NCBI GenBank assembly: GCA_017998385.1
Contig: JAGODE010000001.1
Span: forward strand, 26,457-85,853
Reading direction: 5' to 3'
Length of the DNA: 59,397 nucleotides
DNA from: Chitinophagaceae bacterium
Lineage (GTDB): Bacteria > Bacteroidota > Bacteroidia > Chitinophagales > Chitinophagaceae
Shown here: piece by piece, positions 1-59,397 of the stretch
Position numbering within the stretch: position 1 is the stretch's first letter
Layout of the letters: each line of letters begins with the position of its first letter
The notes under the pieces: model-generated
The model's database searches: none
What the model saw: only the letters and a program-made list of their open reading frames with translations
What the model was told of the DNA's origin: nothing
Translations under genes and position numbers: made by a program

Positions 1-233
1 TGTGATAAATGTGCTAATGTGGCTATGTGAGAATGATTTAAAGGCAGAAAACGGAGATTTGAAGATGAGGCGATTTGAAAATTTGAAGATGGAGCTAATA
101 TGCTAATGTGATAAATGTGCTAATGTGGCTATGTGAGAATGATTTAAAGGCAGAAAACGGAGATTTGAAGATGAGGCGATTTGAAAATTTGAAGATGGAG
201 CTAATATGCTAATGTGATAAATGTGCTAATGTG
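1..233. repeat. Tandem direct repeat with a 106-bp unit: two full copies plus the first 21 bp of a third. The array is cut by the window edge.
   Basis: TGTGATAAATGTGCTAATGTGG restarts at 1, 107 and 213. Copies 1 and 2 read identical by eye. The unit contains the sub-motifs GTGCTAATG and TTTGAAGATG. Confidence 0.9.
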
Positions 234-309
234 CATGCAGAAAGGGGGAAGGCATACGGTAAAAGGTTGTACGACTGTCCACTGTCAACTGTGCGCTGTC
301 AACTGCCCA

Positions 310-1860
310 CTACCTCCTTTTGCTGGCCAGGTATTTTTCATGAATAATGGTGCCCATTGGTTTGCCATATACCTTGCTTTCAACCCATGAAATGATGTCG
401 AGGTACGCGAATGAACGTGTTTCGAAGCGGTTTTTTTCCAGGTGCTTAATTTTTTGAAGAAACTGCTCCAGTTCTGGTTTGAGGCGTCGTGCGGGCACAT
501 GGTGAAAGGAGTGCCGGAGAAAACGGAACATTTCTTCTTCAATCACCGTCAGATTCTGCATTTTGGCCATGAAGCGGTAGACCGATTTGGTAAGCGACTC
601 CATAATATCATAGTTGCCGAGCTCATAATGTGCCAACAGGTGCAGCAGTCGGGAGTAGCATTGCAGGTCGGTCCGCAATTCACCTGACTCGTGTATGATG
701 GTTTGCAGGTAATCGATAGAGGTACTGTATTCACCACTGCCAAAATAAAGGGTGGCAATTTTATAATTTACCACCATGATGCGGTGCTGGTCGAGGAAAA
801 TGGCATTTTCTTTCAGCTTTTCTTCAATACCCGGTACCAACGAGAGTCCTTCGCGGAATGTGCCCAGCATAAAGTGCTGATTGATGCGGGCTGTGCTGAT
901 ATAAATAAATGCCTGTATGCGGAAGTTATCGTGATCCTGTACCCGGCTGGTTTTGGCAAAGGCCTGAAACTCGCTGAGCGTTACAGCAAAGGCCCTGTAA
1001 TTGCGCAGGTCAAAATGCGCATTGAGCAGGTAATGCATGCCTTTGATATAGTGGCTGGTCTCTACCCGGATCATGAGCGGCTGGGAGCGAAACAGGTCGA
1101 CCCACTTTTGAGCATACCGGTAGTACTGCAGAAAATCCTGGCGAATAAAAGCATCCCAGCAATAACACTGACAGAGATAAAGACGCTCATAAAAGCCTTT
1201 GAGCTCATGCGCATTATCGGGCAGGTTTTCGCGCATAAAACGGCGTACACCGGCTTCATCCTTTTCGTTACGGGCATGACCATAGCGGGTAAACCAGCTA
1301 AACAGCAGCAGCGAGAGGTTGCTGAGACGGGCCATTACATCGATATGGCGGCTGACTTCATTGGCTTCAATAGCCAGCTGTTCGGCCCGGGTATGGATGC
1401 TCTTTGTTATATGAAGATTTTCTATTCTTTTTTCCAAAGCCACTACCTGAGCCAGAAAATAGAACTTCTGGTGGGCACGGGCTGTTTCTTTGGCGCGATC
1501 CAGAATTTTGAGACTTTGAAAAAATAACCCTTTTTTATAGAGAATATGAGCATAATCGAATTGCTCATTCAATTGAAGATCAATGCTATCGGCGCTTTTT
1601 AAGAGGCGCAGACTGGCCAGGATCTGGCGGTAAAGGTGGGTTTTGAGATTATAGAGCTGTTTTTTCTCTGTACCCGGTAATTTCTTTAATAATAATTTTT
1701 CATCATACGTATCCAATTTATCCAGGGCGTCAAATAAACGTATGATTTTCAGGTCTTCATTGGCTGAACTGCGCTTGATATAGAGTTTGAAATGGCGCTT
1801 TTCAGCTTTTTCGAGCGATTTTATTAATTGAAATAATATGTCGGGAGAACGGTTGGACAT
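310..1860 (-). CDS. Hypothetical protein, 516 aa, helical repeat (TPR-like) character
   Basis: Long uninterrupted ORF with an ATG start. The composition is rich in L/K/E/Y helical segments. No catalytic motif was recognised. A -7 box lies upstream at 1958-1965. Confidence 0.7.
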   Translation of the reverse strand: MSNRSPDILFQLIKSLEKAEKRHFKLYIKRSSANEDLKIIRLFDALDKLDTYDEKLLLKKLPGTEKKQLYNLKTHLYRQILASLRLLKSADSIDLQLNEQFDYAHILYKKGLFFQSLKILDRAKETARAHQKFYFLAQVVALEKRIENLHITKSIHTRAEQLAIEANEVSRHIDVMARLSNLSLLLFSWFTRYGHARNEKDEAGVRRFMRENLPDNAHELKGFYERLYLCQCYCWDAFIRQDFLQYYRYAQKWVDLFRSQPLMIRVETSHYIKGMHYLLNAHFDLRNYRAFAVTLSEFQAFAKTSRVQDHDNFRIQAFIYISTARINQHFMLGTFREGLSLVPGIEEKLKENAIFLDQHRIMVVNYKIATLYFGSGEYSTSIDYLQTIIHESGELRTDLQCYSRLLHLLAHYELGNYDIMESLTKSVYRFMAKMQNLTVIEEEMFRFLRHSFHHVPARRLKPELEQFLQKIKHLEKNRFETRSFAYLDIISWVESKVYGKPMGTIIHEKYLASKRR

Positions 1861-1957
1861 CAGGCAGAAATTTTCATAGAATCAGCCACCAGCAAGGGTT
1901 TCAGGCCACGGACCACCCTTTTGGCATGCATAAAACTGAACTAAGTTGTTTTGAGTG

Positions 1958-1965
1958 CAAAGATA
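1958..1965 (-). promoter_or_regulatory. Bacteroidota-type -7 promoter box (TATCTTTG on the minus strand)
   Basis: The plus strand reads CAAAGATA, whose reverse complement matches TAnnTTTG. It lies ~95 nt upstream of the 1860 start codon. Confidence 0.45.
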
Positions 1966-1973
1966 AGCCTGCC

Positions 1974-1981
1974 TACATTTG
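1974..1981 (+). promoter_or_regulatory. Bacteroidota-type -7 promoter box TACATTTG with no ORF downstream
   Basis: Exact match to TAnnTTTG on the plus strand. The next plus-strand ORF starts at 2315, beyond a strong terminator at 2142-2174. Confidence 0.4.
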
Positions 1982-1987
1982 TGATGT

Positions 1988-2174
1988 AATAGTTCATTAC
2001 ATAATTCATACGGCAGGCAATCGTTAAGGCAAGAATAGGCAAGTCGTCAGAGGTCAAGTGAAGCAGCGCCTGCAAAATATCCGGTCTCACCGGAATCAAC
2101 GTCTACTTCGAAGAATTTTCATATGGCAAGCAATCGTTAGAGGTCAGTCCGTTTCTACGGAAGGACCTTTTTTT
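1988..2174 (+). ncRNA. Candidate small RNA (~185 nt), family unknown
   Basis: Bounded by the -7 box at 1974-1981 and an intrinsic terminator at 2142-2174. There is no ORF longer than 6 codons. A 5' hairpin ATGTAAT/ATTACAT lies at 1984-2002. The internal 22-nt direct repeat TTCATAYGGCARGCAATCGTTA occurs at 2005-2026 and 2118-2139. Confidence 0.3.
2142..2174 (+). terminator. Intrinsic terminator
   Basis: GGTC..TCCGT-TTCT-ACGGA..GACC stem (inner 5 bp plus outer 4 bp) followed by TTTTTTT at 2168-2174. Confidence 0.7.
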
Positions 2175-2314
2175 GTGTAAAGGCCTGCTAAAGTAATTGA
2201 ATAATTTCCTCTCTGTTAATTTTTTTTAATATTTTTTTTCTGCACGGGTGTTAATTACGCCTTTCATCACAATCCGGTTCCGGTGCGGGGGGCTGTTACT
2301 TTATCTTTATTGCT

Positions 2315-3172
2315 GTGGCTATCCGGCATATAGAATTTATCCATATTGACCATTTTGACCAGCATTACCATCGGATTCCGCCGCCTGAGCGGCTGGCTCA
2401 CCTGGTGGAGTTTTTCTGGGAAACCCGCTTTGAAAGCCTCTGGGAGCAGTACCCGCGTGGCTTTTCGGATGCCCAATTTGCCAATGTGGGCTATACCTAC
2501 CTCATCAACCTGGGCAACCCCTATGTAATGCAGGTTGCCGATAAGCGGTATACCATGAAAGGTGACGGCTTCCTGCCCCGTTACAATGCGATTGAATGCT
2601 TTCACAAGCCCGGTAATCATATTTTCGGCATCAAATTCCGCATATCGCCGGTCATTTTTGAGAAAAAAATCGATTTTTCTGAGTATCAGGGTTATATATT
2701 CCCACTCAGTTACCTGCTGGCCCCGGGCATAATCGGTCAGGTAAAGCAGGCATCCGATTTCGAAGCCCGCATCAATATTCTTTGTGAATATTTTACCCAG
2801 CTCATTCACAGCTACGACGGAGCCATACACCCGGTGCATATGGTAAGCGAAATCCTGGAGCGAAGCTTCCAGGACAATACATTTTGTTTATCTATTGAGC
2901 AACTGGCGGCCGGTTACGGCATCTCATCGCGTACACTGCAGCGTTATTTCGAGGTTTGTACCGGCATCAGCAGCCGGCAGGCCCTGCAGATTATGCGTAT
3001 CCGCAAAGCGACCTCACATTTGGCCAACTCGCCCGACAGTTTTCATTACAGCCAGTACGGCTATTATGATCACAGCCATTTTTACAAACACCTGAAATCG
3101 TTTCTGGGTAATAATACACTCGAAAAAGCAGAGCAGCCACATCTGCAGCTGCTCTCCCTTCTTCATAAATAA
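2315..3172 (+). CDS. AraC family transcriptional regulator
   Basis: The C-terminal HTH region ISSRTLQRYFEVCTGISSRQALQIMRIRKA...YDHSHFYKHLK is typical of AraC/XylS. GTG start in the ORF track; the start is uncertain. Confidence 0.8.
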   Translation: MAIRHIEFIHIDHFDQHYHRIPPPERLAHLVEFFWETRFESLWEQYPRGFSDAQFANVGYTYLINLGNPYVMQVADKRYTMKGDGFLPRYNAIECFHKPGNHIFGIKFRISPVIFEKKIDFSEYQGYIFPLSYLLAPGIIGQVKQASDFEARINILCEYFTQLIHSYDGAIHPVHMVSEILERSFQDNTFCLSIEQLAAGYGISSRTLQRYFEVCTGISSRQALQIMRIRKATSHLANSPDSFHYSQYGYYDHSHFYKHLKSFLGNNTLEKAEQPHLQLLSLLHK

Positions 3173-3177
3173 TTTTA

Positions 3178-5634
3178 TCAGTTACCCGCACGCTGGCGTT
3201 CTTCTTCCGAACCGGTGCTGCGGCGGCGCGCCTGCTGTACCTTATTACTCCCAAAGCGATAGGTAAAACTGATTGTAGCCACACGTGTTTCCCGCTGCGC
3301 ATGCCATCTTTCCACATAGTTGTCGTACGTGATAACGGCTTTGGGCAGGTTGGTCCAGAATATATCGGTAATATTTGCCCGTATAGTGGCTTTGTTTTTC
3401 CAGAGGCTTTTCTGAATACCCGTTGATAGGGCCCATTGCGGATCCATTACCATAAAACCATACTGACCGCCTGTATTAATTTGTCCATTCAACTCAGCAG
3501 TCCAGCCTTTACCCAGCGTAAAAGTGTTGTTTGACTGAGCATTCATGGCTGGTCGTCCTTTACTTAACCGGGTCACACCCAGGCTTCCATTGAATTTTTC
3601 ATAATAGATATTACCATTGTTGAGCATATTCCACCACTTGCTGATGCGAACCGGGGCCGAAAAACCAACACCGAAATAATCAGATGATCGGAGGTTGATC
3701 GGTATCTGAACCGTTACATTGCCAGGGGTTGGTATATCGGGAAAGACATCAGCAAAACGTGCAATGGCAATATTCTGGTTGTTTTTGGTGCGGCTGTAGG
3801 CAAGCGTGAAGTTGAGGCTTTTCACGGTATAGCTCCACTCGTACGACCAGGTAAGCTGTGGCAGCAGTCCGGGACGACCCGTTGCATAGGTCGTTACATC
3901 GATCAGGAACAGAAATGGGTTGAGCTGTGAATAACCAGGCCGGTCAATGCGGCGGCTCACAGAAAAACCAATGGTTTTTTCTTCGGCAAGGTGCCAGTTG
4001 GCAAAAGCGCTCGGAAAAAGCTGCAGGTAGCTGGAATCCCAGCGCACATCGCCCTGCGCCTGGCGTGTGCGCACATTGGTTTGCTCGCCACGCAGACCAA
4101 GCTGCAGATCGAGTTTGCCAAAACCCTGTTTCCAGTTTATATAGGCTGCATTATTATTTTCATCGTAATAAAAATGATTGGTCTTATTCACGTCGTTTTC
4201 CGGTGTTCCGCTGCTCATATCAAAAAACCGGGCATCGTTGTCGGCAGAGACAAAGCTGAGTTTAAAGCCTGCCTCGAGTTTTGCCTTACCGATTGATTGT
4301 GTATAATCGCTTTTTGCGGTAAAAAAGCGCAGCTTGCCGGTTTGATAGCCATCCAGAATATAATCAGGCTGCTGGCTGGAACCATCCAGTTTATAATACT
4401 GTGTAGCCGTACGGGCATAGGAGGAAGAATTGTATTGTCCGTAATCGAGATCGGTGGTGATCTCACGGCCGGTACTGTCAAATGTATGTTTGAGATTAAA
4501 GTTGGCCACCCAGTTTGTTCCCTTATCGCGGTTACCAGCCTGCGTATTAAAAGTACTGCTGGGTTGTTTTTGTTCGTCGATCACAACGGATTCATTGTCG
4601 TTGCTGCGGCGAAAGCGATTAAAATTTCCATTTACAACAACACCGATAATAGTTCGCTTGCTGGCAAAAATATCGAGGCCCATCCTGCTGCTATGCGTAT
4701 TGATAAACGATTTGGTAAAATTGTCTTTCTTATCCTGGCCAATGAACAATCCGTTGTCTGTATAAAAATTACGGTCCAGGAAAAGATGGTTGAGTCCTAC
4801 ACGATAGGCATAGTTATAATTACCATACAGATTAATCCGCTTATTTCTGTAATTGAATGTGATGCCGCTGTTGGCTTTGGGGTATACCCCCTGTCCGTAC
4901 CCTGCGGTCACTGTGCCATTGACACCATATCGCTGGTCTTTTTTCATCCGTATATCAATGATACCGGCATTGCCGGCAGCATCGTAGCGTGCAGAAGGAT
5001 TGGTAATTATATCAATTCGCTCAATGGCCGATGTAGGGAGGCCGCGCAGATAATTGGCCAGATCCTGTCCGCTCATGGCTGTCGGTTTTCCATCAATCAT
5101 AATAATTACGCCGGCTTTGCCACGCAGGCTGATCACATCGTTGGGATCTACATTTACGCCCGGCGAGCGCTCCAGCACTTCCATAGCAGAACTGCCGGCA
5201 TTTACAATGCTGTTATCAACATTTACCACAAGTCTGTCACTAAGTTTCTGAATAAACGGTTTGCGTCCTGAAACGGTGACTCCGGCCATTTCTTTACTTT
5301 GTTTTATCAGTTCCACAGGTGCGGGTTGCAGTGTGCCGGCATCTGGCAGGGCAGGAAGTTTAACCAGCCTGGTCTGATAACCGATTATGGCTGCGCGAAA
5401 CAGGTAATTACCCGCAGGCAGCCCGTCAAAAAGGGCTGTGCCGGTGGCATCTGTCACGGCTATTTTCAACAAACTGCTGTCTGCTTTCAGCAACTCTACG
5501 GTGGCTGCTGTCAATGGTTGGGCCTGCTCATTCTGCAGCTTGAGAATAATCCTGGCAGAAGGCTGCTGTGCCTGCAGGCAGGGAGAAGCCGCTAACAATA
5601 ACAAAAGGGTACACAATGCTGAAATCCTGTTCAT
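3178..5634 (-). CDS. TonB-dependent-receptor-like outer membrane beta-barrel protein with an N-terminal carboxypeptidase-regulatory-like domain
   Basis: Signal peptide MNRISALCTLLLLLAASPCLQAQ from the internal ATG at 5634. Plug-like segment VISLRGKAGVIIMIDGKP. Long Y/N/G/T-rich beta-strand region ending ATISFTYRFG. Confidence 0.8.
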   Translation of the reverse strand: MNRISALCTLLLLLAASPCLQAQQPSARIILKLQNEQAQPLTAATVELLKADSSLLKIAVTDATGTALFDGLPAGNYLFRAAIIGYQTRLVKLPALPDAGTLQPAPVELIKQSKEMAGVTVSGRKPFIQKLSDRLVVNVDNSIVNAGSSAMEVLERSPGVNVDPNDVISLRGKAGVIIMIDGKPTAMSGQDLANYLRGLPTSAIERIDIITNPSARYDAAGNAGIIDIRMKKDQRYGVNGTVTAGYGQGVYPKANSGITFNYRNKRINLYGNYNYAYRVGLNHLFLDRNFYTDNGLFIGQDKKDNFTKSFINTHSSRMGLDIFASKRTIIGVVVNGNFNRFRRSNDNESVVIDEQKQPSSTFNTQAGNRDKGTNWVANFNLKHTFDSTGREITTDLDYGQYNSSSYARTATQYYKLDGSSQQPDYILDGYQTGKLRFFTAKSDYTQSIGKAKLEAGFKLSFVSADNDARFFDMSSGTPENDVNKTNHFYYDENNNAAYINWKQGFGKLDLQLGLRGEQTNVRTRQAQGDVRWDSSYLQLFPSAFANWHLAEEKTIGFSVSRRIDRPGYSQLNPFLFLIDVTTYATGRPGLLPQLTWSYEWSYTVKSLNFTLAYSRTKNNQNIAIARFADVFPDIPTPGNVTVQIPINLRSSDYFGVGFSAPVRISKWWNMLNNGNIYYEKFNGSLGVTRLSKGRPAMNAQSNNTFTLGKGWTAELNGQINTGGQYGFMVMDPQWALSTGIQKSLWKNKATIRANITDIFWTNLPKAVITYDNYVERWHAQRETRVATISFTYRFGSNKVQQARRRSTGSEEERQRAGN

Positions 5635-5749
5635 CTCACAATTTTGATCAAATCTGATCAAAAAGACGAAAGCATTCGTATACAATCTGCTTTACTGGCT
5701 GGTTCCCGTTGTGGATGGGTACTGCCAGAACAAGGCTGTGTCGGATTTT

Positions 5750-5777
5750 TACATAAAAGGGCCGGCAATGCCGGCCC
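5750..5777 (-). terminator. Intrinsic terminator downstream of the M28 peptidase gene
   Basis: GGGCCGGCAATGCCGGCCC palindromic hairpin at 5759-5777. On the minus strand it is followed by TTTTATGTAAAAA. Confidence 0.6.
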
Positions 5778-5804
5778 GTAGTTGTTGTAGAGACTGAGAA
5801 CGCT

Positions 5805-7442
5805 TTATTTCTTTTCGCGGATCGCTTTAAACTCGGAACCCTCTTTCCATTGCGGCCAGGTTGTGGTATTGGCTGCACGAAGACCTACCTGGAAAAAAAG
5901 TTTGAGGTCTTCGATAGCTCCATCCAGCACCCAGGTGTTCGGATCATACTCGTCTGAAGGACGGTGATAGTTTTTTCCGGTATATTCTTCTCCTTTCTTT
6001 TTACCATAGTTTTCATCCTTTCCAATAACCTCTGTACCACTTTCTGTGTACAGGGCAGGAATACCGGCTTTGGCAAAGTTGAAGTGATCGGAACGATAAT
6101 AGTAGCCGGCTTCGGGATGTGGCTCATAGGCAATGATGCGACCGGTTTTGGCGGCTTCTTCTTTGAGATAATCCTCCAGATCATTTTGTCCCTGGCCAAC
6201 CACAATAATATCACGCGTGGTACCATAATAGTTTAGACCATCCATATTGATATTGGCCACGGTTTTGGAAGCGGGATAAACAGGATTCTGTGCATACCAG
6301 GCAGAGCCCCAGAGCCCCTGCTCCTCCGCTGTCACGGCCAGCAACACAATGGTGCGATCGGGTTTGTTTTTGAGATGGGTGAAAGCCCTGGCCAGCTCGA
6401 GCAAACCGGCTGTGGCGCTGGCATTGTCGAGTGCGCCATTATAAATGGAGTCGCCGGTTTCGTCTGGTTTACCTATACCAAGATGGTCCCAGTGTGCTGT
6501 ATAAATAACTGTTTCATCGGGGTATTTGCTGCCCGTTACTTTACCAATTACATTATATGATTTGTTGTAAACGGTACCAACCTTAATACTGGTGCTGAGG
6601 TTAAGTCCCAGTGCAGTGCCTTTAAATCCTTTCACATCGGCCGCCGCAAGCAATGTGCTGTCTTTTCCTGCGGCTGCCAGCAGTTTGGCTGCTGCAGGGG
6701 CAGAAACCCATCCTATAACATCGCACAATGTTTCTGTTTTGCCACGATTATCGAGGCGAAGTCGCGACCCGTTCCAGTTATTCTGAACAACAGTAAAGGG
6801 ATAACTGGCCGCTTCTGTATTATGAATAATCAGACAACCGCGTGCGCCCTGTCGCGCAGCTTCTTCAAACTTGTAGGTCCAGCGGCCGTAATAAGTCATG
6901 GTTTTGCCTTTGAAAAGCGTGCTGTCATGGGCATTAAAGCCGGGGTCATTGACCAGTACGAGTACTACTTTTCCTTTTACATCGAGCCCTTCATAATCAT
7001 TCCATCCATATTTTGGTGCTACTACTCCATAGCCGGCAAAAACCAGTTCGGAGTTATCGAGGCTCACTACAGAATCAGTTTTATCTGTCCAGATCACATA
7101 GTCATCATACCCTTTGAGAGCAAAATTGCTTTTGGCACTGCGCACCTGCATGGTGGGTGCAGCTGTGGTGGTGATGCGAACCATCGGCACTTCCTGAAAA
7201 TAACTGCTGCCATTGCCTGGCTCAAGACCTGCATTTTTAAAGGCCTGCTCCAGGTATTGTATGGTGCGGGTTTCGCCCTCGGTAAAAGGTTTACGTCCCT
7301 GAAATGAGTCTGACGAAAGCTGGGCAATATGCAGGCCCAGGCTGTCTGTACTGAATGCTGCGAGGCTTTCTTTATCATCTCCCTTGCAGGATGCGAGACC
7401 GGCTACTGCCAGTGCTATCAAAACGAGGTGAGTAGTTTTCAT
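5805..7442 (-). CDS. M28 family metallopeptidase (aminopeptidase) with PA domain, lipoprotein
   Basis: Lipobox LASC after the signal peptide. Motifs TAHWDHLG and LLAVTAEEQGLWGS are typical of M28 zinc ligand regions. Confidence 0.85.
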   Translation of the reverse strand: MKTTHLVLIALAVAGLASCKGDDKESLAAFSTDSLGLHIAQLSSDSFQGRKPFTEGETRTIQYLEQAFKNAGLEPGNGSSYFQEVPMVRITTTAAPTMQVRSAKSNFALKGYDDYVIWTDKTDSVVSLDNSELVFAGYGVVAPKYGWNDYEGLDVKGKVVLVLVNDPGFNAHDSTLFKGKTMTYYGRWTYKFEEAARQGARGCLIIHNTEAASYPFTVVQNNWNGSRLRLDNRGKTETLCDVIGWVSAPAAAKLLAAAGKDSTLLAAADVKGFKGTALGLNLSTSIKVGTVYNKSYNVIGKVTGSKYPDETVIYTAHWDHLGIGKPDETGDSIYNGALDNASATAGLLELARAFTHLKNKPDRTIVLLAVTAEEQGLWGSAWYAQNPVYPASKTVANINMDGLNYYGTTRDIIVVGQGQNDLEDYLKEEAAKTGRIIAYEPHPEAGYYYRSDHFNFAKAGIPALYTESGTEVIGKDENYGKKKGEEYTGKNYHRPSDEYDPNTWVLDGAIEDLKLFFQVGLRAANTTTWPQWKEGSEFKAIREKK

Positions 7443-7486
7443 TGTAGCTGTTTACTTTTTTACAGATGAATGGGCGTATAAAAATA

Positions 7487-7924
7487 TTAACCGTTGAACT
7501 GTTTCTTTACATGGCTGCCATCGCAATAGGGTTTGTTTTGTGAATGGCCACAGCGGCAAAAGGCGGTTACTTTATGTTTTTTATCTTCTTCGCCATTGGG
7601 CCGTTTCACTGTTACATTACCGTATACGAGCAGGGGGCCATTGGGTATTACTTCCACCTGTGTGTCTGTGGTGATTTCGGGGCTGCCGGCCTGCTCATCA
7701 TTAAAATAAAAACTCAGGGCACCACTGGGGCATTTCTTTACCTGCTCTACGATGCGATCGGTAGTAGCATTGCCGAGGCTGATCCAGGGTTTGATCCTGG
7801 GATTAAATACATCGGGCAGACCGGTGGCTTCTTTCCAGCAAATGGTGGAATGAATACAGGAAGCCGGCTTCCATACCACTGTTACTTCTCCGTTTGTATA
7901 TCGTTTGGTAATCTCTTTTTCCAT
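7487..7924 (-). CDS. Divergent 4Fe-4S mono-cluster domain fused to a CDGSH iron-sulfur domain
   Basis: C-terminal CRCGHSQNKPYCDGSH (CDGSH signature). N-terminal Cys pattern CIHSTIC...CPSGA. Confidence 0.75.
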   Translation of the reverse strand: MEKEITKRYTNGEVTVVWKPASCIHSTICWKEATGLPDVFNPRIKPWISLGNATTDRIVEQVKKCPSGALSFYFNDEQAGSPEITTDTQVEVIPNGPLLVYGNVTVKRPNGEEDKKHKVTAFCRCGHSQNKPYCDGSHVKKQFNG

Positions 7925-8048
7925 AATGCACTTTTCTGTTTTAGGAATCTGTGTGCCGTTTATAACCCAAGTTACTTAATCCACCGTCATAATGTTAACG
8001 GTTGCGGTGGTTCTCTTTATTTTAAGGGAAGCTATACGACAATTCCAA

Positions 8049-8056
8049 TACATTTG
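8049..8056 (+). promoter_or_regulatory. -7 promoter box TACATTTG
   Basis: Exact TAnnTTTG, 19 nt upstream of the ATG at 8075. Confidence 0.45.
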
Positions 8057-8074
8057 CTGTCAAATTGAGTCTGT

Positions 8075-8563
8075 ATGGCAATTCGGATCTTTATTACGGG
8101 AGGCACATTTGATAAAGAGTATAATGAGCTGAATGGTGAGTTGTTTTTCAAAGACACGCATATGCACGACCTGCTGGAGATGGGGCGATGCCGGCTTAAG
8201 GTTGAGATTCGTACCCTGATGATGATCGACAGCCTGCAGATGACGGCAGAGGACCGCGAGCTCATTGCCCACCAGTGCAGTCAGAGTGAGGAAGACATGA
8301 TCGTAATCACTCACGGTACCGATACCATGTCTGAAACAGCGCGGGTACTGGCTCAAAAAGTTCACAATAAAACCATTGTACTTACCGGCGCCATGATCCC
8401 TATTAAGTTTGGTAGCTCAGACGGGCTGTTTAACCTGGGCAGTGCCCTGGCTTTTGTGCAAACCCTGCCTCCGGGCGTTTATGTGGCTATGAATGGCCGC
8501 TTTTTCAATTGGGACAATGTGCGAAAGAATAAGCAGACAGGCATCTTCGAAGAACTGAAGTAA
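8075..8563 (+). CDS. Asparaginase (N-terminal domain only) family protein
   Basis: Motifs ITGGTFDK and ITHGTDTM match the two conserved threonine motifs of L-asparaginases. At 162 aa it is a single-domain form. Confidence 0.75.
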   Translation: MAIRIFITGGTFDKEYNELNGELFFKDTHMHDLLEMGRCRLKVEIRTLMMIDSLQMTAEDRELIAHQCSQSEEDMIVITHGTDTMSETARVLAQKVHNKTIVLTGAMIPIKFGSSDGLFNLGSALAFVQTLPPGVYVAMNGRFFNWDNVRKNKQTGIFEELK

Positions 8564-8641
8564 TGTGGCCGGTGATCAGATCAGCCTTTCTCCTTTTACC
8601 ATCTGCCTTACTTATTACTTAAAACTTACCACCTATAAAGT

Positions 8642-8669
8642 AAAAAAGTCCGCAAATGCAGACCTTTTT
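8642..8669. terminator. Bidirectional hairpin terminator between convergent genes
   Basis: AAAAAA-GTCCGC-AAAT-GCAGAC-C-TTTTT; the stem has one mismatch and is flanked by an A-run and a T-run. Confidence 0.5.
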
Positions 8670-8691
8670 ACTTTATAATGAACTATTGATA

Positions 8692-9567
8692 TTAGTATCC
8701 TTTCTTGGGTTCGAGCAGTTTGAAGAACTGGTCAAGCTGAGGCAGGATGACGATACGTGTGCGGCGGTTTTGTGCACGGCCTTCTGCTGTATCATTGCTG
8801 GCAACGGGTTTGTATTCGCCGCGACCGGCTGCAGCCATCTTGGCAGGATCGAGTCCATATTGATTTTGCAGGATGCGAACTACAGAGGTAGCGCGCATAA
8901 CGCTAAGATCCCAGTTATCCTGCAGGTTGCCGGCGCCTTTGTAAGCAACATTATCGGTATGGCCTTCTACCATAAACTCGATATCGGGTTGATTTTTCAG
9001 AACGTCTGCAACTTTACCCAGTACTTCTTTGGCCTGAGGAGTTACATCAAACTTGCCTGTTTTGAAAAGTAGTTTATCAGAAATGTCGATGTATACCACA
9101 CCTTTGTCTACTTTGATATTGATATCCTGATCGTCGAGGTTGCCGATAGCGCCTTTCAGATTCATCACCAGGGCCATATTCAAAGAGTCTTTACGGGCCA
9201 TTTGCTGTTGCAGCGACTGGATGTAGTTATCTTTTGCACCAATATTTTCCATTGATTTTTTGATGCTTTCTGCCTGTGCAGAACTGATCACAGACAGGTC
9301 TTCGAGTTGCTTAAGTGCCTGGGTATTGTTTGCTTTCAGAAAATCAATCTGATTTTTCAGATTGGCGATATCATTTTCAAGGCCGGCTTTTTGCTGATTA
9401 AGGGCTGCCTTTTCGTTTGTACAATCATTGAGCGACCCCTGCAGCTGTGTCTGTTTGGCTTGCAGGTCGGCCAGGTCTTGCTGTGATTTCTTGAATTTCT
9501 TGGAGCTAACGCAAGAAAACAGGAAAACCGCAGAAAGGGCTGGCAGGAGGACTTGTTTGATAGTCAT
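8692..9567 (-). CDS. OmpA family lipoprotein with a coiled-coil linker
   Basis: Start moved to the internal ATG at 9567, giving signal/lipobox LSAVFLFSC. The C-terminus VEGHTDNVAY...LSVMRATSV...NRRTRIVILP is OmpA/MotB-like. Confidence 0.85.
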   Translation of the reverse strand: MTIKQVLLPALSAVFLFSCVSSKKFKKSQQDLADLQAKQTQLQGSLNDCTNEKAALNQQKAGLENDIANLKNQIDFLKANNTQALKQLEDLSVISSAQAESIKKSMENIGAKDNYIQSLQQQMARKDSLNMALVMNLKGAIGNLDDQDINIKVDKGVVYIDISDKLLFKTGKFDVTPQAKEVLGKVADVLKNQPDIEFMVEGHTDNVAYKGAGNLQDNWDLSVMRATSVVRILQNQYGLDPAKMAAAGRGEYKPVASNDTAEGRAQNRRTRIVILPQLDQFFKLLEPKKGY

Positions 9568-9641
9568 TGGACAAATTTTTAAATGAAAAATATTGTTTTG
9601 GTGTATACTGTGCTGTCCGGGGGCATCAGTTGGTAAGGGCG

Positions 9642-9649
9642 CAAAGATA
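9642..9649 (-). promoter_or_regulatory. -7 promoter box (TATCTTTG on the minus strand)
   Basis: The plus strand reads CAAAGATA, ~75 nt upstream of the 9567 start. Confidence 0.45.
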
Positions 9650-9776
9650 TAAACTCTGCTCCTCCTATTTATGGGTGATTTGTTAAAACCCACACCCCAA
9701 AACAGGCCTTTTTACCGAAATTCTTTTACACTCTGCCAAAAAATCGGCCAAATTTGCTCCAATCAACCACTTTTTT

Positions 9777-11051
9777 ATGACTACCAGAAAAGCTGCTATT
9801 GGCTTTATTTTTATTACGCTGCTGATTGACGTAATGGGTTGGGGGTTGATTATTCCGGTAATGCCCGACCTGATTGCACAATTAAAAAATATTCCGGTAA
9901 ATGAGGCAAGTCCCTATGGGGCATTGCTTCTTTCTGCATATGCTGTAACACAATTTTTATTTGCACCGGTTATTGGTAACCTGAGCGATCAGTATGGTCG
10001 CCGGCCAGTACTACTTTTTTCTTTGCTGGGTTTTGGTATCGACTATTTGTTTCTGGCCCTTGCACCGGCATATGGATGGCTGTTTGCAGGCCGGGTAATT
10101 GCTGGTATTACAGGAGCCAGCTTTACTACTGCGGCTGCCTATATTGCTGATGTAAGTACTCCCGAAACACGCGCCAAAAACTTTGGAATGATCGGTGCGG
10201 CATTCGGGCTGGGATTCGTGATAGGACCTGCACTGGGGGGACTGCTGGCGGGCTGGGGAATCCGTGCCCCGTTTTATGCGGCGGCAGTACTTTGCCTGCT
10301 CAACAGTCTGTATGGCTATTTTCTGCTGCCTGAGTCATTACCGGCCAGTAACCGCCGCAAGTTTGAATGGAAACGGGCCAATCCTGTCGGTTCGCTCCTT
10401 TTTTTGCGCAAGTATCCTACTATTAACGGGCTGGCTGTTGCTTTTTTCCTTATCTATTTTGCCGCACAGGCCGTACAGGGTAACTGGAGTTTCTTTACTA
10501 TTTATCAGTTTAGCTGGACAGAAAAGATGGTCGGTATTTCGCTGGCCGTGGTAGGTCTGCTGGTAGGCCTGGTACAGGCCGGGCTCACGCGGGTGGTAAA
10601 CCCACGACTGGGAAATGATAAAAGTATCTACCTCGGTCTTTTCCTGTATGCCCTTGGATTAATTCTTTTTGCTTTTGCAACAGAAACCTGGATGATGTTT
10701 GCCTTCCTGGTTCCATACTGCCTGGGCGGTATATGCGGCCCGGCCTTGCAGTCTGTCATTGCGGGTCACGTTTCACCCAATGAGCAGGGCGAACTTCAGG
10801 GAGCACTTACCAGCCTTATGAGCCTGACTACTATTATCGGACCGCCGATCATGAACAATATCTTTTTCTATTTTACCAAAGAGAATGCACCCATACATTT
10901 CCCCGGCGCATTTTTTTTGCTGGCAGGTATTATTATGCTGGTGAGCCTGGTAATCACCTTTAATGTATTGCGGCGCGAAAAAAGAGAGAATCCTGCGCTA
11001 CGGCAGGTCATTGAAGGACCTGCAGAGGGCACAGCACCGGGCGGTCACTGA
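9777..11051 (+). CDS. MFS transporter, TCR/Tet (DHA1)-like
   Basis: About 12 predicted TM segments. Motif-A-like [14 protein letters not shown] after TM2. Confidence 0.85.
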
Positions 11052-11405
11052 TCAGGACAGGGCCTCAGTAAGCGCTGCTACATTTTTCTTTTCATTACCG
11101 ATAAAAATTTTGTCGCCCATTATTACAACGGGGCGTTTAAGAAACGTATACTCTTCCAGTATCAACCGGCGGTAATCGGCCTCTGTGAGCTGTTTATCTT
11201 TCAGCCCAAGTTCTTTGTACTTAAGGGCACGCCGGCTAAACAGGGCTTCATAGGAGCCCGCCATTTTTTTCATGGCATCCAGCTGGGCAGGAGTTATCGC
11301 CTCAGTTTTGATATCCTGCATTTCAAACCCTTTTTTATCGATGCCGGTACTGGCAATGATGGCCTGGCAGGTGGTACAGTTGGCCAGGTGATAGATTTTT
11401 TTCAT
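11052..11405 (-). CDS. ArsC/Spx/MgsR family protein
   Basis: 117 aa. The N-terminal IYHLANCTTCQ matches the thioredoxin-like fold motif of the ArsC family. Confidence 0.75.
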   Translation of the reverse strand: MKKIYHLANCTTCQAIIASTGIDKKGFEMQDIKTEAITPAQLDAMKKMAGSYEALFSRRALKYKELGLKDKQLTEADYRRLILEEYTFLKRPVVIMGDKIFIGNEKKNVAALTEALS

Positions 11406-11643
11406 ATGAAATTAAACAGAGACTGTGCGTTTTGGTTTACGCACTGTCCAATTTGCTGGCAGCGACTCTATCTGAAATGTATCCAGGAGCATATCTGTGT
11501 GATCCGGAGGCAGTTTTTATCCTTTGAAAACGCCTGCATACCGCCGGGGATAGTTTGGTAAAATAGCGGCACAAAAATGTTGCTATCTGAATTGAGTCAC
11601 TACCAAATTGCTTTACTTTGTACAACTTATTCAAAAATGTTAT

Positions 11644-12372
11644 ATGGGCAAAGATGAAGTATTTAAAACGGAGATTGAGCAGGTAAGCGATTTTAAGTTT
11701 GGGGCCAATGTGGCGAGTGTATTTGATGATATGGTCAACCGGTCTGTGCCCTATTACGGCGAGATGCAGCGAATGATGGCCGAACTGGCCGCAGATCACG
11801 CTCGCGAGGGATCGGATGTATATGATCTTGGCTGCTCTACCGGTACTACTATGGTCGGTATGAATACGCTGGTCAACCCCGGTATCCGTTTTGTAGGCAT
11901 CGACGATTCTGCAGAGATGCTTGATAAATGCAGATCTAAGCTCACCGAACTCGGCTTTACCCGCCCTTTCGATCTCCGGTGCGCCGACCTTAACCAGGGT
12001 GTTGAGATAGAAAATGCTTCTGTGGTGGTACTTTGCCTCACGCTTCAGTTTGTGCGGCCCATTTACCGCGAGCGGCTGATAAAGGATATTTATAAAGGCC
12101 TAAACCCCGGAGGCGCACTTATTCTGATTGAGAAAATTCTGGCCGAAGAAAGCAATTTTAACCGCGATTTTATCCGCTATTATTACAATTACAAACGCCG
12201 TAATCAATATAGTGAGCTGGAGATTTCTCAAAAACGCGAAGCGCTCGAAAATGTGCTGATTCCTTACAAACTCAGTGAAAACATTTCACTGCTGCGTGAC
12301 CAGGGCTTTGCGCATTGTGAAGTTTTTTTCAAGTGGTATAATTTTGCCGGCCTTATTGCTGTAAAAAAATAA
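11644..12372 (+). CDS. cmoA: Carboxy-S-adenosyl-L-methionine synthase
   Basis: FKFGANVASVFDDMVNRSVPYYGEMQ plus the SAM-binding VYDLGCSTG. The size and order match CmoA. Start set at the ATG at 11644. Confidence 0.8.
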   Translation: MGKDEVFKTEIEQVSDFKFGANVASVFDDMVNRSVPYYGEMQRMMAELAADHAREGSDVYDLGCSTGTTMVGMNTLVNPGIRFVGIDDSAEMLDKCRSKLTELGFTRPFDLRCADLNQGVEIENASVVVLCLTLQFVRPIYRERLIKDIYKGLNPGGALILIEKILAEESNFNRDFIRYYYNYKRRNQYSELEISQKREALENVLIPYKLSENISLLRDQGFAHCEVFFKWYNFAGLIAVKK

Positions 12373-12445
12373 CATCCCTGGTTCTGATCGCTGCAGCGGC
12401 CGGTTGCATGCGCGACTGAGTAATACCGGCTCAATAAACTTTTTT

Positions 12446-13168
12446 ATGGTTGCTATTGGAAATTTTTTCTTTAAGTACCGCAACTGGATTTTTATCCTGT
12501 TTTACGGCGCTTTATTTATTCCATCCTGGCCCCTGTTTTCTGCCAGCTACTTTGGCGAATATTACTACCTGCTACCCATTGGCCTGGGTTTATTTATTAC
12601 TGTGCTCGGTCAGCTGATCAGGGGCCTCACCATTGGTCTGGCTTATATCGTGCGGGGTGGCAAAGAGGGTAAACCTTATGCAGAAGGATTGGTAACGGAT
12701 GGCATTTTCCGTCATTGCCGCAATCCCCTGTATGTGGGTAATATCCTCATGCTGCTGGGCGTGGGCATACTGGCCAACTCCCTTTTTTATGTAGCTCTTG
12801 TAATTCCCGTATTTCTCTTTATTTATCAAGCAATTGTACTTGCAGAAGAGAATTTCCTTCGAGGCAAATTCGGGCCTGGTTTTGATGAATACTGCCGCCA
12901 TGTAAACCGTTGGATACCCCGGCTTTCCGGCCTGGGAGAAACGTTTGCCAGCATGTCATTCAACTGGCGGCGCTGGATCCTGAAAGAGCATACCACCCAG
13001 TTTATCTGGCTGATTGGTATTACATTATTGCTGCTGTTTAACTATCCCGAGCTCACGGGCCACGATACACAACTGCGCAACTGGCTTACCGGCATCATTC
13101 TGGGTATACTTTTACTGATCTATATCCTGATCCGGTATCTGAAAAAAACGGGTAAGTTCAGGGAATAA
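12446..13168 (+). CDS. Membrane methyltransferase of the ICMT/PEMT-like family
   Basis: Polytopic membrane protein with GLVTDGIFRHCRNPLYVGNILMLLG, the conserved RHP/RNP-Y motif of isoprenylcysteine carboxyl and phospholipid methyltransferases. ATG at 12446 is preferred over TTG at 12404. Confidence 0.65.
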   Translation: MVAIGNFFFKYRNWIFILFYGALFIPSWPLFSASYFGEYYYLLPIGLGLFITVLGQLIRGLTIGLAYIVRGGKEGKPYAEGLVTDGIFRHCRNPLYVGNILMLLGVGILANSLFYVALVIPVFLFIYQAIVLAEENFLRGKFGPGFDEYCRHVNRWIPRLSGLGETFASMSFNWRRWILKEHTTQFIWLIGITLLLLFNYPELTGHDTQLRNWLTGIILGILLLIYILIRYLKKTGKFRE

Positions 13169-13219
13169 ATCCCCGGGGCCTGAGCGGGGCAGTCCTGAAC
13201 ATTCCCCGGAAAATCTTGT

Positions 13220-13227
13220 TACTTTTG
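13220..13227 (+). promoter_or_regulatory. -7 promoter box TACTTTTG
   Basis: Exact TAnnTTTG, 49 nt upstream of the ATG at 13276. Confidence 0.4.
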
Positions 13228-13275
13228 CATAAATACGCCTCCTGGCCCTGGCCGGAAGCATGAAAACACAGCGTC

Positions 13276-13872
13276 ATGATCAAAACAGGTAATCCTATTA
13301 TCAGCATTTATACAGAAATGACTCCCAATCCGGAAACAATGAAGTTTGTGGCCAACAAACTGTTGTATCCCGGCAAAAGCGTTGACTTTCCCGATGCTGA
13401 AAGCGCGAAACCGTCGCCACTGGCCATTGAGCTTTTTGGCTTTCCTTTTATTAAAGCGGTTTTTGTAGCCAGCAATTTTGTAACACTTACCAAAACACCG
13501 GAAACCGAATGGCAGGATGTAATTCCCGCCATCCGCCAGTTCCTGAAAGAATACCTCGAAGAAGGCAAGCCTGTTGTAAATGAAGAAGAGCTTGCTTCTA
13601 CACGTCCCGCCAGTACCAATGAAGTGGCTGCCGATGATGATGATGTGGTAAAGCGTATCAAGGAGCTGCTCGACAACTACGTACGTCCTGCAGTAGAAAT
13701 GGATGGAGGAGCCATTCAATTCAAAAGTTATGAAGCAGGCACTGTTAACCTGAGTATGCAGGGCGCCTGTAGCGGATGCCCCTCTTCCATGATCACGCTT
13801 AAAGCCGGTATCGAAGGCATGATGAAGCGAATGATACCCGAAGTAAAAGAAGTGGTTGCCGAATCTGAATAA
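13276..13872 (+). CDS. NifU/Nfu family Fe-S cluster scaffold protein
   Basis: N-terminal Nfu_N-like MTPNPETMKF and C-terminal NifU motif CSGCPSS. Confidence 0.85.
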   Translation: MIKTGNPIISIYTEMTPNPETMKFVANKLLYPGKSVDFPDAESAKPSPLAIELFGFPFIKAVFVASNFVTLTKTPETEWQDVIPAIRQFLKEYLEEGKPVVNEEELASTRPASTNEVAADDDDVVKRIKELLDNYVRPAVEMDGGAIQFKSYEAGTVNLSMQGACSGCPSSMITLKAGIEGMMKRMIPEVKEVVAESE

Positions 13873-13893
13873 TTTTTACAGCTATCTTTTTAT

Positions 13894-13921
13894 AAAGCGG
13901 AGTCAACAGCTCCGCTTTTTT
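13894..13921 (+). terminator. Intrinsic terminator after the NifU-family gene; it overlaps the stop of the convergent gene
   Basis: GCGGAG-TCAACAG-CTCCGC followed by TTTTTT. Confidence 0.6.
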
Positions 13922-15038
13922 ATTTTCTTTCCACCGTCTTTTTCCAGATCACGTTTCGCTGAGCCAGGTAGTCGAGTATGAATTGAAAACAACCGGCCCG
14001 GGCACCCACTTTTTCGGGAGGGAAAACTCCTTTCCCGATGAATAAACCCTGCAGCAGCAGCTCTGCCGCAGCTGTACAGGTAAAACCCGTAGTGCGGGCC
14101 ATGGAAGAAAAACCTGTAACAGGATCGTAGTAGTCAAGCAGTGAATAGGTGATTGTTTGCTGCGGCCCGCTGAGTATTACTTTCATAACAGTAAACTCCG
14201 GTTCGCCGGGTTGCAGTTTCCATTGATTAAGTAATACGGCGCTGGTAAGATCAAGCGGTATAACCTCCCTATCTGCCGCCATCACAGCTTCGGTATTAAA
14301 AAAACCGGCTTGCTGCAAAGCGATAATCAGATCAATATGACCCGGATAGCGAAGTGTTTTTTCCTTCATGTCGGGAATATGCGACATCGTATATACGAGC
14401 GAGCGGAGGCCATCTGTATTGAATGCTTCAAGCATACCCGCTTCGCCAAAATCAAGCAATTCACGGTCGCTGAGTGCCGGTTTTGTAACAAGCCGGCCAT
14501 TTTCCACCAGGCGGGCCGGACGCAGATACTCCTGTATCACATCTACCGGAGAAAAAGGGGCTTTGTAGTAAAATGGCGGCTGGGGATGCACAGGCAGTCC
14601 GCCTACATAACAGGCAAAAGAGGAAATTTCCATATGAGCATCGTAGTGACCTGCTATCAGATTGCTCATGCCGGGTGCCACGCCACAATCTGTAATTATC
14701 GTTACCCCTTTTTGTATCGCCAGCTCATGCAGTTCAAGAGCGTCTTCGGGAAAAAAGGAAATATCCACAACATTTTTTCCTGCCTCAATCACCTGTTTCA
14801 GCAATTGATAACCCATAAACCCCGGTACAGCGGTGATGACAAGATCGTAGGGGGCCAGCAGCGCAGAGAGATCGGCCTGCCTCAAATCTGCCGGTTGAAT
14901 TTCAATAACAGGTTGCCGGGTCTGAAGTTTTTTCAACTGATCTGTATTCTGGTCAAGTGATGTGACCCGGTGACGCGAGCTCAGATCAATGGCAATGGCA
15001 CTTCCTACCATACCCGCACCCAGTACTGCAATCGTCAT
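13920..15038 (-). CDS. Saccharopine dehydrogenase family oxidoreductase
   Basis: N-terminal Rossmann motif IAVLGAGMVGS. The length and C-terminal region are typical of saccharopine/lysine dehydrogenase-like proteins. ATG at 15038 (the track start at 15044 is TTG). Confidence 0.75.
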   Translation of the reverse strand: MTIAVLGAGMVGSAIAIDLSSRHRVTSLDQNTDQLKKLQTRQPVIEIQPADLRQADLSALLAPYDLVITAVPGFMGYQLLKQVIEAGKNVVDISFFPEDALELHELAIQKGVTIITDCGVAPGMSNLIAGHYDAHMEISSFACYVGGLPVHPQPPFYYKAPFSPVDVIQEYLRPARLVENGRLVTKPALSDRELLDFGEAGMLEAFNTDGLRSLVYTMSHIPDMKEKTLRYPGHIDLIIALQQAGFFNTEAVMAADREVIPLDLTSAVLLNQWKLQPGEPEFTVMKVILSGPQQTITYSLLDYYDPVTGFSSMARTTGFTCTAAAELLLQGLFIGKGVFPPEKVGARAGCFQFILDYLAQRNVIWKKTVERK

Positions 15039-15177
15039 AATCAATCAGGCTTTGTGTAGTAATAAAGTTAACCATTCCACGTCCGGAATATTGCAGCCTT
15101 TTTTATTAAACTTTTTTATACTTAATAACTTTGTTCCGGCGCTTTTGAAAGTTTGTAAAGCGTTGTATTTTACCGGC

Positions 15178-16044
15178 ATGGATAGCGACGCAACCAAAAT
15201 AACTCTTTCCTGTTCAGACGGGTATAAGCTGGATGGTCTCTTATTTGAGCCTTCGGCAGCAGCCCGGGGCGTTATAGTAATGCAGGGTGGTACGGGTATA
15301 AAAAAGGAGTTTTATTCTAACTTCTGCGATTTTTTGCGGCAGCAGGGCTTTGTGGTCATTTCGTATGACTACCGGGGGATCGGTGGCAGCCGGCATGGTT
15401 CACTCAAGGGTCTGAATGCCTCCTTAATGGATTGGGGGCAGCTGGATATGAAAGCAGCCATTGCTTATGGTGAAACGCAGTATCCTGATTTGCCGATGTT
15501 GCTGATCGGACATAGTATTGGCACACAGCTTATCGGTTTTACGCCCAACAATGACCGGTTAAAGCTGGTGATTGGTATTGCCAGCTCAACAGGCACCTGG
15601 TGGAAGATGAAATGGCCGGGAAATATGCGGTCATTCCTGTTGTGGTACATTATCCATCCTGTGCTGACTCCTTTATTTGGCTATGCTCCTCTCAAACGCT
15701 TACGTATTATGGAAGATCTGCCGCGTGGTGTGATCCGCCAATGGAGCCGGTGGTGCCGGAGCTCATTTTATTTTGGGAGTCATTTGGGTGAGTCTATTCC
15801 GCAAGAGGATTTTTATCCGTTAAAAGTGCCTTTCATTATTCATTATTTTAAAGACGATACCATTGCCAATGATGAGACTGTTACAGACCTCACGGGTATT
15901 TACAGGGGTACCCGCATCCGCATGATAAAACACCGGGCTAAAGATTATCATTTAAAGAAAGTAGGCCACTCAGGTATGTTTTCGCGCCGTTTTAAGAATA
16001 GCTTCTGGAAGCGTATTGCAGATGAAGCGGAGCGTTATATCTGA
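15178..16044 (+). CDS. Alpha/beta hydrolase
   Basis: Start moved to the ATG at 15178; the upstream part of the ORF overlaps the neighbouring gene. Nucleophile elbow GHSIG. C-terminal GHSGMF. Confidence 0.7.
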   Translation: MDSDATKITLSCSDGYKLDGLLFEPSAAARGVIVMQGGTGIKKEFYSNFCDFLRQQGFVVISYDYRGIGGSRHGSLKGLNASLMDWGQLDMKAAIAYGETQYPDLPMLLIGHSIGTQLIGFTPNNDRLKLVIGIASSTGTWWKMKWPGNMRSFLLWYIIHPVLTPLFGYAPLKRLRIMEDLPRGVIRQWSRWCRSSFYFGSHLGESIPQEDFYPLKVPFIIHYFKDDTIANDETVTDLTGIYRGTRIRMIKHRAKDYHLKKVGHSGMFSRRFKNSFWKRIADEAERYI

Positions 16045-16608
16045 TCACGTTGTTTTTCCGGCCTTGTTTCTTTTTCCGATACGAAACGCCAGTGGTTGCG
16101 ATGCATCAACAGGCTGCAGCATATCTTTCAATAAATTAAACAGCTGCTGAAATTTCTTATCTGGTTTTTTCATCTTTTTCTCCATTTTTTCTACCTCTCT
16201 ATATAACGCATCGTTGACAATTGCGGCATTACGGAGCCGGTTAAAGATGCGAATGAGCTGCATATTGACGGCAATGGCCGCATCTGTTTTCAGCAAACCA
16301 GATAACATGCAGATTCCCTTTTCTGTAAACGCCATGGGAGCCTGTTGCGCCCTGCCAGAGCCATCTTTTGGTTTTGAGGTCACAGATTGAGGACTCAACA
16401 ATCGCTGCTCCCCGCGGGTAAGCTCAAACATAAAATCGGGCGGAAACCGGCGTTTATTACGTCTTACCGCCTGCTTAAGCACTTTTACGGGTGTTTGATA
16501 CAGCAGGGCCAGATCGCTGTCAAGCATTACTTTTTGTCCCCTTATCAGATGAACCTTATCCAGCCCTTTGGCGTCTGGCGCAAGCCATTGTTCGACTGTT
16601 TTTTTCAT
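16045..16608 (-). CDS. ORF6N domain-containing protein
   Basis: IRGQKVMLDSDLALLY...NKRRFPPDFMFELT is the characteristic ORF6N (KilA-N-related) DNA-binding domain pattern. Confidence 0.7.
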   Translation of the reverse strand: MKKTVEQWLAPDAKGLDKVHLIRGQKVMLDSDLALLYQTPVKVLKQAVRRNKRRFPPDFMFELTRGEQRLLSPQSVTSKPKDGSGRAQQAPMAFTEKGICMLSGLLKTDAAIAVNMQLIRIFNRLRNAAIVNDALYREVEKMEKKMKKPDKKFQQLFNLLKDMLQPVDASQPLAFRIGKRNKAGKTT

Positions 16609-16739
16609 GGATTAAGGTTTAGAGTACAAACATATTGGTGTGATTTCAGGTAATCTGGGGTTTTTGACGAGAAAAAAGACGTTTTTTTCTGGAAAAAAAG
16701 GGCTTTTGTATCCTGATAATAATCCTAAACCACTTTTTT

Positions 16740-17342
16740 ATGCACTACTGTCGCTTCCTTTTCCTGTTGATTGGCCTGCCTTTTATGGCCAATGCTCAAA
16801 TAGATGAGCCCAGTATACGGGATCTCAAAGCCGGACGATTCAAAGAAGACACCAGTTATATTTATACGTTGCCGTTTGAGCATCGTAAAAAGGTTTTTCT
16901 GATACAGGCGTACGAAAGTAAAATGAGCCATCGGGGAGAGCGGGCTCTTGATTTCAAAATCAAAAAGGGCACACGTATATGTGCGGCGCGAAGCGGAGTG
17001 GTGGTAGCTGCCAGGGGCGATTCTAAAACGGGAGGACTAAAACCCGAAAATCTCTCGGATGGCAATTATATTTCTATACGGCATGACGATGGAAGTGTGG
17101 CCCATTACTGGCACCTTGATTACAATGGGGTAAGGGTTGCCGCCGGCGACAGTGTGGTATCCGGGCAATGGATCGGGTTGAGCGGCAATACCGGGTACTC
17201 TGCTTTTCCTCATTTACACTTCGAAGTGCAGGGACCTGATAAAAACGGACAAATCGTACAGCTGGCCACCCGTTTTCAAACGCATAAAGGAGTGCGGTAT
17301 CTGCGGCCCGGACGTTTTTACCGTACTGTTCATCCGAAATAA
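16740..17342 (+). CDS. M23 family metallopeptidase (paralog 1)
   Basis: Signal peptide. Motifs HRGERALDF, HYWHL and GNTGYSAFPHLHFEV (HxH zinc site). Confidence 0.85.
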   Translation: MHYCRFLFLLIGLPFMANAQIDEPSIRDLKAGRFKEDTSYIYTLPFEHRKKVFLIQAYESKMSHRGERALDFKIKKGTRICAARSGVVVAARGDSKTGGLKPENLSDGNYISIRHDDGSVAHYWHLDYNGVRVAAGDSVVSGQWIGLSGNTGYSAFPHLHFEVQGPDKNGQIVQLATRFQTHKGVRYLRPGRFYRTVHPK

Positions 17343-17413
17343 TTTTCCTTCTGTAAAATTGCTTTGATCAGGTTGACTGCATGTATTATCTTAAGCTCTT
17401 TAAATAGCCTTAC

Positions 17414-17944
17414 ATGCTTTTTCTGCTCATTTTTAGCGCATTGGTGCTGGCTCCGTTGATTGTTGCCTTTTTAATGCCGGGATCATACCGCATCGAAAAA
17501 TCAATTATAATCAAACAGGCGCCTGAAAAAGTTATACAACTGGTCGGAGATTTTCATCAGCATAGCTTATGGAATACCTGGCTGCAGGTAGATAAGTCTG
17601 CAGAGACTACAATCAAAGGTTCTCCTTTTTCAAAAGGGCATGTGCTGGAATGGACAGGAAAAAAAATTGGCAAAGGCACGATTACTGTTGCTGACATCAG
17701 TGAGCGGCTTCTTCACTTTGAACAGCGTTATCAAAAACCCTGGTCATCTGTAGCCCAGGATCATTGGGTTTTTGAGCCCTGGGGCGAAAGTGAAGTAAAA
17801 GTAACCTGGCAAAAAAACGGAGGCCTGCCCTGGCCAATTGCGCGCCTGATGGGTCCGGTAATAAACCGCAATCTCGGCTACCAGGTTGAAAGGGGCCTGG
17901 CCAATCTGAAAGAAATCAGCGAGACTACATCCAACAAAGTATAA
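17414..17944 (+). CDS. SRPBCC (START/polyketide-cyclase-like) family protein with an N-terminal TM anchor
   Basis: 176 aa. The pattern IEKSIIIKQAPEKV...F..WN.W is typical of SRPBCC ligand-binding proteins. This call is weaker than the others. Confidence 0.55.
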   Translation: MLFLLIFSALVLAPLIVAFLMPGSYRIEKSIIIKQAPEKVIQLVGDFHQHSLWNTWLQVDKSAETTIKGSPFSKGHVLEWTGKKIGKGTITVADISERLLHFEQRYQKPWSSVAQDHWVFEPWGESEVKVTWQKNGGLPWPIARLMGPVINRNLGYQVERGLANLKEISETTSNKV

Positions 17945-17968
17945 CCAGTACTGTTGTTTAAAGAAGAA

Positions 17969-18592
17969 ATGATATCACCAGTGAAATCGACCCTGCTGGC
18001 CTGTTGTGTACTTGCAATTTTATCTTCCTGTGCCGTCAGCAACAATCCGTTGCGCAAACAAACCATTCTGCTCCGTAAAGGAAAACTCGTAGACGATACC
18101 AGCTACGTATATGCCCTGCCTTATGAAGATGGCAGATCTTACCGGATGATACAGGGTTATTTCAGCCATTTTTCGCACCGGGAGCGTGCTGCACTGGATT
18201 TTAAAATGAAAAGAGGTTCAAAAATCTGCGCGGCAAGAGAGGGTGTGGTAGTGCGGGTAAAAGAAGATGGCGACCGCGGCGGCTGGAATAAAAAATACCG
18301 CCCTTATGGCAACAACATTGTCATCGAACACCCGGACGGTACAAGAGCAGGATACTGGCATCTGCAAAAAGACGGTGCACTTGTAAATGTCGGAGATACC
18401 GTTGCCCGCGGACAGGTGATTGCACTAAGTGGTAAAACTGGTTATGCCGCCGTGCCTCATTTACATTTTATGGTATGGAGGTCTGGCCCTTCGGGCTGGC
18501 AACAGGTTCCCACCCGGTTTGAAACCAGGAATGGCCCACAATACCTGCGCAGCTGGAAAAAATATATACGACCGGCAACCAGCACTCCCTGA
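17969..18592 (+). CDS. M23 family metallopeptidase (paralog 2), lipoprotein
   Basis: ATG at 17969 gives the lipobox LSSC. Motifs HRERAALDF, GYWHL and GKTGYAAVPHLHFMV align position for position with the 16740 gene. Confidence 0.85.
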   Translation: MISPVKSTLLACCVLAILSSCAVSNNPLRKQTILLRKGKLVDDTSYVYALPYEDGRSYRMIQGYFSHFSHRERAALDFKMKRGSKICAAREGVVVRVKEDGDRGGWNKKYRPYGNNIVIEHPDGTRAGYWHLQKDGALVNVGDTVARGQVIALSGKTGYAAVPHLHFMVWRSGPSGWQQVPTRFETRNGPQYLRSWKKYIRPATSTP

Positions 18593-18660
18593 TATATTTC
18601 CCTATTGCATAAATGACAGCTACCTATTTTAGCTATGTTTACAATCAAAGCGCTTAACAC

Positions 18661-19293
18661 TTGACAAATTTCTTTCAACAGTTCTGGTCAGAGATTTTAC
18701 ACACAGGCTGGCTGGAGTATATTGCTGTACTCAGTGGGTTGGCCAGTGTGTGGTTTAGCCGCAAAGAGAGTATTCTTACCTATCCGGTGGGACTTATCAA
18801 TACTACGTTTTACATCTATATCAGTATAAAAGAACATTTGGCGGGTGAGGCCAGTGTGAATTTCTACTATACGGTAATGAGTCTGTACGGCTGGTATATG
18901 TGGGTCAAAAAAGATGAAAAGAAAGAAAAGATTCTGCATATCAGTTTTTCTAACCGGCGTGACTGGATCAATCAATTGCTATTCTTCGGGGTTGCCTTTG
19001 TGCTGGTATTTCTGGCGCTGGTATATCTCCAAAAATCGTTTTTTCCCGAAGCCATTCCTCCCGGCGATGCTTTTGCTACAGCTACAGCCTTTACCGGTAT
19101 GTGGCTGATGGCGCGTAAGAAAGTGGAAAGCTGGTACTGGTGGATCGCTACCAATATCGCCAGCATTCCGTTATACTTTGTAAAAGGGCTCGCACTTACC
19201 AGTGTTTACTATCTCATACTGCTTGTATTTGCCTTTTGGGGCCTGGCTGCCTGGAAAGCAAAAGCGCAAACCTTATCCGTTCAGCAATCATGA
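18661..19293 (+). CDS. pnuC: Nicotinamide riboside transporter PnuC
   Basis: About 7 TM segments, W/Y-rich. N-terminal WLEYIAVLSGLASVWFSRKESILTYPVGLINT resembles PnuC. TTG start in the track; the start is uncertain. Confidence 0.8.
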   Translation: MTNFFQQFWSEILHTGWLEYIAVLSGLASVWFSRKESILTYPVGLINTTFYIYISIKEHLAGEASVNFYYTVMSLYGWYMWVKKDEKKEKILHISFSNRRDWINQLLFFGVAFVLVFLALVYLQKSFFPEAIPPGDAFATATAFTGMWLMARKKVESWYWWIATNIASIPLYFVKGLALTSVYYLILLVFAFWGLAAWKAKAQTLSVQQS

Positions 19294-20279
19294 ACAGGGG
19301 ACTGGTTTTTGGCAAGTTTATGCCGCTGCATAAAGGCCACCAGGCACTCCTTCATTTTGCGTTGCAGCACTGCGATGAGTTGCTGGTAGTACTTTGCCAT
19401 ACTGCACAGGAACCTATTGGCGGGAGTGTGCGGCTGCAATGGCTAAAAAAATGGGCAGTATCTTATCCTGCAGTCAGTGTAATTGATTTTCCTTACGATG
19501 ACCGGATTCTTCCCAACAGCTCCGTAAGCGATCGTGACGTAGCCCGGCTGTGGTGTGAGGCTTTTCAGCAGCGTTTGCCGGCGTTTTCCCATGTTTTTAC
19601 TTCGGAGCCTTATGGCGATTATATAGCCGAATACCTGCGTATAACACATATCAGTTATGATACAGCCCGCTCGGCCGTGCCTGTATCCGCCACACAGATC
19701 CGAAATAATCCGCTGGCATGCTGGCATTACCTGGCCGATGAGGCGAAACCCTATTTTACCGTCAAAGTGGCTGTTGTGGGCACTGAGTCGACGGGTAAAT
19801 CAATACTAACAAACCGTTTGGCTGAATATTTTCATACGGCATATGTGCCGGAAATGGCGCGTGAAATAGTAGAAAAAACGCTGACCGTTACACCCATACA
19901 TTTACAGGAAATTGCACGGCTGCATGCGCTCACTATACTTGAAACCGTGCCAGCGGCCAACAGAATTTTGTTTGCAGATACCGATCTCATCACGACTCGA
20001 TCATACAGTCAGTTTTTATTCGGCGAAGACCTGGATACAGCTGAATGGATACATACAGCCAACCAGTTTGATCTTTATCTTTTCCTGGAACCAGACTGCC
20101 CGTTTATACAGGATGGTACGCGGCTGGATCAGGATCAGCGGAATATGCTCAGCAGTCATCATCGGGTATATTATGAGACCTGTGGCAGGCCCGTTGTATT
20201 CATTAATGGCGACTGGGAACAACGATTTCGGGATTCGGTAAATAGTATTTACCAGTATTTTCCTGCGCTGCGTGACTAA
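19290..20279 (+). CDS. nadR: NadR-like bifunctional NMN adenylyltransferase / ribosylnicotinamide kinase lacking an HTH domain
   Basis: The ATG at 19290 overlaps the pnuC stop (ATGA). Nucleotidyltransferase motif GKFMPLHKGHQ, then P-loop GTESTGKS. Confidence 0.75.
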   Translation: MNRGLVFGKFMPLHKGHQALLHFALQHCDELLVVLCHTAQEPIGGSVRLQWLKKWAVSYPAVSVIDFPYDDRILPNSSVSDRDVARLWCEAFQQRLPAFSHVFTSEPYGDYIAEYLRITHISYDTARSAVPVSATQIRNNPLACWHYLADEAKPYFTVKVAVVGTESTGKSILTNRLAEYFHTAYVPEMAREIVEKTLTVTPIHLQEIARLHALTILETVPAANRILFADTDLITTRSYSQFLFGEDLDTAEWIHTANQFDLYLFLEPDCPFIQDGTRLDQDQRNMLSSHHRVYYETCGRPVVFINGDWEQRFRDSVNSIYQYFPALRD

Positions 20280-20351
20280 TGCTGCCGGTATTTGCTCAGG
20301 CACTTTTTTTTGAATAACATTACAGGCATTTATGCCGAAAACAGGATTATC

Positions 20352-20909
20352 ATGCTCAAAAAAATTGTCATCCTAGGCCCCGAAAGTACTGGCAAGAGTA
20401 CACTTTCACAACAGCTGGCAGACCATTTTGAAACGTTGTGGTGTCCGGAGTTTGCGCGTGAGTTTCTTCACAGCAACGGCAAAGACTATGCGTATGACGA
20501 TCTCCTCACTATTGCCAAAGGCCAGCTCGCGCTCGAAGACGAGTATGCGGCTAATCTCGAACAGCAATCATTGCCCATGCTGGAAGAGGGCGGGCATCTT
20601 CCGCTTTTTATTGATACAGATATGTATGTAATGAAAGTGTGGTGCGAGTTTGTTTATGGGAAGTGTCATCGTTTTATACTGGATCAGATCGTTGCGCGCA
20701 AATATGATCTTTACCTGTTGTGCCAGACAGATCTGCCCTGGGAGCCCGATGATCTGCGCGAATACCCTGATCCGCATACACGGCGTAAATTATACGCTAT
20801 CTACAAAGACCTGATGGTAAATCAGGATGTGCCGTGGGTAGAAATCGGTGGCACATATGAGGATCGTCTGCAGAAGGCAATCAGGGCCACAGACGCTATT
20901 CTGGGCTAA
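20352..20909 (+). CDS. Stand-alone P-loop ATPase resembling the kinase domain of NadR
   Basis: P-loop GPESTGKST. The segment LWCPEFAREFL parallels AYVPEMAREIV of the upstream gene. Start set at the ATG at 20352. Confidence 0.65.
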   Translation: MLKKIVILGPESTGKSTLSQQLADHFETLWCPEFAREFLHSNGKDYAYDDLLTIAKGQLALEDEYAANLEQQSLPMLEEGGHLPLFIDTDMYVMKVWCEFVYGKCHRFILDQIVARKYDLYLLCQTDLPWEPDDLREYPDPHTRRKLYAIYKDLMVNQDVPWVEIGGTYEDRLQKAIRATDAILG

Positions 20910-21640
20910 CGGGTTTTTGTTGATTTCTTTTTAACCGGCACAGGTTTGCGGCCAATGATTTCCTGAATATCCGGATCGGGCGAGAGGAAGTTCATCTGCT
21001 GTACAATCTGTCTTGAGCGGGCAGCCACATATTTTCCGGGAGGCTTTACTTTATATCGTTTGGGATTGGGAAGACATGCTGCAATAAGTGCACTTTCCTG
21101 TGCGGTAAGCTGGCTGGCTGTTTTGTTGAAATAAATATTTGCAGCGCGTTCTATTCCAAAAATACCTTCGCCCATTTCAACTACATTAAGATATACTTCG
21201 AGGATCCTTTTTTTCCCCCACACCAGCTCGATCATAAAAGTAAAATAGGCTTCGAGACCTTTCCGGATAAAACTGCGCCCCTGCCACAGAAATACGTTTT
21301 TAGCAACCTGCTGGCTGATAGTACTGCCTCCGCGCATGCGCCCGGGTTTTTTTTCATTGTATTCCATGGCCTTTTTGATACTCTTCCAGTCAAAACCGCG
21401 GTGGTCGGCAAAAAGCTGGTCTTCCGATGCAATTACTGCAAGCCCGGCATTGGGCGATATCTCATCGCGATCCACATAATCGCGTTTAAGTCCATGGCCG
21501 CTTACCCAACTTACCAGTTGTGTGATGGTGATAGGGGGATTCACCCACTTGAGCAGCAGGATGTATACAAACTGGGCAATAAAAAGAATGAGGAAGATTC
21601 TTTTTGTCCAGCGCCACAGATTTAAAAAGAAATCTTTCAT
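20906..21640 (-). CDS. mtgA: Monofunctional biosynthetic peptidoglycan transglycosylase
   Basis: GT51 motifs EDQLFADHRGFD and GGSTISQQVAKN, with a single N-terminal TM segment. Confidence 0.9.
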   Translation of the reverse strand: MKDFFLNLWRWTKRIFLILFIAQFVYILLLKWVNPPITITQLVSWVSGHGLKRDYVDRDEISPNAGLAVIASEDQLFADHRGFDWKSIKKAMEYNEKKPGRMRGGSTISQQVAKNVFLWQGRSFIRKGLEAYFTFMIELVWGKKRILEVYLNVVEMGEGIFGIERAANIYFNKTASQLTAQESALIAACLPNPKRYKVKPPGKYVAARSRQIVQQMNFLSPDPDIQEIIGRKPVPVKKKSTKTR

Positions 21641-21682
21641 AGCTGATCAGCGCTGCAATATATAAACTTAATAGCGGGATTA

Positions 21683-22195
21683 CTAAAAAGCACGCTTTCG
21701 CGGCAGGTGAAAATCTATCATCTGCAGGCGGAATTTGCGGCCCATTTTAAACTCCTTTCGCCCAAGCGATAGTTTGCTGGCGATATAATTGATGATCAGT
21801 GGCCCATAGCCAATAACGAGTCCTGCCGTAAGTGCTTCCTTAAAGCTGGCCTGTTTGCTGAGAGTGAGTCCGCCGGTAGTGAGTGCCACACCGCCGGTAA
21901 TGAGCAATAGCTGATTTACCGGAATGTGAAATGACCTGGATTTTTTTGTTTTTACGATGACTGCTTTTACAGATGCCCGCGGTATAGGATGGCCATTTAA
22001 AAAGATCGTATCGTCGCGCAGATGAGTGATGAGGCCGGCAGCAATCGTATCGCCACCGAGGCGCATCATAATGCGATCGCCTTCGGTATAGGTTCTTTTT
22101 TTCTTAAGCCCCTTTTTTACAAACAGGTATCCTGTTTGTGCCTGGGCTATATGCCCTGCCAGCAAAAAAATAAACAGCGTAAGCAGCCGGTTCAT
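21683..22195 (-). CDS. Hypothetical secreted/membrane protein
   Basis: Signal peptide LLAGHIAQAQ and one or two internal hydrophobic segments. No motif recognised. Confidence 0.5.
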   Translation of the reverse strand: MNRLLTLFIFLLAGHIAQAQTGYLFVKKGLKKKRTYTEGDRIMMRLGGDTIAAGLITHLRDDTIFLNGHPIPRASVKAVIVKTKKSRSFHIPVNQLLLITGGVALTTGGLTLSKQASFKEALTAGLVIGYGPLIINYIASKLSLGRKEFKMGRKFRLQMIDFHLPRKRAF

Positions 22196-22248
22196 GTGGC
22201 AAACTTACAAAAGCAGCGCCTGCGAAACTGTTAAATAGCTTTTACAGA

Positions 22249-22875
22249 TTAAAAATAAGTAAGGAGGCCCCAGATGAGGGCAATACCAAAACCAACGAGG
22301 ATGAGTCCGTTTATCTGGTTGATGATATGAATATTGTGCGGAGTGAGCCTGTTTCGGATTTTTCCGGCCAGCATTACCTTGGCGATATCGGCTGCGAGTA
22401 CAATAAGCAGGCAGGTCACGAAGATGATCACCCGTTGCTGTACGGTATGATCAATAAATGTGGTGGAGGTCCCTATCCAGAAAATGAAAATAGCCGGATT
22501 AAGAATATTCATTAAAAAACCGGAAGCAGCAATGCGCGCATAATCGAGATGGCCAAAGCTGACCGGAATTTTTTTACCCTGCTCATTTACCTTCACTTTC
22601 TTAAAGAAAAGCAGGTATATGCCCATGCCAATAAGAAAGATGCTGCCGGCAATACCAATCTCGGTGCGCAGGTTGCTGATACGTTTGAAGACTTCGGTAA
22701 ATACATTGCTGATCAGCACAAGCGCTATATCGCTGGCAGAAACGCCCAGCACAAAAGCCATACCGCCGCGGGGCCCATTATTAATACTCTGCTTGATAAT
22801 AGAAAAGATAACCGGTCCCACTGATATACTCAGCAGAAATCCCAGTGTAACACCTTTTATCAGGGCATCCAGCAT
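22249..22875 (-). CDS. LysE family translocator
   Basis: 208 aa, six hydrophobic segments, with an N-terminal GFLLSISVGPV pattern typical of LysE/RhtB exporters. Confidence 0.75.
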   Translation of the reverse strand: MLDALIKGVTLGFLLSISVGPVIFSIIKQSINNGPRGGMAFVLGVSASDIALVLISNVFTEVFKRISNLRTEIGIAGSIFLIGMGIYLLFFKKVKVNEQGKKIPVSFGHLDYARIAASGFLMNILNPAIFIFWIGTSTTFIDHTVQQRVIIFVTCLLIVLAADIAKVMLAGKIRNRLTPHNIHIINQINGLILVGFGIALIWGLLTYF

Positions 22876-22955
22876 AATTCAGATCATACTACCCGTAGCG
22901 GCATTGGGTTCGTGCCTGTGCTGCATTGGTGCACGTAGCCAGCCCGGGGTTGGGT

Positions 22956-24491
22956 TCAGGTAAGTGTTCCGGTTTCTAAAAATTTGTTCCAGTCTTCCAG
23001 CATTTTCCCTTTCATTACACGGGGAAATTTGTGCTGGCTGCCCAGTTTTCCTTTGAGTTCCATAAAGCGCATAAACTTTTCTTCAGGCAGTACTTCGAGG
23101 AAAACCTGTTTGAGGGCGCTATCGCGTTCTGTGGCATAATCATCATTAAGCCTGCGAAGATGACCATCTATCTGGTTGCGGAGAGCTTCGGCATCTACCG
23201 TATCATTGGAGGCCACATACCATTTATGGGCAAAGAGCCCTTCGTAGGGAAAACCAACTACGGTATATTCGGGAATACTGATATTAAACTCCTCACTTGC
23301 CAGCTCTATCGCCTTATTCATATTCTCCACACTCAGGTGCTCACCCACCAGGCTCAGGAAGTGTTTGGTACGGCCGGTAATCACCACCTCATGTTTTTCC
23401 ATGTCCACAAACTTGATCGTGTCGCCTATGAGGTATCGCCACGCACCGGCATTGGTGCTCATGAGCAATGCATATTCTTTTCCCTGCTCTACTTCATGAA
23501 TCATTTTAGCATCGGGATTGGCTATAATACGGCCATCGCTGTCAAAGTTTTTTTCATCGAAGGGTACAAATTCGAAGAATATATTGTTGTTTAAAATAAG
23601 CTGCATGCCTTTGGCGTGCTCGCGGGTCTTGAATCCGATAAAGCCTTCGCTCGACAGGTAGTTCTCAATATATACGATTGGTCTGCCCAGTAACTTTTCA
23701 AACCCTTTTTTATAAGGTTCAAAGGCAACACCTCCGTGCACAAACACGCCGAAGTTGGGCCATATCTCATGAATATTTTTGACCTTATAATGGGCAATAA
23801 TCATTTCCATACACATCTGGCACCAGGCAGGCACACCTACTATATAACCAATATCCCAGTCGCGCGCATGTTCTACAATTTCATTGAGCTTCTGATTCCA
23901 GTCGCGGATGGCGGCAATACGACCGCCGGGTTTATAGAAAGTCTGAAACCAGAAAGGTCTTTTTTTGGCAAGGATGCCGCTGAGGTCACCGGCATACCAG
24001 CCGGCTTTGCCTTTTTGTAAATCGGTGGCTCCTCCCAGCATTAAAAAACCACGGGTAAGTGCTTTTTTATTTGCTTCTTCATATCCGAACACACTGATCA
24101 GCTGACGTACATAATTGACACGGTTGCTGCGAAGCAGGTCTTTCGTAACGGGGATATATTTACTGGCAGCTTCGGATGTGCCAGAGCTGAGTGCATAGTA
24201 CTTGATTTTGCCCGGCCAGGCTACATCGGGCACTCCATCGAGCGTTTTCTTCCACCATTCTTCATAAATCTTATCATAATCATGCACCGGTACCAGCTCC
24301 TGAAAGCTTTTGCCGGGATGTTTGGTCAGTAATGCCTCGTCAAACCGATAGCGCTGGCCAAATTCGGTAAAGCGGGCTTTCTTCAGCAATTTTTTGAGGA
24401 CACGGATTTGCTGACGCCTTGCATCATTGGGAGGGATGCGGAGGGCTGCCGCGATGGCTTTGGGTATTTTAATATCTATAATTGTGGCCAT
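22956..24491 (-). CDS. GH3 (auxin-responsive promoter) family protein, acyl-adenylate-forming superfamily
   Basis: 511 aa. LSSGTSEAASKYIPV matches the GH3 P-loop-like motif. The overall layout is typical of Bacteroidota GH3 homologs. Confidence 0.8.
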   Translation of the reverse strand: MATIIDIKIPKAIAAALRIPPNDARRQQIRVLKKLLKKARFTEFGQRYRFDEALLTKHPGKSFQELVPVHDYDKIYEEWWKKTLDGVPDVAWPGKIKYYALSSGTSEAASKYIPVTKDLLRSNRVNYVRQLISVFGYEEANKKALTRGFLMLGGATDLQKGKAGWYAGDLSGILAKKRPFWFQTFYKPGGRIAAIRDWNQKLNEIVEHARDWDIGYIVGVPAWCQMCMEMIIAHYKVKNIHEIWPNFGVFVHGGVAFEPYKKGFEKLLGRPIVYIENYLSSEGFIGFKTREHAKGMQLILNNNIFFEFVPFDEKNFDSDGRIIANPDAKMIHEVEQGKEYALLMSTNAGAWRYLIGDTIKFVDMEKHEVVITGRTKHFLSLVGEHLSVENMNKAIELASEEFNISIPEYTVVGFPYEGLFAHKWYVASNDTVDAEALRNQIDGHLRRLNDDYATERDSALKQVFLEVLPEEKFMRFMELKGKLGSQHKFPRVMKGKMLEDWNKFLETGTLT

Positions 24492-24599
24492 GTATAGTAG
24501 GCTGTGAACTGTCTATAAAGTTACGCAATGTTAAGAACGAAACGGTTACGAATATCATATCATTTATAGCCGGTTAAAACCTGCTTTAGATTGTAGCAG

Positions 24600-26564
24600 T
24601 TACCCTCCCAGCATACGATAAGAGGCAAGAATCTGTCGCAGATCAGCCATGGGCTCATAATCACGGGCATACCAGTAATCTAGCATCTGCCTGCTTTCTG
24701 CCGGCAGCACTGCATTGGCTGCTGGTGTAACTCCATTACTGGCCAGTACTGATGGGCGCAGCGCGGGCAGATAAGGCTCCGGCTGTGAATAACCAATCCA
24801 TGTTTTGCGGGCCAACAGTACGAATACGCAGTTGGCTATAAAGTGAAGTGGTTTTTTAATAAAAAAAAGGTGTATTGGAAAAGTAAGCAGCCCCAGTACG
24901 GCCACGGTCACATCTATGAGCCGCTTTAAGCGCCGGTTATAGGGGTTCTGTATGTGGTATCCGTTTTCGCTTGACAGTGCCTCTCCGCTACTGTCTTTCG
25001 AATGACTGCCTACAATACTGTCTGTATGAGGTAAATGGATTTTTATACGGCAATGTTGAGGCAGCTCCGGCAGGGTGGCAATTATTTCTTTCACTGAAAG
25101 TGTACCTCCGGCAATAATTATTTCCCGAAACGGAAGTGTTTTATGCAGTTCATGAACAGCGGGCCAGGTGGCCAGCACATTTGTTTCGCCGGCAGCAAGC
25201 GCAATACGGCCAAGCAGTTGCTGTTCTTTTCCAGCATTTCGCATTAGCTTATCGATCTCCTCAAATTCGGCTGCAGAAGCCGCTACCACAGTGCTGGCAT
25301 GATTTGACTGGGGGCGCACTCCTGACAAGACACCTGTTTTCACCAGTAACCGGCGCAGAATGCTGATAAAGAAAAAAGCCAGCACGGCTCCGAATAATAT
25401 AATGCCACGCGAAAAACGAACCTGCTCCGGCAGCAGAGAGTAGACTGCCAGCACCACTACGGTAGCTACAAGCGTAGACTGTACCAGCTCCGATCTTTTA
25501 TACCATCGATCGTACAGACCCGCATAGTACGCGGCCAGTAGATATACCAGGGTAAATGCGGGAAAGGCGATCCATATTAGCCGATAATCATACCGTGTAT
25601 CTGTTTTTATGTACTCACTCCAGAATCCTTTCATAATCCAGAAAGACAGGAGAATAAGACCGGCATCGATGAGCGGTAAACCAATACGCCTGATAAAACG
25701 GCCGGTTGCAGATAAAGCAGCCCTTAGCCAGATGGCCAGGTGGATGCAAAAATTAAAGAGACTGGCTTTACTTCCGCCATAATGCTTACGCACAAAAAGA
25801 CTCATTGCCGTATAAAACATGCGCACATAGTTCATGCTTCCTTTACGGGTACTTTCGCCTTTGAAGTGAATGATGCTGGTACCGGGATAATAATAATTGG
25901 TATAAAACCCTTTCCCGTTTCCGAGCGGCACTTTTTTTACACGATAGCTAAGATCCACATCTTCACCATACATAAAGAACGTTTCATCAAAGCCCTGTGT
26001 TTTTTCCAGCACTTCATTGCGCAGCAGCATAAATGCGCCGGCAAGTACATCCACTTCATGCGTTTCATGCTCTGCCAGATGGCCAAGATGATAGCGGGCA
26101 AATACAGGGGAGTGTGGAAATAACCTGGCCAGGCCAGACAGCTTAAAGAGCGAGATCCATGGAGATGGAAATGCCCGCTTTGATTCTTTCAGAAAACGGC
26201 CGCTACCATCTATCATACGCACCCCCAGGGCTCCTGCACCGGGATGGGTATCCATAAACTCTGTACAAAGCCGCAAACAGTCTTCGGGGATAAGCGTATC
26301 TGGATTGAGAAAAAGAATGAAACGCCCGCGGGCAGTTCTCCAGCCCTGGTTGCAGGCCCTGGCAAACCCCACATTTTCTTTATTGGCCAGGAACCGAACT
26401 CCCTCAAAACGTTCCTTCAAATAATCAATACTATTGTCTTTAGATGCATTATCAACCACAATCACCTCCCCCTCAACACCCTGCACAGCCTGCAATACAG
26501 AACGGAGGCATTGCTCGAGGAAATGCTTCACATTATAATTGACTATAATAACGGATACATCCAA
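24600..26564 (-). CDS. Family 2 glycosyltransferase fused to a polytopic membrane region
   Basis: N-terminal VSVIIVNYN...VVDNASKD...DED-like GEDVDL, followed by several TM segments and a C-terminal KRLIDV-plus-TM segment. Confidence 0.8.
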   Translation of the reverse strand: MDVSVIIVNYNVKHFLEQCLRSVLQAVQGVEGEVIVVDNASKDNSIDYLKERFEGVRFLANKENVGFARACNQGWRTARGRFILFLNPDTLIPEDCLRLCTEFMDTHPGAGALGVRMIDGSGRFLKESKRAFPSPWISLFKLSGLARLFPHSPVFARYHLGHLAEHETHEVDVLAGAFMLLRNEVLEKTQGFDETFFMYGEDVDLSYRVKKVPLGNGKGFYTNYYYPGTSIIHFKGESTRKGSMNYVRMFYTAMSLFVRKHYGGSKASLFNFCIHLAIWLRAALSATGRFIRRIGLPLIDAGLILLSFWIMKGFWSEYIKTDTRYDYRLIWIAFPAFTLVYLLAAYYAGLYDRWYKRSELVQSTLVATVVVLAVYSLLPEQVRFSRGIILFGAVLAFFFISILRRLLVKTGVLSGVRPQSNHASTVVAASAAEFEEIDKLMRNAGKEQQLLGRIALAAGETNVLATWPAVHELHKTLPFREIIIAGGTLSVKEIIATLPELPQHCRIKIHLPHTDSIVGSHSKDSSGEALSSENGYHIQNPYNRRLKRLIDVTVAVLGLLTFPIHLFFIKKPLHFIANCVFVLLARKTWIGYSQPEPYLPALRPSVLASNGVTPAANAVLPAESRQMLDYWYARDYEPMADLRQILASYRMLGG

Positions 26565-26660
26565 TAATCAATGACTTAAGGCCGCTAAGTAAGACGTTTT
26601 TGCCTAGAGTGCAAAATGAAGAGGCCCCAGAAAACCACCTGATACTGAGCAATTGCTGTT

Positions 26661-26668
26661 TATCTTTG
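26661..26668 (+). promoter_or_regulatory. -7 promoter box TATCTTTG, 3 nt before the start codon
   Basis: Exact TAnnTTTG; the ATG is at 26672. Confidence 0.4.
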
Positions 26669-26671
26669 GGC

Positions 26672-27451
26672 ATGCTTAAATCCACATTGATAGAAGCGAC
26701 CCGGGCCGGGGCCGCCGAAATCCGCAAGTTTTTTAACGGCCAGTTTAAGGTTACTAATAAAGAAGGGATCAACAACCCGGTTACAGAAGCAGACCATGCT
26801 GCAGAAAAAGCAATCCTGGAGGCGATCAAAGCAGCTTATCCGGATCATTATATCCTGAGCGAAGAGGCGGGTGAAATAGTACAGGACAGCCAGTACAAAT
26901 GGATCATTGACCCTATTGACGGCACTATCAACTTTGCGCATGGTGTGCCTCTCAACTGTGTTTCTATTGCAGTGGAATATAATGGAGAAATGATTCTGGG
27001 CGCTGTATATAACCCGCATCTCGAAGAGTTTTTCCTGGCCGAAAAAGGTGCCGGTGCCACGCTAAACGACCAGCCTGTTCATGTGAGCACACAGAACAAA
27101 GCTATTAATGCATGCCTGGTTACTGGTTTTCCTTATACTTATATTAATATGCCCAACGGTCCCCTCGAGGTGTTTGAACGGTTTATCCGCAAAGGAGTAC
27201 CCGTACGCCGCCTCGGCTCTGCAGCCATTGACCTGTGCTGGGTTGCCTGCGGACGTTTTGACGGGTTTTATGAACATAAGCTGGAAGCCTGGGATAGTGC
27301 CGCCGGATTTTTGATGGTGCAGGAAGCGGGTGGTACCGTAACCGATTTTGACGGCAACCCTTTTTCACCCTACCAGCACCGGATACTGGCTACCAATGGC
27401 CGTATACATACAGAAATGCTGGATGTGATCAATCAGCGTAAAGAACTCTGA
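26672..27451 (+). CDS. Inositol monophosphatase family protein
   Basis: Motifs WIIDPIDGTINF and WDSAAG. Confidence 0.85.
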   Translation: MLKSTLIEATRAGAAEIRKFFNGQFKVTNKEGINNPVTEADHAAEKAILEAIKAAYPDHYILSEEAGEIVQDSQYKWIIDPIDGTINFAHGVPLNCVSIAVEYNGEMILGAVYNPHLEEFFLAEKGAGATLNDQPVHVSTQNKAINACLVTGFPYTYINMPNGPLEVFERFIRKGVPVRRLGSAAIDLCWVACGRFDGFYEHKLEAWDSAAGFLMVQEAGGTVTDFDGNPFSPYQHRILATNGRIHTEMLDVINQRKEL

Positions 27452-27534
27452 TCAATCCATTTCGGTCTGTGTAGACCAATGATTAATTTTAGAAGACCAT
27501 CCTGTATGGCCATCGTGTAAAACTTTTGTGTATT

Positions 27535-28563
27535 ATGGAAGAAAGAACAGAAATAAGCTCACTGGGTGAATTTGGCCTCATCGATCACCTGACCAGAAAT
27601 ATTGAACTGCAAAACGCCTCTTCGCTGCTGGGAGTGGGCGATGATGCTGCTGTGATCGATCATTTCGGCAAGCAAACAGTAATCTCTACCGATCTGCTGC
27701 TCGAAGGAGTACATTTTGACCTGATGTATACGCCGCTCAAACACCTGGGCTACAAGAGTGTGATTGTAAACCTGAGCGATATCTATGCTATGAATGCGAT
27801 ACCCACACAGATTACCCTGAGCGTGGGCATCAGCAACCGTTTTAGCCTGCAGGCCCTGGATGAATTCTATGAGGGCGTATATGCAGCCTGCGAGCGATAT
27901 GGAGTAGACCTGATTGGCGGCGATACCAGTTCATCGCAAAAAGGATTTGTCATCTCTGTGACAGCCCTGGGCGAAGTGGCTCCTGACCAGTTTGTAAAAC
28001 GCAGCACTGCCCGAAAGGGAGACCTTATCTGTGTAAGCGGTGACCTGGGAGCGGCCTATGTAGGTCTTCTTTTTCTGGAGCGGGAGAAAAAGATCTTTAT
28101 GGAAAGTCCGGGTGTACAGCCTGACCTCGAAAACGAATCATATGTGATTGGCCGTTTATTAAAACCTGAAGCCCGCCGTGATATCATCGCTTTTTTAGAA
28201 AACAGCGGCATCCGCCCCACAGCCATGATGGATATCAGCGACGGACTGAGTTCCGATCTTTTGCATATTTGTAAACAAAGCAACCTGGGTTGTGTACTGT
28301 ACGAAGAAAAGCTCCCCATTGCCGATGCCATGCGCAATGCTGCCTATAAATTTGAAATAGACCCCACTGCCTGTGCGCTTAGTGGCGGCGAAGATTACGA
28401 ACTGCTGTTTACTATAGCGCAGGAAGATTATGAAAAGATGACACTGCAGGAAGAGATAAGTGTGGTAGGTTATATGACCGCACCCGAAGAAGGTTCACAT
28501 ATACTTACCAAAGGAGGCAATAAACATGCCCTTATTGCGCAGGGCTGGAATCATTTGAAATAA
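27535..28563 (+). CDS. thiL: Thiamine-monophosphate kinase
   Basis: GEFGLIDHL, GVGDDAAVI and IGGDTS are AIR-synthase-related ThiL motifs. Confidence 0.9.
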   Translation: MEERTEISSLGEFGLIDHLTRNIELQNASSLLGVGDDAAVIDHFGKQTVISTDLLLEGVHFDLMYTPLKHLGYKSVIVNLSDIYAMNAIPTQITLSVGISNRFSLQALDEFYEGVYAACERYGVDLIGGDTSSSQKGFVISVTALGEVAPDQFVKRSTARKGDLICVSGDLGAAYVGLLFLEREKKIFMESPGVQPDLENESYVIGRLLKPEARRDIIAFLENSGIRPTAMMDISDGLSSDLLHICKQSNLGCVLYEEKLPIADAMRNAAYKFEIDPTACALSGGEDYELLFTIAQEDYEKMTLQEEISVVGYMTAPEEGSHILTKGGNKHALIAQGWNHLK

Positions 28564-28582
28564 TCGAAACCCTGGCCAGCCC

Positions 28583-30076
28583 ATGCAGAAACTTGTGATT
28601 GCATTTTGTGTGCTCTGCTTTACCGGATGCAGTTCGGCCAGGCTGTCTGTGTCTCCTGCAAAAAAATACAGTCCCGATGTATTGCAGCATGATTATGCGG
28701 TATACCGTCGGGTGCTGGAGCAGGCACATCCCGGCCTATACTGGTATACTTCGCGCGATAGTATGAATCGTTTCTTTGACTGGGGTGCAGCACAGCTTAC
28801 CGATTCACTCACAGAACCTCAGTTTCGCCGCATACTGAGTTATGTAACATCAAAGATCAATTGCGGACATACCACTGTACGTCCCTCCAAGGGCTATGAG
28901 CGGTATTCCGATACAGCGCGTATATCACGCATCTTTCCACTCAGTTTAAAATTATGGGACGATACCTGCGTGGTAGCCGGCAATCTTAACCGGCGCGATT
29001 CTGTCTTGCTGCGGGGCGTGCAGATTACAGGGATCAATGGCCTCAGTATTCCGGTCATTGTCGACAGTCTTTTCCAGTTTCTGTCGACCGATGGTTACAA
29101 CAGGACACATAAATATCAAACGCTGAGCAACCGTGGTTTCTTCGGCTCATTCTACAGTACTATTTTCGGCTACTCCGGCCAGTATGCGATCGATTATACA
29201 GACAGCCTGGGACGGCCGGGAAAAACCATGATCCGGCCTTTTGTTCCTGTACGTGATACAACAGCCCGGCGACCTCCGGCAACGGTGCGGCCACCGAAAC
29301 CCAGCCGGCGCGACCGGAAAAATATGCGACGCAACGCTGTACGGTTACTGAAAATAGATAGCAGCAGTCATGTAGCTATGATGGACCTCCAGTCATTTAG
29401 CCGTGGCTATGGATTGAAAGCATTTTACCGCCGGTCGTTTCGTGCATTGAAAAAAAATAAGATCACTCATCTCATCATCGACGTACGCGGCAATGGTGGC
29501 GGAAGTGTCAGCAACAGCACAGCTATTACCCGTTATATCAGCAGTGCCCCGTTTAAAATAGCCGATACGCTTTATGCGGTTGCCAAACACAAAAAATACA
29601 GCCGCTATATCCAAAACGATTTTTTTAACCGGCTCTTCATCACTTTCTTCACGCGCCGCAAACGCGATGGTAATTACCATTTTGGCTATTTTGAACGGCA
29701 TCGCTTCAAGCCAAAGAAAAAAAATCATTTCGATGGTAAGACCTACATTTTAACCGGAGGTAATTCTTTTTCGGCAACAACCCTGTTTGCCGGAGCCTTG
29801 CGGCCACAGGAAAATGTAACCCTCATTGGCGAAGAAACAGGTGGGGGTGCCTATGGCAACTCTGCCTGGCTTATTCCGGATGTGACGCTGCCCAAAACAA
29901 AAGTGCGCTTCCGATTACCCCTTTTCAGACTCGTTATTAATAAAGATATTCCAAAAAACGGCCGGGGTGTGCAACCCGAAATCTACTCGGGGCCCAGCAT
30001 AGATGCGGTAAAAAAAGGTGCGGATTACAAGCTCGATAAGGCGCTGGAACTGATTAATGAAGACAAGAAGAAGTAA
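28583..30076 (+). CDS. S41 family peptidase, lipoprotein
   Basis: Lipobox FTGC. IIDVRGNGGGS and GGNSFSATT are typical of the S41 catalytic region. Confidence 0.8.
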   Translation: MQKLVIAFCVLCFTGCSSARLSVSPAKKYSPDVLQHDYAVYRRVLEQAHPGLYWYTSRDSMNRFFDWGAAQLTDSLTEPQFRRILSYVTSKINCGHTTVRPSKGYERYSDTARISRIFPLSLKLWDDTCVVAGNLNRRDSVLLRGVQITGINGLSIPVIVDSLFQFLSTDGYNRTHKYQTLSNRGFFGSFYSTIFGYSGQYAIDYTDSLGRPGKTMIRPFVPVRDTTARRPPATVRPPKPSRRDRKNMRRNAVRLLKIDSSSHVAMMDLQSFSRGYGLKAFYRRSFRALKKNKITHLIIDVRGNGGGSVSNSTAITRYISSAPFKIADTLYAVAKHKKYSRYIQNDFFNRLFITFFTRRKRDGNYHFGYFERHRFKPKKKNHFDGKTYILTGGNSFSATTLFAGALRPQENVTLIGEETGGGAYGNSAWLIPDVTLPKTKVRFRLPLFRLVINKDIPKNGRGVQPEIYSGPSIDAVKKGADYKLDKALELINEDKKK

Positions 30077-30160
30077 TGTGCTAATGATTTGAAGATTTGA
30101 AGATGGGGGACGGCAATGTGCTAATGTGATGAATGTGCTAGTGTGCTAATAATTGGAAGA
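30075..30160 (+). repeat. Block of GTGCTAATG and TTTGAAGATGG motifs, same family as 1-233
   Basis: GCTAATGTGATGAATGTGCTAGTGTGC at 30120-30146 matches GCTAATGTGATAAATGTGCTAATGTGG at 102-128 at 24 of 27 positions. TTTGAAGATTTGAAGATGG lies at 30088-30105. Confidence 0.8.
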
Positions 30161-30231
30161 TGGCAGGACGTTCTTTGCCTCTGCCTTTCACCCTCCACTA
30201 TTTACCTACTAAAATCGCTATTTCCCTGCCT

Positions 30232-30460
30232 TATTCAGATCGCGAAGAACGCAAAGCAGGCTAAGGACGCAAAGGCCATTAGCACACTGGCATATTAACC
30301 CATCAGCACATTCGTCTATTCAGATCGCGAAGAACGCAACGCAGGCTAAGGACGCAAAGGGCCATTAGCACACTGGCACATTAGCACATTCGTCTATTCA
30401 GATCGCAAAGAACGCAACGCAGGCTAAGGACGCAAAGGGCCATTAGCACATTCGCCTATT
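30232..30460. repeat. Three tandem units (85, 78 and ~62 bp) carrying the inverted motif CATTAGCAC
   Basis: TATTCAGATCGCGAAGAACGCAA.GCAGGCTAAGGACGCAAAGG(G)CCATTAGCACA restarts at 30232, 30317 and 30395. Confidence 0.85.
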
Positions 30461-30494
30461 TTTTCTCCACCCTTTACCTAATACTTAATACTCA

Positions 30495-31307
30495 CTACTT
30501 ATCACTTATAATAAACCCATCGGCGTCTTTCCAGAAAGGGAGTTTGCTGCGCACTTCTTCGAGTGCTGCCTTTTGCAGTGTAATAGTGAATACATCTTCG
30601 GCCTCTTCCTTTGTATACAGTATTTCACCTAAAGGATCCACTACCATGCTGTTTCCGCTATGCTCTATTCCGTTGCCGTCTTTTCCCACACGATTCACGC
30701 CCACTACAAATGCCTGATTTTCGATAGCGCGGGCCTGCAGCAGAGTTTTCCAGGCATGAATACGACGATTGGGCCAGTTGGCCACATAAATAAGCGCATC
30801 ATACTCCGGTGATGAGCCTGCCGCTGACTGGCGTGCCCACACGGGAAAACGCAGATCGTAACAGATCAGCAAATTGATCTTCCATCCTTTTACAGAAGCA
30901 ATCAGACGCTTCTGGCCCGCTGTATAATACATATCTTCTCCGGCATAGGCAAAACGATGGCGTTTATCATAAACGCCCATCTGTCCATTGGGCAGCATCC
31001 AGATCAGGCGATTGAAATAATGAGGCTTCTCTGCACCTGCCGGGGTGTCTTCAATAATCACACTTCCTGTAAGAATAATACGGCATTCTGCCGCCAGCTT
31101 TTTCATCCATTGCACGGTAGGCCCATCCATCGTCTCTGCCAGCGACTCAGGGCGCATACTAAACCCGGTACTGAACATTTCAGGCAGCACTACCAGTTCT
31201 GTTTTACCGGCCAGCGGGCGGATTTTTTGTTCCAGCTGCTGCAGATTGGCGGCCTTATCTTCCCAGGCCAGGTCGGTTTGTATAAGTGTAATGGTAAGCG
31301 AGGACAT
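30495..31307 (-). CDS. Carbon-nitrogen hydrolase (nitrilase superfamily; omega-amidase YafV-like)
   Basis: Catalytic triad context: VLPEMF (Glu), a mid-protein Lys region, and LICYDLRFP (Cys). Confidence 0.85.
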   Translation of the reverse strand: MSSLTITLIQTDLAWEDKAANLQQLEQKIRPLAGKTELVVLPEMFSTGFSMRPESLAETMDGPTVQWMKKLAAECRIILTGSVIIEDTPAGAEKPHYFNRLIWMLPNGQMGVYDKRHRFAYAGEDMYYTAGQKRLIASVKGWKINLLICYDLRFPVWARQSAAGSSPEYDALIYVANWPNRRIHAWKTLLQARAIENQAFVVGVNRVGKDGNGIEHSGNSMVVDPLGEILYTKEEAEDVFTITLQKAALEEVRSKLPFWKDADGFIISDK

Positions 31308-31312
31308 ATCTT

Positions 31313-31810
31313 TTACTCCTTTGTCTCTTTTTTGGTGTTGGTCAGGGCCGCAATAGCTGCATTTACCAGCTCTGGTTCATAGCCTTTCTGAATCAGGTAA
31401 TCGATGGTTTTCTTTTTTCGTACCAGGTACTGGTCTCCCTTCAGCAATGCATATTTCGAAGTAGCCAGTTGCTGCAGGGTTTGCAAATAGACCGGCTCTT
31501 CTATCTGCCGCAATGCCTTGCGGATACTGTAGTCGCTGACCTGCCGTTGTTTCAATTCATATTTGATGCGCACACGGCCCCATTGTTTCATTCTGAATTT
31601 GCCTCCGGCAAAAGCAATGGCAAAACGTTCTTCGTTGAGGTAATTTTCTTCAATAAGTGTGGCAATTATAGCATCATGATCCTTTTTCCACACACCCAGG
31701 TTAAACAATTTGTCGCGTACTTCGCTATGGCTGCGCTCCTGGTAAGCACAATAATGCTTCAGCTTCTGCAAAGCCTGCTCAGGAGTGAGTTGTTTACGGA
31801 ATACGGCCAT
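31313..31810 (-). CDS. recX: Regulatory protein RecX
   Basis: 165 aa. YCAYQERSHSEVRDKL...LIEENYLNEERFA is the RecX helical repeat pattern. Confidence 0.8.
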   Translation of the reverse strand: MAVFRKQLTPEQALQKLKHYCAYQERSHSEVRDKLFNLGVWKKDHDAIIATLIEENYLNEERFAIAFAGGKFRMKQWGRVRIKYELKQRQVSDYSIRKALRQIEEPVYLQTLQQLATSKYALLKGDQYLVRKKKTIDYLIQKGYEPELVNAAIAALTNTKKETKE

Positions 31811-31819
31811 TTTGCAAAG

Positions 31820-32920
31820 TTACTCTTCCAGTCTGTCACGGCATTCAAATTCCTTTTTAAGGTAATCATCATAATAGTCGGCCTGTGTAAAGAGGTTACG
31901 GAATGCGGCGAGACCACTTTCCTTTGTCATATCCATATCATACATTACTGCACTCAGGATGATGTCCTGCTTCATGCAACTAAGCACCAGGCCACGCACG
32001 CGAAAGTTTTCCTGGAGCAAAAACTGGTAAAGAGATTTTATATTGGCCGGATTTGCCGGCATCTGACACAGGTAGGCATCGCCGGTTACGAAATAGTTTT
32101 CGGGGTTATAAGTGATTTTGATTGTGGCGGATCCTTCTTTTACCGACCAGTGATTGGTGCCTTCACGTGCCAGCCGCACATTTTTTCCCAGCTCCTTCAG
32201 AATTTCTTCTATCATAAGCGCTGCGCCCACGGGTGGCAGTTCTTTTTCGGGCAGTTCCGGCAGTTTTACTTCGGTGCCGCAGCTCGGACAGTAGCGGGCA
32301 GAGTCTATCGTATCGCCCGTTACGAGAAAGCCGCAGCTGTGGCAGCGGGTAGATGCCTGGCCGCGGTGCGGCAGGTACAGGCGCAAAGCCTCCTGCAGGT
32401 AGCTAACAGGCAGCGCAAAGCCCAGGTTGTCTCCGCCACGAATAGCCAGTGAGTTTACGCCGATTATCTCCCCGGCATCATTCACCAGGGGGCCTCCGCT
32501 ATTGCCGGGATTGATAGCCGCATCTACCTGTATATATTTAAGACCATCGCGTATACGGTCTACCTTGGAGATCACTCCCTGTGTAACGGTATAGTTAAGC
32601 CCATAAGGATGCCCTATGGCCAGTACACGGTCGCCATCTTTGAGCGTTTCATAGGAGCCCAGCCGCACATCGGGCCACTCATGCAGACCCGGCGCTTCCA
32701 GAAAAGCAAGGTCATGCTTGCGATCGGTATACCAGACCCTGGCCAGGGTTTTTTCCATCAGTTTGCCGGCAATGGTGACCTCGGCATTGTTGTCTACAAC
32801 ATGGTCGTTGGTAACAATCAGGTTATATTCTTTCAGAAAAAAGCCGGTACCTGTACCCGTTTGTGTCGCAATCTGTATAATGGCTTTCTGGTATTGCTCA
32901 ATGATCTGCTGTGGATCCAT
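31820..32920 (-). CDS. Trypsin-like (S1C) serine peptidase fused to a zinc ribbon and a YbjN-like C-terminal domain
   Basis: Triad contexts TNDHV, DLAFL and GNSGGPL. The zinc ribbon is CHSCG...CPSCG. The C-terminal ~130 aa resemble the YbjN/T3SS-chaperone-like fold by pattern only. Confidence 0.75.
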   Translation of the reverse strand: MDPQQIIEQYQKAIIQIATQTGTGTGFFLKEYNLIVTNDHVVDNNAEVTIAGKLMEKTLARVWYTDRKHDLAFLEAPGLHEWPDVRLGSYETLKDGDRVLAIGHPYGLNYTVTQGVISKVDRIRDGLKYIQVDAAINPGNSGGPLVNDAGEIIGVNSLAIRGGDNLGFALPVSYLQEALRLYLPHRGQASTRCHSCGFLVTGDTIDSARYCPSCGTEVKLPELPEKELPPVGAALMIEEILKELGKNVRLAREGTNHWSVKEGSATIKITYNPENYFVTGDAYLCQMPANPANIKSLYQFLLQENFRVRGLVLSCMKQDIILSAVMYDMDMTKESGLAAFRNLFTQADYYDDYLKKEFECRDRLEE

Positions 32921-32930
32921 AGGTGTACAC

Positions 32931-34256
32931 TTACTTATTTTCCATATTTAAAAACTCCAGTTCTGTCGTGAAAGTCTGATTAAAATTGACCAGGCTGTCA
33001 AACCGCAGGTTCTGTGTCTTGAAATCCATCAATGGAAATTTTTCTTTCCATTGTTCCTGAATATTCCGGATACGATCAAGGATGGCATCGCTGTCAAACC
33101 GGTTAGTGGCCGCATCGTAATATTGTTTCTTATATCCCAGCGCACTGAAATAAGGCGCATAATTGATTTCCATGTAGAAATGAAAAAGATCCGTTATAAC
33201 GCGGGGCAGGCTATAGGAATACTGGCAGTAGGCGATTCCATATTCTATAACCTGGCTGGCTACCTGTGGGTAGCCGTTATCGCGGTACCAGATCATGCTC
33301 TGGTTGGCGGCATGTATAGAGTCTGCAATCGCCTTATGGGTTTGGGGCGCTACTATCGAAAAAGTGTACCGAGAGCGAAAAAGGTACTGGTAAATGTCTT
33401 CGCGGCTACGGTTTTGCAGCTTACGAAGCTCTTCCAGCATGTCGCGGTTCTTTTCGGTAGGCTGGCGGTCGTCTTTGCGGAAATAGATGCCGGCAATCTT
33501 TTCCAGCTCATTCAGCAGGTTGCCTTCGGGGGTTATCAGGTAATCGATCCGGTAAATAAGGGAGAGCAGCATATAAGATATACCGCCGGCAAACTTATCG
33601 GCATCGAGGCTGGCAGCCAGTTCGAGTGTTTCCGCTATCCATTTTTGTAAAAAGTCGTACTTCACTGCCTTTTCTGCATCGGCAATAATCTGCACATGGT
33701 CGCTGTCTGACGACTGGAGACCAGCAAAATCCTGCACCAGCAGATCGTCCTGCTTATCGGCCTTAGTAGAAAGCTCTTTGAGGCCGTGATACAGCTTGCT
33801 GGGTCCGGCGCTGGCAAGTGTGCTGTCAAAGCGCATACAAAGCCGGTCATCATCAAGTGCAAAGCGGGTATAACGCAGGCTGAAATTCATTTCCAGCAGG
33901 CGACGCATCACAGGCACCGAAGCCTGGGGCATACGGGCCAGCGTTACTTCGGCCAGCAACTGGTCCTGGTCAAAACGTCCGCGTACAATTTTAGATCCCT
34001 GGTAAAGGGAAAAACTGCCGGCATCGCCCAGCCGCTCATAGCGCACGTTTTGCACCCTGTCGTCTGCCAGGTAATCAAAAAATGCATCGAAGGCCAGTCC
34101 ATACTGGCCGGCCTTGAAATGATTTTCCGCATCGGTCCAGCGGTTTACCTTGGCAACCGGTTTATTATTGTCCGAATAACGGCCAAAAGGTAACTGGGGC
34201 GACTGTTCCGTTTTTTTTCTGTTCCAACCGAAGAGCTTATCCAACATGAAAAACAA
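32931..34256 (-). CDS. Hypothetical protein, 441 aa, with a possible YbjN-like N-terminal domain
   Basis: Uninterrupted ORF, 10 nt upstream of and co-directional with the protease gene. No catalytic motif recognised. Confidence 0.6.
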   Translation of the reverse strand: MFFMLDKLFGWNRKKTEQSPQLPFGRYSDNNKPVAKVNRWTDAENHFKAGQYGLAFDAFFDYLADDRVQNVRYERLGDAGSFSLYQGSKIVRGRFDQDQLLAEVTLARMPQASVPVMRRLLEMNFSLRYTRFALDDDRLCMRFDSTLASAGPSKLYHGLKELSTKADKQDDLLVQDFAGLQSSDSDHVQIIADAEKAVKYDFLQKWIAETLELAASLDADKFAGGISYMLLSLIYRIDYLITPEGNLLNELEKIAGIYFRKDDRQPTEKNRDMLEELRKLQNRSREDIYQYLFRSRYTFSIVAPQTHKAIADSIHAANQSMIWYRDNGYPQVASQVIEYGIAYCQYSYSLPRVITDLFHFYMEINYAPYFSALGYKKQYYDAATNRFDSDAILDRIRNIQEQWKEKFPLMDFKTQNLRFDSLVNFNQTFTTELEFLNMENK

Positions 34257-34385
34257 AAAGTTTGAGCGCCTGAAAGATACAAAAGATGCGGGTTTTAAGG
34301 AGGTTCCGGCCAGATTGGAATGAGCCCGGCCGAAATATTGTGCCTACCGTAAAAATCAGTAGTTTCGCCCCAAACGAATTCTACG

Positions 34386-35501
34386 ATGAAGTTTATTGTA
34401 TCATCTTCTTCTCTTCTGAAACAACTGCAGCATATAGCCGGTGTTATTAATGCCAATACGGTGCTTCCCATCCTGGAAGATTTTCTGTTTGAGGTCGAAA
34501 AAAACAAGCTTACGGTAGTCGCCACTGACCTGGAAACCGTAATGCGTATACAGCTCGACATTGAAGCCAGGGAAAGTGGCAAAGTTTGTATTCCCGCACG
34601 TATCCTTATCGACTCGCTCAAAAACATTCCTGATCAGCCGCTTACTTTCAATATTGACAAAAACTTCGGTATTGAAATCACCAGCGACAATGGTAAGTAT
34701 AAGGTAATGGGCGAAAATCCCGATAATTTCCCCAAAGAACCTGCTGCTGACGATACCACATCCTTTACTATTACAGCTTCTGCGCTCATTACAGCTATCA
34801 ATAAGACCCTGTTTGCCACGAGCAACGACGATCTGCGTCCTGCCATGACCGGGGTATTTTTTGAACTGGATAAAAACGGATTGCAGTTTGTGGCCACCGA
34901 TGCGCACCGCCTGGTACGTTACAAACGCAAGGATGTAAGCGGCCCCCGTTCCGACAATTTCATTGTTCCCCGCAAGCCCCTTAACCTGCTTAAAGCAGCG
35001 ATTCCGGCCAATGAAGATGAGCTTACTCTCAGCTACAACAATAATCACCTGTTTGTAAAACACGGTACTACGCAAATGAGCTGTCGCCTTATTGACGCCC
35101 GTTTCCCCGATTACAAAGTGGTGATCCCCGCCGATAACCCTTACCGTCTTACCGTAGGCAAGAGCGATTTTCAAAGTGCCTTGCGCCGGGTAAGCATTTT
35201 CAGCAATAAAAGCACCAACCAGGTTGCGCTGAGCATCAGTGGCAGTGAACTGCAGCTGGCCGCCCAGGATGTTGACTTCAGCTTTGAGGGCAATGAGCGT
35301 ATGAAATGCCAGTACAATGGTGAAGACCTGGTTATTGCCTTCAACGCCAAATTCCTGATCGAAATGCTATCGGCCGCTGATAGTGATGAAGTAAATGTAG
35401 AATTAAGCACTTCTACAAAAGCCGGCCTTATCAAGCCCGTAGAGCAGGACGAAAATGAAGATTTGCTGATGCTGGTAATGCCGCTGATGCTGAATCAATA
35501 A
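34386..35501 (+). CDS. dnaN: DNA polymerase III subunit beta (sliding clamp)
   Basis: MKFIVSSSSLLKQLQHIAGVINANTVLPILEDFLFEV, a length of 371 aa and the C-terminal LMLVMPLML are all typical of DnaN. Confidence 0.95.
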   Translation: MKFIVSSSSLLKQLQHIAGVINANTVLPILEDFLFEVEKNKLTVVATDLETVMRIQLDIEARESGKVCIPARILIDSLKNIPDQPLTFNIDKNFGIEITSDNGKYKVMGENPDNFPKEPAADDTTSFTITASALITAINKTLFATSNDDLRPAMTGVFFELDKNGLQFVATDAHRLVRYKRKDVSGPRSDNFIVPRKPLNLLKAAIPANEDELTLSYNNNHLFVKHGTTQMSCRLIDARFPDYKVVIPADNPYRLTVGKSDFQSALRRVSIFSNKSTNQVALSISGSELQLAAQDVDFSFEGNERMKCQYNGEDLVIAFNAKFLIEMLSAADSDEVNVELSTSTKAGLIKPVEQDENEDLLMLVMPLMLNQ

Positions 35502-35526
35502 TCGTTCTTACGTTAAAAATAACAGG

Positions 35527-35554
35527 AGCTTTCCCCAAAAGGAAAGCTTTTTTA
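35527..35554 (+). terminator. Intrinsic terminator after dnaN
   Basis: AGCTTTCC-CCAAAA-GGAAAGCT followed by a T-run. Confidence 0.7.
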
Positions 35555-35581
35555 TTACATTCATATGAAAACATATGCGCT

Positions 35582-35800
35582 ATGAAATTTGAACTCCTGT
35601 ATAGTTTTGACAATTATGTATCTGCACATATAGCACTGGGCAGATTGCAGAATGAGGGAATCGACTGCTATCTCGTTGATGAGCATTCCGCCACCATTAC
35701 ACCCTATCTCTCCAATGCGCTTGGCGGCATCAAACTGATGGTGGACCAGAGCAAGACGGAAGAAGCCATCGCTTTATTAGCTGAGACTGCAAGTGAATGA
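35582..35800 (+). CDS. DUF2007-like small protein (putative signal-transducing fold)
   Basis: 72 aa. The pattern A.I....L...GI.C.L.DE......P.......I.L.V is typical of DUF2007. Confidence 0.6.
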   Translation: MKFELLYSFDNYVSAHIALGRLQNEGIDCYLVDEHSATITPYLSNALGGIKLMVDQSKTEEAIALLAETASE

Positions 35801-35866
35801 CTGGGCTATTTATAACTTGCCCTTTCCCGTTTTCCTTCGTAACTTTTGCATCAATTGCTGCCTTGT

Positions 35867-36691
35867 ATGTGGGATCACCTCATTCATTATTTTGAAAACC
35901 TGGAAACGCGCCCGGTGGAGCGAATGGCCATCCTGGTAGGGGGCCTTCTTTTTTTCTGGATCATAGAAGGAGCTATTCCGCTTTTCCCGCTTCAGTACAA
36001 ACGACGTAAGATCAACCACGCGCTGGTCAATTTTGGCTTTACGGTCATCCATCTGATCATTCACACGATCCTGGCCATTTTTATTGTGAAATTGTCTGAC
36101 TGGTGCCGGGCTCAGGATTTTGGTCTTGTATACTGGACCGGTGCCGGCGTTGGCCTCACTATTCTTATTGGTGTACTGGCGCTTGATTTCAGCAGCTGGC
36201 TCGTACACTGGGTCATGCATAAAAACCGGCTGTTATGGCGCTTTCACCTGGTGCATCACAGCGATAATAAAGTAGATGTAACAACAGGATTGCGTCACCA
36301 CCCGGGCGATAGCCTGTTGCGCGGTATTTTCTTTTTACTGCTGATCTTTATTTCCGGTGCACCCATGTACAGTGTAATGATCTATCAAACGCTGGTGGTA
36401 TTTGCCACAGCATTTACACATGCGAATATCCGGCTGCCTCAAAAGCTGGATTATGTGCTGAGCTTTATTCTCATTTCTCCCAATATGCACAAGGTGCACC
36501 ATCACTGGAAGCAGCCTTTTACAGACAGTAATTATGGCGCCGTTTTTTCTATCTGGGACCGGTTGCTGGGTACATTCCGCAAGCTTGACCCTAAAGAGAT
36601 TCGTTATGGGCTTGACCGTTATTATCCTAATGAAAAAGATGAAGACTTTATAGCTCTCCTGAAAAAGCCTTTTCAAAAACTGGAGCCCTGA
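35867..36691 (+). CDS. Sterol desaturase / fatty acid hydroxylase family protein
   Basis: Histidine boxes HWVMH, HLVHHSD and HKVHHH in a polytopic membrane protein. The ATG at 35867 is preferred over the TTG at 35846. Confidence 0.8.
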   Translation: MWDHLIHYFENLETRPVERMAILVGGLLFFWIIEGAIPLFPLQYKRRKINHALVNFGFTVIHLIIHTILAIFIVKLSDWCRAQDFGLVYWTGAGVGLTILIGVLALDFSSWLVHWVMHKNRLLWRFHLVHHSDNKVDVTTGLRHHPGDSLLRGIFFLLLIFISGAPMYSVMIYQTLVVFATAFTHANIRLPQKLDYVLSFILISPNMHKVHHHWKQPFTDSNYGAVFSIWDRLLGTFRKLDPKEIRYGLDRYYPNEKDEDFIALLKKPFQKLEP

Positions 36692-36705
36692 TTTGTTTTG
36701 AGGGT

Positions 36706-36713
36706 TAATTTTG
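36706..36713 (+). promoter_or_regulatory. -7 promoter box TAATTTTG, 4 nt before the kdsB start codon
   Basis: Exact TAnnTTTG; the ATG is at 36718. Confidence 0.4.
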
Positions 36714-36717
36714 CCGC

Positions 36718-37434
36718 ATGAAGATCATTGCCATGATTCCGGCGCGATATGCCGCCACCCGTTTTCCCGCCAAGCTGATGCAGATACTGGGTCATAAACC
36801 GGTAATCCGGCATACCTATGACGCTACTGTAGAAACAGGGCTTTTTGAAGAAGTATGGGTAGTTACAGACAGCACACTGATTTTTGATGAAATCACGAAG
36901 CATGGCGGCAAGGCCGTGATGAGTAAACGCGCGCATGAAAGCGGCAGTGATCGTATAGCAGAAGCTATTGCCGATATGGACGCAGACGTGGTGATCAATG
37001 TGCAGGGCGATGAGCCATTTATCCGTAAAGAACCCCTTGAAAAACTGGTACGCCTTTTTGATGACCCGGCGGTGCAGGTTGGCTCATTGATGCGGCGGAT
37101 CACTACACGCGCAGAGATTGAAAGCAGCAGTTGTGTAAAAGTGGTGGTTAATCAGAAAAAAGATGCGCTTTATTTCAGCCGTAGTGTAATTCCCTATCAT
37201 GCCAACCTGGAAGTGGCTGCCGCACATTATCTGCATATCGGCGTATATGGTTTCAGAAAAGAAACCCTGCTGCATTTTACGCAATGGCCGCAGAGCATAC
37301 TGGAGCAAACCGAAAAACTCGAGCAGCTCCGCTATCTCGATCATGGTGTGTCTATCCGTATGGCAGAAGTAGATTTTCTGAGTGTGGCCATTGATACGCC
37401 GGAAGATCTTGACAAAGCCCGCGGGCTGATCTGA
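36718..37434 (+). CDS. kdsB: 3-deoxy-manno-octulosonate cytidylyltransferase
   Basis: IIAMIPARYAATRFPAKLM, SGSDRIAEA and NVQGDEPF motifs. Confidence 0.9.
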   Translation: MKIIAMIPARYAATRFPAKLMQILGHKPVIRHTYDATVETGLFEEVWVVTDSTLIFDEITKHGGKAVMSKRAHESGSDRIAEAIADMDADVVINVQGDEPFIRKEPLEKLVRLFDDPAVQVGSLMRRITTRAEIESSSCVKVVVNQKKDALYFSRSVIPYHANLEVAAAHYLHIGVYGFRKETLLHFTQWPQSILEQTEKLEQLRYLDHGVSIRMAEVDFLSVAIDTPEDLDKARGLI

Positions 37435-37438
37435 AGAG

Positions 37439-38929
37439 TTAAAGTCGTTTTGGGGCATCACCCGATATGGAAGGAAGCTGCTGCAGGGTCTGTCTCAGTT
37501 CATTTACCGTTTTATCAATCTCACTCCTCAAGCTGTCCATCTGCCGATCATAAGTATTTGAATTTTCTTCCAGTGCACGGATATAGAGCAACGTTTGTTG
37601 TACCCGCTGGCTCGCATATTGTTTCATTTGCGTGCGTGTATTAATCAGGTTTTCCGGAAGAGCCATATTTTCTGTTTCATCCATCAGGTTTACACAATCT
37701 GCCCAGTTAGTGAGTGCCGTTTTTCGCAACTCGTTCATAAACGTTTGCTGGCTTGCTGTATCTGATGGCTGCATCGCCTCCAGTGCCATAGATTCAAGAA
37801 TACTGAAGTGTTCCATTTTTTTGAAAAATGCTTCGCTGTCATCTCGCACGATTGCTCTTTTGTTAACATTGAGGTATGAAACGGTGGTAGCAATTGTTAC
37901 AATTGCAATAACCAGATCTGGAATAAGGTTTCGCGGTTTATCTTCTTTTTGCCGGCGAAGGCTGAAGTAATAACCGTAACCGATGAGCAGACCAGAAAGC
38001 AGGCCTCCGATATGGGCTGCGTTGTCAACACCTGCTTTTAATCCATTTGCAAGATTATATATTACCATTATTGCCACTGATCCGAGAAGCTGTTTGCGAA
38101 TGAGGTCTGGTAATAGTTTGGTAGTAAGTAATGCCAGCAATACACCCAGTACGCCAAACACTGCTCCGGAAGCACCCGCTGAAACAATTGGCGGATCATG
38201 CCACCAGATACTTGTCAGTGACGCAAATAATCCCGTACTCAGATAAGCCAGCAAAAAGCGCCAGCTGCCCAGCAGCACTTCCAAATAAATACCGGTCATA
38301 AGTAATACAAGCATATTTACAACAAGATGAACGATACCGATATGCACAAACATGGAAGTGAAAAGCCTCCACCATTCACCACTAAGAGTACGCGAACTTA
38401 TATTGCCTCCCCAGTTGAGTATATCTATGGCAGCTGGCTTAAACGGATGGAGGCCTTTGATTGTCATAACAATAAAAACCAGCACATTTAGTCCCACAAT
38501 TGTATAAGTAACGATTGGTTGTGGTGAACGATGCTCCATTAGTTGTACCACCTGTTCCTTTGCCTGTACCAGTTCCTCTTCGCTTTGGTGCAGTTGCTTC
38601 TGCCATCTGTCTATGTCTTCCGTTGTATACGTTTTTTGAAGCTGTTGAAAAGCCTGCAGAAAGGTTTCGATATTCTTGTGATTGCGTTTTTTAATATCCA
38701 TCACTTCGCCGTGAATGGTAGCACTTGTTATTCGCATTGTTTCTTCTTCTATAACAAGGGTAACCTCCTGTTCCCATTTCCAGGCCGTGCGTATAGTGTT
38801 TGCAACAATGGTATTCTCCGTAGAATATTGAAAAGACCATTTCAGCAGCCGAATGGTTCCCAGTAACAATGCCTGGCGATGATTGGCGTTGACGGCTGAT
38901 ATATCCAGTATGGCGGATTGGTGTGGCAT
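37439..38929 (-). CDS. Rhomboid family intramembrane serine protease with long N- and C-terminal extensions
   Basis: The core has GASGAVFGVLG (catalytic Ser) and AHIGGLLSG (catalytic His). It is flanked by ~140-aa and ~150-aa non-membrane regions. Confidence 0.85.
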   Translation of the reverse strand: MPHQSAILDISAVNANHRQALLLGTIRLLKWSFQYSTENTIVANTIRTAWKWEQEVTLVIEEETMRITSATIHGEVMDIKKRNHKNIETFLQAFQQLQKTYTTEDIDRWQKQLHQSEEELVQAKEQVVQLMEHRSPQPIVTYTIVGLNVLVFIVMTIKGLHPFKPAAIDILNWGGNISSRTLSGEWWRLFTSMFVHIGIVHLVVNMLVLLMTGIYLEVLLGSWRFLLAYLSTGLFASLTSIWWHDPPIVSAGASGAVFGVLGVLLALLTTKLLPDLIRKQLLGSVAIMVIYNLANGLKAGVDNAAHIGGLLSGLLIGYGYYFSLRRQKEDKPRNLIPDLVIAIVTIATTVSYLNVNKRAIVRDDSEAFFKKMEHFSILESMALEAMQPSDTASQQTFMNELRKTALTNWADCVNLMDETENMALPENLINTRTQMKQYASQRVQQTLLYIRALEENSNTYDRQMDSLRSEIDKTVNELRQTLQQLPSISGDAPKRL

Positions 38930-39023
38930 ATGTGATAATTGCTAATCCGGTATTTTTAAATATAATAAACATTCATCATTATACTTTCTTCTGTTATAAA
39001 ACGCCATAACCCCTCTCGTTTAC

Positions 39024-39031
39024 TATCTTTG
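39024..39031 (+). promoter_or_regulatory. -7 promoter box TATCTTTG
   Basis: Exact TAnnTTTG, 27 nt upstream of the ATG at 39058. Confidence 0.45.
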
Positions 39032-39057
39032 CCCGGCTCACCAAAGGATTAGTCTGC

Positions 39058-40845
39058 ATGAGGCCTTTAAAGAGTATTTATCAGCATATCGTTCTTTATC
39101 TCCGCACCAAGCTCACGCGTGTGCAATACATTATGCTGATAGCCACCCTGGTAGGATTATTTTCAGGGCTCACGGCCGTTTTACTGAAAACACTGGTGCA
39201 TCATCTGCAGATCTGGATCAGTGGTATTCCTGTAAGTCGTTTTGCTTACCTGCTTTTTCCATTGATCGGCCTTGTGCTCACCGTACTTGTGGTGCGACTC
39301 TTCTTTGGCGATTACCTGGAAAAAGGCATTGCGATGGTATTGAAAGCCATTGCACGTAAATCGTCTTTTATTCCCCTGCGCCATACTTATCAGCATGTGA
39401 TAACGAGTACGCTTACGGTGGGCCTGGGAGGCTCCGCTGGTCTGGAAGCTCCCATTGTGGCCACGGGCTCTGCCATTGGCAGCAATACCGCCCGGCTGAG
39501 TGATCTTAATTATCGTGAACGTACCTTGCTCATCGGCTGCGGTGCTGCAGCCGGTATTGCCGCTGTTTTCAACGCGCCCATCGCCGGTGTTATCTTTGCC
39601 ATTGAAGTGTTACTGACAGATGCTGTTGTTGTCAGTTATTTTATTCCGCTGATCATCTCTTCGGTAGTAGGCGCCCTTTGCTCAAAAATCATTCTCCGGG
39701 AATCTTCACTTTTCAATTTTGTGCTGAAGGAAAATTTCGATTATTACAATACACCTTTTTATATTCTGCTGGGTATTGGAGCTGGCTTCGTTTCGCTCTA
39801 TTATGCACGCGTTTTTAAAAATACCGAAGGACGCCTGCATCACTGGAGCGTTAACCCTTATCTGAAGGCCGTTGTGGGTGGTCTCCTGCTAATGACACTC
39901 TACTTCTTTTTCAGTCCATTGTTTGGTGAAGGCTATGACAGTGTAAAAACGGTGGCCAATGGCAGTGGCGATATTATGAATGATAAAAGCACCCTGTTTT
40001 CATTAATCGAAGAAAACTGGGCACTGGTTATTTTTGCCGGGCTTATTGTTCTCTTAAAACCGATTGCCGCTGCAATTACCATTGGCAGTGGCGGTAATGG
40101 GGGCAATTTTGCGCCTTCACTTTTCACAGGTGCATATCTCGGCTTCTTTTTCAGTAAACTAATGAACAATATTGGCTGGTTTCGCGTACCAGAGGGCAAT
40201 TTCAGCCTGGTGGGAATGGCCGGGGTATTGAGCGGTGTGATGTATTGTCCGCTGTCTGCCATCTTTCTTATTGCCGAAATCACGAACGGGTATGAGCTGT
40301 TCATTCCGCTGATGCTGGTTTCCTCCATTTCTTTTTTTATTGTAAAAAGCTATGAGCGTTACTCCATGGAGACAAAGAAACTGGCTATAGAAGGCGAGAT
40401 CTTTACTCATCAGAAAGAAAAAAATATTCTCACTGCCATCCGGCTCGAAGATATGCTGCAGGATAAATATGATACTATTTCGCTGGATAAGAAACTGCGC
40501 GACCTGGTAGAACTCATCAAGCGCAGTGAAAAAAATATTTTTGCCGTTACGGATACAAAGGGGCGATTTACCGGTATTATTGAGCTCAATGATATAAAAC
40601 AACTCTTGTTTGATCACAGCCGTTTTGATACGGTGCTGGTGCATTCGCTCATGAAAAAACCACCCGCTACTCTTTTTGCAGACCAGGATATGCACTCGGT
40701 AATGACTTCTTTTGATATCAGCCAAAGCTGGTATTTACCGGTTCTGGACCGGCAGCGTCATTTTATTGGTTTTTTAAGTAAAACAAAAGTATTTAATAAA
40801 TACCGCGAGATTCTTGCTTCGCAGGTTGATCTCTATGACGAATAA
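39058..40845 (+). CDS. ClC family chloride channel / H+-Cl- antiporter with a C-terminal CBS pair
   Basis: Selectivity motifs GGSAGLEAP and GSGGNGGNFAPS, then two CBS-like repeats. Confidence 0.9.
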   Translation: MRPLKSIYQHIVLYLRTKLTRVQYIMLIATLVGLFSGLTAVLLKTLVHHLQIWISGIPVSRFAYLLFPLIGLVLTVLVVRLFFGDYLEKGIAMVLKAIARKSSFIPLRHTYQHVITSTLTVGLGGSAGLEAPIVATGSAIGSNTARLSDLNYRERTLLIGCGAAAGIAAVFNAPIAGVIFAIEVLLTDAVVVSYFIPLIISSVVGALCSKIILRESSLFNFVLKENFDYYNTPFYILLGIGAGFVSLYYARVFKNTEGRLHHWSVNPYLKAVVGGLLLMTLYFFFSPLFGEGYDSVKTVANGSGDIMNDKSTLFSLIEENWALVIFAGLIVLLKPIAAAITIGSGGNGGNFAPSLFTGAYLGFFFSKLMNNIGWFRVPEGNFSLVGMAGVLSGVMYCPLSAIFLIAEITNGYELFIPLMLVSSISFFIVKSYERYSMETKKLAIEGEIFTHQKEKNILTAIRLEDMLQDKYDTISLDKKLRDLVELIKRSEKNIFAVTDTKGRFTGIIELNDIKQLLFDHSRFDTVLVHSLMKKPPATLFADQDMHSVMTSFDISQSWYLPVLDRQRHFIGFLSKTKVFNKYREILASQVDLYDE

Positions 40846-40864
40846 TTTTCCGGTAAAAAAGCAA

Positions 40865-40895
40865 AAGGCCTCTTCAAATGAAGAGGCCTTTTTTT
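40865..40895. terminator. Bidirectional intrinsic terminator
   Basis: AAGGCCTCTTC-AAAT-GAAGAGGCCTT, a perfect 11-bp stem flanked by an A-run and a T-run, between convergent genes. Confidence 0.85.
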
Positions 40896-40922
40896 AACTA
40901 TAAAAATCACAACAAAATGTTT

Positions 40923-41213
40923 TTATCTGTGCCAGCGGCCCGGAACCCATACATAACCCCTGCGGGTATGTTTCCAGTAGCCTGGTGAGCGGTAGGCGTG
41001 CCGGCTGCGGGTCCAGTAACCTGGTGCAGCTACATAATGTCCGCGTTGCCAGCGCCATTCCGGGCCAACCCAGATGGCTCCGCGAAAAGGTGGCGGACCG
41101 GGTGCGCGTACAGCAATACCTACAGGAAAATCGAGTTGTACACGCACGCGTTGTGCCTGCAGAGACTGACTTATCATGATTGCAAGACCAAAAATCAGGA
41201 GTATTCGTTTCAT
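40923..41213 (-). CDS. Small secreted protein with YxWxxGxW-type repeats
   Basis: Signal peptide ending LQAQ. Repeated GxW/GYW segments (WVGPEWRW, PGYWTR, PGYWKH, WVPGRW). Confidence 0.55.
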   Translation of the reverse strand: MKRILLIFGLAIMISQSLQAQRVRVQLDFPVGIAVRAPGPPPFRGAIWVGPEWRWQRGHYVAAPGYWTRSRHAYRSPGYWKHTRRGYVWVPGRWHR

Positions 41214-41287
41214 AACTACGCGATTTTATGCCTTTTTTGACCCCCGGTATTTAGCTGGGTTTAATCGATCTTTGTTAACTTTCTTGT

Positions 41288-42397
41288 ATGAATGTGCGCC
41301 TGAAACCAGAAAAATACCTGCGGTATCTCAACCTGCCCAAACTCTTTGGTACACAACGAACGAAGGAGATTCTTTCGGTAAACCCAACGATCATTCCCAC
41401 CCGCGAAGAAGCCCGCGATGTGGTGGTTTTTGCTTTCGATTACGATGGCCAAAGTATGGAGGAAAAAAAGCTGACCTGTGTAGAAGATGCTTTTGGATAT
41501 AAAGACAGTCCCCGCATTTCCTGGATCAATATAGACGGGCTCCGAAAAACGGAAGTAGATAAAGTGTCGGCCCATTTTGGCATTCACCCACTGCTGATAG
41601 AAGATATCCTGAGCATCAATCAGCGGCCTAAAATGGATGAGGTGGAGGGGGTATTGTTTTGCCTGCTCAACATGCTTTATTATAATGAAGTAAAACAAAC
41701 CGTAGAGCAGGAGCAGATCAGCATTGTGCTGGGAGCAAACTTTGTAATCAGCTTCCAGGAAGATGCCAGTCGTGACGTATTTAATCCGTTAAGAGAGCGG
41801 TTAAAAATGCCCAGCAGCAAAGCGCGGCAGCGTGGTGCAGATTATCTCTGTTATACCATGCTTGACCTGATTGTCGATAATTATTTTCTGGTCATGGAAA
41901 AGGTCGGCGATCGTATTGAACAACTGGAAGAAGAAGTAATCCGCAACAGCAATAAACGATCGCTGGCACGCATCAATCAGCTGCGCAAGGAGTTGATCGT
42001 ATTAAAACGCAATACGGTACCTGTACGCGATCTTATTGGCGGCATTTTGCGCAGCGAAAGCGATTTGCTCGATGACCGCAACTCCAAATATTTTAAAGAT
42101 ATCTATGATCATATTGTGCAGGCCATTGATCTGGCAGATAACTACCGCGATATTATGGTAAGTATGCAGGACCTGTATATCAATAACGTAAACCTGAAGA
42201 TGAATGAAGTGATGAAGGTGATGGCTATCGTGACCTGCCTGCTCGCGCCTGCCACCGTTGTAGGGGGTATTTTCGGGATGAACTTTGACACTATTCCCTA
42301 TCTCCACAATCAATATGGGTTCTGGGTGGCCGTTGCCATCATGCTGATCATACCGGTGTGGATGATCATGGTATTCAGAAAACGTGGCTGGTTTTAA
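41288..42397 (+). CDS. corA: Magnesium/cobalt transporter CorA
   Basis: The GMNF signature (GIFGMNFDTIPY) lies between two C-terminal TM helices. Length 369 aa. Confidence 0.9.
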   Translation: MNVRLKPEKYLRYLNLPKLFGTQRTKEILSVNPTIIPTREEARDVVVFAFDYDGQSMEEKKLTCVEDAFGYKDSPRISWINIDGLRKTEVDKVSAHFGIHPLLIEDILSINQRPKMDEVEGVLFCLLNMLYYNEVKQTVEQEQISIVLGANFVISFQEDASRDVFNPLRERLKMPSSKARQRGADYLCYTMLDLIVDNYFLVMEKVGDRIEQLEEEVIRNSNKRSLARINQLRKELIVLKRNTVPVRDLIGGILRSESDLLDDRNSKYFKDIYDHIVQAIDLADNYRDIMVSMQDLYINNVNLKMNEVMKVMAIVTCLLAPATVVGGIFGMNFDTIPYLHNQYGFWVAVAIMLIIPVWMIMVFRKRGWF

Positions 42398-42900
42398 CGC
42401 TTTTTATAGACCGGCACCGTGCTGCAGGGCTCGCCAAACATGATGCTGCGGGCCACCGGCAAAAGTTTTTTGGTGAGTTCCATATAGGCAAAGTCTGCAA
42501 TGGGCGTATCGCCACAACCTTTGATTACAATACGCTTATCGGTATAGCCGCTTGTTTCCAGTTGTTGGATATTGCGGAGAAAAAGCTGGCGCCGGGCCTC
42601 TGTTTCATCGCCCATTACCACATCAGTAGCCACGGGTTGCAGGTATGTCATGATGAGCATCCAGGCCCAGGCCGGTATAATGGCATCGGCGGTGCAGGTG
42701 AGGGCTACCTGTTTTCCGGCATATTGCTGCCAGTCTGTATTCTTCAGTGCCTCCCTGAAATCTTTTTCTTTCAGAATAAGGCCCATAAAGAGGAAATCTT
42801 TTATATCAAAAGTGATTATTTCTGCGGAGGGCAGGAGGCTGGCCGGATCAATTGTCACTATCCCGCTTTCGGCTACCTTATTTACAATGATGTCTGACAT
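42394..42900 (-). CDS. DUF2480-like protein
   Basis: 168-aa ORF whose stop overlaps the corA stop by 4 nt. The family assignment is from memory of Bacteroidota DUF2480 N-termini and is weak. Confidence 0.55.
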   Translation of the reverse strand: MSDIIVNKVAESGIVTIDPASLLPSAEIITFDIKDFLFMGLILKEKDFREALKNTDWQQYAGKQVALTCTADAIIPAWAWMLIMTYLQPVATDVVMGDETEARRQLFLRNIQQLETSGYTDKRIVIKGCGDTPIADFAYMELTKKLLPVARSIMFGEPCSTVPVYKKR

Positions 42901-42959
42901 AGCTGCATTATCTGTTGCTAAGATAACATCTATCTGCCAGCAGATGTTGGCACTGGGTG

Positions 42960-42990
42960 CAAAAAGAAACCCCGGATATAATCCGGGGTT
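42960..42990 (-). terminator. Intrinsic terminator after the PpiD-like gene
   Basis: AACCCCGGA-TATAA-TCCGGGGTT, a 9-bp stem. On the minus strand it is followed by TCTTTTT. Confidence 0.7.
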
Positions 42991-43017
42991 CTGCAGTTAG
43001 TTTTGGTTGTCAGCAAA

Positions 43018-45171
43018 TTAATACATCTTAGACAAATTATTCTTGATAGTTGCTGCTTCGCGGAGGGCAAGTGGGGGATAAGAACCACGCATTTTGGCCT
43101 GCTGGTACTGTGCTTTGCGCTGTTCGGCCACATTGCTGTCTGTATTGGCTGTAGCAGAAATATCATCCACACGAAGTACATACACACCTTCTGCTCCTTC
43201 GAGCGCCTGGGGCACTACTTTTCCTTTATTCTGCATATTAAAGGCAGCTCCGATTACGCGGGTTTCGCTGCTCAGTGATGCGGGTCGTACGCCGGCAAAA
43301 CGCAGGCTGTCGGCTGTTTCAATATTACGGCCGCCCAAGGCTGCAGCTGCTGCCTCAAGCGTAGTGATAGTGCCGATTTTTTTGGCAATAAGTTCAGCTT
43401 TTTTATGTTTCAGCAGGAGGGGCTCTACCATGTAGCGGGCTTTAGCAGCCGGCATAGTGCCTTCTTTCTGTACATCTGTTACCATGGCTACAACCCAGTT
43501 GTCGCCCACACGCTCAGGAGCCAGCACATCTCCTTTATCGGCGGCATAAATTTCTTTTACAAAATTGCGTGATACGCCCAGACCTACGATTTGTGATCCG
43601 GTGGGAGGAATATCCGTAGCAATCAGTTTGTTGATACCCTGCGCTTTCAGTTTTTCTGCGCTGGCATCAAAAGATTTGGCATCGCGGCTGTCGGCAGCAA
43701 ATTTGTTGGCCAGGTTGTTGGCATTATTATCTGTTTCCTGGCTTGCTTCAATAGCACGGGCAAAATAAGCGATCTTATAATGCTGCTCGGGTTTGATGAA
43801 GCTCATGATATTGATGTAGTGATAACCAAAAGATGTTTTCACCACTTTGCTTTCGCCGGGTTTACCATCAAATAGAATGAACTGTCCAAACTCGGGGGCA
43901 AATCCTTCTGACTGGATTTGTGTAGAAGAGAACGTCATTTCACCAGCAGTAGTACGGGTACCATCGGGGTTATAGCTGGCTGCGAGTGTGGCCCAGCTGG
44001 CTCCGCCTTTAATAGCGGCTTCAATACTGTCAATCTTGCGTTTGGCAGTGCTGTCAGCAAAACCACCCTGCTGTTCGTTGGTGCTGATCAGAATGTGACG
44101 GCATTTTACTGAATCGGGCAGCACTTTGCTGTCGAGCATTTTGGCGAGTACATAACTATTACCATCGAGGTAAGGTCCGTATACTGCATTTTTAGCCAGA
44201 GACAGGATGGTGTCTTTAAAAGAAAGACCCATTTGCATATTGGCCATTGTAAGCTGCGATTTGGGGAAATAGCTGTCTGAGTATTCAAGTGAACTTCCAT
44301 TACGTAATACAAATGATCCGGCGTCAGCTGTTGTGTCAAACTCTGGTTTCAGATCTACAATCGACTTAAGAACTGCTGCACTGTCTTCGCCGGTGGGCAG
44401 CGCACTAAATGCTACATAAGCAATGCTACGGCTTTCTTCCTGTTTGAATTCGCTTTTATGTTTTGCAACATACTCTTCGATTTCCTTATCGGTTACTTTC
44501 ACCGCAGTATCAGCCACATTGGAGTAAAACTCTTTTACAAAAGAAACGCGGGCCATAAGGCTGTTGTCTTCATTTTGTTTTTCGATAAGCCAGCGGGGAA
44601 AGTTGATGCTATTATTAAGGAGTGAAGTATATTTTTCTTCGAGACGCATGTTCTCCAGGCTGTTCAGATACAGATTGAACTGTTCTTTTGATTTGGCATC
44701 TGCTGTTTTCAGCATATTGTCGATAGCCTGTTTGGCAGCCTGTGCATTATATACACCAGTTTCGGGATCAGAAAAACGCTGACGCAGGTCTGCAGGAGGA
44801 TTGGCGCCATAAAGGATATCGCCAAGTTCTTTCTTACCGATCTGCATGCCCAGTTTTTTCATTTCTGTTTCAAGCAGAATACGGTTTACTTCCATGTTCC
44901 AGGCATTGCTCACAGCTTGCTGAGTGAGTGCTTCGCTTTGGGGATAGCCCTGCTGGATCATGTAGTTTTTTTGTTGCTCTACCATGTTGGCAAACTCTGC
45001 CTGCTCAATCGATTTTCCATTTACTTTCCCTACAGATGTGCCGTTGCCACCACGAAAGAGGCTGCCGCCATTTTCGAAAGCAAGCATTACAACAAAAATG
45101 ATCAGGGCCAGGGCAATGATAATGGCCATAAGTTTTGCATACTTCTCCTGGATCTGCTGGATTACTGACAT
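43018..45171 (-). CDS. Periplasmic chaperone / peptidylprolyl isomerase, PpiD/SurA-like
   Basis: N-terminal membrane anchor LMAIIIALALIIFVVML, a long chaperone region, and a parvulin-like segment around VKCRHILIS. Confidence 0.75.
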   Translation of the reverse strand: MSVIQQIQEKYAKLMAIIIALALIIFVVMLAFENGGSLFRGGNGTSVGKVNGKSIEQAEFANMVEQQKNYMIQQGYPQSEALTQQAVSNAWNMEVNRILLETEMKKLGMQIGKKELGDILYGANPPADLRQRFSDPETGVYNAQAAKQAIDNMLKTADAKSKEQFNLYLNSLENMRLEEKYTSLLNNSINFPRWLIEKQNEDNSLMARVSFVKEFYSNVADTAVKVTDKEIEEYVAKHKSEFKQEESRSIAYVAFSALPTGEDSAAVLKSIVDLKPEFDTTADAGSFVLRNGSSLEYSDSYFPKSQLTMANMQMGLSFKDTILSLAKNAVYGPYLDGNSYVLAKMLDSKVLPDSVKCRHILISTNEQQGGFADSTAKRKIDSIEAAIKGGASWATLAASYNPDGTRTTAGEMTFSSTQIQSEGFAPEFGQFILFDGKPGESKVVKTSFGYHYINIMSFIKPEQHYKIAYFARAIEASQETDNNANNLANKFAADSRDAKSFDASAEKLKAQGINKLIATDIPPTGSQIVGLGVSRNFVKEIYAADKGDVLAPERVGDNWVVAMVTDVQKEGTMPAAKARYMVEPLLLKHKKAELIAKKIGTITTLEAAAAALGGRNIETADSLRFAGVRPASLSSETRVIGAAFNMQNKGKVVPQALEGAEGVYVLRVDDISATANTDSNVAEQRKAQYQQAKMRGSYPPLALREAATIKNNLSKMY

Positions 45172-45203
45172 ATTATATTATGTAGGGTTAAAAAAACGGA
45201 TGG

Positions 45204-45211
45204 CAAAAATA
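45204..45211 (-). promoter_or_regulatory. -7 promoter box (TATTTTTG on the minus strand)
   Basis: The plus strand reads CAAAAATA, 33 nt upstream of the 45171 start. Confidence 0.4.
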
Positions 45212-45291
45212 GGGGAATTATAGATATGAAAAAATTGTGGATAACTGCTGGAAAGCCTGTTTTTTCAGGGGTTTACGGGCTTCTGGCAGAA

Positions 45292-45317
45292 TAAAAAAGG
45301 GCTGTCGTAAACAGCCC
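45292..45317 (-). terminator. Intrinsic terminator after the S46 peptidase gene
   Basis: GGGCTGT-CGTAA-ACAGCCC. On the minus strand it is followed by TTTTTT. Confidence 0.75.
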
Positions 45318-45340
45318 TTGAATCTGCTTATCGCGTCAAA

Positions 45341-47482
45341 TCAGGGCCTTTTTTTCGGATTCACCAGTTTCATTTCCTTAACCAGGTGGCCGGCCCCTGC
45401 GTATTTATCTACAATAAATAATACATAGCGAATATCGACCATGATATTACGGCAAATGGAAGGGTCGTAGTTAATATCACTCATTGTTCCCTCCCATACC
45501 CGGTCAAAGTTGAGACCGATCAGGTTACCCCACGCATCAAGGGCAGGGCTGCCCGAGTTGCCGCCGGTGGTATGGTTGCTGGCAATAAAGCAAACCGGCA
45601 TTTTACCATTCGTACCATACGGACCATAATCTTTGGCTGCATATAGCTCGCGGAGGCGGGCAGGCACATCAAATTCATAATCGCCCGGCACATATTTCTG
45701 CATCACACCATCGAGATAGGTATAATAGTCATACTGTACGGCATCGCGGGCCTGGTATCCTTTTACATTGCCATAGGTCACCCGCAGGGTGCTATTGGCA
45801 TCGGGATAAAATTTCTTTTCCTTCATTACCTCCATCTGCGCCTGCATATAAGTGCGTTGCAGTTGATTAATACGATCCTGAATCTGGTTGAGTCGGGCTG
45901 CTACTTTTTCATTATACAGGTCGGCCATATCACTATATATCGCCACCAGTTTATCCTGCTGCAGGCGGCCAATTAAGGCATCCGGATTCTGCTCAAGGGC
46001 CGCCAGCGTGGCCTTGCCATCGGTCAGGCTGCTCTGGCTGTAGAGCTGCCGCGCCAGGGCAGTATAGTCTCCGGATTTGGCCGATGCGGCTACATAGGTT
46101 GCCGGCTGCCCGGCATACATTTCCATCAACCGGCCAAAAAGCTGCTCGTCTACTACAGGGCTGTATTCTTTGTACAGATCACCAAGCCGGTCTTTTACCC
46201 TGGCAAGCACTGTATTATAATTAGACTTTCCTTTAGCATTGCCAAGCGCCCAAAGCTGGTTGATGACGGTAAAAACCTCGATTTTGCTGGTAATTTCCAG
46301 GTAATAATCGCGGGCCAGGCCATAAGGTTTCAGTTCCTCATAAGCTGCTCCGAGGTCCTGCAGCAGCGATCCGTAAGCTGTTTTCCATTGTGCATTACCA
46401 TTTACTCTTTTCTGAAATTCGGCTTCGTAGGCCTTTTTCTTATCCACTGCACCGGTTCTTTTGAGACCCAGCACTTCCCCCTGCCATTTCTTCCAGGCAT
46501 TGCTGATACTGGCATATTTGGCGGCATACTGAATTTTGATACCTTCATCCTTACGCATAAATCCATCGATCACAGCCAGGGCTTTATCGCGGATGGCGAT
46601 TTTGGCCGGATCATTTACATCCATTGTTTGCTCCACCGCTGCAGAATGCAGATACTCCATGGTACGGCCGGGAAAGCCAAAAACCATGGTAAAATCATTT
46701 TGCTGAACGCCCGACATTGAGATAGAAAGTGCTTTTTTGGGTACATAGGGCACATTATCGGGCGAATAATCGGCCGGTTTATTGTCTTTACCGGCATAAA
46801 TGCGAAACATAGAGAAATCGCCTGTATGCCGTGGCCACATCCAGTTATCAGAGTCTTTTCCAAAATTGCCGATAGAAGAGGGGGGAGCGCCTACCAGGCG
46901 TATATCATTATAGGTTTCTGTTACAAAAAGAAAATACTGGTTTCCTTCAAAAAAGGCCCTCACAAATGACTTTTGCCAGGACTCCCTTTTTACCTGCTGA
47001 TTGACCTGACTGATATTTTTATCAATAACAGACTGGCGCTCATTTTCCGCCATTCCTGGCTTTACACCGGCCAGTACCTGGGCACTTACATCGTCAATAC
47101 GTACAATAAATGTTACAAAAAGACCGGGATTCCTCAGTTCCTGGCTCTTATCCATAGCCCAAAAACCATCTCTTATATAATTACGTTCAAGGCTGGAGTG
47201 GTTCTGAATGGCATCAAAACCACAGTGGTGATTGGTAAGTACCAGGCCTTGCGTAGAGATCACTTCACCGGTACAAAAACCACCAAAGCTTACAATTGCA
47301 TCTTTCAGACTGCCATTATTAATACTATATATATCCTTTGCGCTAATCTTCATACCCTTACTCTTCATATCCTTTTCATTCATCTTTTCCAGCAGAAAAG
47401 GAAGCCACATTCCTTCTTCGGCCCGTAAGCAGATTACAGGAAGCAGCAGGAGGCCCAGTAACATAGATTTCAGCTTATTCAT
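45341..47482 (-). CDS. S46 family dipeptidyl-peptidase (DPP7/DPP11-like)
   Basis: Signal peptide then EEGMWLP. Catalytic contexts TNHHCG and GGNSGSP. Length 713 aa. Confidence 0.9.
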   Translation of the reverse strand: MNKLKSMLLGLLLLPVICLRAEEGMWLPFLLEKMNEKDMKSKGMKISAKDIYSINNGSLKDAIVSFGGFCTGEVISTQGLVLTNHHCGFDAIQNHSSLERNYIRDGFWAMDKSQELRNPGLFVTFIVRIDDVSAQVLAGVKPGMAENERQSVIDKNISQVNQQVKRESWQKSFVRAFFEGNQYFLFVTETYNDIRLVGAPPSSIGNFGKDSDNWMWPRHTGDFSMFRIYAGKDNKPADYSPDNVPYVPKKALSISMSGVQQNDFTMVFGFPGRTMEYLHSAAVEQTMDVNDPAKIAIRDKALAVIDGFMRKDEGIKIQYAAKYASISNAWKKWQGEVLGLKRTGAVDKKKAYEAEFQKRVNGNAQWKTAYGSLLQDLGAAYEELKPYGLARDYYLEITSKIEVFTVINQLWALGNAKGKSNYNTVLARVKDRLGDLYKEYSPVVDEQLFGRLMEMYAGQPATYVAASAKSGDYTALARQLYSQSSLTDGKATLAALEQNPDALIGRLQQDKLVAIYSDMADLYNEKVAARLNQIQDRINQLQRTYMQAQMEVMKEKKFYPDANSTLRVTYGNVKGYQARDAVQYDYYTYLDGVMQKYVPGDYEFDVPARLRELYAAKDYGPYGTNGKMPVCFIASNHTTGGNSGSPALDAWGNLIGLNFDRVWEGTMSDINYDPSICRNIMVDIRYVLFIVDKYAGAGHLVKEMKLVNPKKRP

Positions 47483-47529
47483 ATAGTAAACACGTTTTAA
47501 GGCTTAAAAGTAGGCCATTTTATGGTTGA

Positions 47530-47985
47530 GGAAACGGTGGATTAGTCAGAACCGGCAATGCAAAACATCGCCAAAACCGGGTCGCAGGCAAAGAATTTAC
47601 TCCCAAAGACCTGTGGATATCCACTATAATATGTGAATAATGCGGCGTGAAACGTGAACATGAAATAGAATTAATGGCGACAAAATAGTGAGTAGCGGGC
47701 CGGAGCTCGCCGGCCTATTATTAATTCCCGATTTTTCCCATGTCTATCCACATTTTTTGGTCCCGGAAATCTTACTCTTTTAGTACCACCTCACTTATTC
47801 ACTCTTTGTGGATTTCTGCCTCAAATGCAGATGCAACGGGCATGTTTGATGTGAATTACACGTTGAAAAATGTGGATATTGAAAAAACAATAATTTTGTA
47901 TCCTGACTTTTCCACGAATTCACAGCCGTAATAATAATAAGCTTTTTTATAAAAAATATATTAATACAATTATTATTAGAGAAAA
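47530..47985. other. Candidate chromosomal replication origin (oriC): DnaA-box cluster plus an AT-rich unwinding element
   Basis: Boxes relative to TTATCCACA. One mismatch: 47612-47620 TGTGGATAT, 47632-47640 TGTGAATAA, 47744-47752 CTATCCACA, 47871-47879 TGTGGATAT. Two mismatches: 47536-47544, 47617-47625, 47795-47803, 47807-47815. AT tract at 47929-47980. The region is the 575-bp gene-free spacer between divergently oriented gene blocks. Confidence 0.6.
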
Positions 47986-48057
47986 GGGCGGCCAAAGATT
48001 TTCTTTTGAAAAATCGGAAAAGCAGTTGGAATATTGCTCTCTCGAAAAACGATCAGT

Positions 48058-49068
48058 ATGAACACAACAGCATTGAAAACAGCGATGGATGCGGTAAACA
48101 AAAAAGGGTTTCTGGATGTGGACATTGATCCAACACTGGATCTTTTTGCAGAAATACAGCGTCTCAAAAAAGAGAAAAATGCTGTTGTTCTGGCGCACTA
48201 TTACCAGGAAGCTGATATCCAGGACGTGGCTGATTACATTGGCGACAGCCTGGGACTGGCTCAGGAAGCGCAAAAGACCAATGCCGATATGATCGTTTTT
48301 GCTGGTGTGCATTTCATGGCAGAGACTGCCAAGATCCTCAACCCTACCAAAAAAGTGGTGATTCCGGATTTGAAAGCAGGTTGCTCGTTGAGCGACAGCT
48401 GTCCTCCGCCTCTTTTTAAACAGTTCAAAGATCAGCACCCTGACCATGTGGTGGTGAGTTATATCAACTGCAGTGCAGGTATAAAAGCGCTCAGCGATGT
48501 AATTGTGACGAGCAGCAATGCCCGTATCATTGTGGATAGTTTTCCTAAAGATCAGCCGATCATTTTTGCACCAGATAAAAACCTGGGTGCTTATATCAAT
48601 AAAGTGACCGGCCGCAATATGCTGTTGTGGAACGGTGCCTGTATGGTACACGAAATATTCAGCCTCGAGAAAATCACCAAACTTAAAATGAGGCATCCCA
48701 ATGCCAAATTTATTGCTCACCCCGAATGTGAAGAAGCTATCCTTAAAATGGCTGATTACATCGGTTCTACAACGGGACTGCTCAAGTTTACTCAAACAGA
48801 TCCTTCTACGGAGTTTATCGTGGCTACAGAGTCTGGCATACTTCACCAGATGATGAAGGCCAGCCCTGATAAAACGTTTATTCCGGCACCGCCCAATAAC
48901 AGCTGTGCCTGCAATGACTGTCCGCATATGAAGCTCAATTCGCTGGAGAAACTGTATTTGTGTATGGAGTATGAGACACCGGAGATTATTATGGACGAAG
49001 AGCTGCGCCTGGCTGCCCGTAAACCCATCGACCGAATGCTTGAGATCAGTGCTAAGGCTGGTCTTTAA
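48058..49068 (+). CDS. nadA: Quinolinate synthase
   Basis: [26 protein letters not shown] and a CACNDCPHM-type Fe-S ligand region. ATG at 48058. Confidence 0.95.
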
Positions 49069-49079
49069 TTTCCTATACT

Positions 49080-50771
49080 ATGTTTAAAAAATATGCTATT
49101 AACCTGGAGCAGGAAAACCGCAGTGTATACCTGATTGGGTTTTTATGTCTGCTGGTTTATGTGGGATCACTTTTTTTTCCGTTAATGGATAAAGATGCGG
49201 CACACCACGCCAATATTGCATTGCACATGCTGCAGTACAATGACTATCTGAGCCTGGTAGACCGCGATCTGGATTATCTTGACAAACCACACCTGCTTTT
49301 CTGGAGTTCTGCATTAAGCTTTAAACTATTTGGAGTAAATACATTCGCGCATCGTCTTCCCGCTATTTTGTATGCTCTTATCACTTTATTGAGTACTTAC
49401 CGGCTTACACTGCGTCTTACAGATAAATCCACAGCCAGGCTGGCAGCGATCATGCTGGCCACTGCAGAGGGATTTATTCTTTCTATTAATGATGCCCGGA
49501 TGGAAACGCCACTCAGTGCAGGCATTATGCTGGGCATGTGGCAGCTCATCAGTTATGTGGATACAAGGAAATGGTCAAACCTTATTTTCGCTGCATTGGG
49601 TGCAGCTATTGCTTTTAGTACCAAAGGATGGGTAGGACCCGGAATTATATTCGTAGCTACTTTTTTCTATATTCTTTTCCAGAAGAAATGGGATGTACTG
49701 ACTAATATCCGCACATGGGTGTTTATTCCGCTTTTATTTCTTTTTATATCACCTGTTATATACGCGTACTATTATCAGTATGACCTGCATCCCCACAAGG
49801 TTATTAGAAGTATGAGCAATATTTCGGGCGTAAAATTCATTTTGTGGGAGCAAAACTTTGAACGTTTCGGCGGTGATAATTTCAATAAGGGTGGCCGTAA
49901 CAGCAGTTACTTTTTCCTTTACCATACTTTTTTATGGGCTTTTTTTCCCTGGTGCCTTTTTGCCTATATGGCACTTGTGTACTGGATAAAGCGAATGCTG
50001 GTCAACAGAGAATGGAAAACTACCATCAATTTTGCTGCGGTAACCTTTGCACTTGTTTTATTTGGTATTTCCTTCTCTAAGTTTAAAATGCCGCATTATA
50101 TCTTTATGTTAATGCCCCTGGCATCTATTTTTACAGCGGTTTACCTGCGGCAATTGTTAAGCAGGGAAACCGCCGCCAAATGGTTTCTTACCGTTCACCA
50201 GGTATTTGCTGTGCTGGTTCTTATTGCCACCATTGTACTGAACTTTTACTTTTTCAAACCCTTCTCATTCTGGGTATGGATTGGTGGTGGCATTCTGATA
50301 ATCGGTTTACTGAATTTGATGTGGCAGAGGGCCGCTGATAAGGGGCTTAAACTGGTATATGTATCGGTTGGCTTTTCTTTGCTTTTTAACTTCTTTGCCA
50401 ATTACAGTTTTTTTCCGAATCTTTTTAAATACCAGGGAGGGAATGAACTGGTAAAAGTGATGAAAGAGAAGGGTATTAAAATACCTGACGAAAAAATCCT
50501 TTTACTCGACAATAATGCTCATACATTCGATTTTTACCTGGGGCATAATCACCATGTCGCAGATATTGCAAAGCCGGAATTACTTGATAGCAGTAAATAC
50601 TATTTAATCAGCAGTCCGATAGCCAACAACCTGGGAGAAAAGGGTTATCGGATCGACACCATTGCCAGCCATGTGGATTACAATGTATCTACACTAAAGC
50701 TCAAGTTTCTGAATCCAAAAACGAGAGAATCAAAGCTGGATACGCTGATGCTTGCACGGATAATAAAATAG
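49080..50771 (+). CDS. GT39/ArnT-like glycosyltransferase (dolichyl/undecaprenyl-phosphate sugar dependent)
   Basis: 563 aa, more than 10 TM segments. N-terminal loop LMDKDAAHHA...YLDKPHLLFW is typical of ArnT/PMT family proteins. Confidence 0.75.
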   Translation: MFKKYAINLEQENRSVYLIGFLCLLVYVGSLFFPLMDKDAAHHANIALHMLQYNDYLSLVDRDLDYLDKPHLLFWSSALSFKLFGVNTFAHRLPAILYALITLLSTYRLTLRLTDKSTARLAAIMLATAEGFILSINDARMETPLSAGIMLGMWQLISYVDTRKWSNLIFAALGAAIAFSTKGWVGPGIIFVATFFYILFQKKWDVLTNIRTWVFIPLLFLFISPVIYAYYYQYDLHPHKVIRSMSNISGVKFILWEQNFERFGGDNFNKGGRNSSYFFLYHTFLWAFFPWCLFAYMALVYWIKRMLVNREWKTTINFAAVTFALVLFGISFSKFKMPHYIFMLMPLASIFTAVYLRQLLSRETAAKWFLTVHQVFAVLVLIATIVLNFYFFKPFSFWVWIGGGILIIGLLNLMWQRAADKGLKLVYVSVGFSLLFNFFANYSFFPNLFKYQGGNELVKVMKEKGIKIPDEKILLLDNNAHTFDFYLGHNHHVADIAKPELLDSSKYYLISSPIANNLGEKGYRIDTIASHVDYNVSTLKLKFLNPKTRESKLDTLMLARIIK

Positions 50772-50782
50772 AAACAACAGAT

Positions 50783-51451
50783 TTATTTTCGGAATATTTC
50801 TTTGTTTACCGGTCGGTAAATAATCAGAAAAAATAGAAGGGCAATGCCGGCCTCGAGCAACTCTGCGCGTTTACCATGACGGATCATTTCGGTAAGTGCA
50901 AATACCACGAGTATGGAAATAACCTGGTATGCATAAGGGATGGGGATACCACTTTTATCTACAAATTTTTTGAAAGATGCCGATCTCTTATAAATAAGAG
51001 GAAAGAATACAAGATACAAACCCATCGCTGCTACCAGTCCTATAGAAAATACGATCTTATTTACCTTCAGTCCTCCCACAACGAGATTGTGCAGGTTTGT
51101 TTCTCCCTGGGCATTGTTTTTCAGAAAAAATTCAGAACTCTGAATATGAAAAATCCGTTGTCCCCAGGATATTTCTTCGCCGGCTGCAAAGAAGAGCCCG
51201 AGTCCCATAATAAACACTACAAAAAGAAACCAGGGTTTTCGTTGTTTGAAAAGAGTAAATAAGCGATAAAAGCAGGTGGCAGAACCAAGTATCAGGCCCA
51301 ATACGGTTAACCATTCTACCACACCATCTTCCTGCACATAGGTTTCAAACCGGGGTACATTGGTATAAAAGAAATAGAAGCCCAGGGCAAGTATGATTAC
51401 AATAAGGAGGAGTATCAGTTTTTCTATAAGAGAAAGCGTTTTCGACTGCAT
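50783..51451 (-). CDS. Hypothetical polytopic membrane protein
   Basis: ATG at 51451. Six or seven hydrophobic segments. No motif recognised. Confidence 0.5.
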   Translation of the reverse strand: MQSKTLSLIEKLILLLIVIILALGFYFFYTNVPRFETYVQEDGVVEWLTVLGLILGSATCFYRLFTLFKQRKPWFLFVVFIMGLGLFFAAGEEISWGQRIFHIQSSEFFLKNNAQGETNLHNLVVGGLKVNKIVFSIGLVAAMGLYLVFFPLIYKRSASFKKFVDKSGIPIPYAYQVISILVVFALTEMIRHGKRAELLEAGIALLFFLIIYRPVNKEIFRK

Positions 51452-51512
51452 AGATGGATATTTATCAAACAAAGATGGTATGTTTTGGCAAGTTGGCGAA
51501 ATACTTAGTAAA

Positions 51513-52700
51513 TCAAACTATTGAAAGAAGGCGTTGAGCGGCAAGTCGCAGTGTTTCCTCTTTCTTGGCAAAACAGAAACGAATTACTTTATTATCAGTT
51601 CCTTCCTGGTAAAATGAGGAAAGCGGTATGCTGGCCACACCTGCCTCCCGGGTGAGGCGTTTGGCAAATTCCTGATCCGATTCCTGCGAGAAATGCCCGT
51701 ATGAAGCGCAGATAAAATAACTGCCACGACTGGGCAATAGTTTAAAGGGAGTATCTTTTAAGAGCGATATAAAAAAGTCTCTTTTTTGTTGTAGAAAATC
51801 GGCCAGGGTAAGATAAGTTTCTTTTTGCTGTAGAAAATCGGCAAGTGCTACCTGCGAAGGGGTATGACAGGAGAAGCAATTGAACTGATGCAGTTTTCTG
51901 AATTCGGCCATTAGCGCTGGCGATGAGATGGCATAACCAAGTTTCCAACCGGTACAGTGATATACTTTGCCAAACGAAAAGCAGACAAAGCTGCGTTCTA
52001 AAAGATCCGGGTACCGGAGTATACTCAAATGTGGCTGTTTATCATATACCAGGTGTTCATAAACCTCGTCGGACAATATATGCAGTGAATGCCTGTTTAC
52101 TAGCTCTCTTAGTTGTTGTATATCTGTTTCGCTAAGAATGGAGCCGGTAGGATTGTGCGGATTATTTAGAATGATGAGTTTTGTTTTTGAATTAATTCTG
52201 CTGGCTACCTCGTTCCAGTCGATACTGTAATCAGGATAACGAAGAGGGATGCGCACGGGCACGGCCCCGTTTACAGTAATACCCGGTATATAACTGTCAT
52301 AAGCAGGCTCAAAAACAATTACTTCATCTCCCGGGTGAAGTAGTATTGTAAGGGCGGTATAAATGGCGTAAGTACCTCCAGGTGTGATCGTGATCTGCGT
52401 TGTAGGATCGGGTGAGTAATTATACAGGTAGGCGGTTTTATCGGCCAGCACCTGGCGCAGGGGCAGGTAACCCTGCATAGGGGAGTATTGATTACAGCCA
52501 TCTTTCATTGCTTTTGTTACCAGATCAATGAGCAATGGATCCATAGGAAAATCAGGAAAACCCTGGCCCAGGTTTACAGCATTATATTCCTGTGCCAGTG
52601 AACTCATGACAGTAAAAATAGTTGTTCCTACTTCGGGGAGTTTTGACCGAAAGCTCAAGTGATTATTTTTTTCTTGTGATAGTTTTATTAACCAGTTCAT
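51513..52700 (-). CDS. Class I/II pyridoxal-phosphate-dependent aminotransferase (YbdL/methionine aminotransferase-like)
   Basis: KLPEVGTTIFT..MS.LA, NNPHNPTG, and SFGK (the PLP lysine). The ATG at 52700 overlaps the upstream gene by 38 nt. An in-frame TTG at 52658 would remove the overlap and still keep the conserved SKLP N-terminus. Confidence 0.85.
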   Translation of the reverse strand: MNWLIKLSQEKNNHLSFRSKLPEVGTTIFTVMSSLAQEYNAVNLGQGFPDFPMDPLLIDLVTKAMKDGCNQYSPMQGYLPLRQVLADKTAYLYNYSPDPTTQITITPGGTYAIYTALTILLHPGDEVIVFEPAYDSYIPGITVNGAVPVRIPLRYPDYSIDWNEVASRINSKTKLIILNNPHNPTGSILSETDIQQLRELVNRHSLHILSDEVYEHLVYDKQPHLSILRYPDLLERSFVCFSFGKVYHCTGWKLGYAISSPALMAEFRKLHQFNCFSCHTPSQVALADFLQQKETYLTLADFLQQKRDFFISLLKDTPFKLLPSRGSYFICASYGHFSQESDQEFAKRLTREAGVASIPLSSFYQEGTDNKVIRFCFAKKEETLRLAAQRLLSIV

Positions 52701-52998
52701 AAGAATGATCGATCCATTCTTTGATTAGTCGATCTGATATAGAACCATCAAGGATGACAGTATTCCAGTGTTTTTTGTTCATATGGTATCCCGGAAGTAC
52801 CGCCGGGTATTCATCCCTGAGTTCTATGGCTTTATCAGGATCACATTTTACATTGAAACGGGCCGGCTGCTCGTCAAGACCGGCCAGCAGGTAGATTTTA
52901 CCATTTACTTTGTATACTAATGTATCGGGCCCAAAGGGAAATGTTTCTTCTGTTCCGGGTTTTGAAAGACAGTATTCGCGCAGCGATTCTATATGCAT
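52663..52998 (-). CDS. MmcQ/YjbR family protein
   Basis: 111 aa. YCLSKPGTEETFPFGPDTLVYKVNGKIY is typical of YjbR. Confidence 0.7.
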   Translation of the reverse strand: MHIESLREYCLSKPGTEETFPFGPDTLVYKVNGKIYLLAGLDEQPARFNVKCDPDKAIELRDEYPAVLPGYHMNKKHWNTVILDGSISDRLIKEWIDHSYELVNKTITRKK

Positions 52999-53175
52999 AA
53001 TCTATGAATTTAGAATTGCGCAGGCTTCAATCTGTATAAGATATGCAGGATTTATGAGAGCAGACACTTCTACCATAGTGTTGCAGGGCTTAATGTTGCC
53101 AAACACTACAACATAAGCGCGGCCATACTCTTCCCATTTGGTAGCGGGGGGATAGTTTGTTCTTTGCATCTATGT

Positions 53176-53898
53176 TTAATTTTTTATTTCGATATTTTCC
53201 GGAAGAATAATTGGCTCTCCCTGCATACGTAACAGGATTTGCGCTACTGTGAGCACATCTTTCTGGCAATAGGTTACGATTCGTGTGAGTTCCTGATCTT
53301 TCCAGTATACCTCTCCTACTTTGCTGCCATCAATGTCGTCTTTTGGCGTAGGTATACCCAGTGCATGTGCCAGCAGGTTTAGGGAGGTATAATTTTTAAA
53401 ATCACCAAATTTCCAGAGCTCCATGGTGTCAATAAAATTTACCTCCCATGGTTTTTTACCACTATTATCTAATATGATAGGAATGGGAATATTATTTATA
53501 AGCATGCGCCGGCAGAGATAGGGGAAGTCAAACTCTTTGCCATTATGGGCACAAAGAAATTTTGTTTCTCCGGCTGACCATTTTCGCAGCATATCTGCGA
53601 AGGCAAGCAGTATTTCTGCTTCGTTGTTTCCAGAAAAGGATTTGAGGATGATTTTTCTCTGGTTGCTGTTGCCCTGCATTACGCCACAGCTTATGCAAAT
53701 AATTTTTCCAAACTCTGCATAGATAGCAGCTCGCGAATAGATGCTTTCGCGGGTTTCTTCTTCACGGTTGCGTAACAGTGACTCCGCTTTTTTACCCCAA
53801 AGCTCCTGCCATTCCGCAGGCATAGTACTGTAGTCCGGATATTGAGATACGGTTTCAATATCCAGGAAAAGAATGTTGTGTAGCGGGTAATTAGGCAT
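53176..53898 (-). CDS. RNase H-like 3'-5' exonuclease (PolB-exonuclease-related)
   Basis: The Exo I motif FLDIET is near the N-terminus. Downstream acidic motifs (HNGKEFDFP, YCQKD) are consistent with DEDD-type exonucleases. Confidence 0.7.
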   Translation of the reverse strand: MPNYPLHNILFLDIETVSQYPDYSTMPAEWQELWGKKAESLLRNREEETRESIYSRAAIYAEFGKIICISCGVMQGNSNQRKIILKSFSGNNEAEILLAFADMLRKWSAGETKFLCAHNGKEFDFPYLCRRMLINNIPIPIILDNSGKKPWEVNFIDTMELWKFGDFKNYTSLNLLAHALGIPTPKDDIDGSKVGEVYWKDQELTRIVTYCQKDVLTVAQILLRMQGEPIILPENIEIKN

Positions 53899-53972
53899 AG
53901 CAGTATTTGAATGCTAAAGTTACGCATTCAGTATACCGGCGTAAGGGAAATAAACGGAAAAAAAATGTTTTT

Positions 53973-54320
53973 TTAGCCGTGCTGGATCAGGCCAATGTGA
54001 TTACCAAACGGGTCGGCTACTATGGCTACATACATCTCATGACCAACTTCTGTTTTTTCCTGAACCAGTTTTGCCTCAAGGCTTATTAAATGAGCAACAG
54101 CTTCGTCAATGGTTTCCACTTTCCAGTAAGCTACGCTGTGATTGCCGGCACCGGCGTGAGTAGTGTCCGGATCAAGACCCAGTTCAAACCCATTGATATC
54201 AAAACCAACGTAAAAGGGTTGATCAAAATAGGGTTCTTTACCTGTGGCTTTAGTATACCAGGCTTTGGCAGCAGCCAGGTCTTCTGTGTGATAGATAATG
54301 GTACGGAGTTTCTGGAACAT
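53973..54320 (-). CDS. VOC (glyoxalase/bleomycin resistance) family protein
   Basis: 115 aa, with beta-alpha-beta-beta-beta repeat patterning and a C-terminal DPFGNHIGL motif. Confidence 0.75.
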   Translation of the reverse strand: MFQKLRTIIYHTEDLAAAKAWYTKATGKEPYFDQPFYVGFDINGFELGLDPDTTHAGAGNHSVAYWKVETIDEAVAHLISLEAKLVQEKTEVGHEMYVAIVADPFGNHIGLIQHG

Positions 54321-54330
54321 ATAGGGTTTG

Positions 54331-55413
54331 TTAAAGGAATTTATCTCCTTTGTTTCGTTTCACCTCAGCAAGATAGTCCTTTATTTCCTGTTCTTTTTCT
54401 TTTTTGCAGATGAGTAATACATCTGGAGTATCAACGATGATAAAATCTTCGAGCCCCTGCAACAAGACCAGTTTATTATCAGGTACATGTACCATTGAGT
54501 TGAGACTATCGAACACCATTACATGTTTACCTACAACAGCATTGTGATAGTAGTCGCGTTCCATGTTTTGCCAGGCACTGTTCCAGGTACCGAGATCGCT
54601 CCATTCAAAAGAAGCGGGAATTACATATACATTCGAGGCTTTTTCCATTATACCAAAGTCAATGGAGATATTGGTGCATTGCGGATAAATTCGCTCGAGC
54701 GCTTCGGCTTCTGAGGGTGTATTAAACAGATCTTTTTCTGCTGCAAAAACTTCATGCATTTCCGGGAGGTGGTTTTCAAATGCATGGATGATGTTTTTTA
54801 TTTTCCAGGTAAAGATGCCTGCGTTCCACAGAAAATCGCCACTGCTGATGAATGTTTTGGCGAGTTCGAGGTTAGGTTTTTCTGTAAATGTTTTTACTTT
54901 ATAAATACCAGGCGCTACTTCTGCATCTTCATGCTGTATGTAACCATAACCCGTATTGGGGTGTGTGGGTTTTATGCCAATTGTTACAAGTGCATTAATA
55001 TGGTCTACAAAGTGCAGGGCTTTTTGAGCTGTTTCTAAGAAGGCCGGCTGATCAAGAATGAGGTGATCTGCTGGTGAGGCAATCATAAGGGCATCGGGAT
55101 CTTTCTGAAACAATTTAAATGCTATATATGCAATGCAGGGAGCGGTGTTTTTGCGGGAAGGTTCCGCGAGGATGTTTTCCTGTGGGAGAGAGGGAAGTTG
55201 CTGGTGAACAAGATCCACATATTCTTTGGCAGTAATAACAAATATATTCTCACTGGGTACAAGCTGGCTGTACCTGTCGAAAGTTTGCTGGATCAGGGTT
55301 TTGCCGGTTCCCAGGATATCGAGAAATTGTTTGGGATAATTAGCTCTGCTCATGGGCCAGAAGCGACTGCCGATACCGCCGGCCATTATTGCTACATAGT
55401 TCTTTTTGTTCAT
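54331..55413 (-). CDS. Mannose-1-phosphate guanylyltransferase
   Basis: N-terminal AIMAGGIGSRFWPMSR nucleotidyltransferase motif. Length 360 aa. Confidence 0.85.
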   Translation of the reverse strand: MNKKNYVAIMAGGIGSRFWPMSRANYPKQFLDILGTGKTLIQQTFDRYSQLVPSENIFVITAKEYVDLVHQQLPSLPQENILAEPSRKNTAPCIAYIAFKLFQKDPDALMIASPADHLILDQPAFLETAQKALHFVDHINALVTIGIKPTHPNTGYGYIQHEDAEVAPGIYKVKTFTEKPNLELAKTFISSGDFLWNAGIFTWKIKNIIHAFENHLPEMHEVFAAEKDLFNTPSEAEALERIYPQCTNISIDFGIMEKASNVYVIPASFEWSDLGTWNSAWQNMERDYYHNAVVGKHVMVFDSLNSMVHVPDNKLVLLQGLEDFIIVDTPDVLLICKKEKEQEIKDYLAEVKRNKGDKFL

Positions 55414-55438
55414 TACTCTTCGTATTTCAATAATAGTT

Positions 55439-56404
55439 TTAAAGAAGACCTTCCCGAATCAGATCATGTAAATGTAGCATACCCAGGTAACGCCCTTCTT
55501 CTACAACTGCAAGTTGTGTTATCTCGTGTTTACGGAGCAGATCAAGTGCTTCTACGGCAAGTGCATCGGGTCTGATAGTTTTAGGGTTAACGGTCATAAT
55601 ATCTGCGGCCTGCAGATTTTTATCAAACCCTGTATTTTTCCGCAGCATTCTTCTGAGATCACCATCGGTAATTATACCCAGCAGCTGATCGGTTGAATCT
55701 GTTACAGCGGTTACACCGAGTCTTTTCTGGGTCATTTCCAGTATCACATCCTGCAGGTTTGTAGCTGGCGTAACCGCTGGTTTTTCATTACTGGGATAAA
55801 GGTCTCCTACGCGCAGGTAGAGTTTTTTTCCGAGCGTGCCTCCCGGATGGAAGCGGGCAAAATCATCTGGTTGAAACCCTTTTAATTCCATCAGGCATAC
55901 AGCCAGGGCATCTCCCATTACAAGTTGTGCTGTTGTGCTGGAGGTTGGCGCCAGGTTGTTGGGACAGGCTTCCTGCTGAACAGTAGTATCGAGTACAAGT
56001 GTTGCCTGCCGTGCCAGATAGGACTGTGTGTTTCCTACCATTGCAATAAGCGTGTTACCAAAGTTTTTGATGAGAGGAACCAGCACTTTTATTTCGGGGC
56101 TTTCTCCGCTTTTGCTGAGGATAAGTACAATATCGTGTTCCTGCACCATGCCGAGATCTCCATGAATTGCATCTGCAGCGTGCATAAAGATGGAAGGGGT
56201 GCCGGTTGAATTAAGGGTCGCTACAATTTTCTGAGCGATTACCGCACTTTTTCCTATGCCGCTGATAACCAGCCGCCCCGGACAGTTTGCAATGGCATTT
56301 ACAGCCGCTTCAAAATCTGCATTGATGGCCGCCTTCAGGCCTTCAATCGATTGTGCTTCCAATTCAATAGTGCGGCGGGCAATTTCTGAGAGTTGAATAG
56401 ACAT
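55439..56404 (-). CDS. kdsD: KpsF/GutQ family arabinose-5-phosphate isomerase (SIS domain plus CBS pair)
   Basis: SIS motif ISGIGKSAVIAQK and a C-terminal tandem CBS pair. The symbol is inferred from kdsB and LPS genes nearby. Confidence 0.85.
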   Translation of the reverse strand: MSIQLSEIARRTIELEAQSIEGLKAAINADFEAAVNAIANCPGRLVISGIGKSAVIAQKIVATLNSTGTPSIFMHAADAIHGDLGMVQEHDIVLILSKSGESPEIKVLVPLIKNFGNTLIAMVGNTQSYLARQATLVLDTTVQQEACPNNLAPTSSTTAQLVMGDALAVCLMELKGFQPDDFARFHPGGTLGKKLYLRVGDLYPSNEKPAVTPATNLQDVILEMTQKRLGVTAVTDSTDQLLGIITDGDLRRMLRKNTGFDKNLQAADIMTVNPKTIRPDALAVEALDLLRKHEITQLAVVEEGRYLGMLHLHDLIREGLL

Positions 56405-56426
56405 AACTTATTGCAGTACAATGCGG

Positions 56427-56434
56427 CAAAATTA
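56427..56434 (-). promoter_or_regulatory. -7 promoter box (TAATTTTG on the minus strand)
   Basis: The plus strand reads CAAAATTA, 23 nt upstream of the 56404 start. Confidence 0.45.
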
Positions 56435-56718
56435 TAGCTTTTGTTACGAACGGGCGTTTTCTATTGTCGGTCGGATCAATTTTAACGATCAGGGGTTACG
56501 TAATACGCTAATTCTGGTGTAAATTCGCAGTCCTCTTTTTACCACTGATTAGCTAGTGCGAAGGATTGCTGCGACGTCATTCGGGTCCGGTGGGGACCAT
56601 TCTTTAGATGTATATTCATTAATATGCTGGTAAACAGCAAGAAAATGAGTATCTTAATAAGCACAGGCGCTGGTGGAGATACCGGCTGTATTGCCGGCAG
56701 TAGAGTAATAAATGAATA

Positions 56719-58983
56719 ATGGCAACATCTACAGTTAAAAAATCCGGCTCACGTAAGCCGGCAAAGGTTAAGGAATCTGATTCTGGTAAAACTCGTTTCG
56801 ATCTGCACGAAAAATTACAGGAGTATTTTGGATTTGATAAGTTTAAAGGCACGCAGGAAAAGGTTATAGAATCCCTGTTGGCAGGCCATGATACATTTGT
56901 GATCATGCCTACCGGTGGCGGTAAAAGCCTTTGCTACCAATTGCCTGCTATGGTGAGCGAGGGTGTTGCGATTATCGTTTCGCCGCTTATCGCGCTGATG
57001 AAAAACCAGGTTGACCTGGTCCGCAGTTATAGCAGTAATGATGAGGTGGCGCACTTTCTGAATTCCACCCTTACCAAAAGGGAAATAAAAGAAGTGCATG
57101 ACGACCTGCTGACGGGTAAAACCAAGATGTTGTATGTGGCGCCGGAAACGCTTACCAAGCAGGAAAACCTGGAGTTCTTCTCTGATCTCAAAATTTCTTT
57201 TTTTGCAGTAGACGAAGCCCATTGTATTTCTGAGTGGGGCCATGATTTCAGACCGGAATACCGCCGGTTACGTGAAATGATGGTTCAGATCAATCCCGAT
57301 ATACCCGTTATTGCCCTTACCGCTACCGCTACTCCAAAGGTGCAGAGTGATATCGTAAAAAATCTGGACCTGCGTGATCCCAATATATTTATTTCTTCTT
57401 TTAACAGGCCCAATCTTTATTACGAAGTATTACCCAAAATAAAAAAGGCACAAACAGATGAAAGTATTGTGCGGGTTATAAAAGGAATGGCTGGCAGGAG
57501 TGGTATTATATATACCCTCAACCGCAAGACCACAGAGGAAATGGCCGATCTGCTGAATGCAAATGGAATAAAATCTGTAGCCTACCATGCGGGTCTTGAC
57601 AGTAAGCTGCGTGCCGAACGCCAGGACCTTTTTCTTAATGAAGAGGTGCAGGTGATATGCGCTACCATTGCCTTTGGTATGGGAATCGATAAACCAGATA
57701 TCCGGTTTGTGATTCATTACAATATTCCCAAGTCGATTGAGAACTATTACCAGGAAACTGGTCGCGCCGGTCGCGATGGACTTGAAGGACGCTGTATCCT
57801 TTATTATTCACACAAGGATGTAAGCAAGCTGGAACACCTTATGCGCGATAAGCCGCTTAGCGAGCGGGAAGTTGGTGCCCAGCTGATTAACGAAACCGTA
57901 GCCTTTGCCGAAGCAGGAGTGTGCCGCCGTAAGGTTTTGATGAGTTATTTTGGTGAAGAGTACGAGAAGGAAAATTGTGGTGAGTGTGATAACTGTAAGC
58001 ATCCGAAGGAGAAAATTGAAGCCAAAGAGGATGCTGTCGTTGTGTTGAAAGCGATTCGCGCACTCGATGAACGCTTTGCTACAGATTATGTGGTGCAGAT
58101 CATCGGAGGCAGGCTTACTCCTCAGATACAGATGTTCCGGCACGAAGGGCTGGAAGTATTTGCCAGTGGAAACGATAAAGAGCCTCATTTCTGGAATTCT
58201 CTGATAAGGCAGATGCTGCTGGATGGCTTGCTGAGTAAGGATATAGAGGAGTACGGTGTATTGAAGTTTACAAAGAAAGGTGAGGCGTTTCTGAAAAAGC
58301 CCAAATCGTTTAAGATAGTCCTCAATAATCTTTATGAAGAAGCCAATGCCGATGACGAGGAAGGTACAGAAGCAAGTACTGGCGGGGCTACTGACGAGAA
58401 GCTTTTTGAAATGCTTAAGGAGCTTCGTCAAAAAGAGGCAAAGAAAAAGAATCTGCCTCCTTTTGTGATTTTCCTGGAAACATCGCTGCAGGACATGGCA
58501 ACGCTTTATCCAACTACAGTGAGTGACCTGGAAAAGTGTCAGGGAGTTAGTAAAGGCAAGGCGATTCGTTATGGTAAGCCATTTGTTGAGATGGTTGCCC
58601 GTTATGTAGAGGATAACAATATTGTAAAGCCCGACGATTTTGTGATGAAGAGTGTGGTGAATAAGAGCGGGAACAAGGTATATATTATCCAGAACACCGA
58701 TAAAAAGGTAAGCCTGGAGACAATTGCCCGCAATAAGGGGTGGCGTATGGACGAGATGCTGGAGGAGATGGAGACTATTGCCGCCAGTGGTACCAAGCTT
58801 AACCTCGATTATGCAATCGATGAAATGCTGGACGAGACTGAGCAGGATGAAATCATTGAATATTTTAAAGGATGTGATACCTCCTCGCTGCAGGTAGCGC
58901 AGGAGGAACTTTCTGAGCATAATTTCAACTGGGAGCAGTTGAAAATCATGCGGATCAAATTTTTGAGCGAATACGGCATGTAA
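56719..58983 (+). CDS. recQ: ATP-dependent DNA helicase RecQ
   Basis: FGFDKFKGTQ, PTGGGKSLCYQLPA, DEAHCISEWGHDFRP, a zinc-binding Cys cluster CGECDNC, and an HRDC-like region. There is a basic ~25-aa N-terminal extension. Confidence 0.95.
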   Translation: MATSTVKKSGSRKPAKVKESDSGKTRFDLHEKLQEYFGFDKFKGTQEKVIESLLAGHDTFVIMPTGGGKSLCYQLPAMVSEGVAIIVSPLIALMKNQVDLVRSYSSNDEVAHFLNSTLTKREIKEVHDDLLTGKTKMLYVAPETLTKQENLEFFSDLKISFFAVDEAHCISEWGHDFRPEYRRLREMMVQINPDIPVIALTATATPKVQSDIVKNLDLRDPNIFISSFNRPNLYYEVLPKIKKAQTDESIVRVIKGMAGRSGIIYTLNRKTTEEMADLLNANGIKSVAYHAGLDSKLRAERQDLFLNEEVQVICATIAFGMGIDKPDIRFVIHYNIPKSIENYYQETGRAGRDGLEGRCILYYSHKDVSKLEHLMRDKPLSEREVGAQLINETVAFAEAGVCRRKVLMSYFGEEYEKENCGECDNCKHPKEKIEAKEDAVVVLKAIRALDERFATDYVVQIIGGRLTPQIQMFRHEGLEVFASGNDKEPHFWNSLIRQMLLDGLLSKDIEEYGVLKFTKKGEAFLKKPKSFKIVLNNLYEEANADDEEGTEASTGGATDEKLFEMLKELRQKEAKKKNLPPFVIFLETSLQDMATLYPTTVSDLEKCQGVSKGKAIRYGKPFVEMVARYVEDNNIVKPDDFVMKSVVNKSGNKVYIIQNTDKKVSLETIARNKGWRMDEMLEEMETIAASGTKLNLDYAIDEMLDETEQDEIIEYFKGCDTSSLQVAQEELSEHNFNWEQLKIMRIKFLSEYGM

Positions 58984-59023
58984 AACCGAAAAATCCTGAT
59001 TATTTCACTGTTTTTTTCGGTTT
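58984..59023 (+). terminator. Possible terminator after recQ (long-loop hairpin)
   Basis: ACCGAAAAA...TTTTTCGGT, a 9-bp stem with a ~19-nt loop, followed by TTTC. Confidence 0.4.
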
Positions 59024-59038
59024 TCTAAGGAATCAGCC

Positions 59039-59046
59039 TATATTTG
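59039..59046 (+). promoter_or_regulatory. -7 promoter box TATATTTG upstream of tRNA-Phe
   Basis: Exact TAnnTTTG, 39 nt upstream of the mature tRNA 5' end. Confidence 0.45.
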
Positions 59047-59084
59047 CAGCCCGCATTTGACTTTGTGTCAAATGATTAAAGGAT

Positions 59085-59157
59085 GGTGCGGTAGCTCAGT
59101 CGGTAGAGCAAAGGACTGAAAATCCTTGAGTCGGCGGTTCGATCCCGCCCCACACCA
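59085..59157 (+). tRNA. tRNA-Phe (anticodon GAA)
   Basis: Hand-folded cloverleaf: acceptor GGTGCGG/CCACACC (one C-A mismatch at 5-68), D arm GCTC-AGTCGGT-AGAGC, anticodon arm AAGGA-CTGAAAA-TCCTT, T arm GGCGG-TTCGATC-CCGCC, discriminator A. CCA is not encoded. Confidence 0.9.
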
Positions 59158-59397
59158 CAGAAGCCTGTTACAAAAGTAGCAGGCTTTTTTAATGCATGTA
59201 ACTGCCATTATGGATGGTAAAAGCGGAAGAGTTCTTAGTCGGCGGTTCGATCCCTCCCGAAGCCTCGGGACCACACCACAGAAGCCTGTTACAAAAGTAG
59301 CAGGCTTTTTTAATGCATGTAACTGCCATTATGGATGGTAAAAGCGGAAGAGTTCTTAGTCGGCGGTTCGATCCCTCCCGAAGCCTCGGGACCACAC
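59158..59397 (+). repeat. Tandem 121-bp units (at least 2; cut by the window end), each comprising a terminator, spacer and degenerate tRNA-Phe-like segment
   Basis: 59158-59278 and 59279-59397 are identical over the visible length. Each unit retains GGATGGT (the tRNA 5' flank and first three nt), GTCGGCGGTTCGATCCC (T arm) and CCACACCA (acceptor 3' strand). Confidence 0.9.
59162..59190 (+). terminator. Intrinsic terminator after tRNA-Phe; an identical copy lies at 59283-59311
   Basis: AGCCTGTTA-CAAAAG-TAGCAGGCT (9 bp including one G-U) followed by TTTTTT. Confidence 0.8.

Follow-up and report, generated by a model that had tools for sequence, protein, structure and literature searches.

A DnaA-box cluster with a BUS-like module upstream of nadA as the probable chromosomal replication origin of a Chitinophagaceae bacterium

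For the basal unwinding system (BUS) of Bacillus subtilis oriC, counterparts have been tested in Staphylococcus aureus, Listeria, Enterococcus, Helicobacter, Synechococcus and Deinococcus (Richardson 2016/2019; Pelliciari 2021). By published definition (Pelliciari 2021, PMC8287927), a BUS comprises a DnaA box with at most two mismatches, an optional tandem second box with at most four mismatches, a spacer of at most 16 bp (mode 10-13 bp) between box and first DnaA-trio, and at least three consecutive 3'-NAN-5' trios on the strand that runs 5'-trios-box(TGTGGATAA)-3'. The supplementary table of the same study (PMC8287927) includes two members of the Chitinophagaceae with DoriC origins, namely Niastella koreensis GR20-10 (NC_016609; ORI95030423), whose BUS reads AATAGGTGA TTAAGTGT CGG CATTATCATTAT, and Chitinophaga pinensis DSM 2588 (NC_013132; ORI93020100), whose BUS, CAAAAGTGT ATAAGTGT CGG GATTATCATCAC, is a close variant of the former. 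Both origins are computational predictions, obtained by Z-curve and box criteria on complete genomes.

Origins of Bacteroidetes are commonly located far from dnaA, as described with reference to DoriC for Prevotella intermedia OMA14 (PMC4755523), and the predicted origin of Elizabethkingia meningoseptica also lies away from dnaA (PMC8994065). These two predicted origins each consist of an intergenic box cluster and AT-rich DNA, as does the locus presented here, and are situated at or close to a transition of GC skew. A literature search on Chitinophaga oriC, or on nadA beside oriC, returned nothing relevant.

We analysed a stretch of 59,397 nucleotides (the window) from a metagenome-assembled contig of an uncultured Chitinophagaceae bacterium. 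Its largest gene-free gap (551-575 bp; 37.6% G+C) separates an S46 family peptidase gene on the left from nadA, encoding quinolinate synthase, on the right (Table 1). The preliminary description had called this spacer the only large one of the window and proposed it as oriC; it is indeed the largest, but the next gaps still measure 454, 418 and 344 bp. According to our analysis, the spacer is very probably the DnaA-dependent chromosomal oriC of this bacterium. The proposal is supported by a conserved box cluster, by conservation islands that coincide with box cores, by a BUS-like module that recurs in all delimitable spacers of relatives, by the match of this module to catalogued predicted origins and, at low resolution, by a sign change of GC3 skew.

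Table 1. Features of the spacer and its flanking genes (window coordinates; mismatches relative to the DnaA-box consensus TTATCCACA).
Feature	Position	Strand	Remarks
S46 family peptidase gene, left flank	45341..47482	-	Pfam PF10459, E = 3e-233
S46 / nadA spacer	47483..48057	.	candidate oriC plus two divergent promoter regions
DnaA box TAATCCACC	47536..47544	-	2 mismatches; leftmost; poorly conserved in relatives
Overlapping inverted boxes	47612..47625		ATATCCACA, -, 47612-47620, 1 mismatch; ATATCCACT, +, 47617-47625, 2 mismatches
DnaA box TTATTCACA	47632..47640	-	1 mismatch; 20 bp from the 47612 box
Conserved block TGAAACGTGaAcAtgaAA	47648..47665	.	relatives: ACGTGGATAT, a further box-like site, degenerate in the window
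DnaA box CTATCCACA	47744..47752	+	1 mismatch; CCACA core conserved
Inverted box pair	47795..47815		TTATTCACT, +, 47795-47803; AAATCCACA, -, 47807-47815; 2 mismatches each
DnaA box TAATTCACA	47850..47858	-	2 mismatches; 58 bp left of BUS box 1
DnaA box ATATCCACA	47871..47879	-	1 mismatch; 21 bp from the 47850 box
BUS box 1 TTTTCCACG	47908..47916	+	2 mismatches; TTATCCACN in most relatives
BUS box 2 GAATTCACA	47916..47924	+	3 mismatches; NAATYCACA in relatives; abuts box 1
Short G+C spacer GCC	47925..47927	.	between boxes and trios; positions 18-20 mostly G/C in relatives
Four DnaA-trios	47928..47939	-	plus strand GTA ATA ATA ATA; minus strand 3'-CAT TAT TAT TAT-5'
AT-rich tract, presumed DNA-unwinding element	47940..47981	.	
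Likely nadA promoter TTGAAA, 18 nt, TG-n-AATATT	48006..48035	+	consensus scan; putative function
nadA (quinolinate synthase), right flank	48058..49068	+	Pfam PF02445, E = 1e-122

DnaA boxes were searched on both strands of the whole 59-kb window, allowing at most one or at most two mismatches to the consensus. The spacer contains four boxes at the stricter and ten at the looser threshold. The former are those already described (starting at 47612, 47632, 47744 and 47871); the two-mismatch boxes include the four reported earlier (47536, 47617, 47795 and 47807) as well as two that had been overlooked, at 47850 and 47908. At both thresholds the spacer represents the maximum of all 575-bp sliding windows, and every 575-bp window that reaches this maximum overlaps it. 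In the complete window we counted 29 boxes with at most one mismatch, versus 15.0 +- 3.5 in dinucleotide shuffles of the 59.4 kb (0.15 per 575 bp); outside the spacer, 25 such boxes are spread over 58.8 kb (0.24 per 575 bp). With the rest of the real window as background (0.24), the Poisson probability of finding at least four boxes in 575 bp is about 1e-4 per window, or about 0.01 if roughly 100 windows are allowed for. Ori-Finder looks for at least three intergenic boxes with at most one mismatch, and the spacer has four.

The sole perfect TTATCCACA of the window is found at 45236-45244 on the minus strand, in a 169-bp gap between a PpiD-like gene (43018-45171) and the S46 gene. Seven relatives that carry the PpiD-like gene have a T[T/A]TCCACA box on the same strand of the equivalent gap (L004, L008, L010, L015, L018, L022 and L049), and in the pooled loci the bin from -3 to -2 kb has a box density of 0.72 per kb, about twice that of the flanks. 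Situated 2.3 kb from the candidate origin, this box may represent an outlying DnaA site. Twelve of the 29 window boxes with at most one mismatch fall into the 6 kb from 45001 to 51000; eight of these are outside the spacer, located inside the S46, nadA and PMT_2 genes or in adjoining gaps. This regional excess is only weak in relatives.

The key element of the spacer, which the preliminary description did not contain, is a module at 47908-47939. It is composed of the tandem boxes TTTTCCACG/GAATTCACA, a GCC spacer and the triplets GTA ATA ATA ATA, followed by the AT tract. Relative to the published BUS definition, the boxes show two (47908) and three (47916) mismatches, box 1 is separated from the first trio by 11 bp and box 2 by 3 bp (GCC), and four trios follow one another on the minus strand. 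The trio strand was assigned according to the published need for a 5'-tail carrying the trios and to the layout of the published BUS table. One point against the origin reading is the weakness of the BUS boxes in the window, with their two and three mismatches. The loose published criterion (a box with at most two mismatches plus at least three NAN triplets) is too permissive, with 64 matching sites in the window, and we rejected it as stand-alone evidence. A strict pattern (tandem boxes, 2-5 nt and at least three NTA) is unique in the window; it was found upstream of nadA in 57 of 75 eligible loci and at only one other site in 1.3 Mb, counting both strands.

The AT tract to the right of the boxes, to which the preliminary description had drawn attention, turned out to be the extreme of the window. 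Positions 47929-47978 (A+T 47/50) form both the most AT-rich 50-mer of the 59 kb and the least stable one, with a nearest-neighbour dG of -46.2 versus a mean of -68.6 (sd 4.7). An AT-rich candidate unwinding element is thus present beside the boxes. The tract is bracketed by the inverted repeat TAATAATAAT / ATTATTATTA. In four relatives (L015, L031, L044 and L049), a TGTGGATAA-oriented box 69-84 bp to the right of BUS box 1 would complete a mirror-image BUS. Such an arrangement is not general: boxes with at most one mismatch occur on that side of the AT tract in only 4 of 60 relatives, and the window lacks one.

A comparison with DoriC had been suggested before, and the module does match the BUS of both the N. 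koreensis and the C. pinensis entries. The complement of the N. koreensis BUS is TTATCCACT AATTCACA GCC GTAATAGTAATA, whereas the window reads TTTTCCACG AATTCACA GCC GTAATAATAATA; 28 of 32 positions are alike and four differ, and the window element is therefore a homologue of the origins that DoriC predicts in this family. In one relative (locus L076), the string upstream of nadA agrees with the N. koreensis complement at 31 of 32 positions, the single difference being the variable ninth base of box 1. Both DoriC entries share with the window the order and spacing of the module, namely a 9-nt box, an abutting box of 8-9 nt, a 3-nt GC spacer and four NAT trios. The window comes from a different, uncultured species, and its box 1 (TTTTCCACG) is weaker. 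The adjacency of the two catalogued origins to nadA is deduced from other Niastella species (L039, L051 and L055).

The same architecture characterizes the B. subtilis-type BUS: tandem boxes of which the upstream one is nearer to the consensus, a distance of about 11-13 bp between the better box and the first trio, and at least three trios with a central adenine on the 5'-tail strand, followed by AT-rich DNA. The S. aureus string AATAGGTGG TTAGGTGT CGTG GATGATGAT... has exactly the layout of the window, and in the published table the succession of a box, an abutting box, 3-4 nt of GC spacer and trios is the classical one of S. aureus and further tested species. Differences are that the window trios are 3'-YAT-5' (CAT/TAT) rather than the commonest form, 3'-GAT-5', and that the candidate origin of the window is located away from both dnaA and dnaN. 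Unlike in bipartite origins, no second box cluster across a gene was seen at the window locus.

Scanning GTDB species genomes with the NadA protein yielded 80 loci, all from Chitinophagaceae or Chitinophagales, with 77-88% NadA identity. For about 65 of the 80 loci, a search of +-10 kb places the densest cluster of boxes with at most one mismatch 250-800 bp upstream of nadA; most of the remaining loci are on contigs that end before the spacer. The order S46(-) / spacer / nadA(+) is kept in the 60 loci with a delimitable spacer (59 relatives and the window), with S46 genes of about 710-770 aa and spacers of 377-994 bp. This gene context is shown here only for Chitinophagaceae and Chitinophagales; the comparison with other Bacteroidetes origins covered box clusters, AT-rich DNA, skew and the distance from dnaA. 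Box density amounts to 6.1 per kb in the 59 related spacers versus 0.14-0.72 per kb in the flanks, counted in 1-kb bins, and is thereby about 17 times the flank level. An exact-protein look-up of NadA had a 4.3-kb Logan contig as its sole match and added no context.

When 23 spacers were aligned with MAFFT, nearly all conserved islands proved to be cores of DnaA boxes (TGTGGAT or TGTGAAT). The TGTGGA core of the overlapping pair at 47612..47625 is kept in at least 75% of the 23 aligned relatives, the 47632 box is conserved as TGTGaATAA and the 47807 box as TGTGGA. Upstream of the module, boxes with at most one mismatch favour the minus strand by 159:29 and recur about 60 and 48 bp to its left. 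The position at about -60, corresponding to the 47850 box, which is conserved in the alignment, is occupied in 36 of 60 spacers, and the -48 bin, near the offset of the 47871 box (the window's own is at -37), in 32 of 60. Mid-spacer, in the stretch that is least conserved among relatives, a GC-rich hairpin, GGGCCGGAGCTCGCCGGCCT then ATTATTAATT, is located at 47697-47716; it has the appearance of an insertion peculiar to this lineage or of a small terminator-like element inside the origin region.

The best-conserved stretch of the spacer is 47908-47981, that is, the module and its AT tract. As a fuzzy pattern, TTATCCACN-AATYCACA-N3-(NTA)4 plus AT tract is present in 60/60 spacers with fixed spacing and without any indel. 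Invariant or nearly so are T2, T4, C5, C6 and C8 of box 1 and A11, T12, A15, C16 and A17 of box 2. Conservation of the trios has a 3-nt periodicity: the TA pairs are invariant or almost invariant (59-60 of 60), and variation is confined to the first base of the plus-strand triplets (A/G 50:10, 32:28 and 45:14). On the minus strand, the family pattern is 3'-NAT YAT YAT YAT-5', with the central adenine conserved. An AT block (34-39/40) is found in all 60 spacers, usually directly after the trios. As a minor point, the invariant AT and the free first base are evidence from natural variation that DnaA proteins of this family may read a 3'-NAT-5' trio rather than GAT.

The leading strand is G-rich. 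Raw GC skew is -0.027 in the left and +0.042 in the right flank, a sign pattern present in 43 of 46 loci, and we do not use it as origin evidence; because it is confounded by the divergent orientation of the genes, tests of GC3 skew (GC skew at codon third positions) and regression were applied instead. With gene strand regressed out, GC3 skew has a side coefficient of +0.033 (bootstrap sd 0.006), which persists if genes within 3.5 kb are excluded. Per locus, the right-minus-left difference in GC3 skew is +0.063 and is positive in 32 of 44 cases. In these local data, GC3 skew changes from negative to positive across the locus, the polarity of an origin. The resolution is only about 5 kb: moving the assumed origin 5 kb leftwards leaves the right-minus-left difference unchanged, and in the binned profile the sign switches some 4 kb to the left of the spacer, with the signal fading by +8-10 kb. 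Within the window, right-flank GC3 skew is +0.14 for genes of either strand. That of the left flank (plus-strand letters) is negative only from 24 to 43 kb and positive from 1 to 24 kb, contrary to the prediction from a simple origin at 47.7 kb, for which the left flank should be negative throughout. Possible causes of the anomalous 1-24 kb skew are an intra-replichore inversion, an island or foreign block, or a chimeric MAG contig, with a boundary near 24.5 kb.

Flanking genes had been described as pointing away from the spacer, as expected for co-orientation with replication. This is true of the first three genes to the left and the first two to the right, but not beyond, where 50783-56404 is all minus strand. 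In view of the missing bias beyond the immediate neighbours (beyond 3.5 kb, co-orientation amounts to 44% in the left and 51% in the right flank), the argument is weak; we dropped it, as the effect is owed to the nearest conserved genes only.

As reported before, dnaN is located at 34386-35501, 12.4 kb from the spacer and, by Pfam, without an adjacent dnaA; among all window ORFs of at least 300 aa, none matched the DnaA Pfam family. The absence of the dnaA-dnaN-oriC synteny therefore stands, but it is not a notable feature, being the documented norm for Bacteroidetes (PMC4755523). Instead of indicator genes such as dnaA, dnaN, rpmH, gidA or hemE, the spacer has the S46 peptidase gene and nadA as neighbours; an adjacent indicator gene supports the assignment of an oriC without defining it. 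DNA-metabolism genes within 13 kb of the origin are dnaN, an exonuclease gene (53176-53898; PolB-exonuclease-like / RNase H-fold 3'-5' exonuclease according to Pfam) and recQ (56719-58983), which carries a RecQ-1-like HTH. Two minus-strand ORFs, 310-1860 (516 aa) and 32931-34256 (441 aa), had no Pfam match at E <= 1e-5; the latter is situated directly upstream of dnaN and divergent from it.

Between the AT tract and nadA there is a promoter-like site, about 25 bp from the tract on its left and about 25 bp from the start codon on its right, and a TTGAAAA...GGAATATTGC block is conserved in close relatives. Judged from its consensus elements, TTGAAA-18-AATATT probably drives nadA, which would be compatible with an origin and would not replace one. 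Given the distance of about 25 bp, nadA transcription would start at the very edge of the unwinding element. Since this promoter would fire away from the unwinding element at such short distance, nadA transcription could modulate origin opening, and in E. coli, gidA/mioC transcription has been discussed as affecting the origin similarly. That the Chitinophagaceae origin is functionally coupled to nadA in this way, with transcription for NAD biosynthesis linking metabolic state to initiation, is a speculation to which we give little weight. A search of the spacer against Rfam, including for a nadA riboswitch, gave no match at gathering score and otherwise only chance-level hits (E of about 0.9 or more), and a riboswitch or sRNA was therefore rejected. 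A plasmid or mobile-element origin was rejected as well, no similarity being present in PLSDB.

Conserved clusters of DnaA boxes also exist outside origins, as exemplified by E. coli datA and DARS1/2. The main rival explanation is hence a DnaA locus without origin function, be it a datA/DARS-like titration or recharging site or a DnaA-controlled promoter region of nadA and/or the S46 gene, with the origin elsewhere. Both datA and DARS resemble the window locus in that several DnaA boxes are grouped within a short piece of non-coding DNA remote from dnaA. The likely nadA promoter so close to the AT tract and a skew change that is not sharply at the spacer are in line with such a site. On the other hand, we know of no trio array or unwinding element in datA or DARS, nor of any need of titration or regulatory sites for a module of fixed geometry made of tandem boxes, GC spacer, trios and AT tract. 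At the locus studied here, it is just this trio-plus-AT module that is most constrained, with 3-nt periodicity, and that is essentially unique in 1.3 Mb. Moreover, DoriC picked the homologous site on two complete genomes from whole-chromosome Z-curves. Taken together, we regard a non-origin DnaA locus as improbable.

Even less probable, and in our view very much so, is that the spacer is one of two origins, either a relic or a secondary one, while the main origin fires elsewhere, for example near dnaA. The anomalous skew of the left flank would fit this, and dual predicted origins have reportedly been proposed in other lineages (in a 2025 bioRxiv preprint). A relic would be expected to decay, yet boxes, spacing and trios are strictly constrained down to 77% NadA identity, and DoriC lists the homologous site for both complete genomes checked. 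A chance pile-up of box-like 9-mers without DnaA function, for which one might invoke the AT-richness of this promoter spacer (37.6% G+C) and the 64 matches to the loose BUS criterion, is effectively refuted by the comparative data and has a negligible likelihood, given the per-window probability of about 1e-4, the 17-fold excess repeated in about 60 species at conserved offsets and the coincidence of conservation islands with box cores.

The assignment as oriC builds on what is observed at the locus: sequence elements in statistical excess, which are strictly conserved with a fixed geometry across the family, the identity with catalogued predicted origins and a skew change of the right polarity. 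By analogy with the BUS of B. subtilis and S. aureus, DnaA binding, unwinding and helicase loading would take place at this spacer as follows. DnaA would occupy about eight double-stranded boxes between 47536 and 47879, mostly TGTGGATAA on the plus strand, and in addition the tandem, oppositely oriented boxes at 47908-47924. From this tandem pair, a DnaA-ATP filament would extend onto the minus-strand trios 3'-CAT TAT TAT TAT-5' (47928-47939), stretch the trio strand and open the adjacent unstable AT tract (47940-47981), where the replicative helicase would be loaded.

The data support the view that the element is an ordinary find, an oriC homologous to DoriC predictions and of canonical BUS build, and that those features deemed unusual at first represent the norm of the phylum. 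Current understanding of initiation is left unchanged by it. For the organism, a probable origin is now placed on a metagenome-assembled Chitinophagaceae contig, which is of use for replichore orientation and for growth-rate estimates from read depth. The Ori-Finder list of indicator genes has no Bacteroidetes-specific entry, and the S46-nadA gene pair is a practical marker for oriC in Chitinophagaceae. Vectors based on such an oriC are a possible use in a family with few genetic tools. Finally, conservation across 60 species, as judged from the aligned spacers, supports the notion that the BUS (box-trio-AT) operates in Bacteroidota.

Follow-up and report, generated by a model that had tools for sequence, protein, structure and literature searches.

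A tandem array of hairpin-bearing partial tRNA-Phe copies in a Chitinophagaceae bacterium and its possible kinship with GIY-YIG/tRNA cassettes

The right end of the window, by which we mean the whole 59,397-nucleotide stretch of Chitinophagaceae DNA analysed here, carries a real, non-coding tandem array whose units are degenerate copies of the 3′ part of tRNA-Phe. On balance we think it probable, with considerable room for error, that this is an ORF-less, eroding member of a set of GIY-YIG/tRNA cassette arrays and that unequal recombination has reshaped it. By itself the array would be little more than a curiosity: like E. coli tyrT, the tRNA gene here is followed by a string of defective copies. 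It matters chiefly as a pointer to GIY-YIG genes beside tRNAs; these genes are usually accompanied by a conserved hairpin of 14-16 nt and by a partial duplicate of the adjacent tRNA.

The intact tRNA-Phe gene and its 121-bp units

The intact tRNA-Phe (GAA) gene lies at 59085-59157 on the plus strand, where the Rfam tRNA model RF00005 scores 69.5 bits (E=3e-15); ARAGORN, placing it at 59085-59158, calls it as the one tRNA in the whole 59 kb. The agreement of these programs upholds the initial annotation, which had described an intact tRNA-Phe here together with its terminator. That intrinsic terminator (59159-59190, plus strand), apparent from the sequence and its fold, consists of a 13-bp stem with an AAAA loop and a T6 run. 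The upstream neighbour is a recQ helicase gene of 754 aa (56719-58983, plus strand, by ORF call), and gene-order comparison finds the recQ–tRNA-Phe order to be common to Chitinophagaceae loci; the recQ orthologue in an outgroup described below (L204) has DEAD, Helicase_C, RQC and HRDC Pfam matches. The sequence TATATTTG (59039-59046, plus strand) fits TAnnTTTG, the Bacteroidota −7 promoter consensus, and judging by this match it is likely a Bacteroidota-type −7 element that drives tRNA-Phe. The tRNA-Phe leader is 93% conserved relative to the sister species introduced below, compared with 67% at neutral sites.

Tandem Repeats Finder delimits a repeat of period 121 at 59150-59397 (2.0 copies, 100% matches), which runs up to the last base of the window. 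Visible within it, all on the plus strand, are one complete pseudo-unit of 121 bp (59191-59311), supported by the repeat call, the sequence and its fold, and 86 nt of a second (59312-59397), which is cut by the window end and equals the first over that length. The complete unit opens with a 47-nt spacer (59191-59237). Next comes GTCGGCGGTTCGATCCC (59238-59254), which corresponds to the variable loop, T-stem 5′ strand and T loop, and after it a 16-nt hairpin, TCCCGA-AGCC-TCGGGA (59255-59270). The unit continues with CCACACCA, the 3′ strand of the acceptor (59271-59278), and closes with a terminator copy (59280-59311). This copy is identical to 59159-59190 and folds as a 13-bp stem followed by U6. 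Compared with tRNA-Phe, 18 nt stand in for the 41 nt of the D and anticodon arms (59088-59128), and the 16-nt hairpin takes the place of the T-stem GCC (59147-59149). The heptamer GGATGGT recurs at 59081, 59212 and 59333, the 18-nt segment AAAAGCGGAAGAGTTCTT at 59219 and 59340, and the hairpin TCCCGAAGCCTCGGGA at 59255 and 59376 (its second copy spanning 59376-59391); the chance expectation for such matches is 0.03-0.05.

These positions bear out most of what the initial annotation had proposed, namely the 121-bp period with its GGATGGT spacing, the exchange of the D and anticodon arms for 18 nt, the placement of the hairpin in the 3′ half of the T stem, and the derivation of the units from the tRNA-Phe locus with retention of GTCGGCGGTTCGATCCC, the acceptor strand and the terminator. 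Its further suggestion, that each unit reuses the 5′ flank and the first 3 nt of the tRNA, holds only in part: the match is present at these coordinates, but it is weak (shuffle p=0.07) and confined to this genome, the units of the sister species having a spacer unlike the 5′-flank-like spacer of the window.

Both ends of the window bear the mark of its assembly. At the right end the repeated stretch is 248 nt long, which equals the 121-nt period plus 127, and the final 127 nt are a second copy of the 127-nt segment beginning 121 nt earlier. At the left end a perfect tandem repeat of period 106 occupies positions 1-233 (2.2 copies), and 233 is again 106 plus 127. A length of period plus 127 at both ends is the signature of a k=127 loop, meaning that both contig ends stop in unresolved repeats, and we infer that the window is the whole contig of a k=127 de Bruijn assembly halted in a loop at either end. 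The identity of the copies, and their number beyond at least two, are therefore uninformative, and variants may have been collapsed; descriptions such as "identical copies" and "at least twice" reflect assembly limits rather than biology. For the same reason, we do not retain the earlier reading of the two copies' identity as a sign of recent amplification or selection.

A contig that ends in a repeat, with this k-mer loop signature, might also suggest that the locus holds a single copy which assembly has multiplied. We reject this artefact as scarcely credible. At least two adjacent pseudo-units are indicated because the loop is closed by 127-mers joining one hairpin to the unique 5′ part of the next unit, and such a 127-mer would require two pseudo-units side by side. 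Multi-unit arrays also occur in independent assemblies of relatives, some of them apparently long-read, and it is the homologous units carried at the same locus by these independently assembled relatives that establish the array as real. In attempts at contig extension, two Logan contigs from SRR11088469 were found, one with window genes (L203) and one with a 275-aa gene that probably lies downstream (L206); both end before reaching the array, and an exact look-up of the window RecQ returned no match. Separately, five contigs from metagenome assemblies (L022, L026, L057, L060 and L020) end inside the tRNA-Phe gene, as fits repeats or strain variation at this locus.

The pseudo-units are not functional tRNAs. 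We counted as a tRNA any cloverleaf scoring above 29 bits with the RF00005 covariance model, or any ARAGORN call; neither ARAGORN nor Rfam at E values up to 10 matched the units, and the tRNA-model scan that had been suggested as a check thus singles out the real gene at 59085-59157. The tRNA family is the only Rfam family found in the window, in one further locus (L023) and in ten cassette loci, and an Rfam scan of 58900-59397 at E up to 10 gave no match to RtT RNA (which we take to be family RF00391). No promoter-like element is visible in the window spacer. With a strong terminator in every unit and no visible promoter, short read-through transcripts are the most that would be expected. An exact search for the window-specific junction, across one genome per GTDB species, found no match. 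We also considered and rejected a coding role: neither the 49-aa ORF at 59192-59341 nor the minus-strand ORFs of 68 aa show conservation, stops interrupt each of the three frames in the sister units, and the period of 121 is not divisible by 3.

The T loop is a common crossover region for tRNA-targeting integrases, and the tRNA homology of the units starts near it. This, together with the several metagenome-assembled contigs that break at tRNA-Phe, could be taken to mean that tyrosine-recombinase islands once inserted at the tRNA-Phe 3′ end and that the units are the att sites they left behind as scars. As in the duplications that island integration leaves at tRNA 3′ ends, a 3′ part of the tRNA is duplicated beside an intact gene. 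The resemblance stops there. The units are contiguous 121-bp tandem repeats with no island between them; the terminator and the 47-nt spacer are repeated as well, beyond the tRNA 3′ segment, and a hairpin takes over part of the T arm. The integrase that the initial annotation had advised looking for did not appear among the downstream genes of relatives, which encode DUF2306, SET-domain and ATP-grasp proteins, and the core unit has no match in viral contigs, phages or plasmids. We therefore reject the integration scars as very improbable, in keeping with the earlier judgement that these are not ordinary att sites.

Homologous units and their conservation in related species

Most Chitinophagaceae relatives have a single tRNA-Phe and no array, including three with 94-95% identity in the RecQ C-terminus. 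The sister species, "Sphingobacteriales bacterium 46-32" (L081/L082), has four diverged units of 108-109 bp at the same recQ–tRNA-Phe locus, where a 2.2-Mb metagenome contig and the GTDB genome of that name have the same sequence. Its RecQ is 98.7% identical to that of the window at the protein level, and four-fold degenerate sites are 67% identical. Each sister unit consists, in order, of a spacer, GGTTCGATCCC, TCCCGAA(A/G)CCTCGGGA, then CCACA(C/G)CA or CCAATGCA, and a terminator. Our terminator scan detected all five terminators at this locus, that of tRNA-Phe and those of the four units (0.9 expected); it missed the homologous hairpins of the window because its stem extension uses up the T run.

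A more distant outgroup (L204/L205), with about 52% identity at four-fold sites, has one eroded unit in which the hairpin 3′ arm and the terminator are broken. Past this unit lies a decayed full-length pseudo-tRNA-Phe and then the same downstream gene. In L204 this pseudo-tRNA-Phe, at 4940-4990 on the minus strand and distal to the eroded unit, has a normal D arm; the D arm of the real tRNA-Phe there reads GGTAAAGC, either a real change or a long-read error. The contig of a fourth relative (L207) begins inside a unit. The hairpin-bearing unit is thus older than the window, sister and outgroup species. Copy number among the three is one in the outgroup, four in the sister and at least two in the window species; the initial annotation had proposed looking for such variation among strains, and the differences between species bear out the recombination hot spot listed there among the alternatives.

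Parts of the unit differ in how well they are conserved between window and sister. The spacer is 54-57% identical with a 12-nt gap, about the neutral level, while the T loop and hairpin match at 26-27 of 27 positions and the trailer and terminator at 28-33 of 33. Across the window and the four sister units, the 27 nt of T loop and hairpin are invariant except for one loop base; variation is greatest in the T-stem 5′ strand and the acceptor strand. For the hairpin alone, a binomial comparison with 67% neutral identity gives p values of 0.002-0.016. Gene conversion by the adjacent real gene could homogenise the T loop and the terminator; the hairpin has no donor for such conversion in the real tRNA-Phe. 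Within the window/sister clade the hairpin shows no compensatory change, owing to too little variation. A hairpin that is conserved here yet eroded in the outgroup, and that lacks covariation within the clade, leaves the evidence on constraint mixed.

Between loci, including those described in the next section, the hairpin stems differ in a compensatory manner (TCCCGA/TCGGGA, TCCCGC/GCGGGA, CCCCGA/TCGGGG and TCCGCC/GGCGGA), such that the inner stem changes among GCC/GGC, CGA/TCG and CGC/GCG and the outer TCC..GGA is kept. Compensatory stem changes of this kind point to a structure, of RNA or single-stranded DNA, rather than a fixed sequence as the conserved feature.

These observations bear on whether the units might be functional small RNAs derived from tRNA, each with a T-loop-like element and a hairpin and each ending at its own terminator. 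Such RNAs could act as decoys or regulators for a T-loop-binding factor, or as antidote-like mimics for a tRNA-directed nuclease. The near-invariance of the T loop and hairpin against 67% at four-fold sites, the compensatory stems and the presence of a terminator in every window and sister unit would all fit. Several features argue otherwise: the window spacer lacks a promoter-like element and follows a strong terminator, the clade shows no covariation, the hairpin stem and terminator have eroded in the outgroup, and the units have no Rfam match. The T-stem 5′ strand and the acceptor strand, both needed for a tRNA-like fold, are moreover the parts that vary most. We consider a functional small RNA unlikely, though deserving of serious attention.

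GIY-YIG ORFs and hairpin-bearing tRNA copies at other loci

About a fifth of the recQ-linked tRNA-Phe loci that we fetched have extra tRNA-Phe-derived pieces. The pattern GTGCGGTATCCGCC-N2-4-GGCGGAAAAGGA, derived from these pieces, recovered 40 stretches from about 38 species genomes, all of them Bacteroidota or Chitinophagaceae, and in nearly all of these stretches the match adjoins a tRNA-Phe gene. The loci share a common architecture. A leader of zero to three units of ~40 nt, each a tRNA 5′ half with its D arm replaced by TCCGCC..GGCGGA, precedes the real tRNA-Phe and its terminator; in the tandem units that follow, an ORF of 90-96 aa precedes a variant or partial tRNA-Phe, and the same terminator is repeated at the end. 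A GC hairpin stands in for the D arm, the T loop or both in the tRNA-Phe copies of the ORF units. The complete chromosome L097, for example, contains four such units of 365 bp, each combining ORF, variant tRNA-Phe and terminator. At several loci, the terminator copies match the genome's own tRNA terminator. Among cultured bacteria, Niastella soli, Longitalea arenae, Terrimonas sp. R1 and Flavobacterium poyangense carry arrays of this kind.

The cassette ORF encodes a GIY-YIG catalytic domain (Pfam E=2e-15). Depending on the genome, its tail enters the variant tRNA in differing frames or stops before it, so conservation of the hairpin is not due to coding. Two Chitinophagaceae loci (L004 and L079) have the ORF, then GGCGGTTC[CCCCGA..TCGGGG]CCGC(G/C)CCACACCA, then a terminator; the partial tRNA here bears the window's kind of hairpin in its T loop. 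Another Chitinophagaceae locus (L109), also at tRNA-Phe, has an ORF-less array of about 12 units of 124 bp, each with a variant tRNA-Phe and a terminator.

Leader units were seen individually in L023 (relative positions -83/-41), L018 (7603/7646), L109 (relative positions -116/-77/-38), L098 and L120. These loci have one to three such units of 39-42 nt between the promoter and the real tRNA-Phe, each comprising the acceptor 5′ strand, TCCGCC..GGCGGA and the anticodon-arm 5′ strand and loop, that is, a tRNA 5′ half. Two other leaders, in L011 (6862-6957) and L012 (6906-7023), consist of tRNA-Phe nt 1-19, a D-loop insertion of 39-60 nt and then TAGAGCAAG; the hairpin of the insertion is TCCCGA..TCGGGA in L011 and TCCCGC..GCGGGA in L012, a compensatory difference.

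Searching species genomes with an alignment of the cassette ORFs, we found at least 494 relatives in Bacteroidota, Patescibacteria, Ignavibacteria, Chloroflexi and others. Eighty loci from this search (L123-L202) were taken, 60 of which were scanned for tRNA genes. A same-strand tRNA gene lies within 900 bp at 49 of the 60; it is most often Met, and Phe, Ser, Arg, Asn, Cys, Leu, Val, Ile, Ala, Pro and Gly also occur. The hairpin pattern TCCGCC-N2-4-GGCGGA is present on the same strand in 51 of the 80 loci, against about 0.03 expected by our own estimate, and usually lies 20-40 nt after the GIY-YIG ORF.

Three loci from this set resemble the window in particular ways. In Flavobacterium poyangense (L131), a tRNA-fMet and its terminator are followed by two units, each running from a GIY-YIG ORF through GGGCTCATA, a hairpin and a T arm plus acceptor 3′ strand to a further copy of that terminator. 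In a Lewinellaceae locus (L141), GIY-YIG ORF units are interspersed with at least eight units of about 120 bp that lack the ORF; structurally, the window's array has its nearest counterpart here. In Christiangramia (L157), the T loop TTCAAATC of the partial tRNA after the ORF is changed to TTC[TCCCGACGAATCGGGA]TC, and the hairpin type of the window thus recurs in a different family and a different tRNA.

Relation of the array to the cassettes and to known systems

The window shares its unit layout and its hairpin type with these ORF-bearing arrays. Its units are tandem, on the same strand and placed straight after an intact tRNA and terminator; each contains a partial tRNA copy in which a loop region has become a GC hairpin, and each is closed by a copy of the tRNA's own terminator. 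Units homologous to the tRNA 3′ part plus terminator occur, furthermore, in three related species. What the window lacks is the GIY-YIG ORF itself: tblastn found none in the window's 59 kb, nor in 8 kb surrounding the array of the sister species. Because bona fide arrays also contain ORF-less units (L109, L141), this absence lowers the case for the window's membership without excluding it. Other observations weigh against membership. The spacers have no significant likeness to GIY-YIG ORF 5′ ends (p=0.89 and 0.97) or to hairpin-bearing tRNA 5′ halves (p=0.25 and 0.48), so that neither a remnant of the ORF nor a decayed 5′ half was accepted as their source. The hairpin of the window clade also lies 6 nt further 3′ than in ORF-linked examples, and the conservation of its T loop and hairpin above the neutral level could mean function.

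If the array does belong with the cassettes, its history might be pictured as follows. A cassette would duplicate part of the tRNA and its terminator, so that the real tRNA stays intact. The resulting direct repeats of 60-70 bp would drive unequal recombination and gene conversion, which would expand, shrink and homogenise the array and could delete the ORF. The cassette itself would spread or persist by a homing-like process, on the model of SegB of phage T4 (PMC2330249).

A simpler account would make the array plain local debris, in which tRNA-Phe and its terminator were duplicated, decayed and were amplified by slippage, with no link to GIY-YIG cassettes. The decayed full-length pseudo-tRNA-Phe that the outgroup keeps distal to its unit is in keeping with this, as is the weak resemblance of the window spacer to the tRNA's own 5′ flank (p=0.07), and the distal repeats of E. 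coli tyrT/tyrV offer a parallel. Left unexplained are the occurrence of the same hairpin type in the T loop of ORF-adjacent partial tRNAs from other families and of other tRNA identity and the arrays that mix ORF-less with ORF-containing units (L141). We judge such debris to be distinctly unlikely, and continue to favour an eroding cassette array.

Tandem tRNA-derived repeats distal to a tRNA gene are known at E. coli tyrT/rtT (PMC3318445), and the passage there that cites Bosl and Kersten 1991 has rtT RNA encoded by one of the tyrT distal units. In K-12 (L083, 1286700-1287240), we find the tyrT/tyrV distal repeats to be 178-bp units (3.1 copies, 95% identity), each of which combines a T-arm-like piece, CGACCAAGGTTCGACTCGAGCG, with a hairpin-rich insert and the 3′ end of tRNA-Tyr. 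The tyrT locus (rttR / rtT RNA, tpr) and the window are alike in having tandem units downstream of a tRNA gene, with a tRNA 3′ end in each. This likeness is one of layout only, with no sequence or Rfam relationship, and both the host phylum and the tRNA differ. By eye, the tyrT units have no evident intrinsic terminator of their own, and they hold the small ORF tpr, whereas the window units have terminators and no conserved ORF.

Phage T4 provides a second comparison. The GIY-YIG gene SegB lies inside the T4 tRNA cluster, and the protein cleaves the tRNA gene region of a related phage, thereby driving inheritance of its own region (PMC2330249). The ORF-bearing cassettes likewise place a GIY-YIG gene among tRNA genes, and by analogy SegB is a plausible model for their spread and for the duplication of tRNA parts. 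SegB is, however, a phage protein, whereas the cassette ORFs are chromosomal, about 90 aa long and limited to the catalytic domain; a search of viral contigs found neither the GIY-YIG protein nor the hairpin-bearing tRNA-Phe 5′ motif. Unlike SegB, moreover, the cassette ORFs are accompanied by a hairpin-bearing partial tRNA and a terminator copy, and the window itself is ORF-less.

From these sequence comparisons we tentatively propose a broader class, which we hold to be possible while doubting it somewhat more than we credit it: small, catalytic-domain-only GIY-YIG genes, predicted to encode nucleases, may colonise tRNA genes across phyla. Their route into these genes, in Bacteroidota, Patescibacteria, Ignavibacteria, Chloroflexi and others, would be the duplication of a tRNA segment together with the terminator, and the window's array may be one glimpse of the class. 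In the duplicate, a conserved hairpin, UCCGCC..GGCGGA or UCCCGA..UCGGGA, would occupy the position of the D loop, of the T loop or of the anticodon/variable region, and the regions so replaced would mostly be those that form the tRNA elbow. ORF-less arrays would then be relics, or else selected copies that are nuclease-resistant or serve as decoys. The literature searched, whose coverage is incomplete, contained no published description of a chromosomal, tandem arrangement of a ~90-aa GIY-YIG gene, a tRNA and a hairpin, and we provisionally regard the class as undescribed.

Tandem GIY-YIG/tRNA arrays break short-read assemblies. Were they selfish cassettes of the homing type, they would be a common, overlooked source of pseudo-tRNAs, of tRNA gene duplication and of contig breaks at tRNAs, as well as of small nuclease genes annotated without their context. 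Were the hairpin-bearing tRNA copies functional RNAs, they would represent a new kind of tRNA mimic.

Two further observations concern the hairpins of the wider family. As DNA, the commonest form, TCCGCCGCGGCGGA, seen at many loci, is perfectly palindromic, and within it lies CCGCGG, the sequence at which Cfr42I, a GIY-YIG restriction enzyme, cuts (PMC2241918); since the hairpin loops vary in other copies, this match may be a coincidence. The same form occurs in L145, where two variant initiator-like tRNA-Met copies (229-305 and 764-839), each upstream of a GIY-YIG ORF, carry TCCGCCGCGGCGGA in place of the anticodon-stem 3′ strand and variable loop. With scores of 32-38 bits under the Rfam tRNA model, these copies can be annotated as tRNAs.
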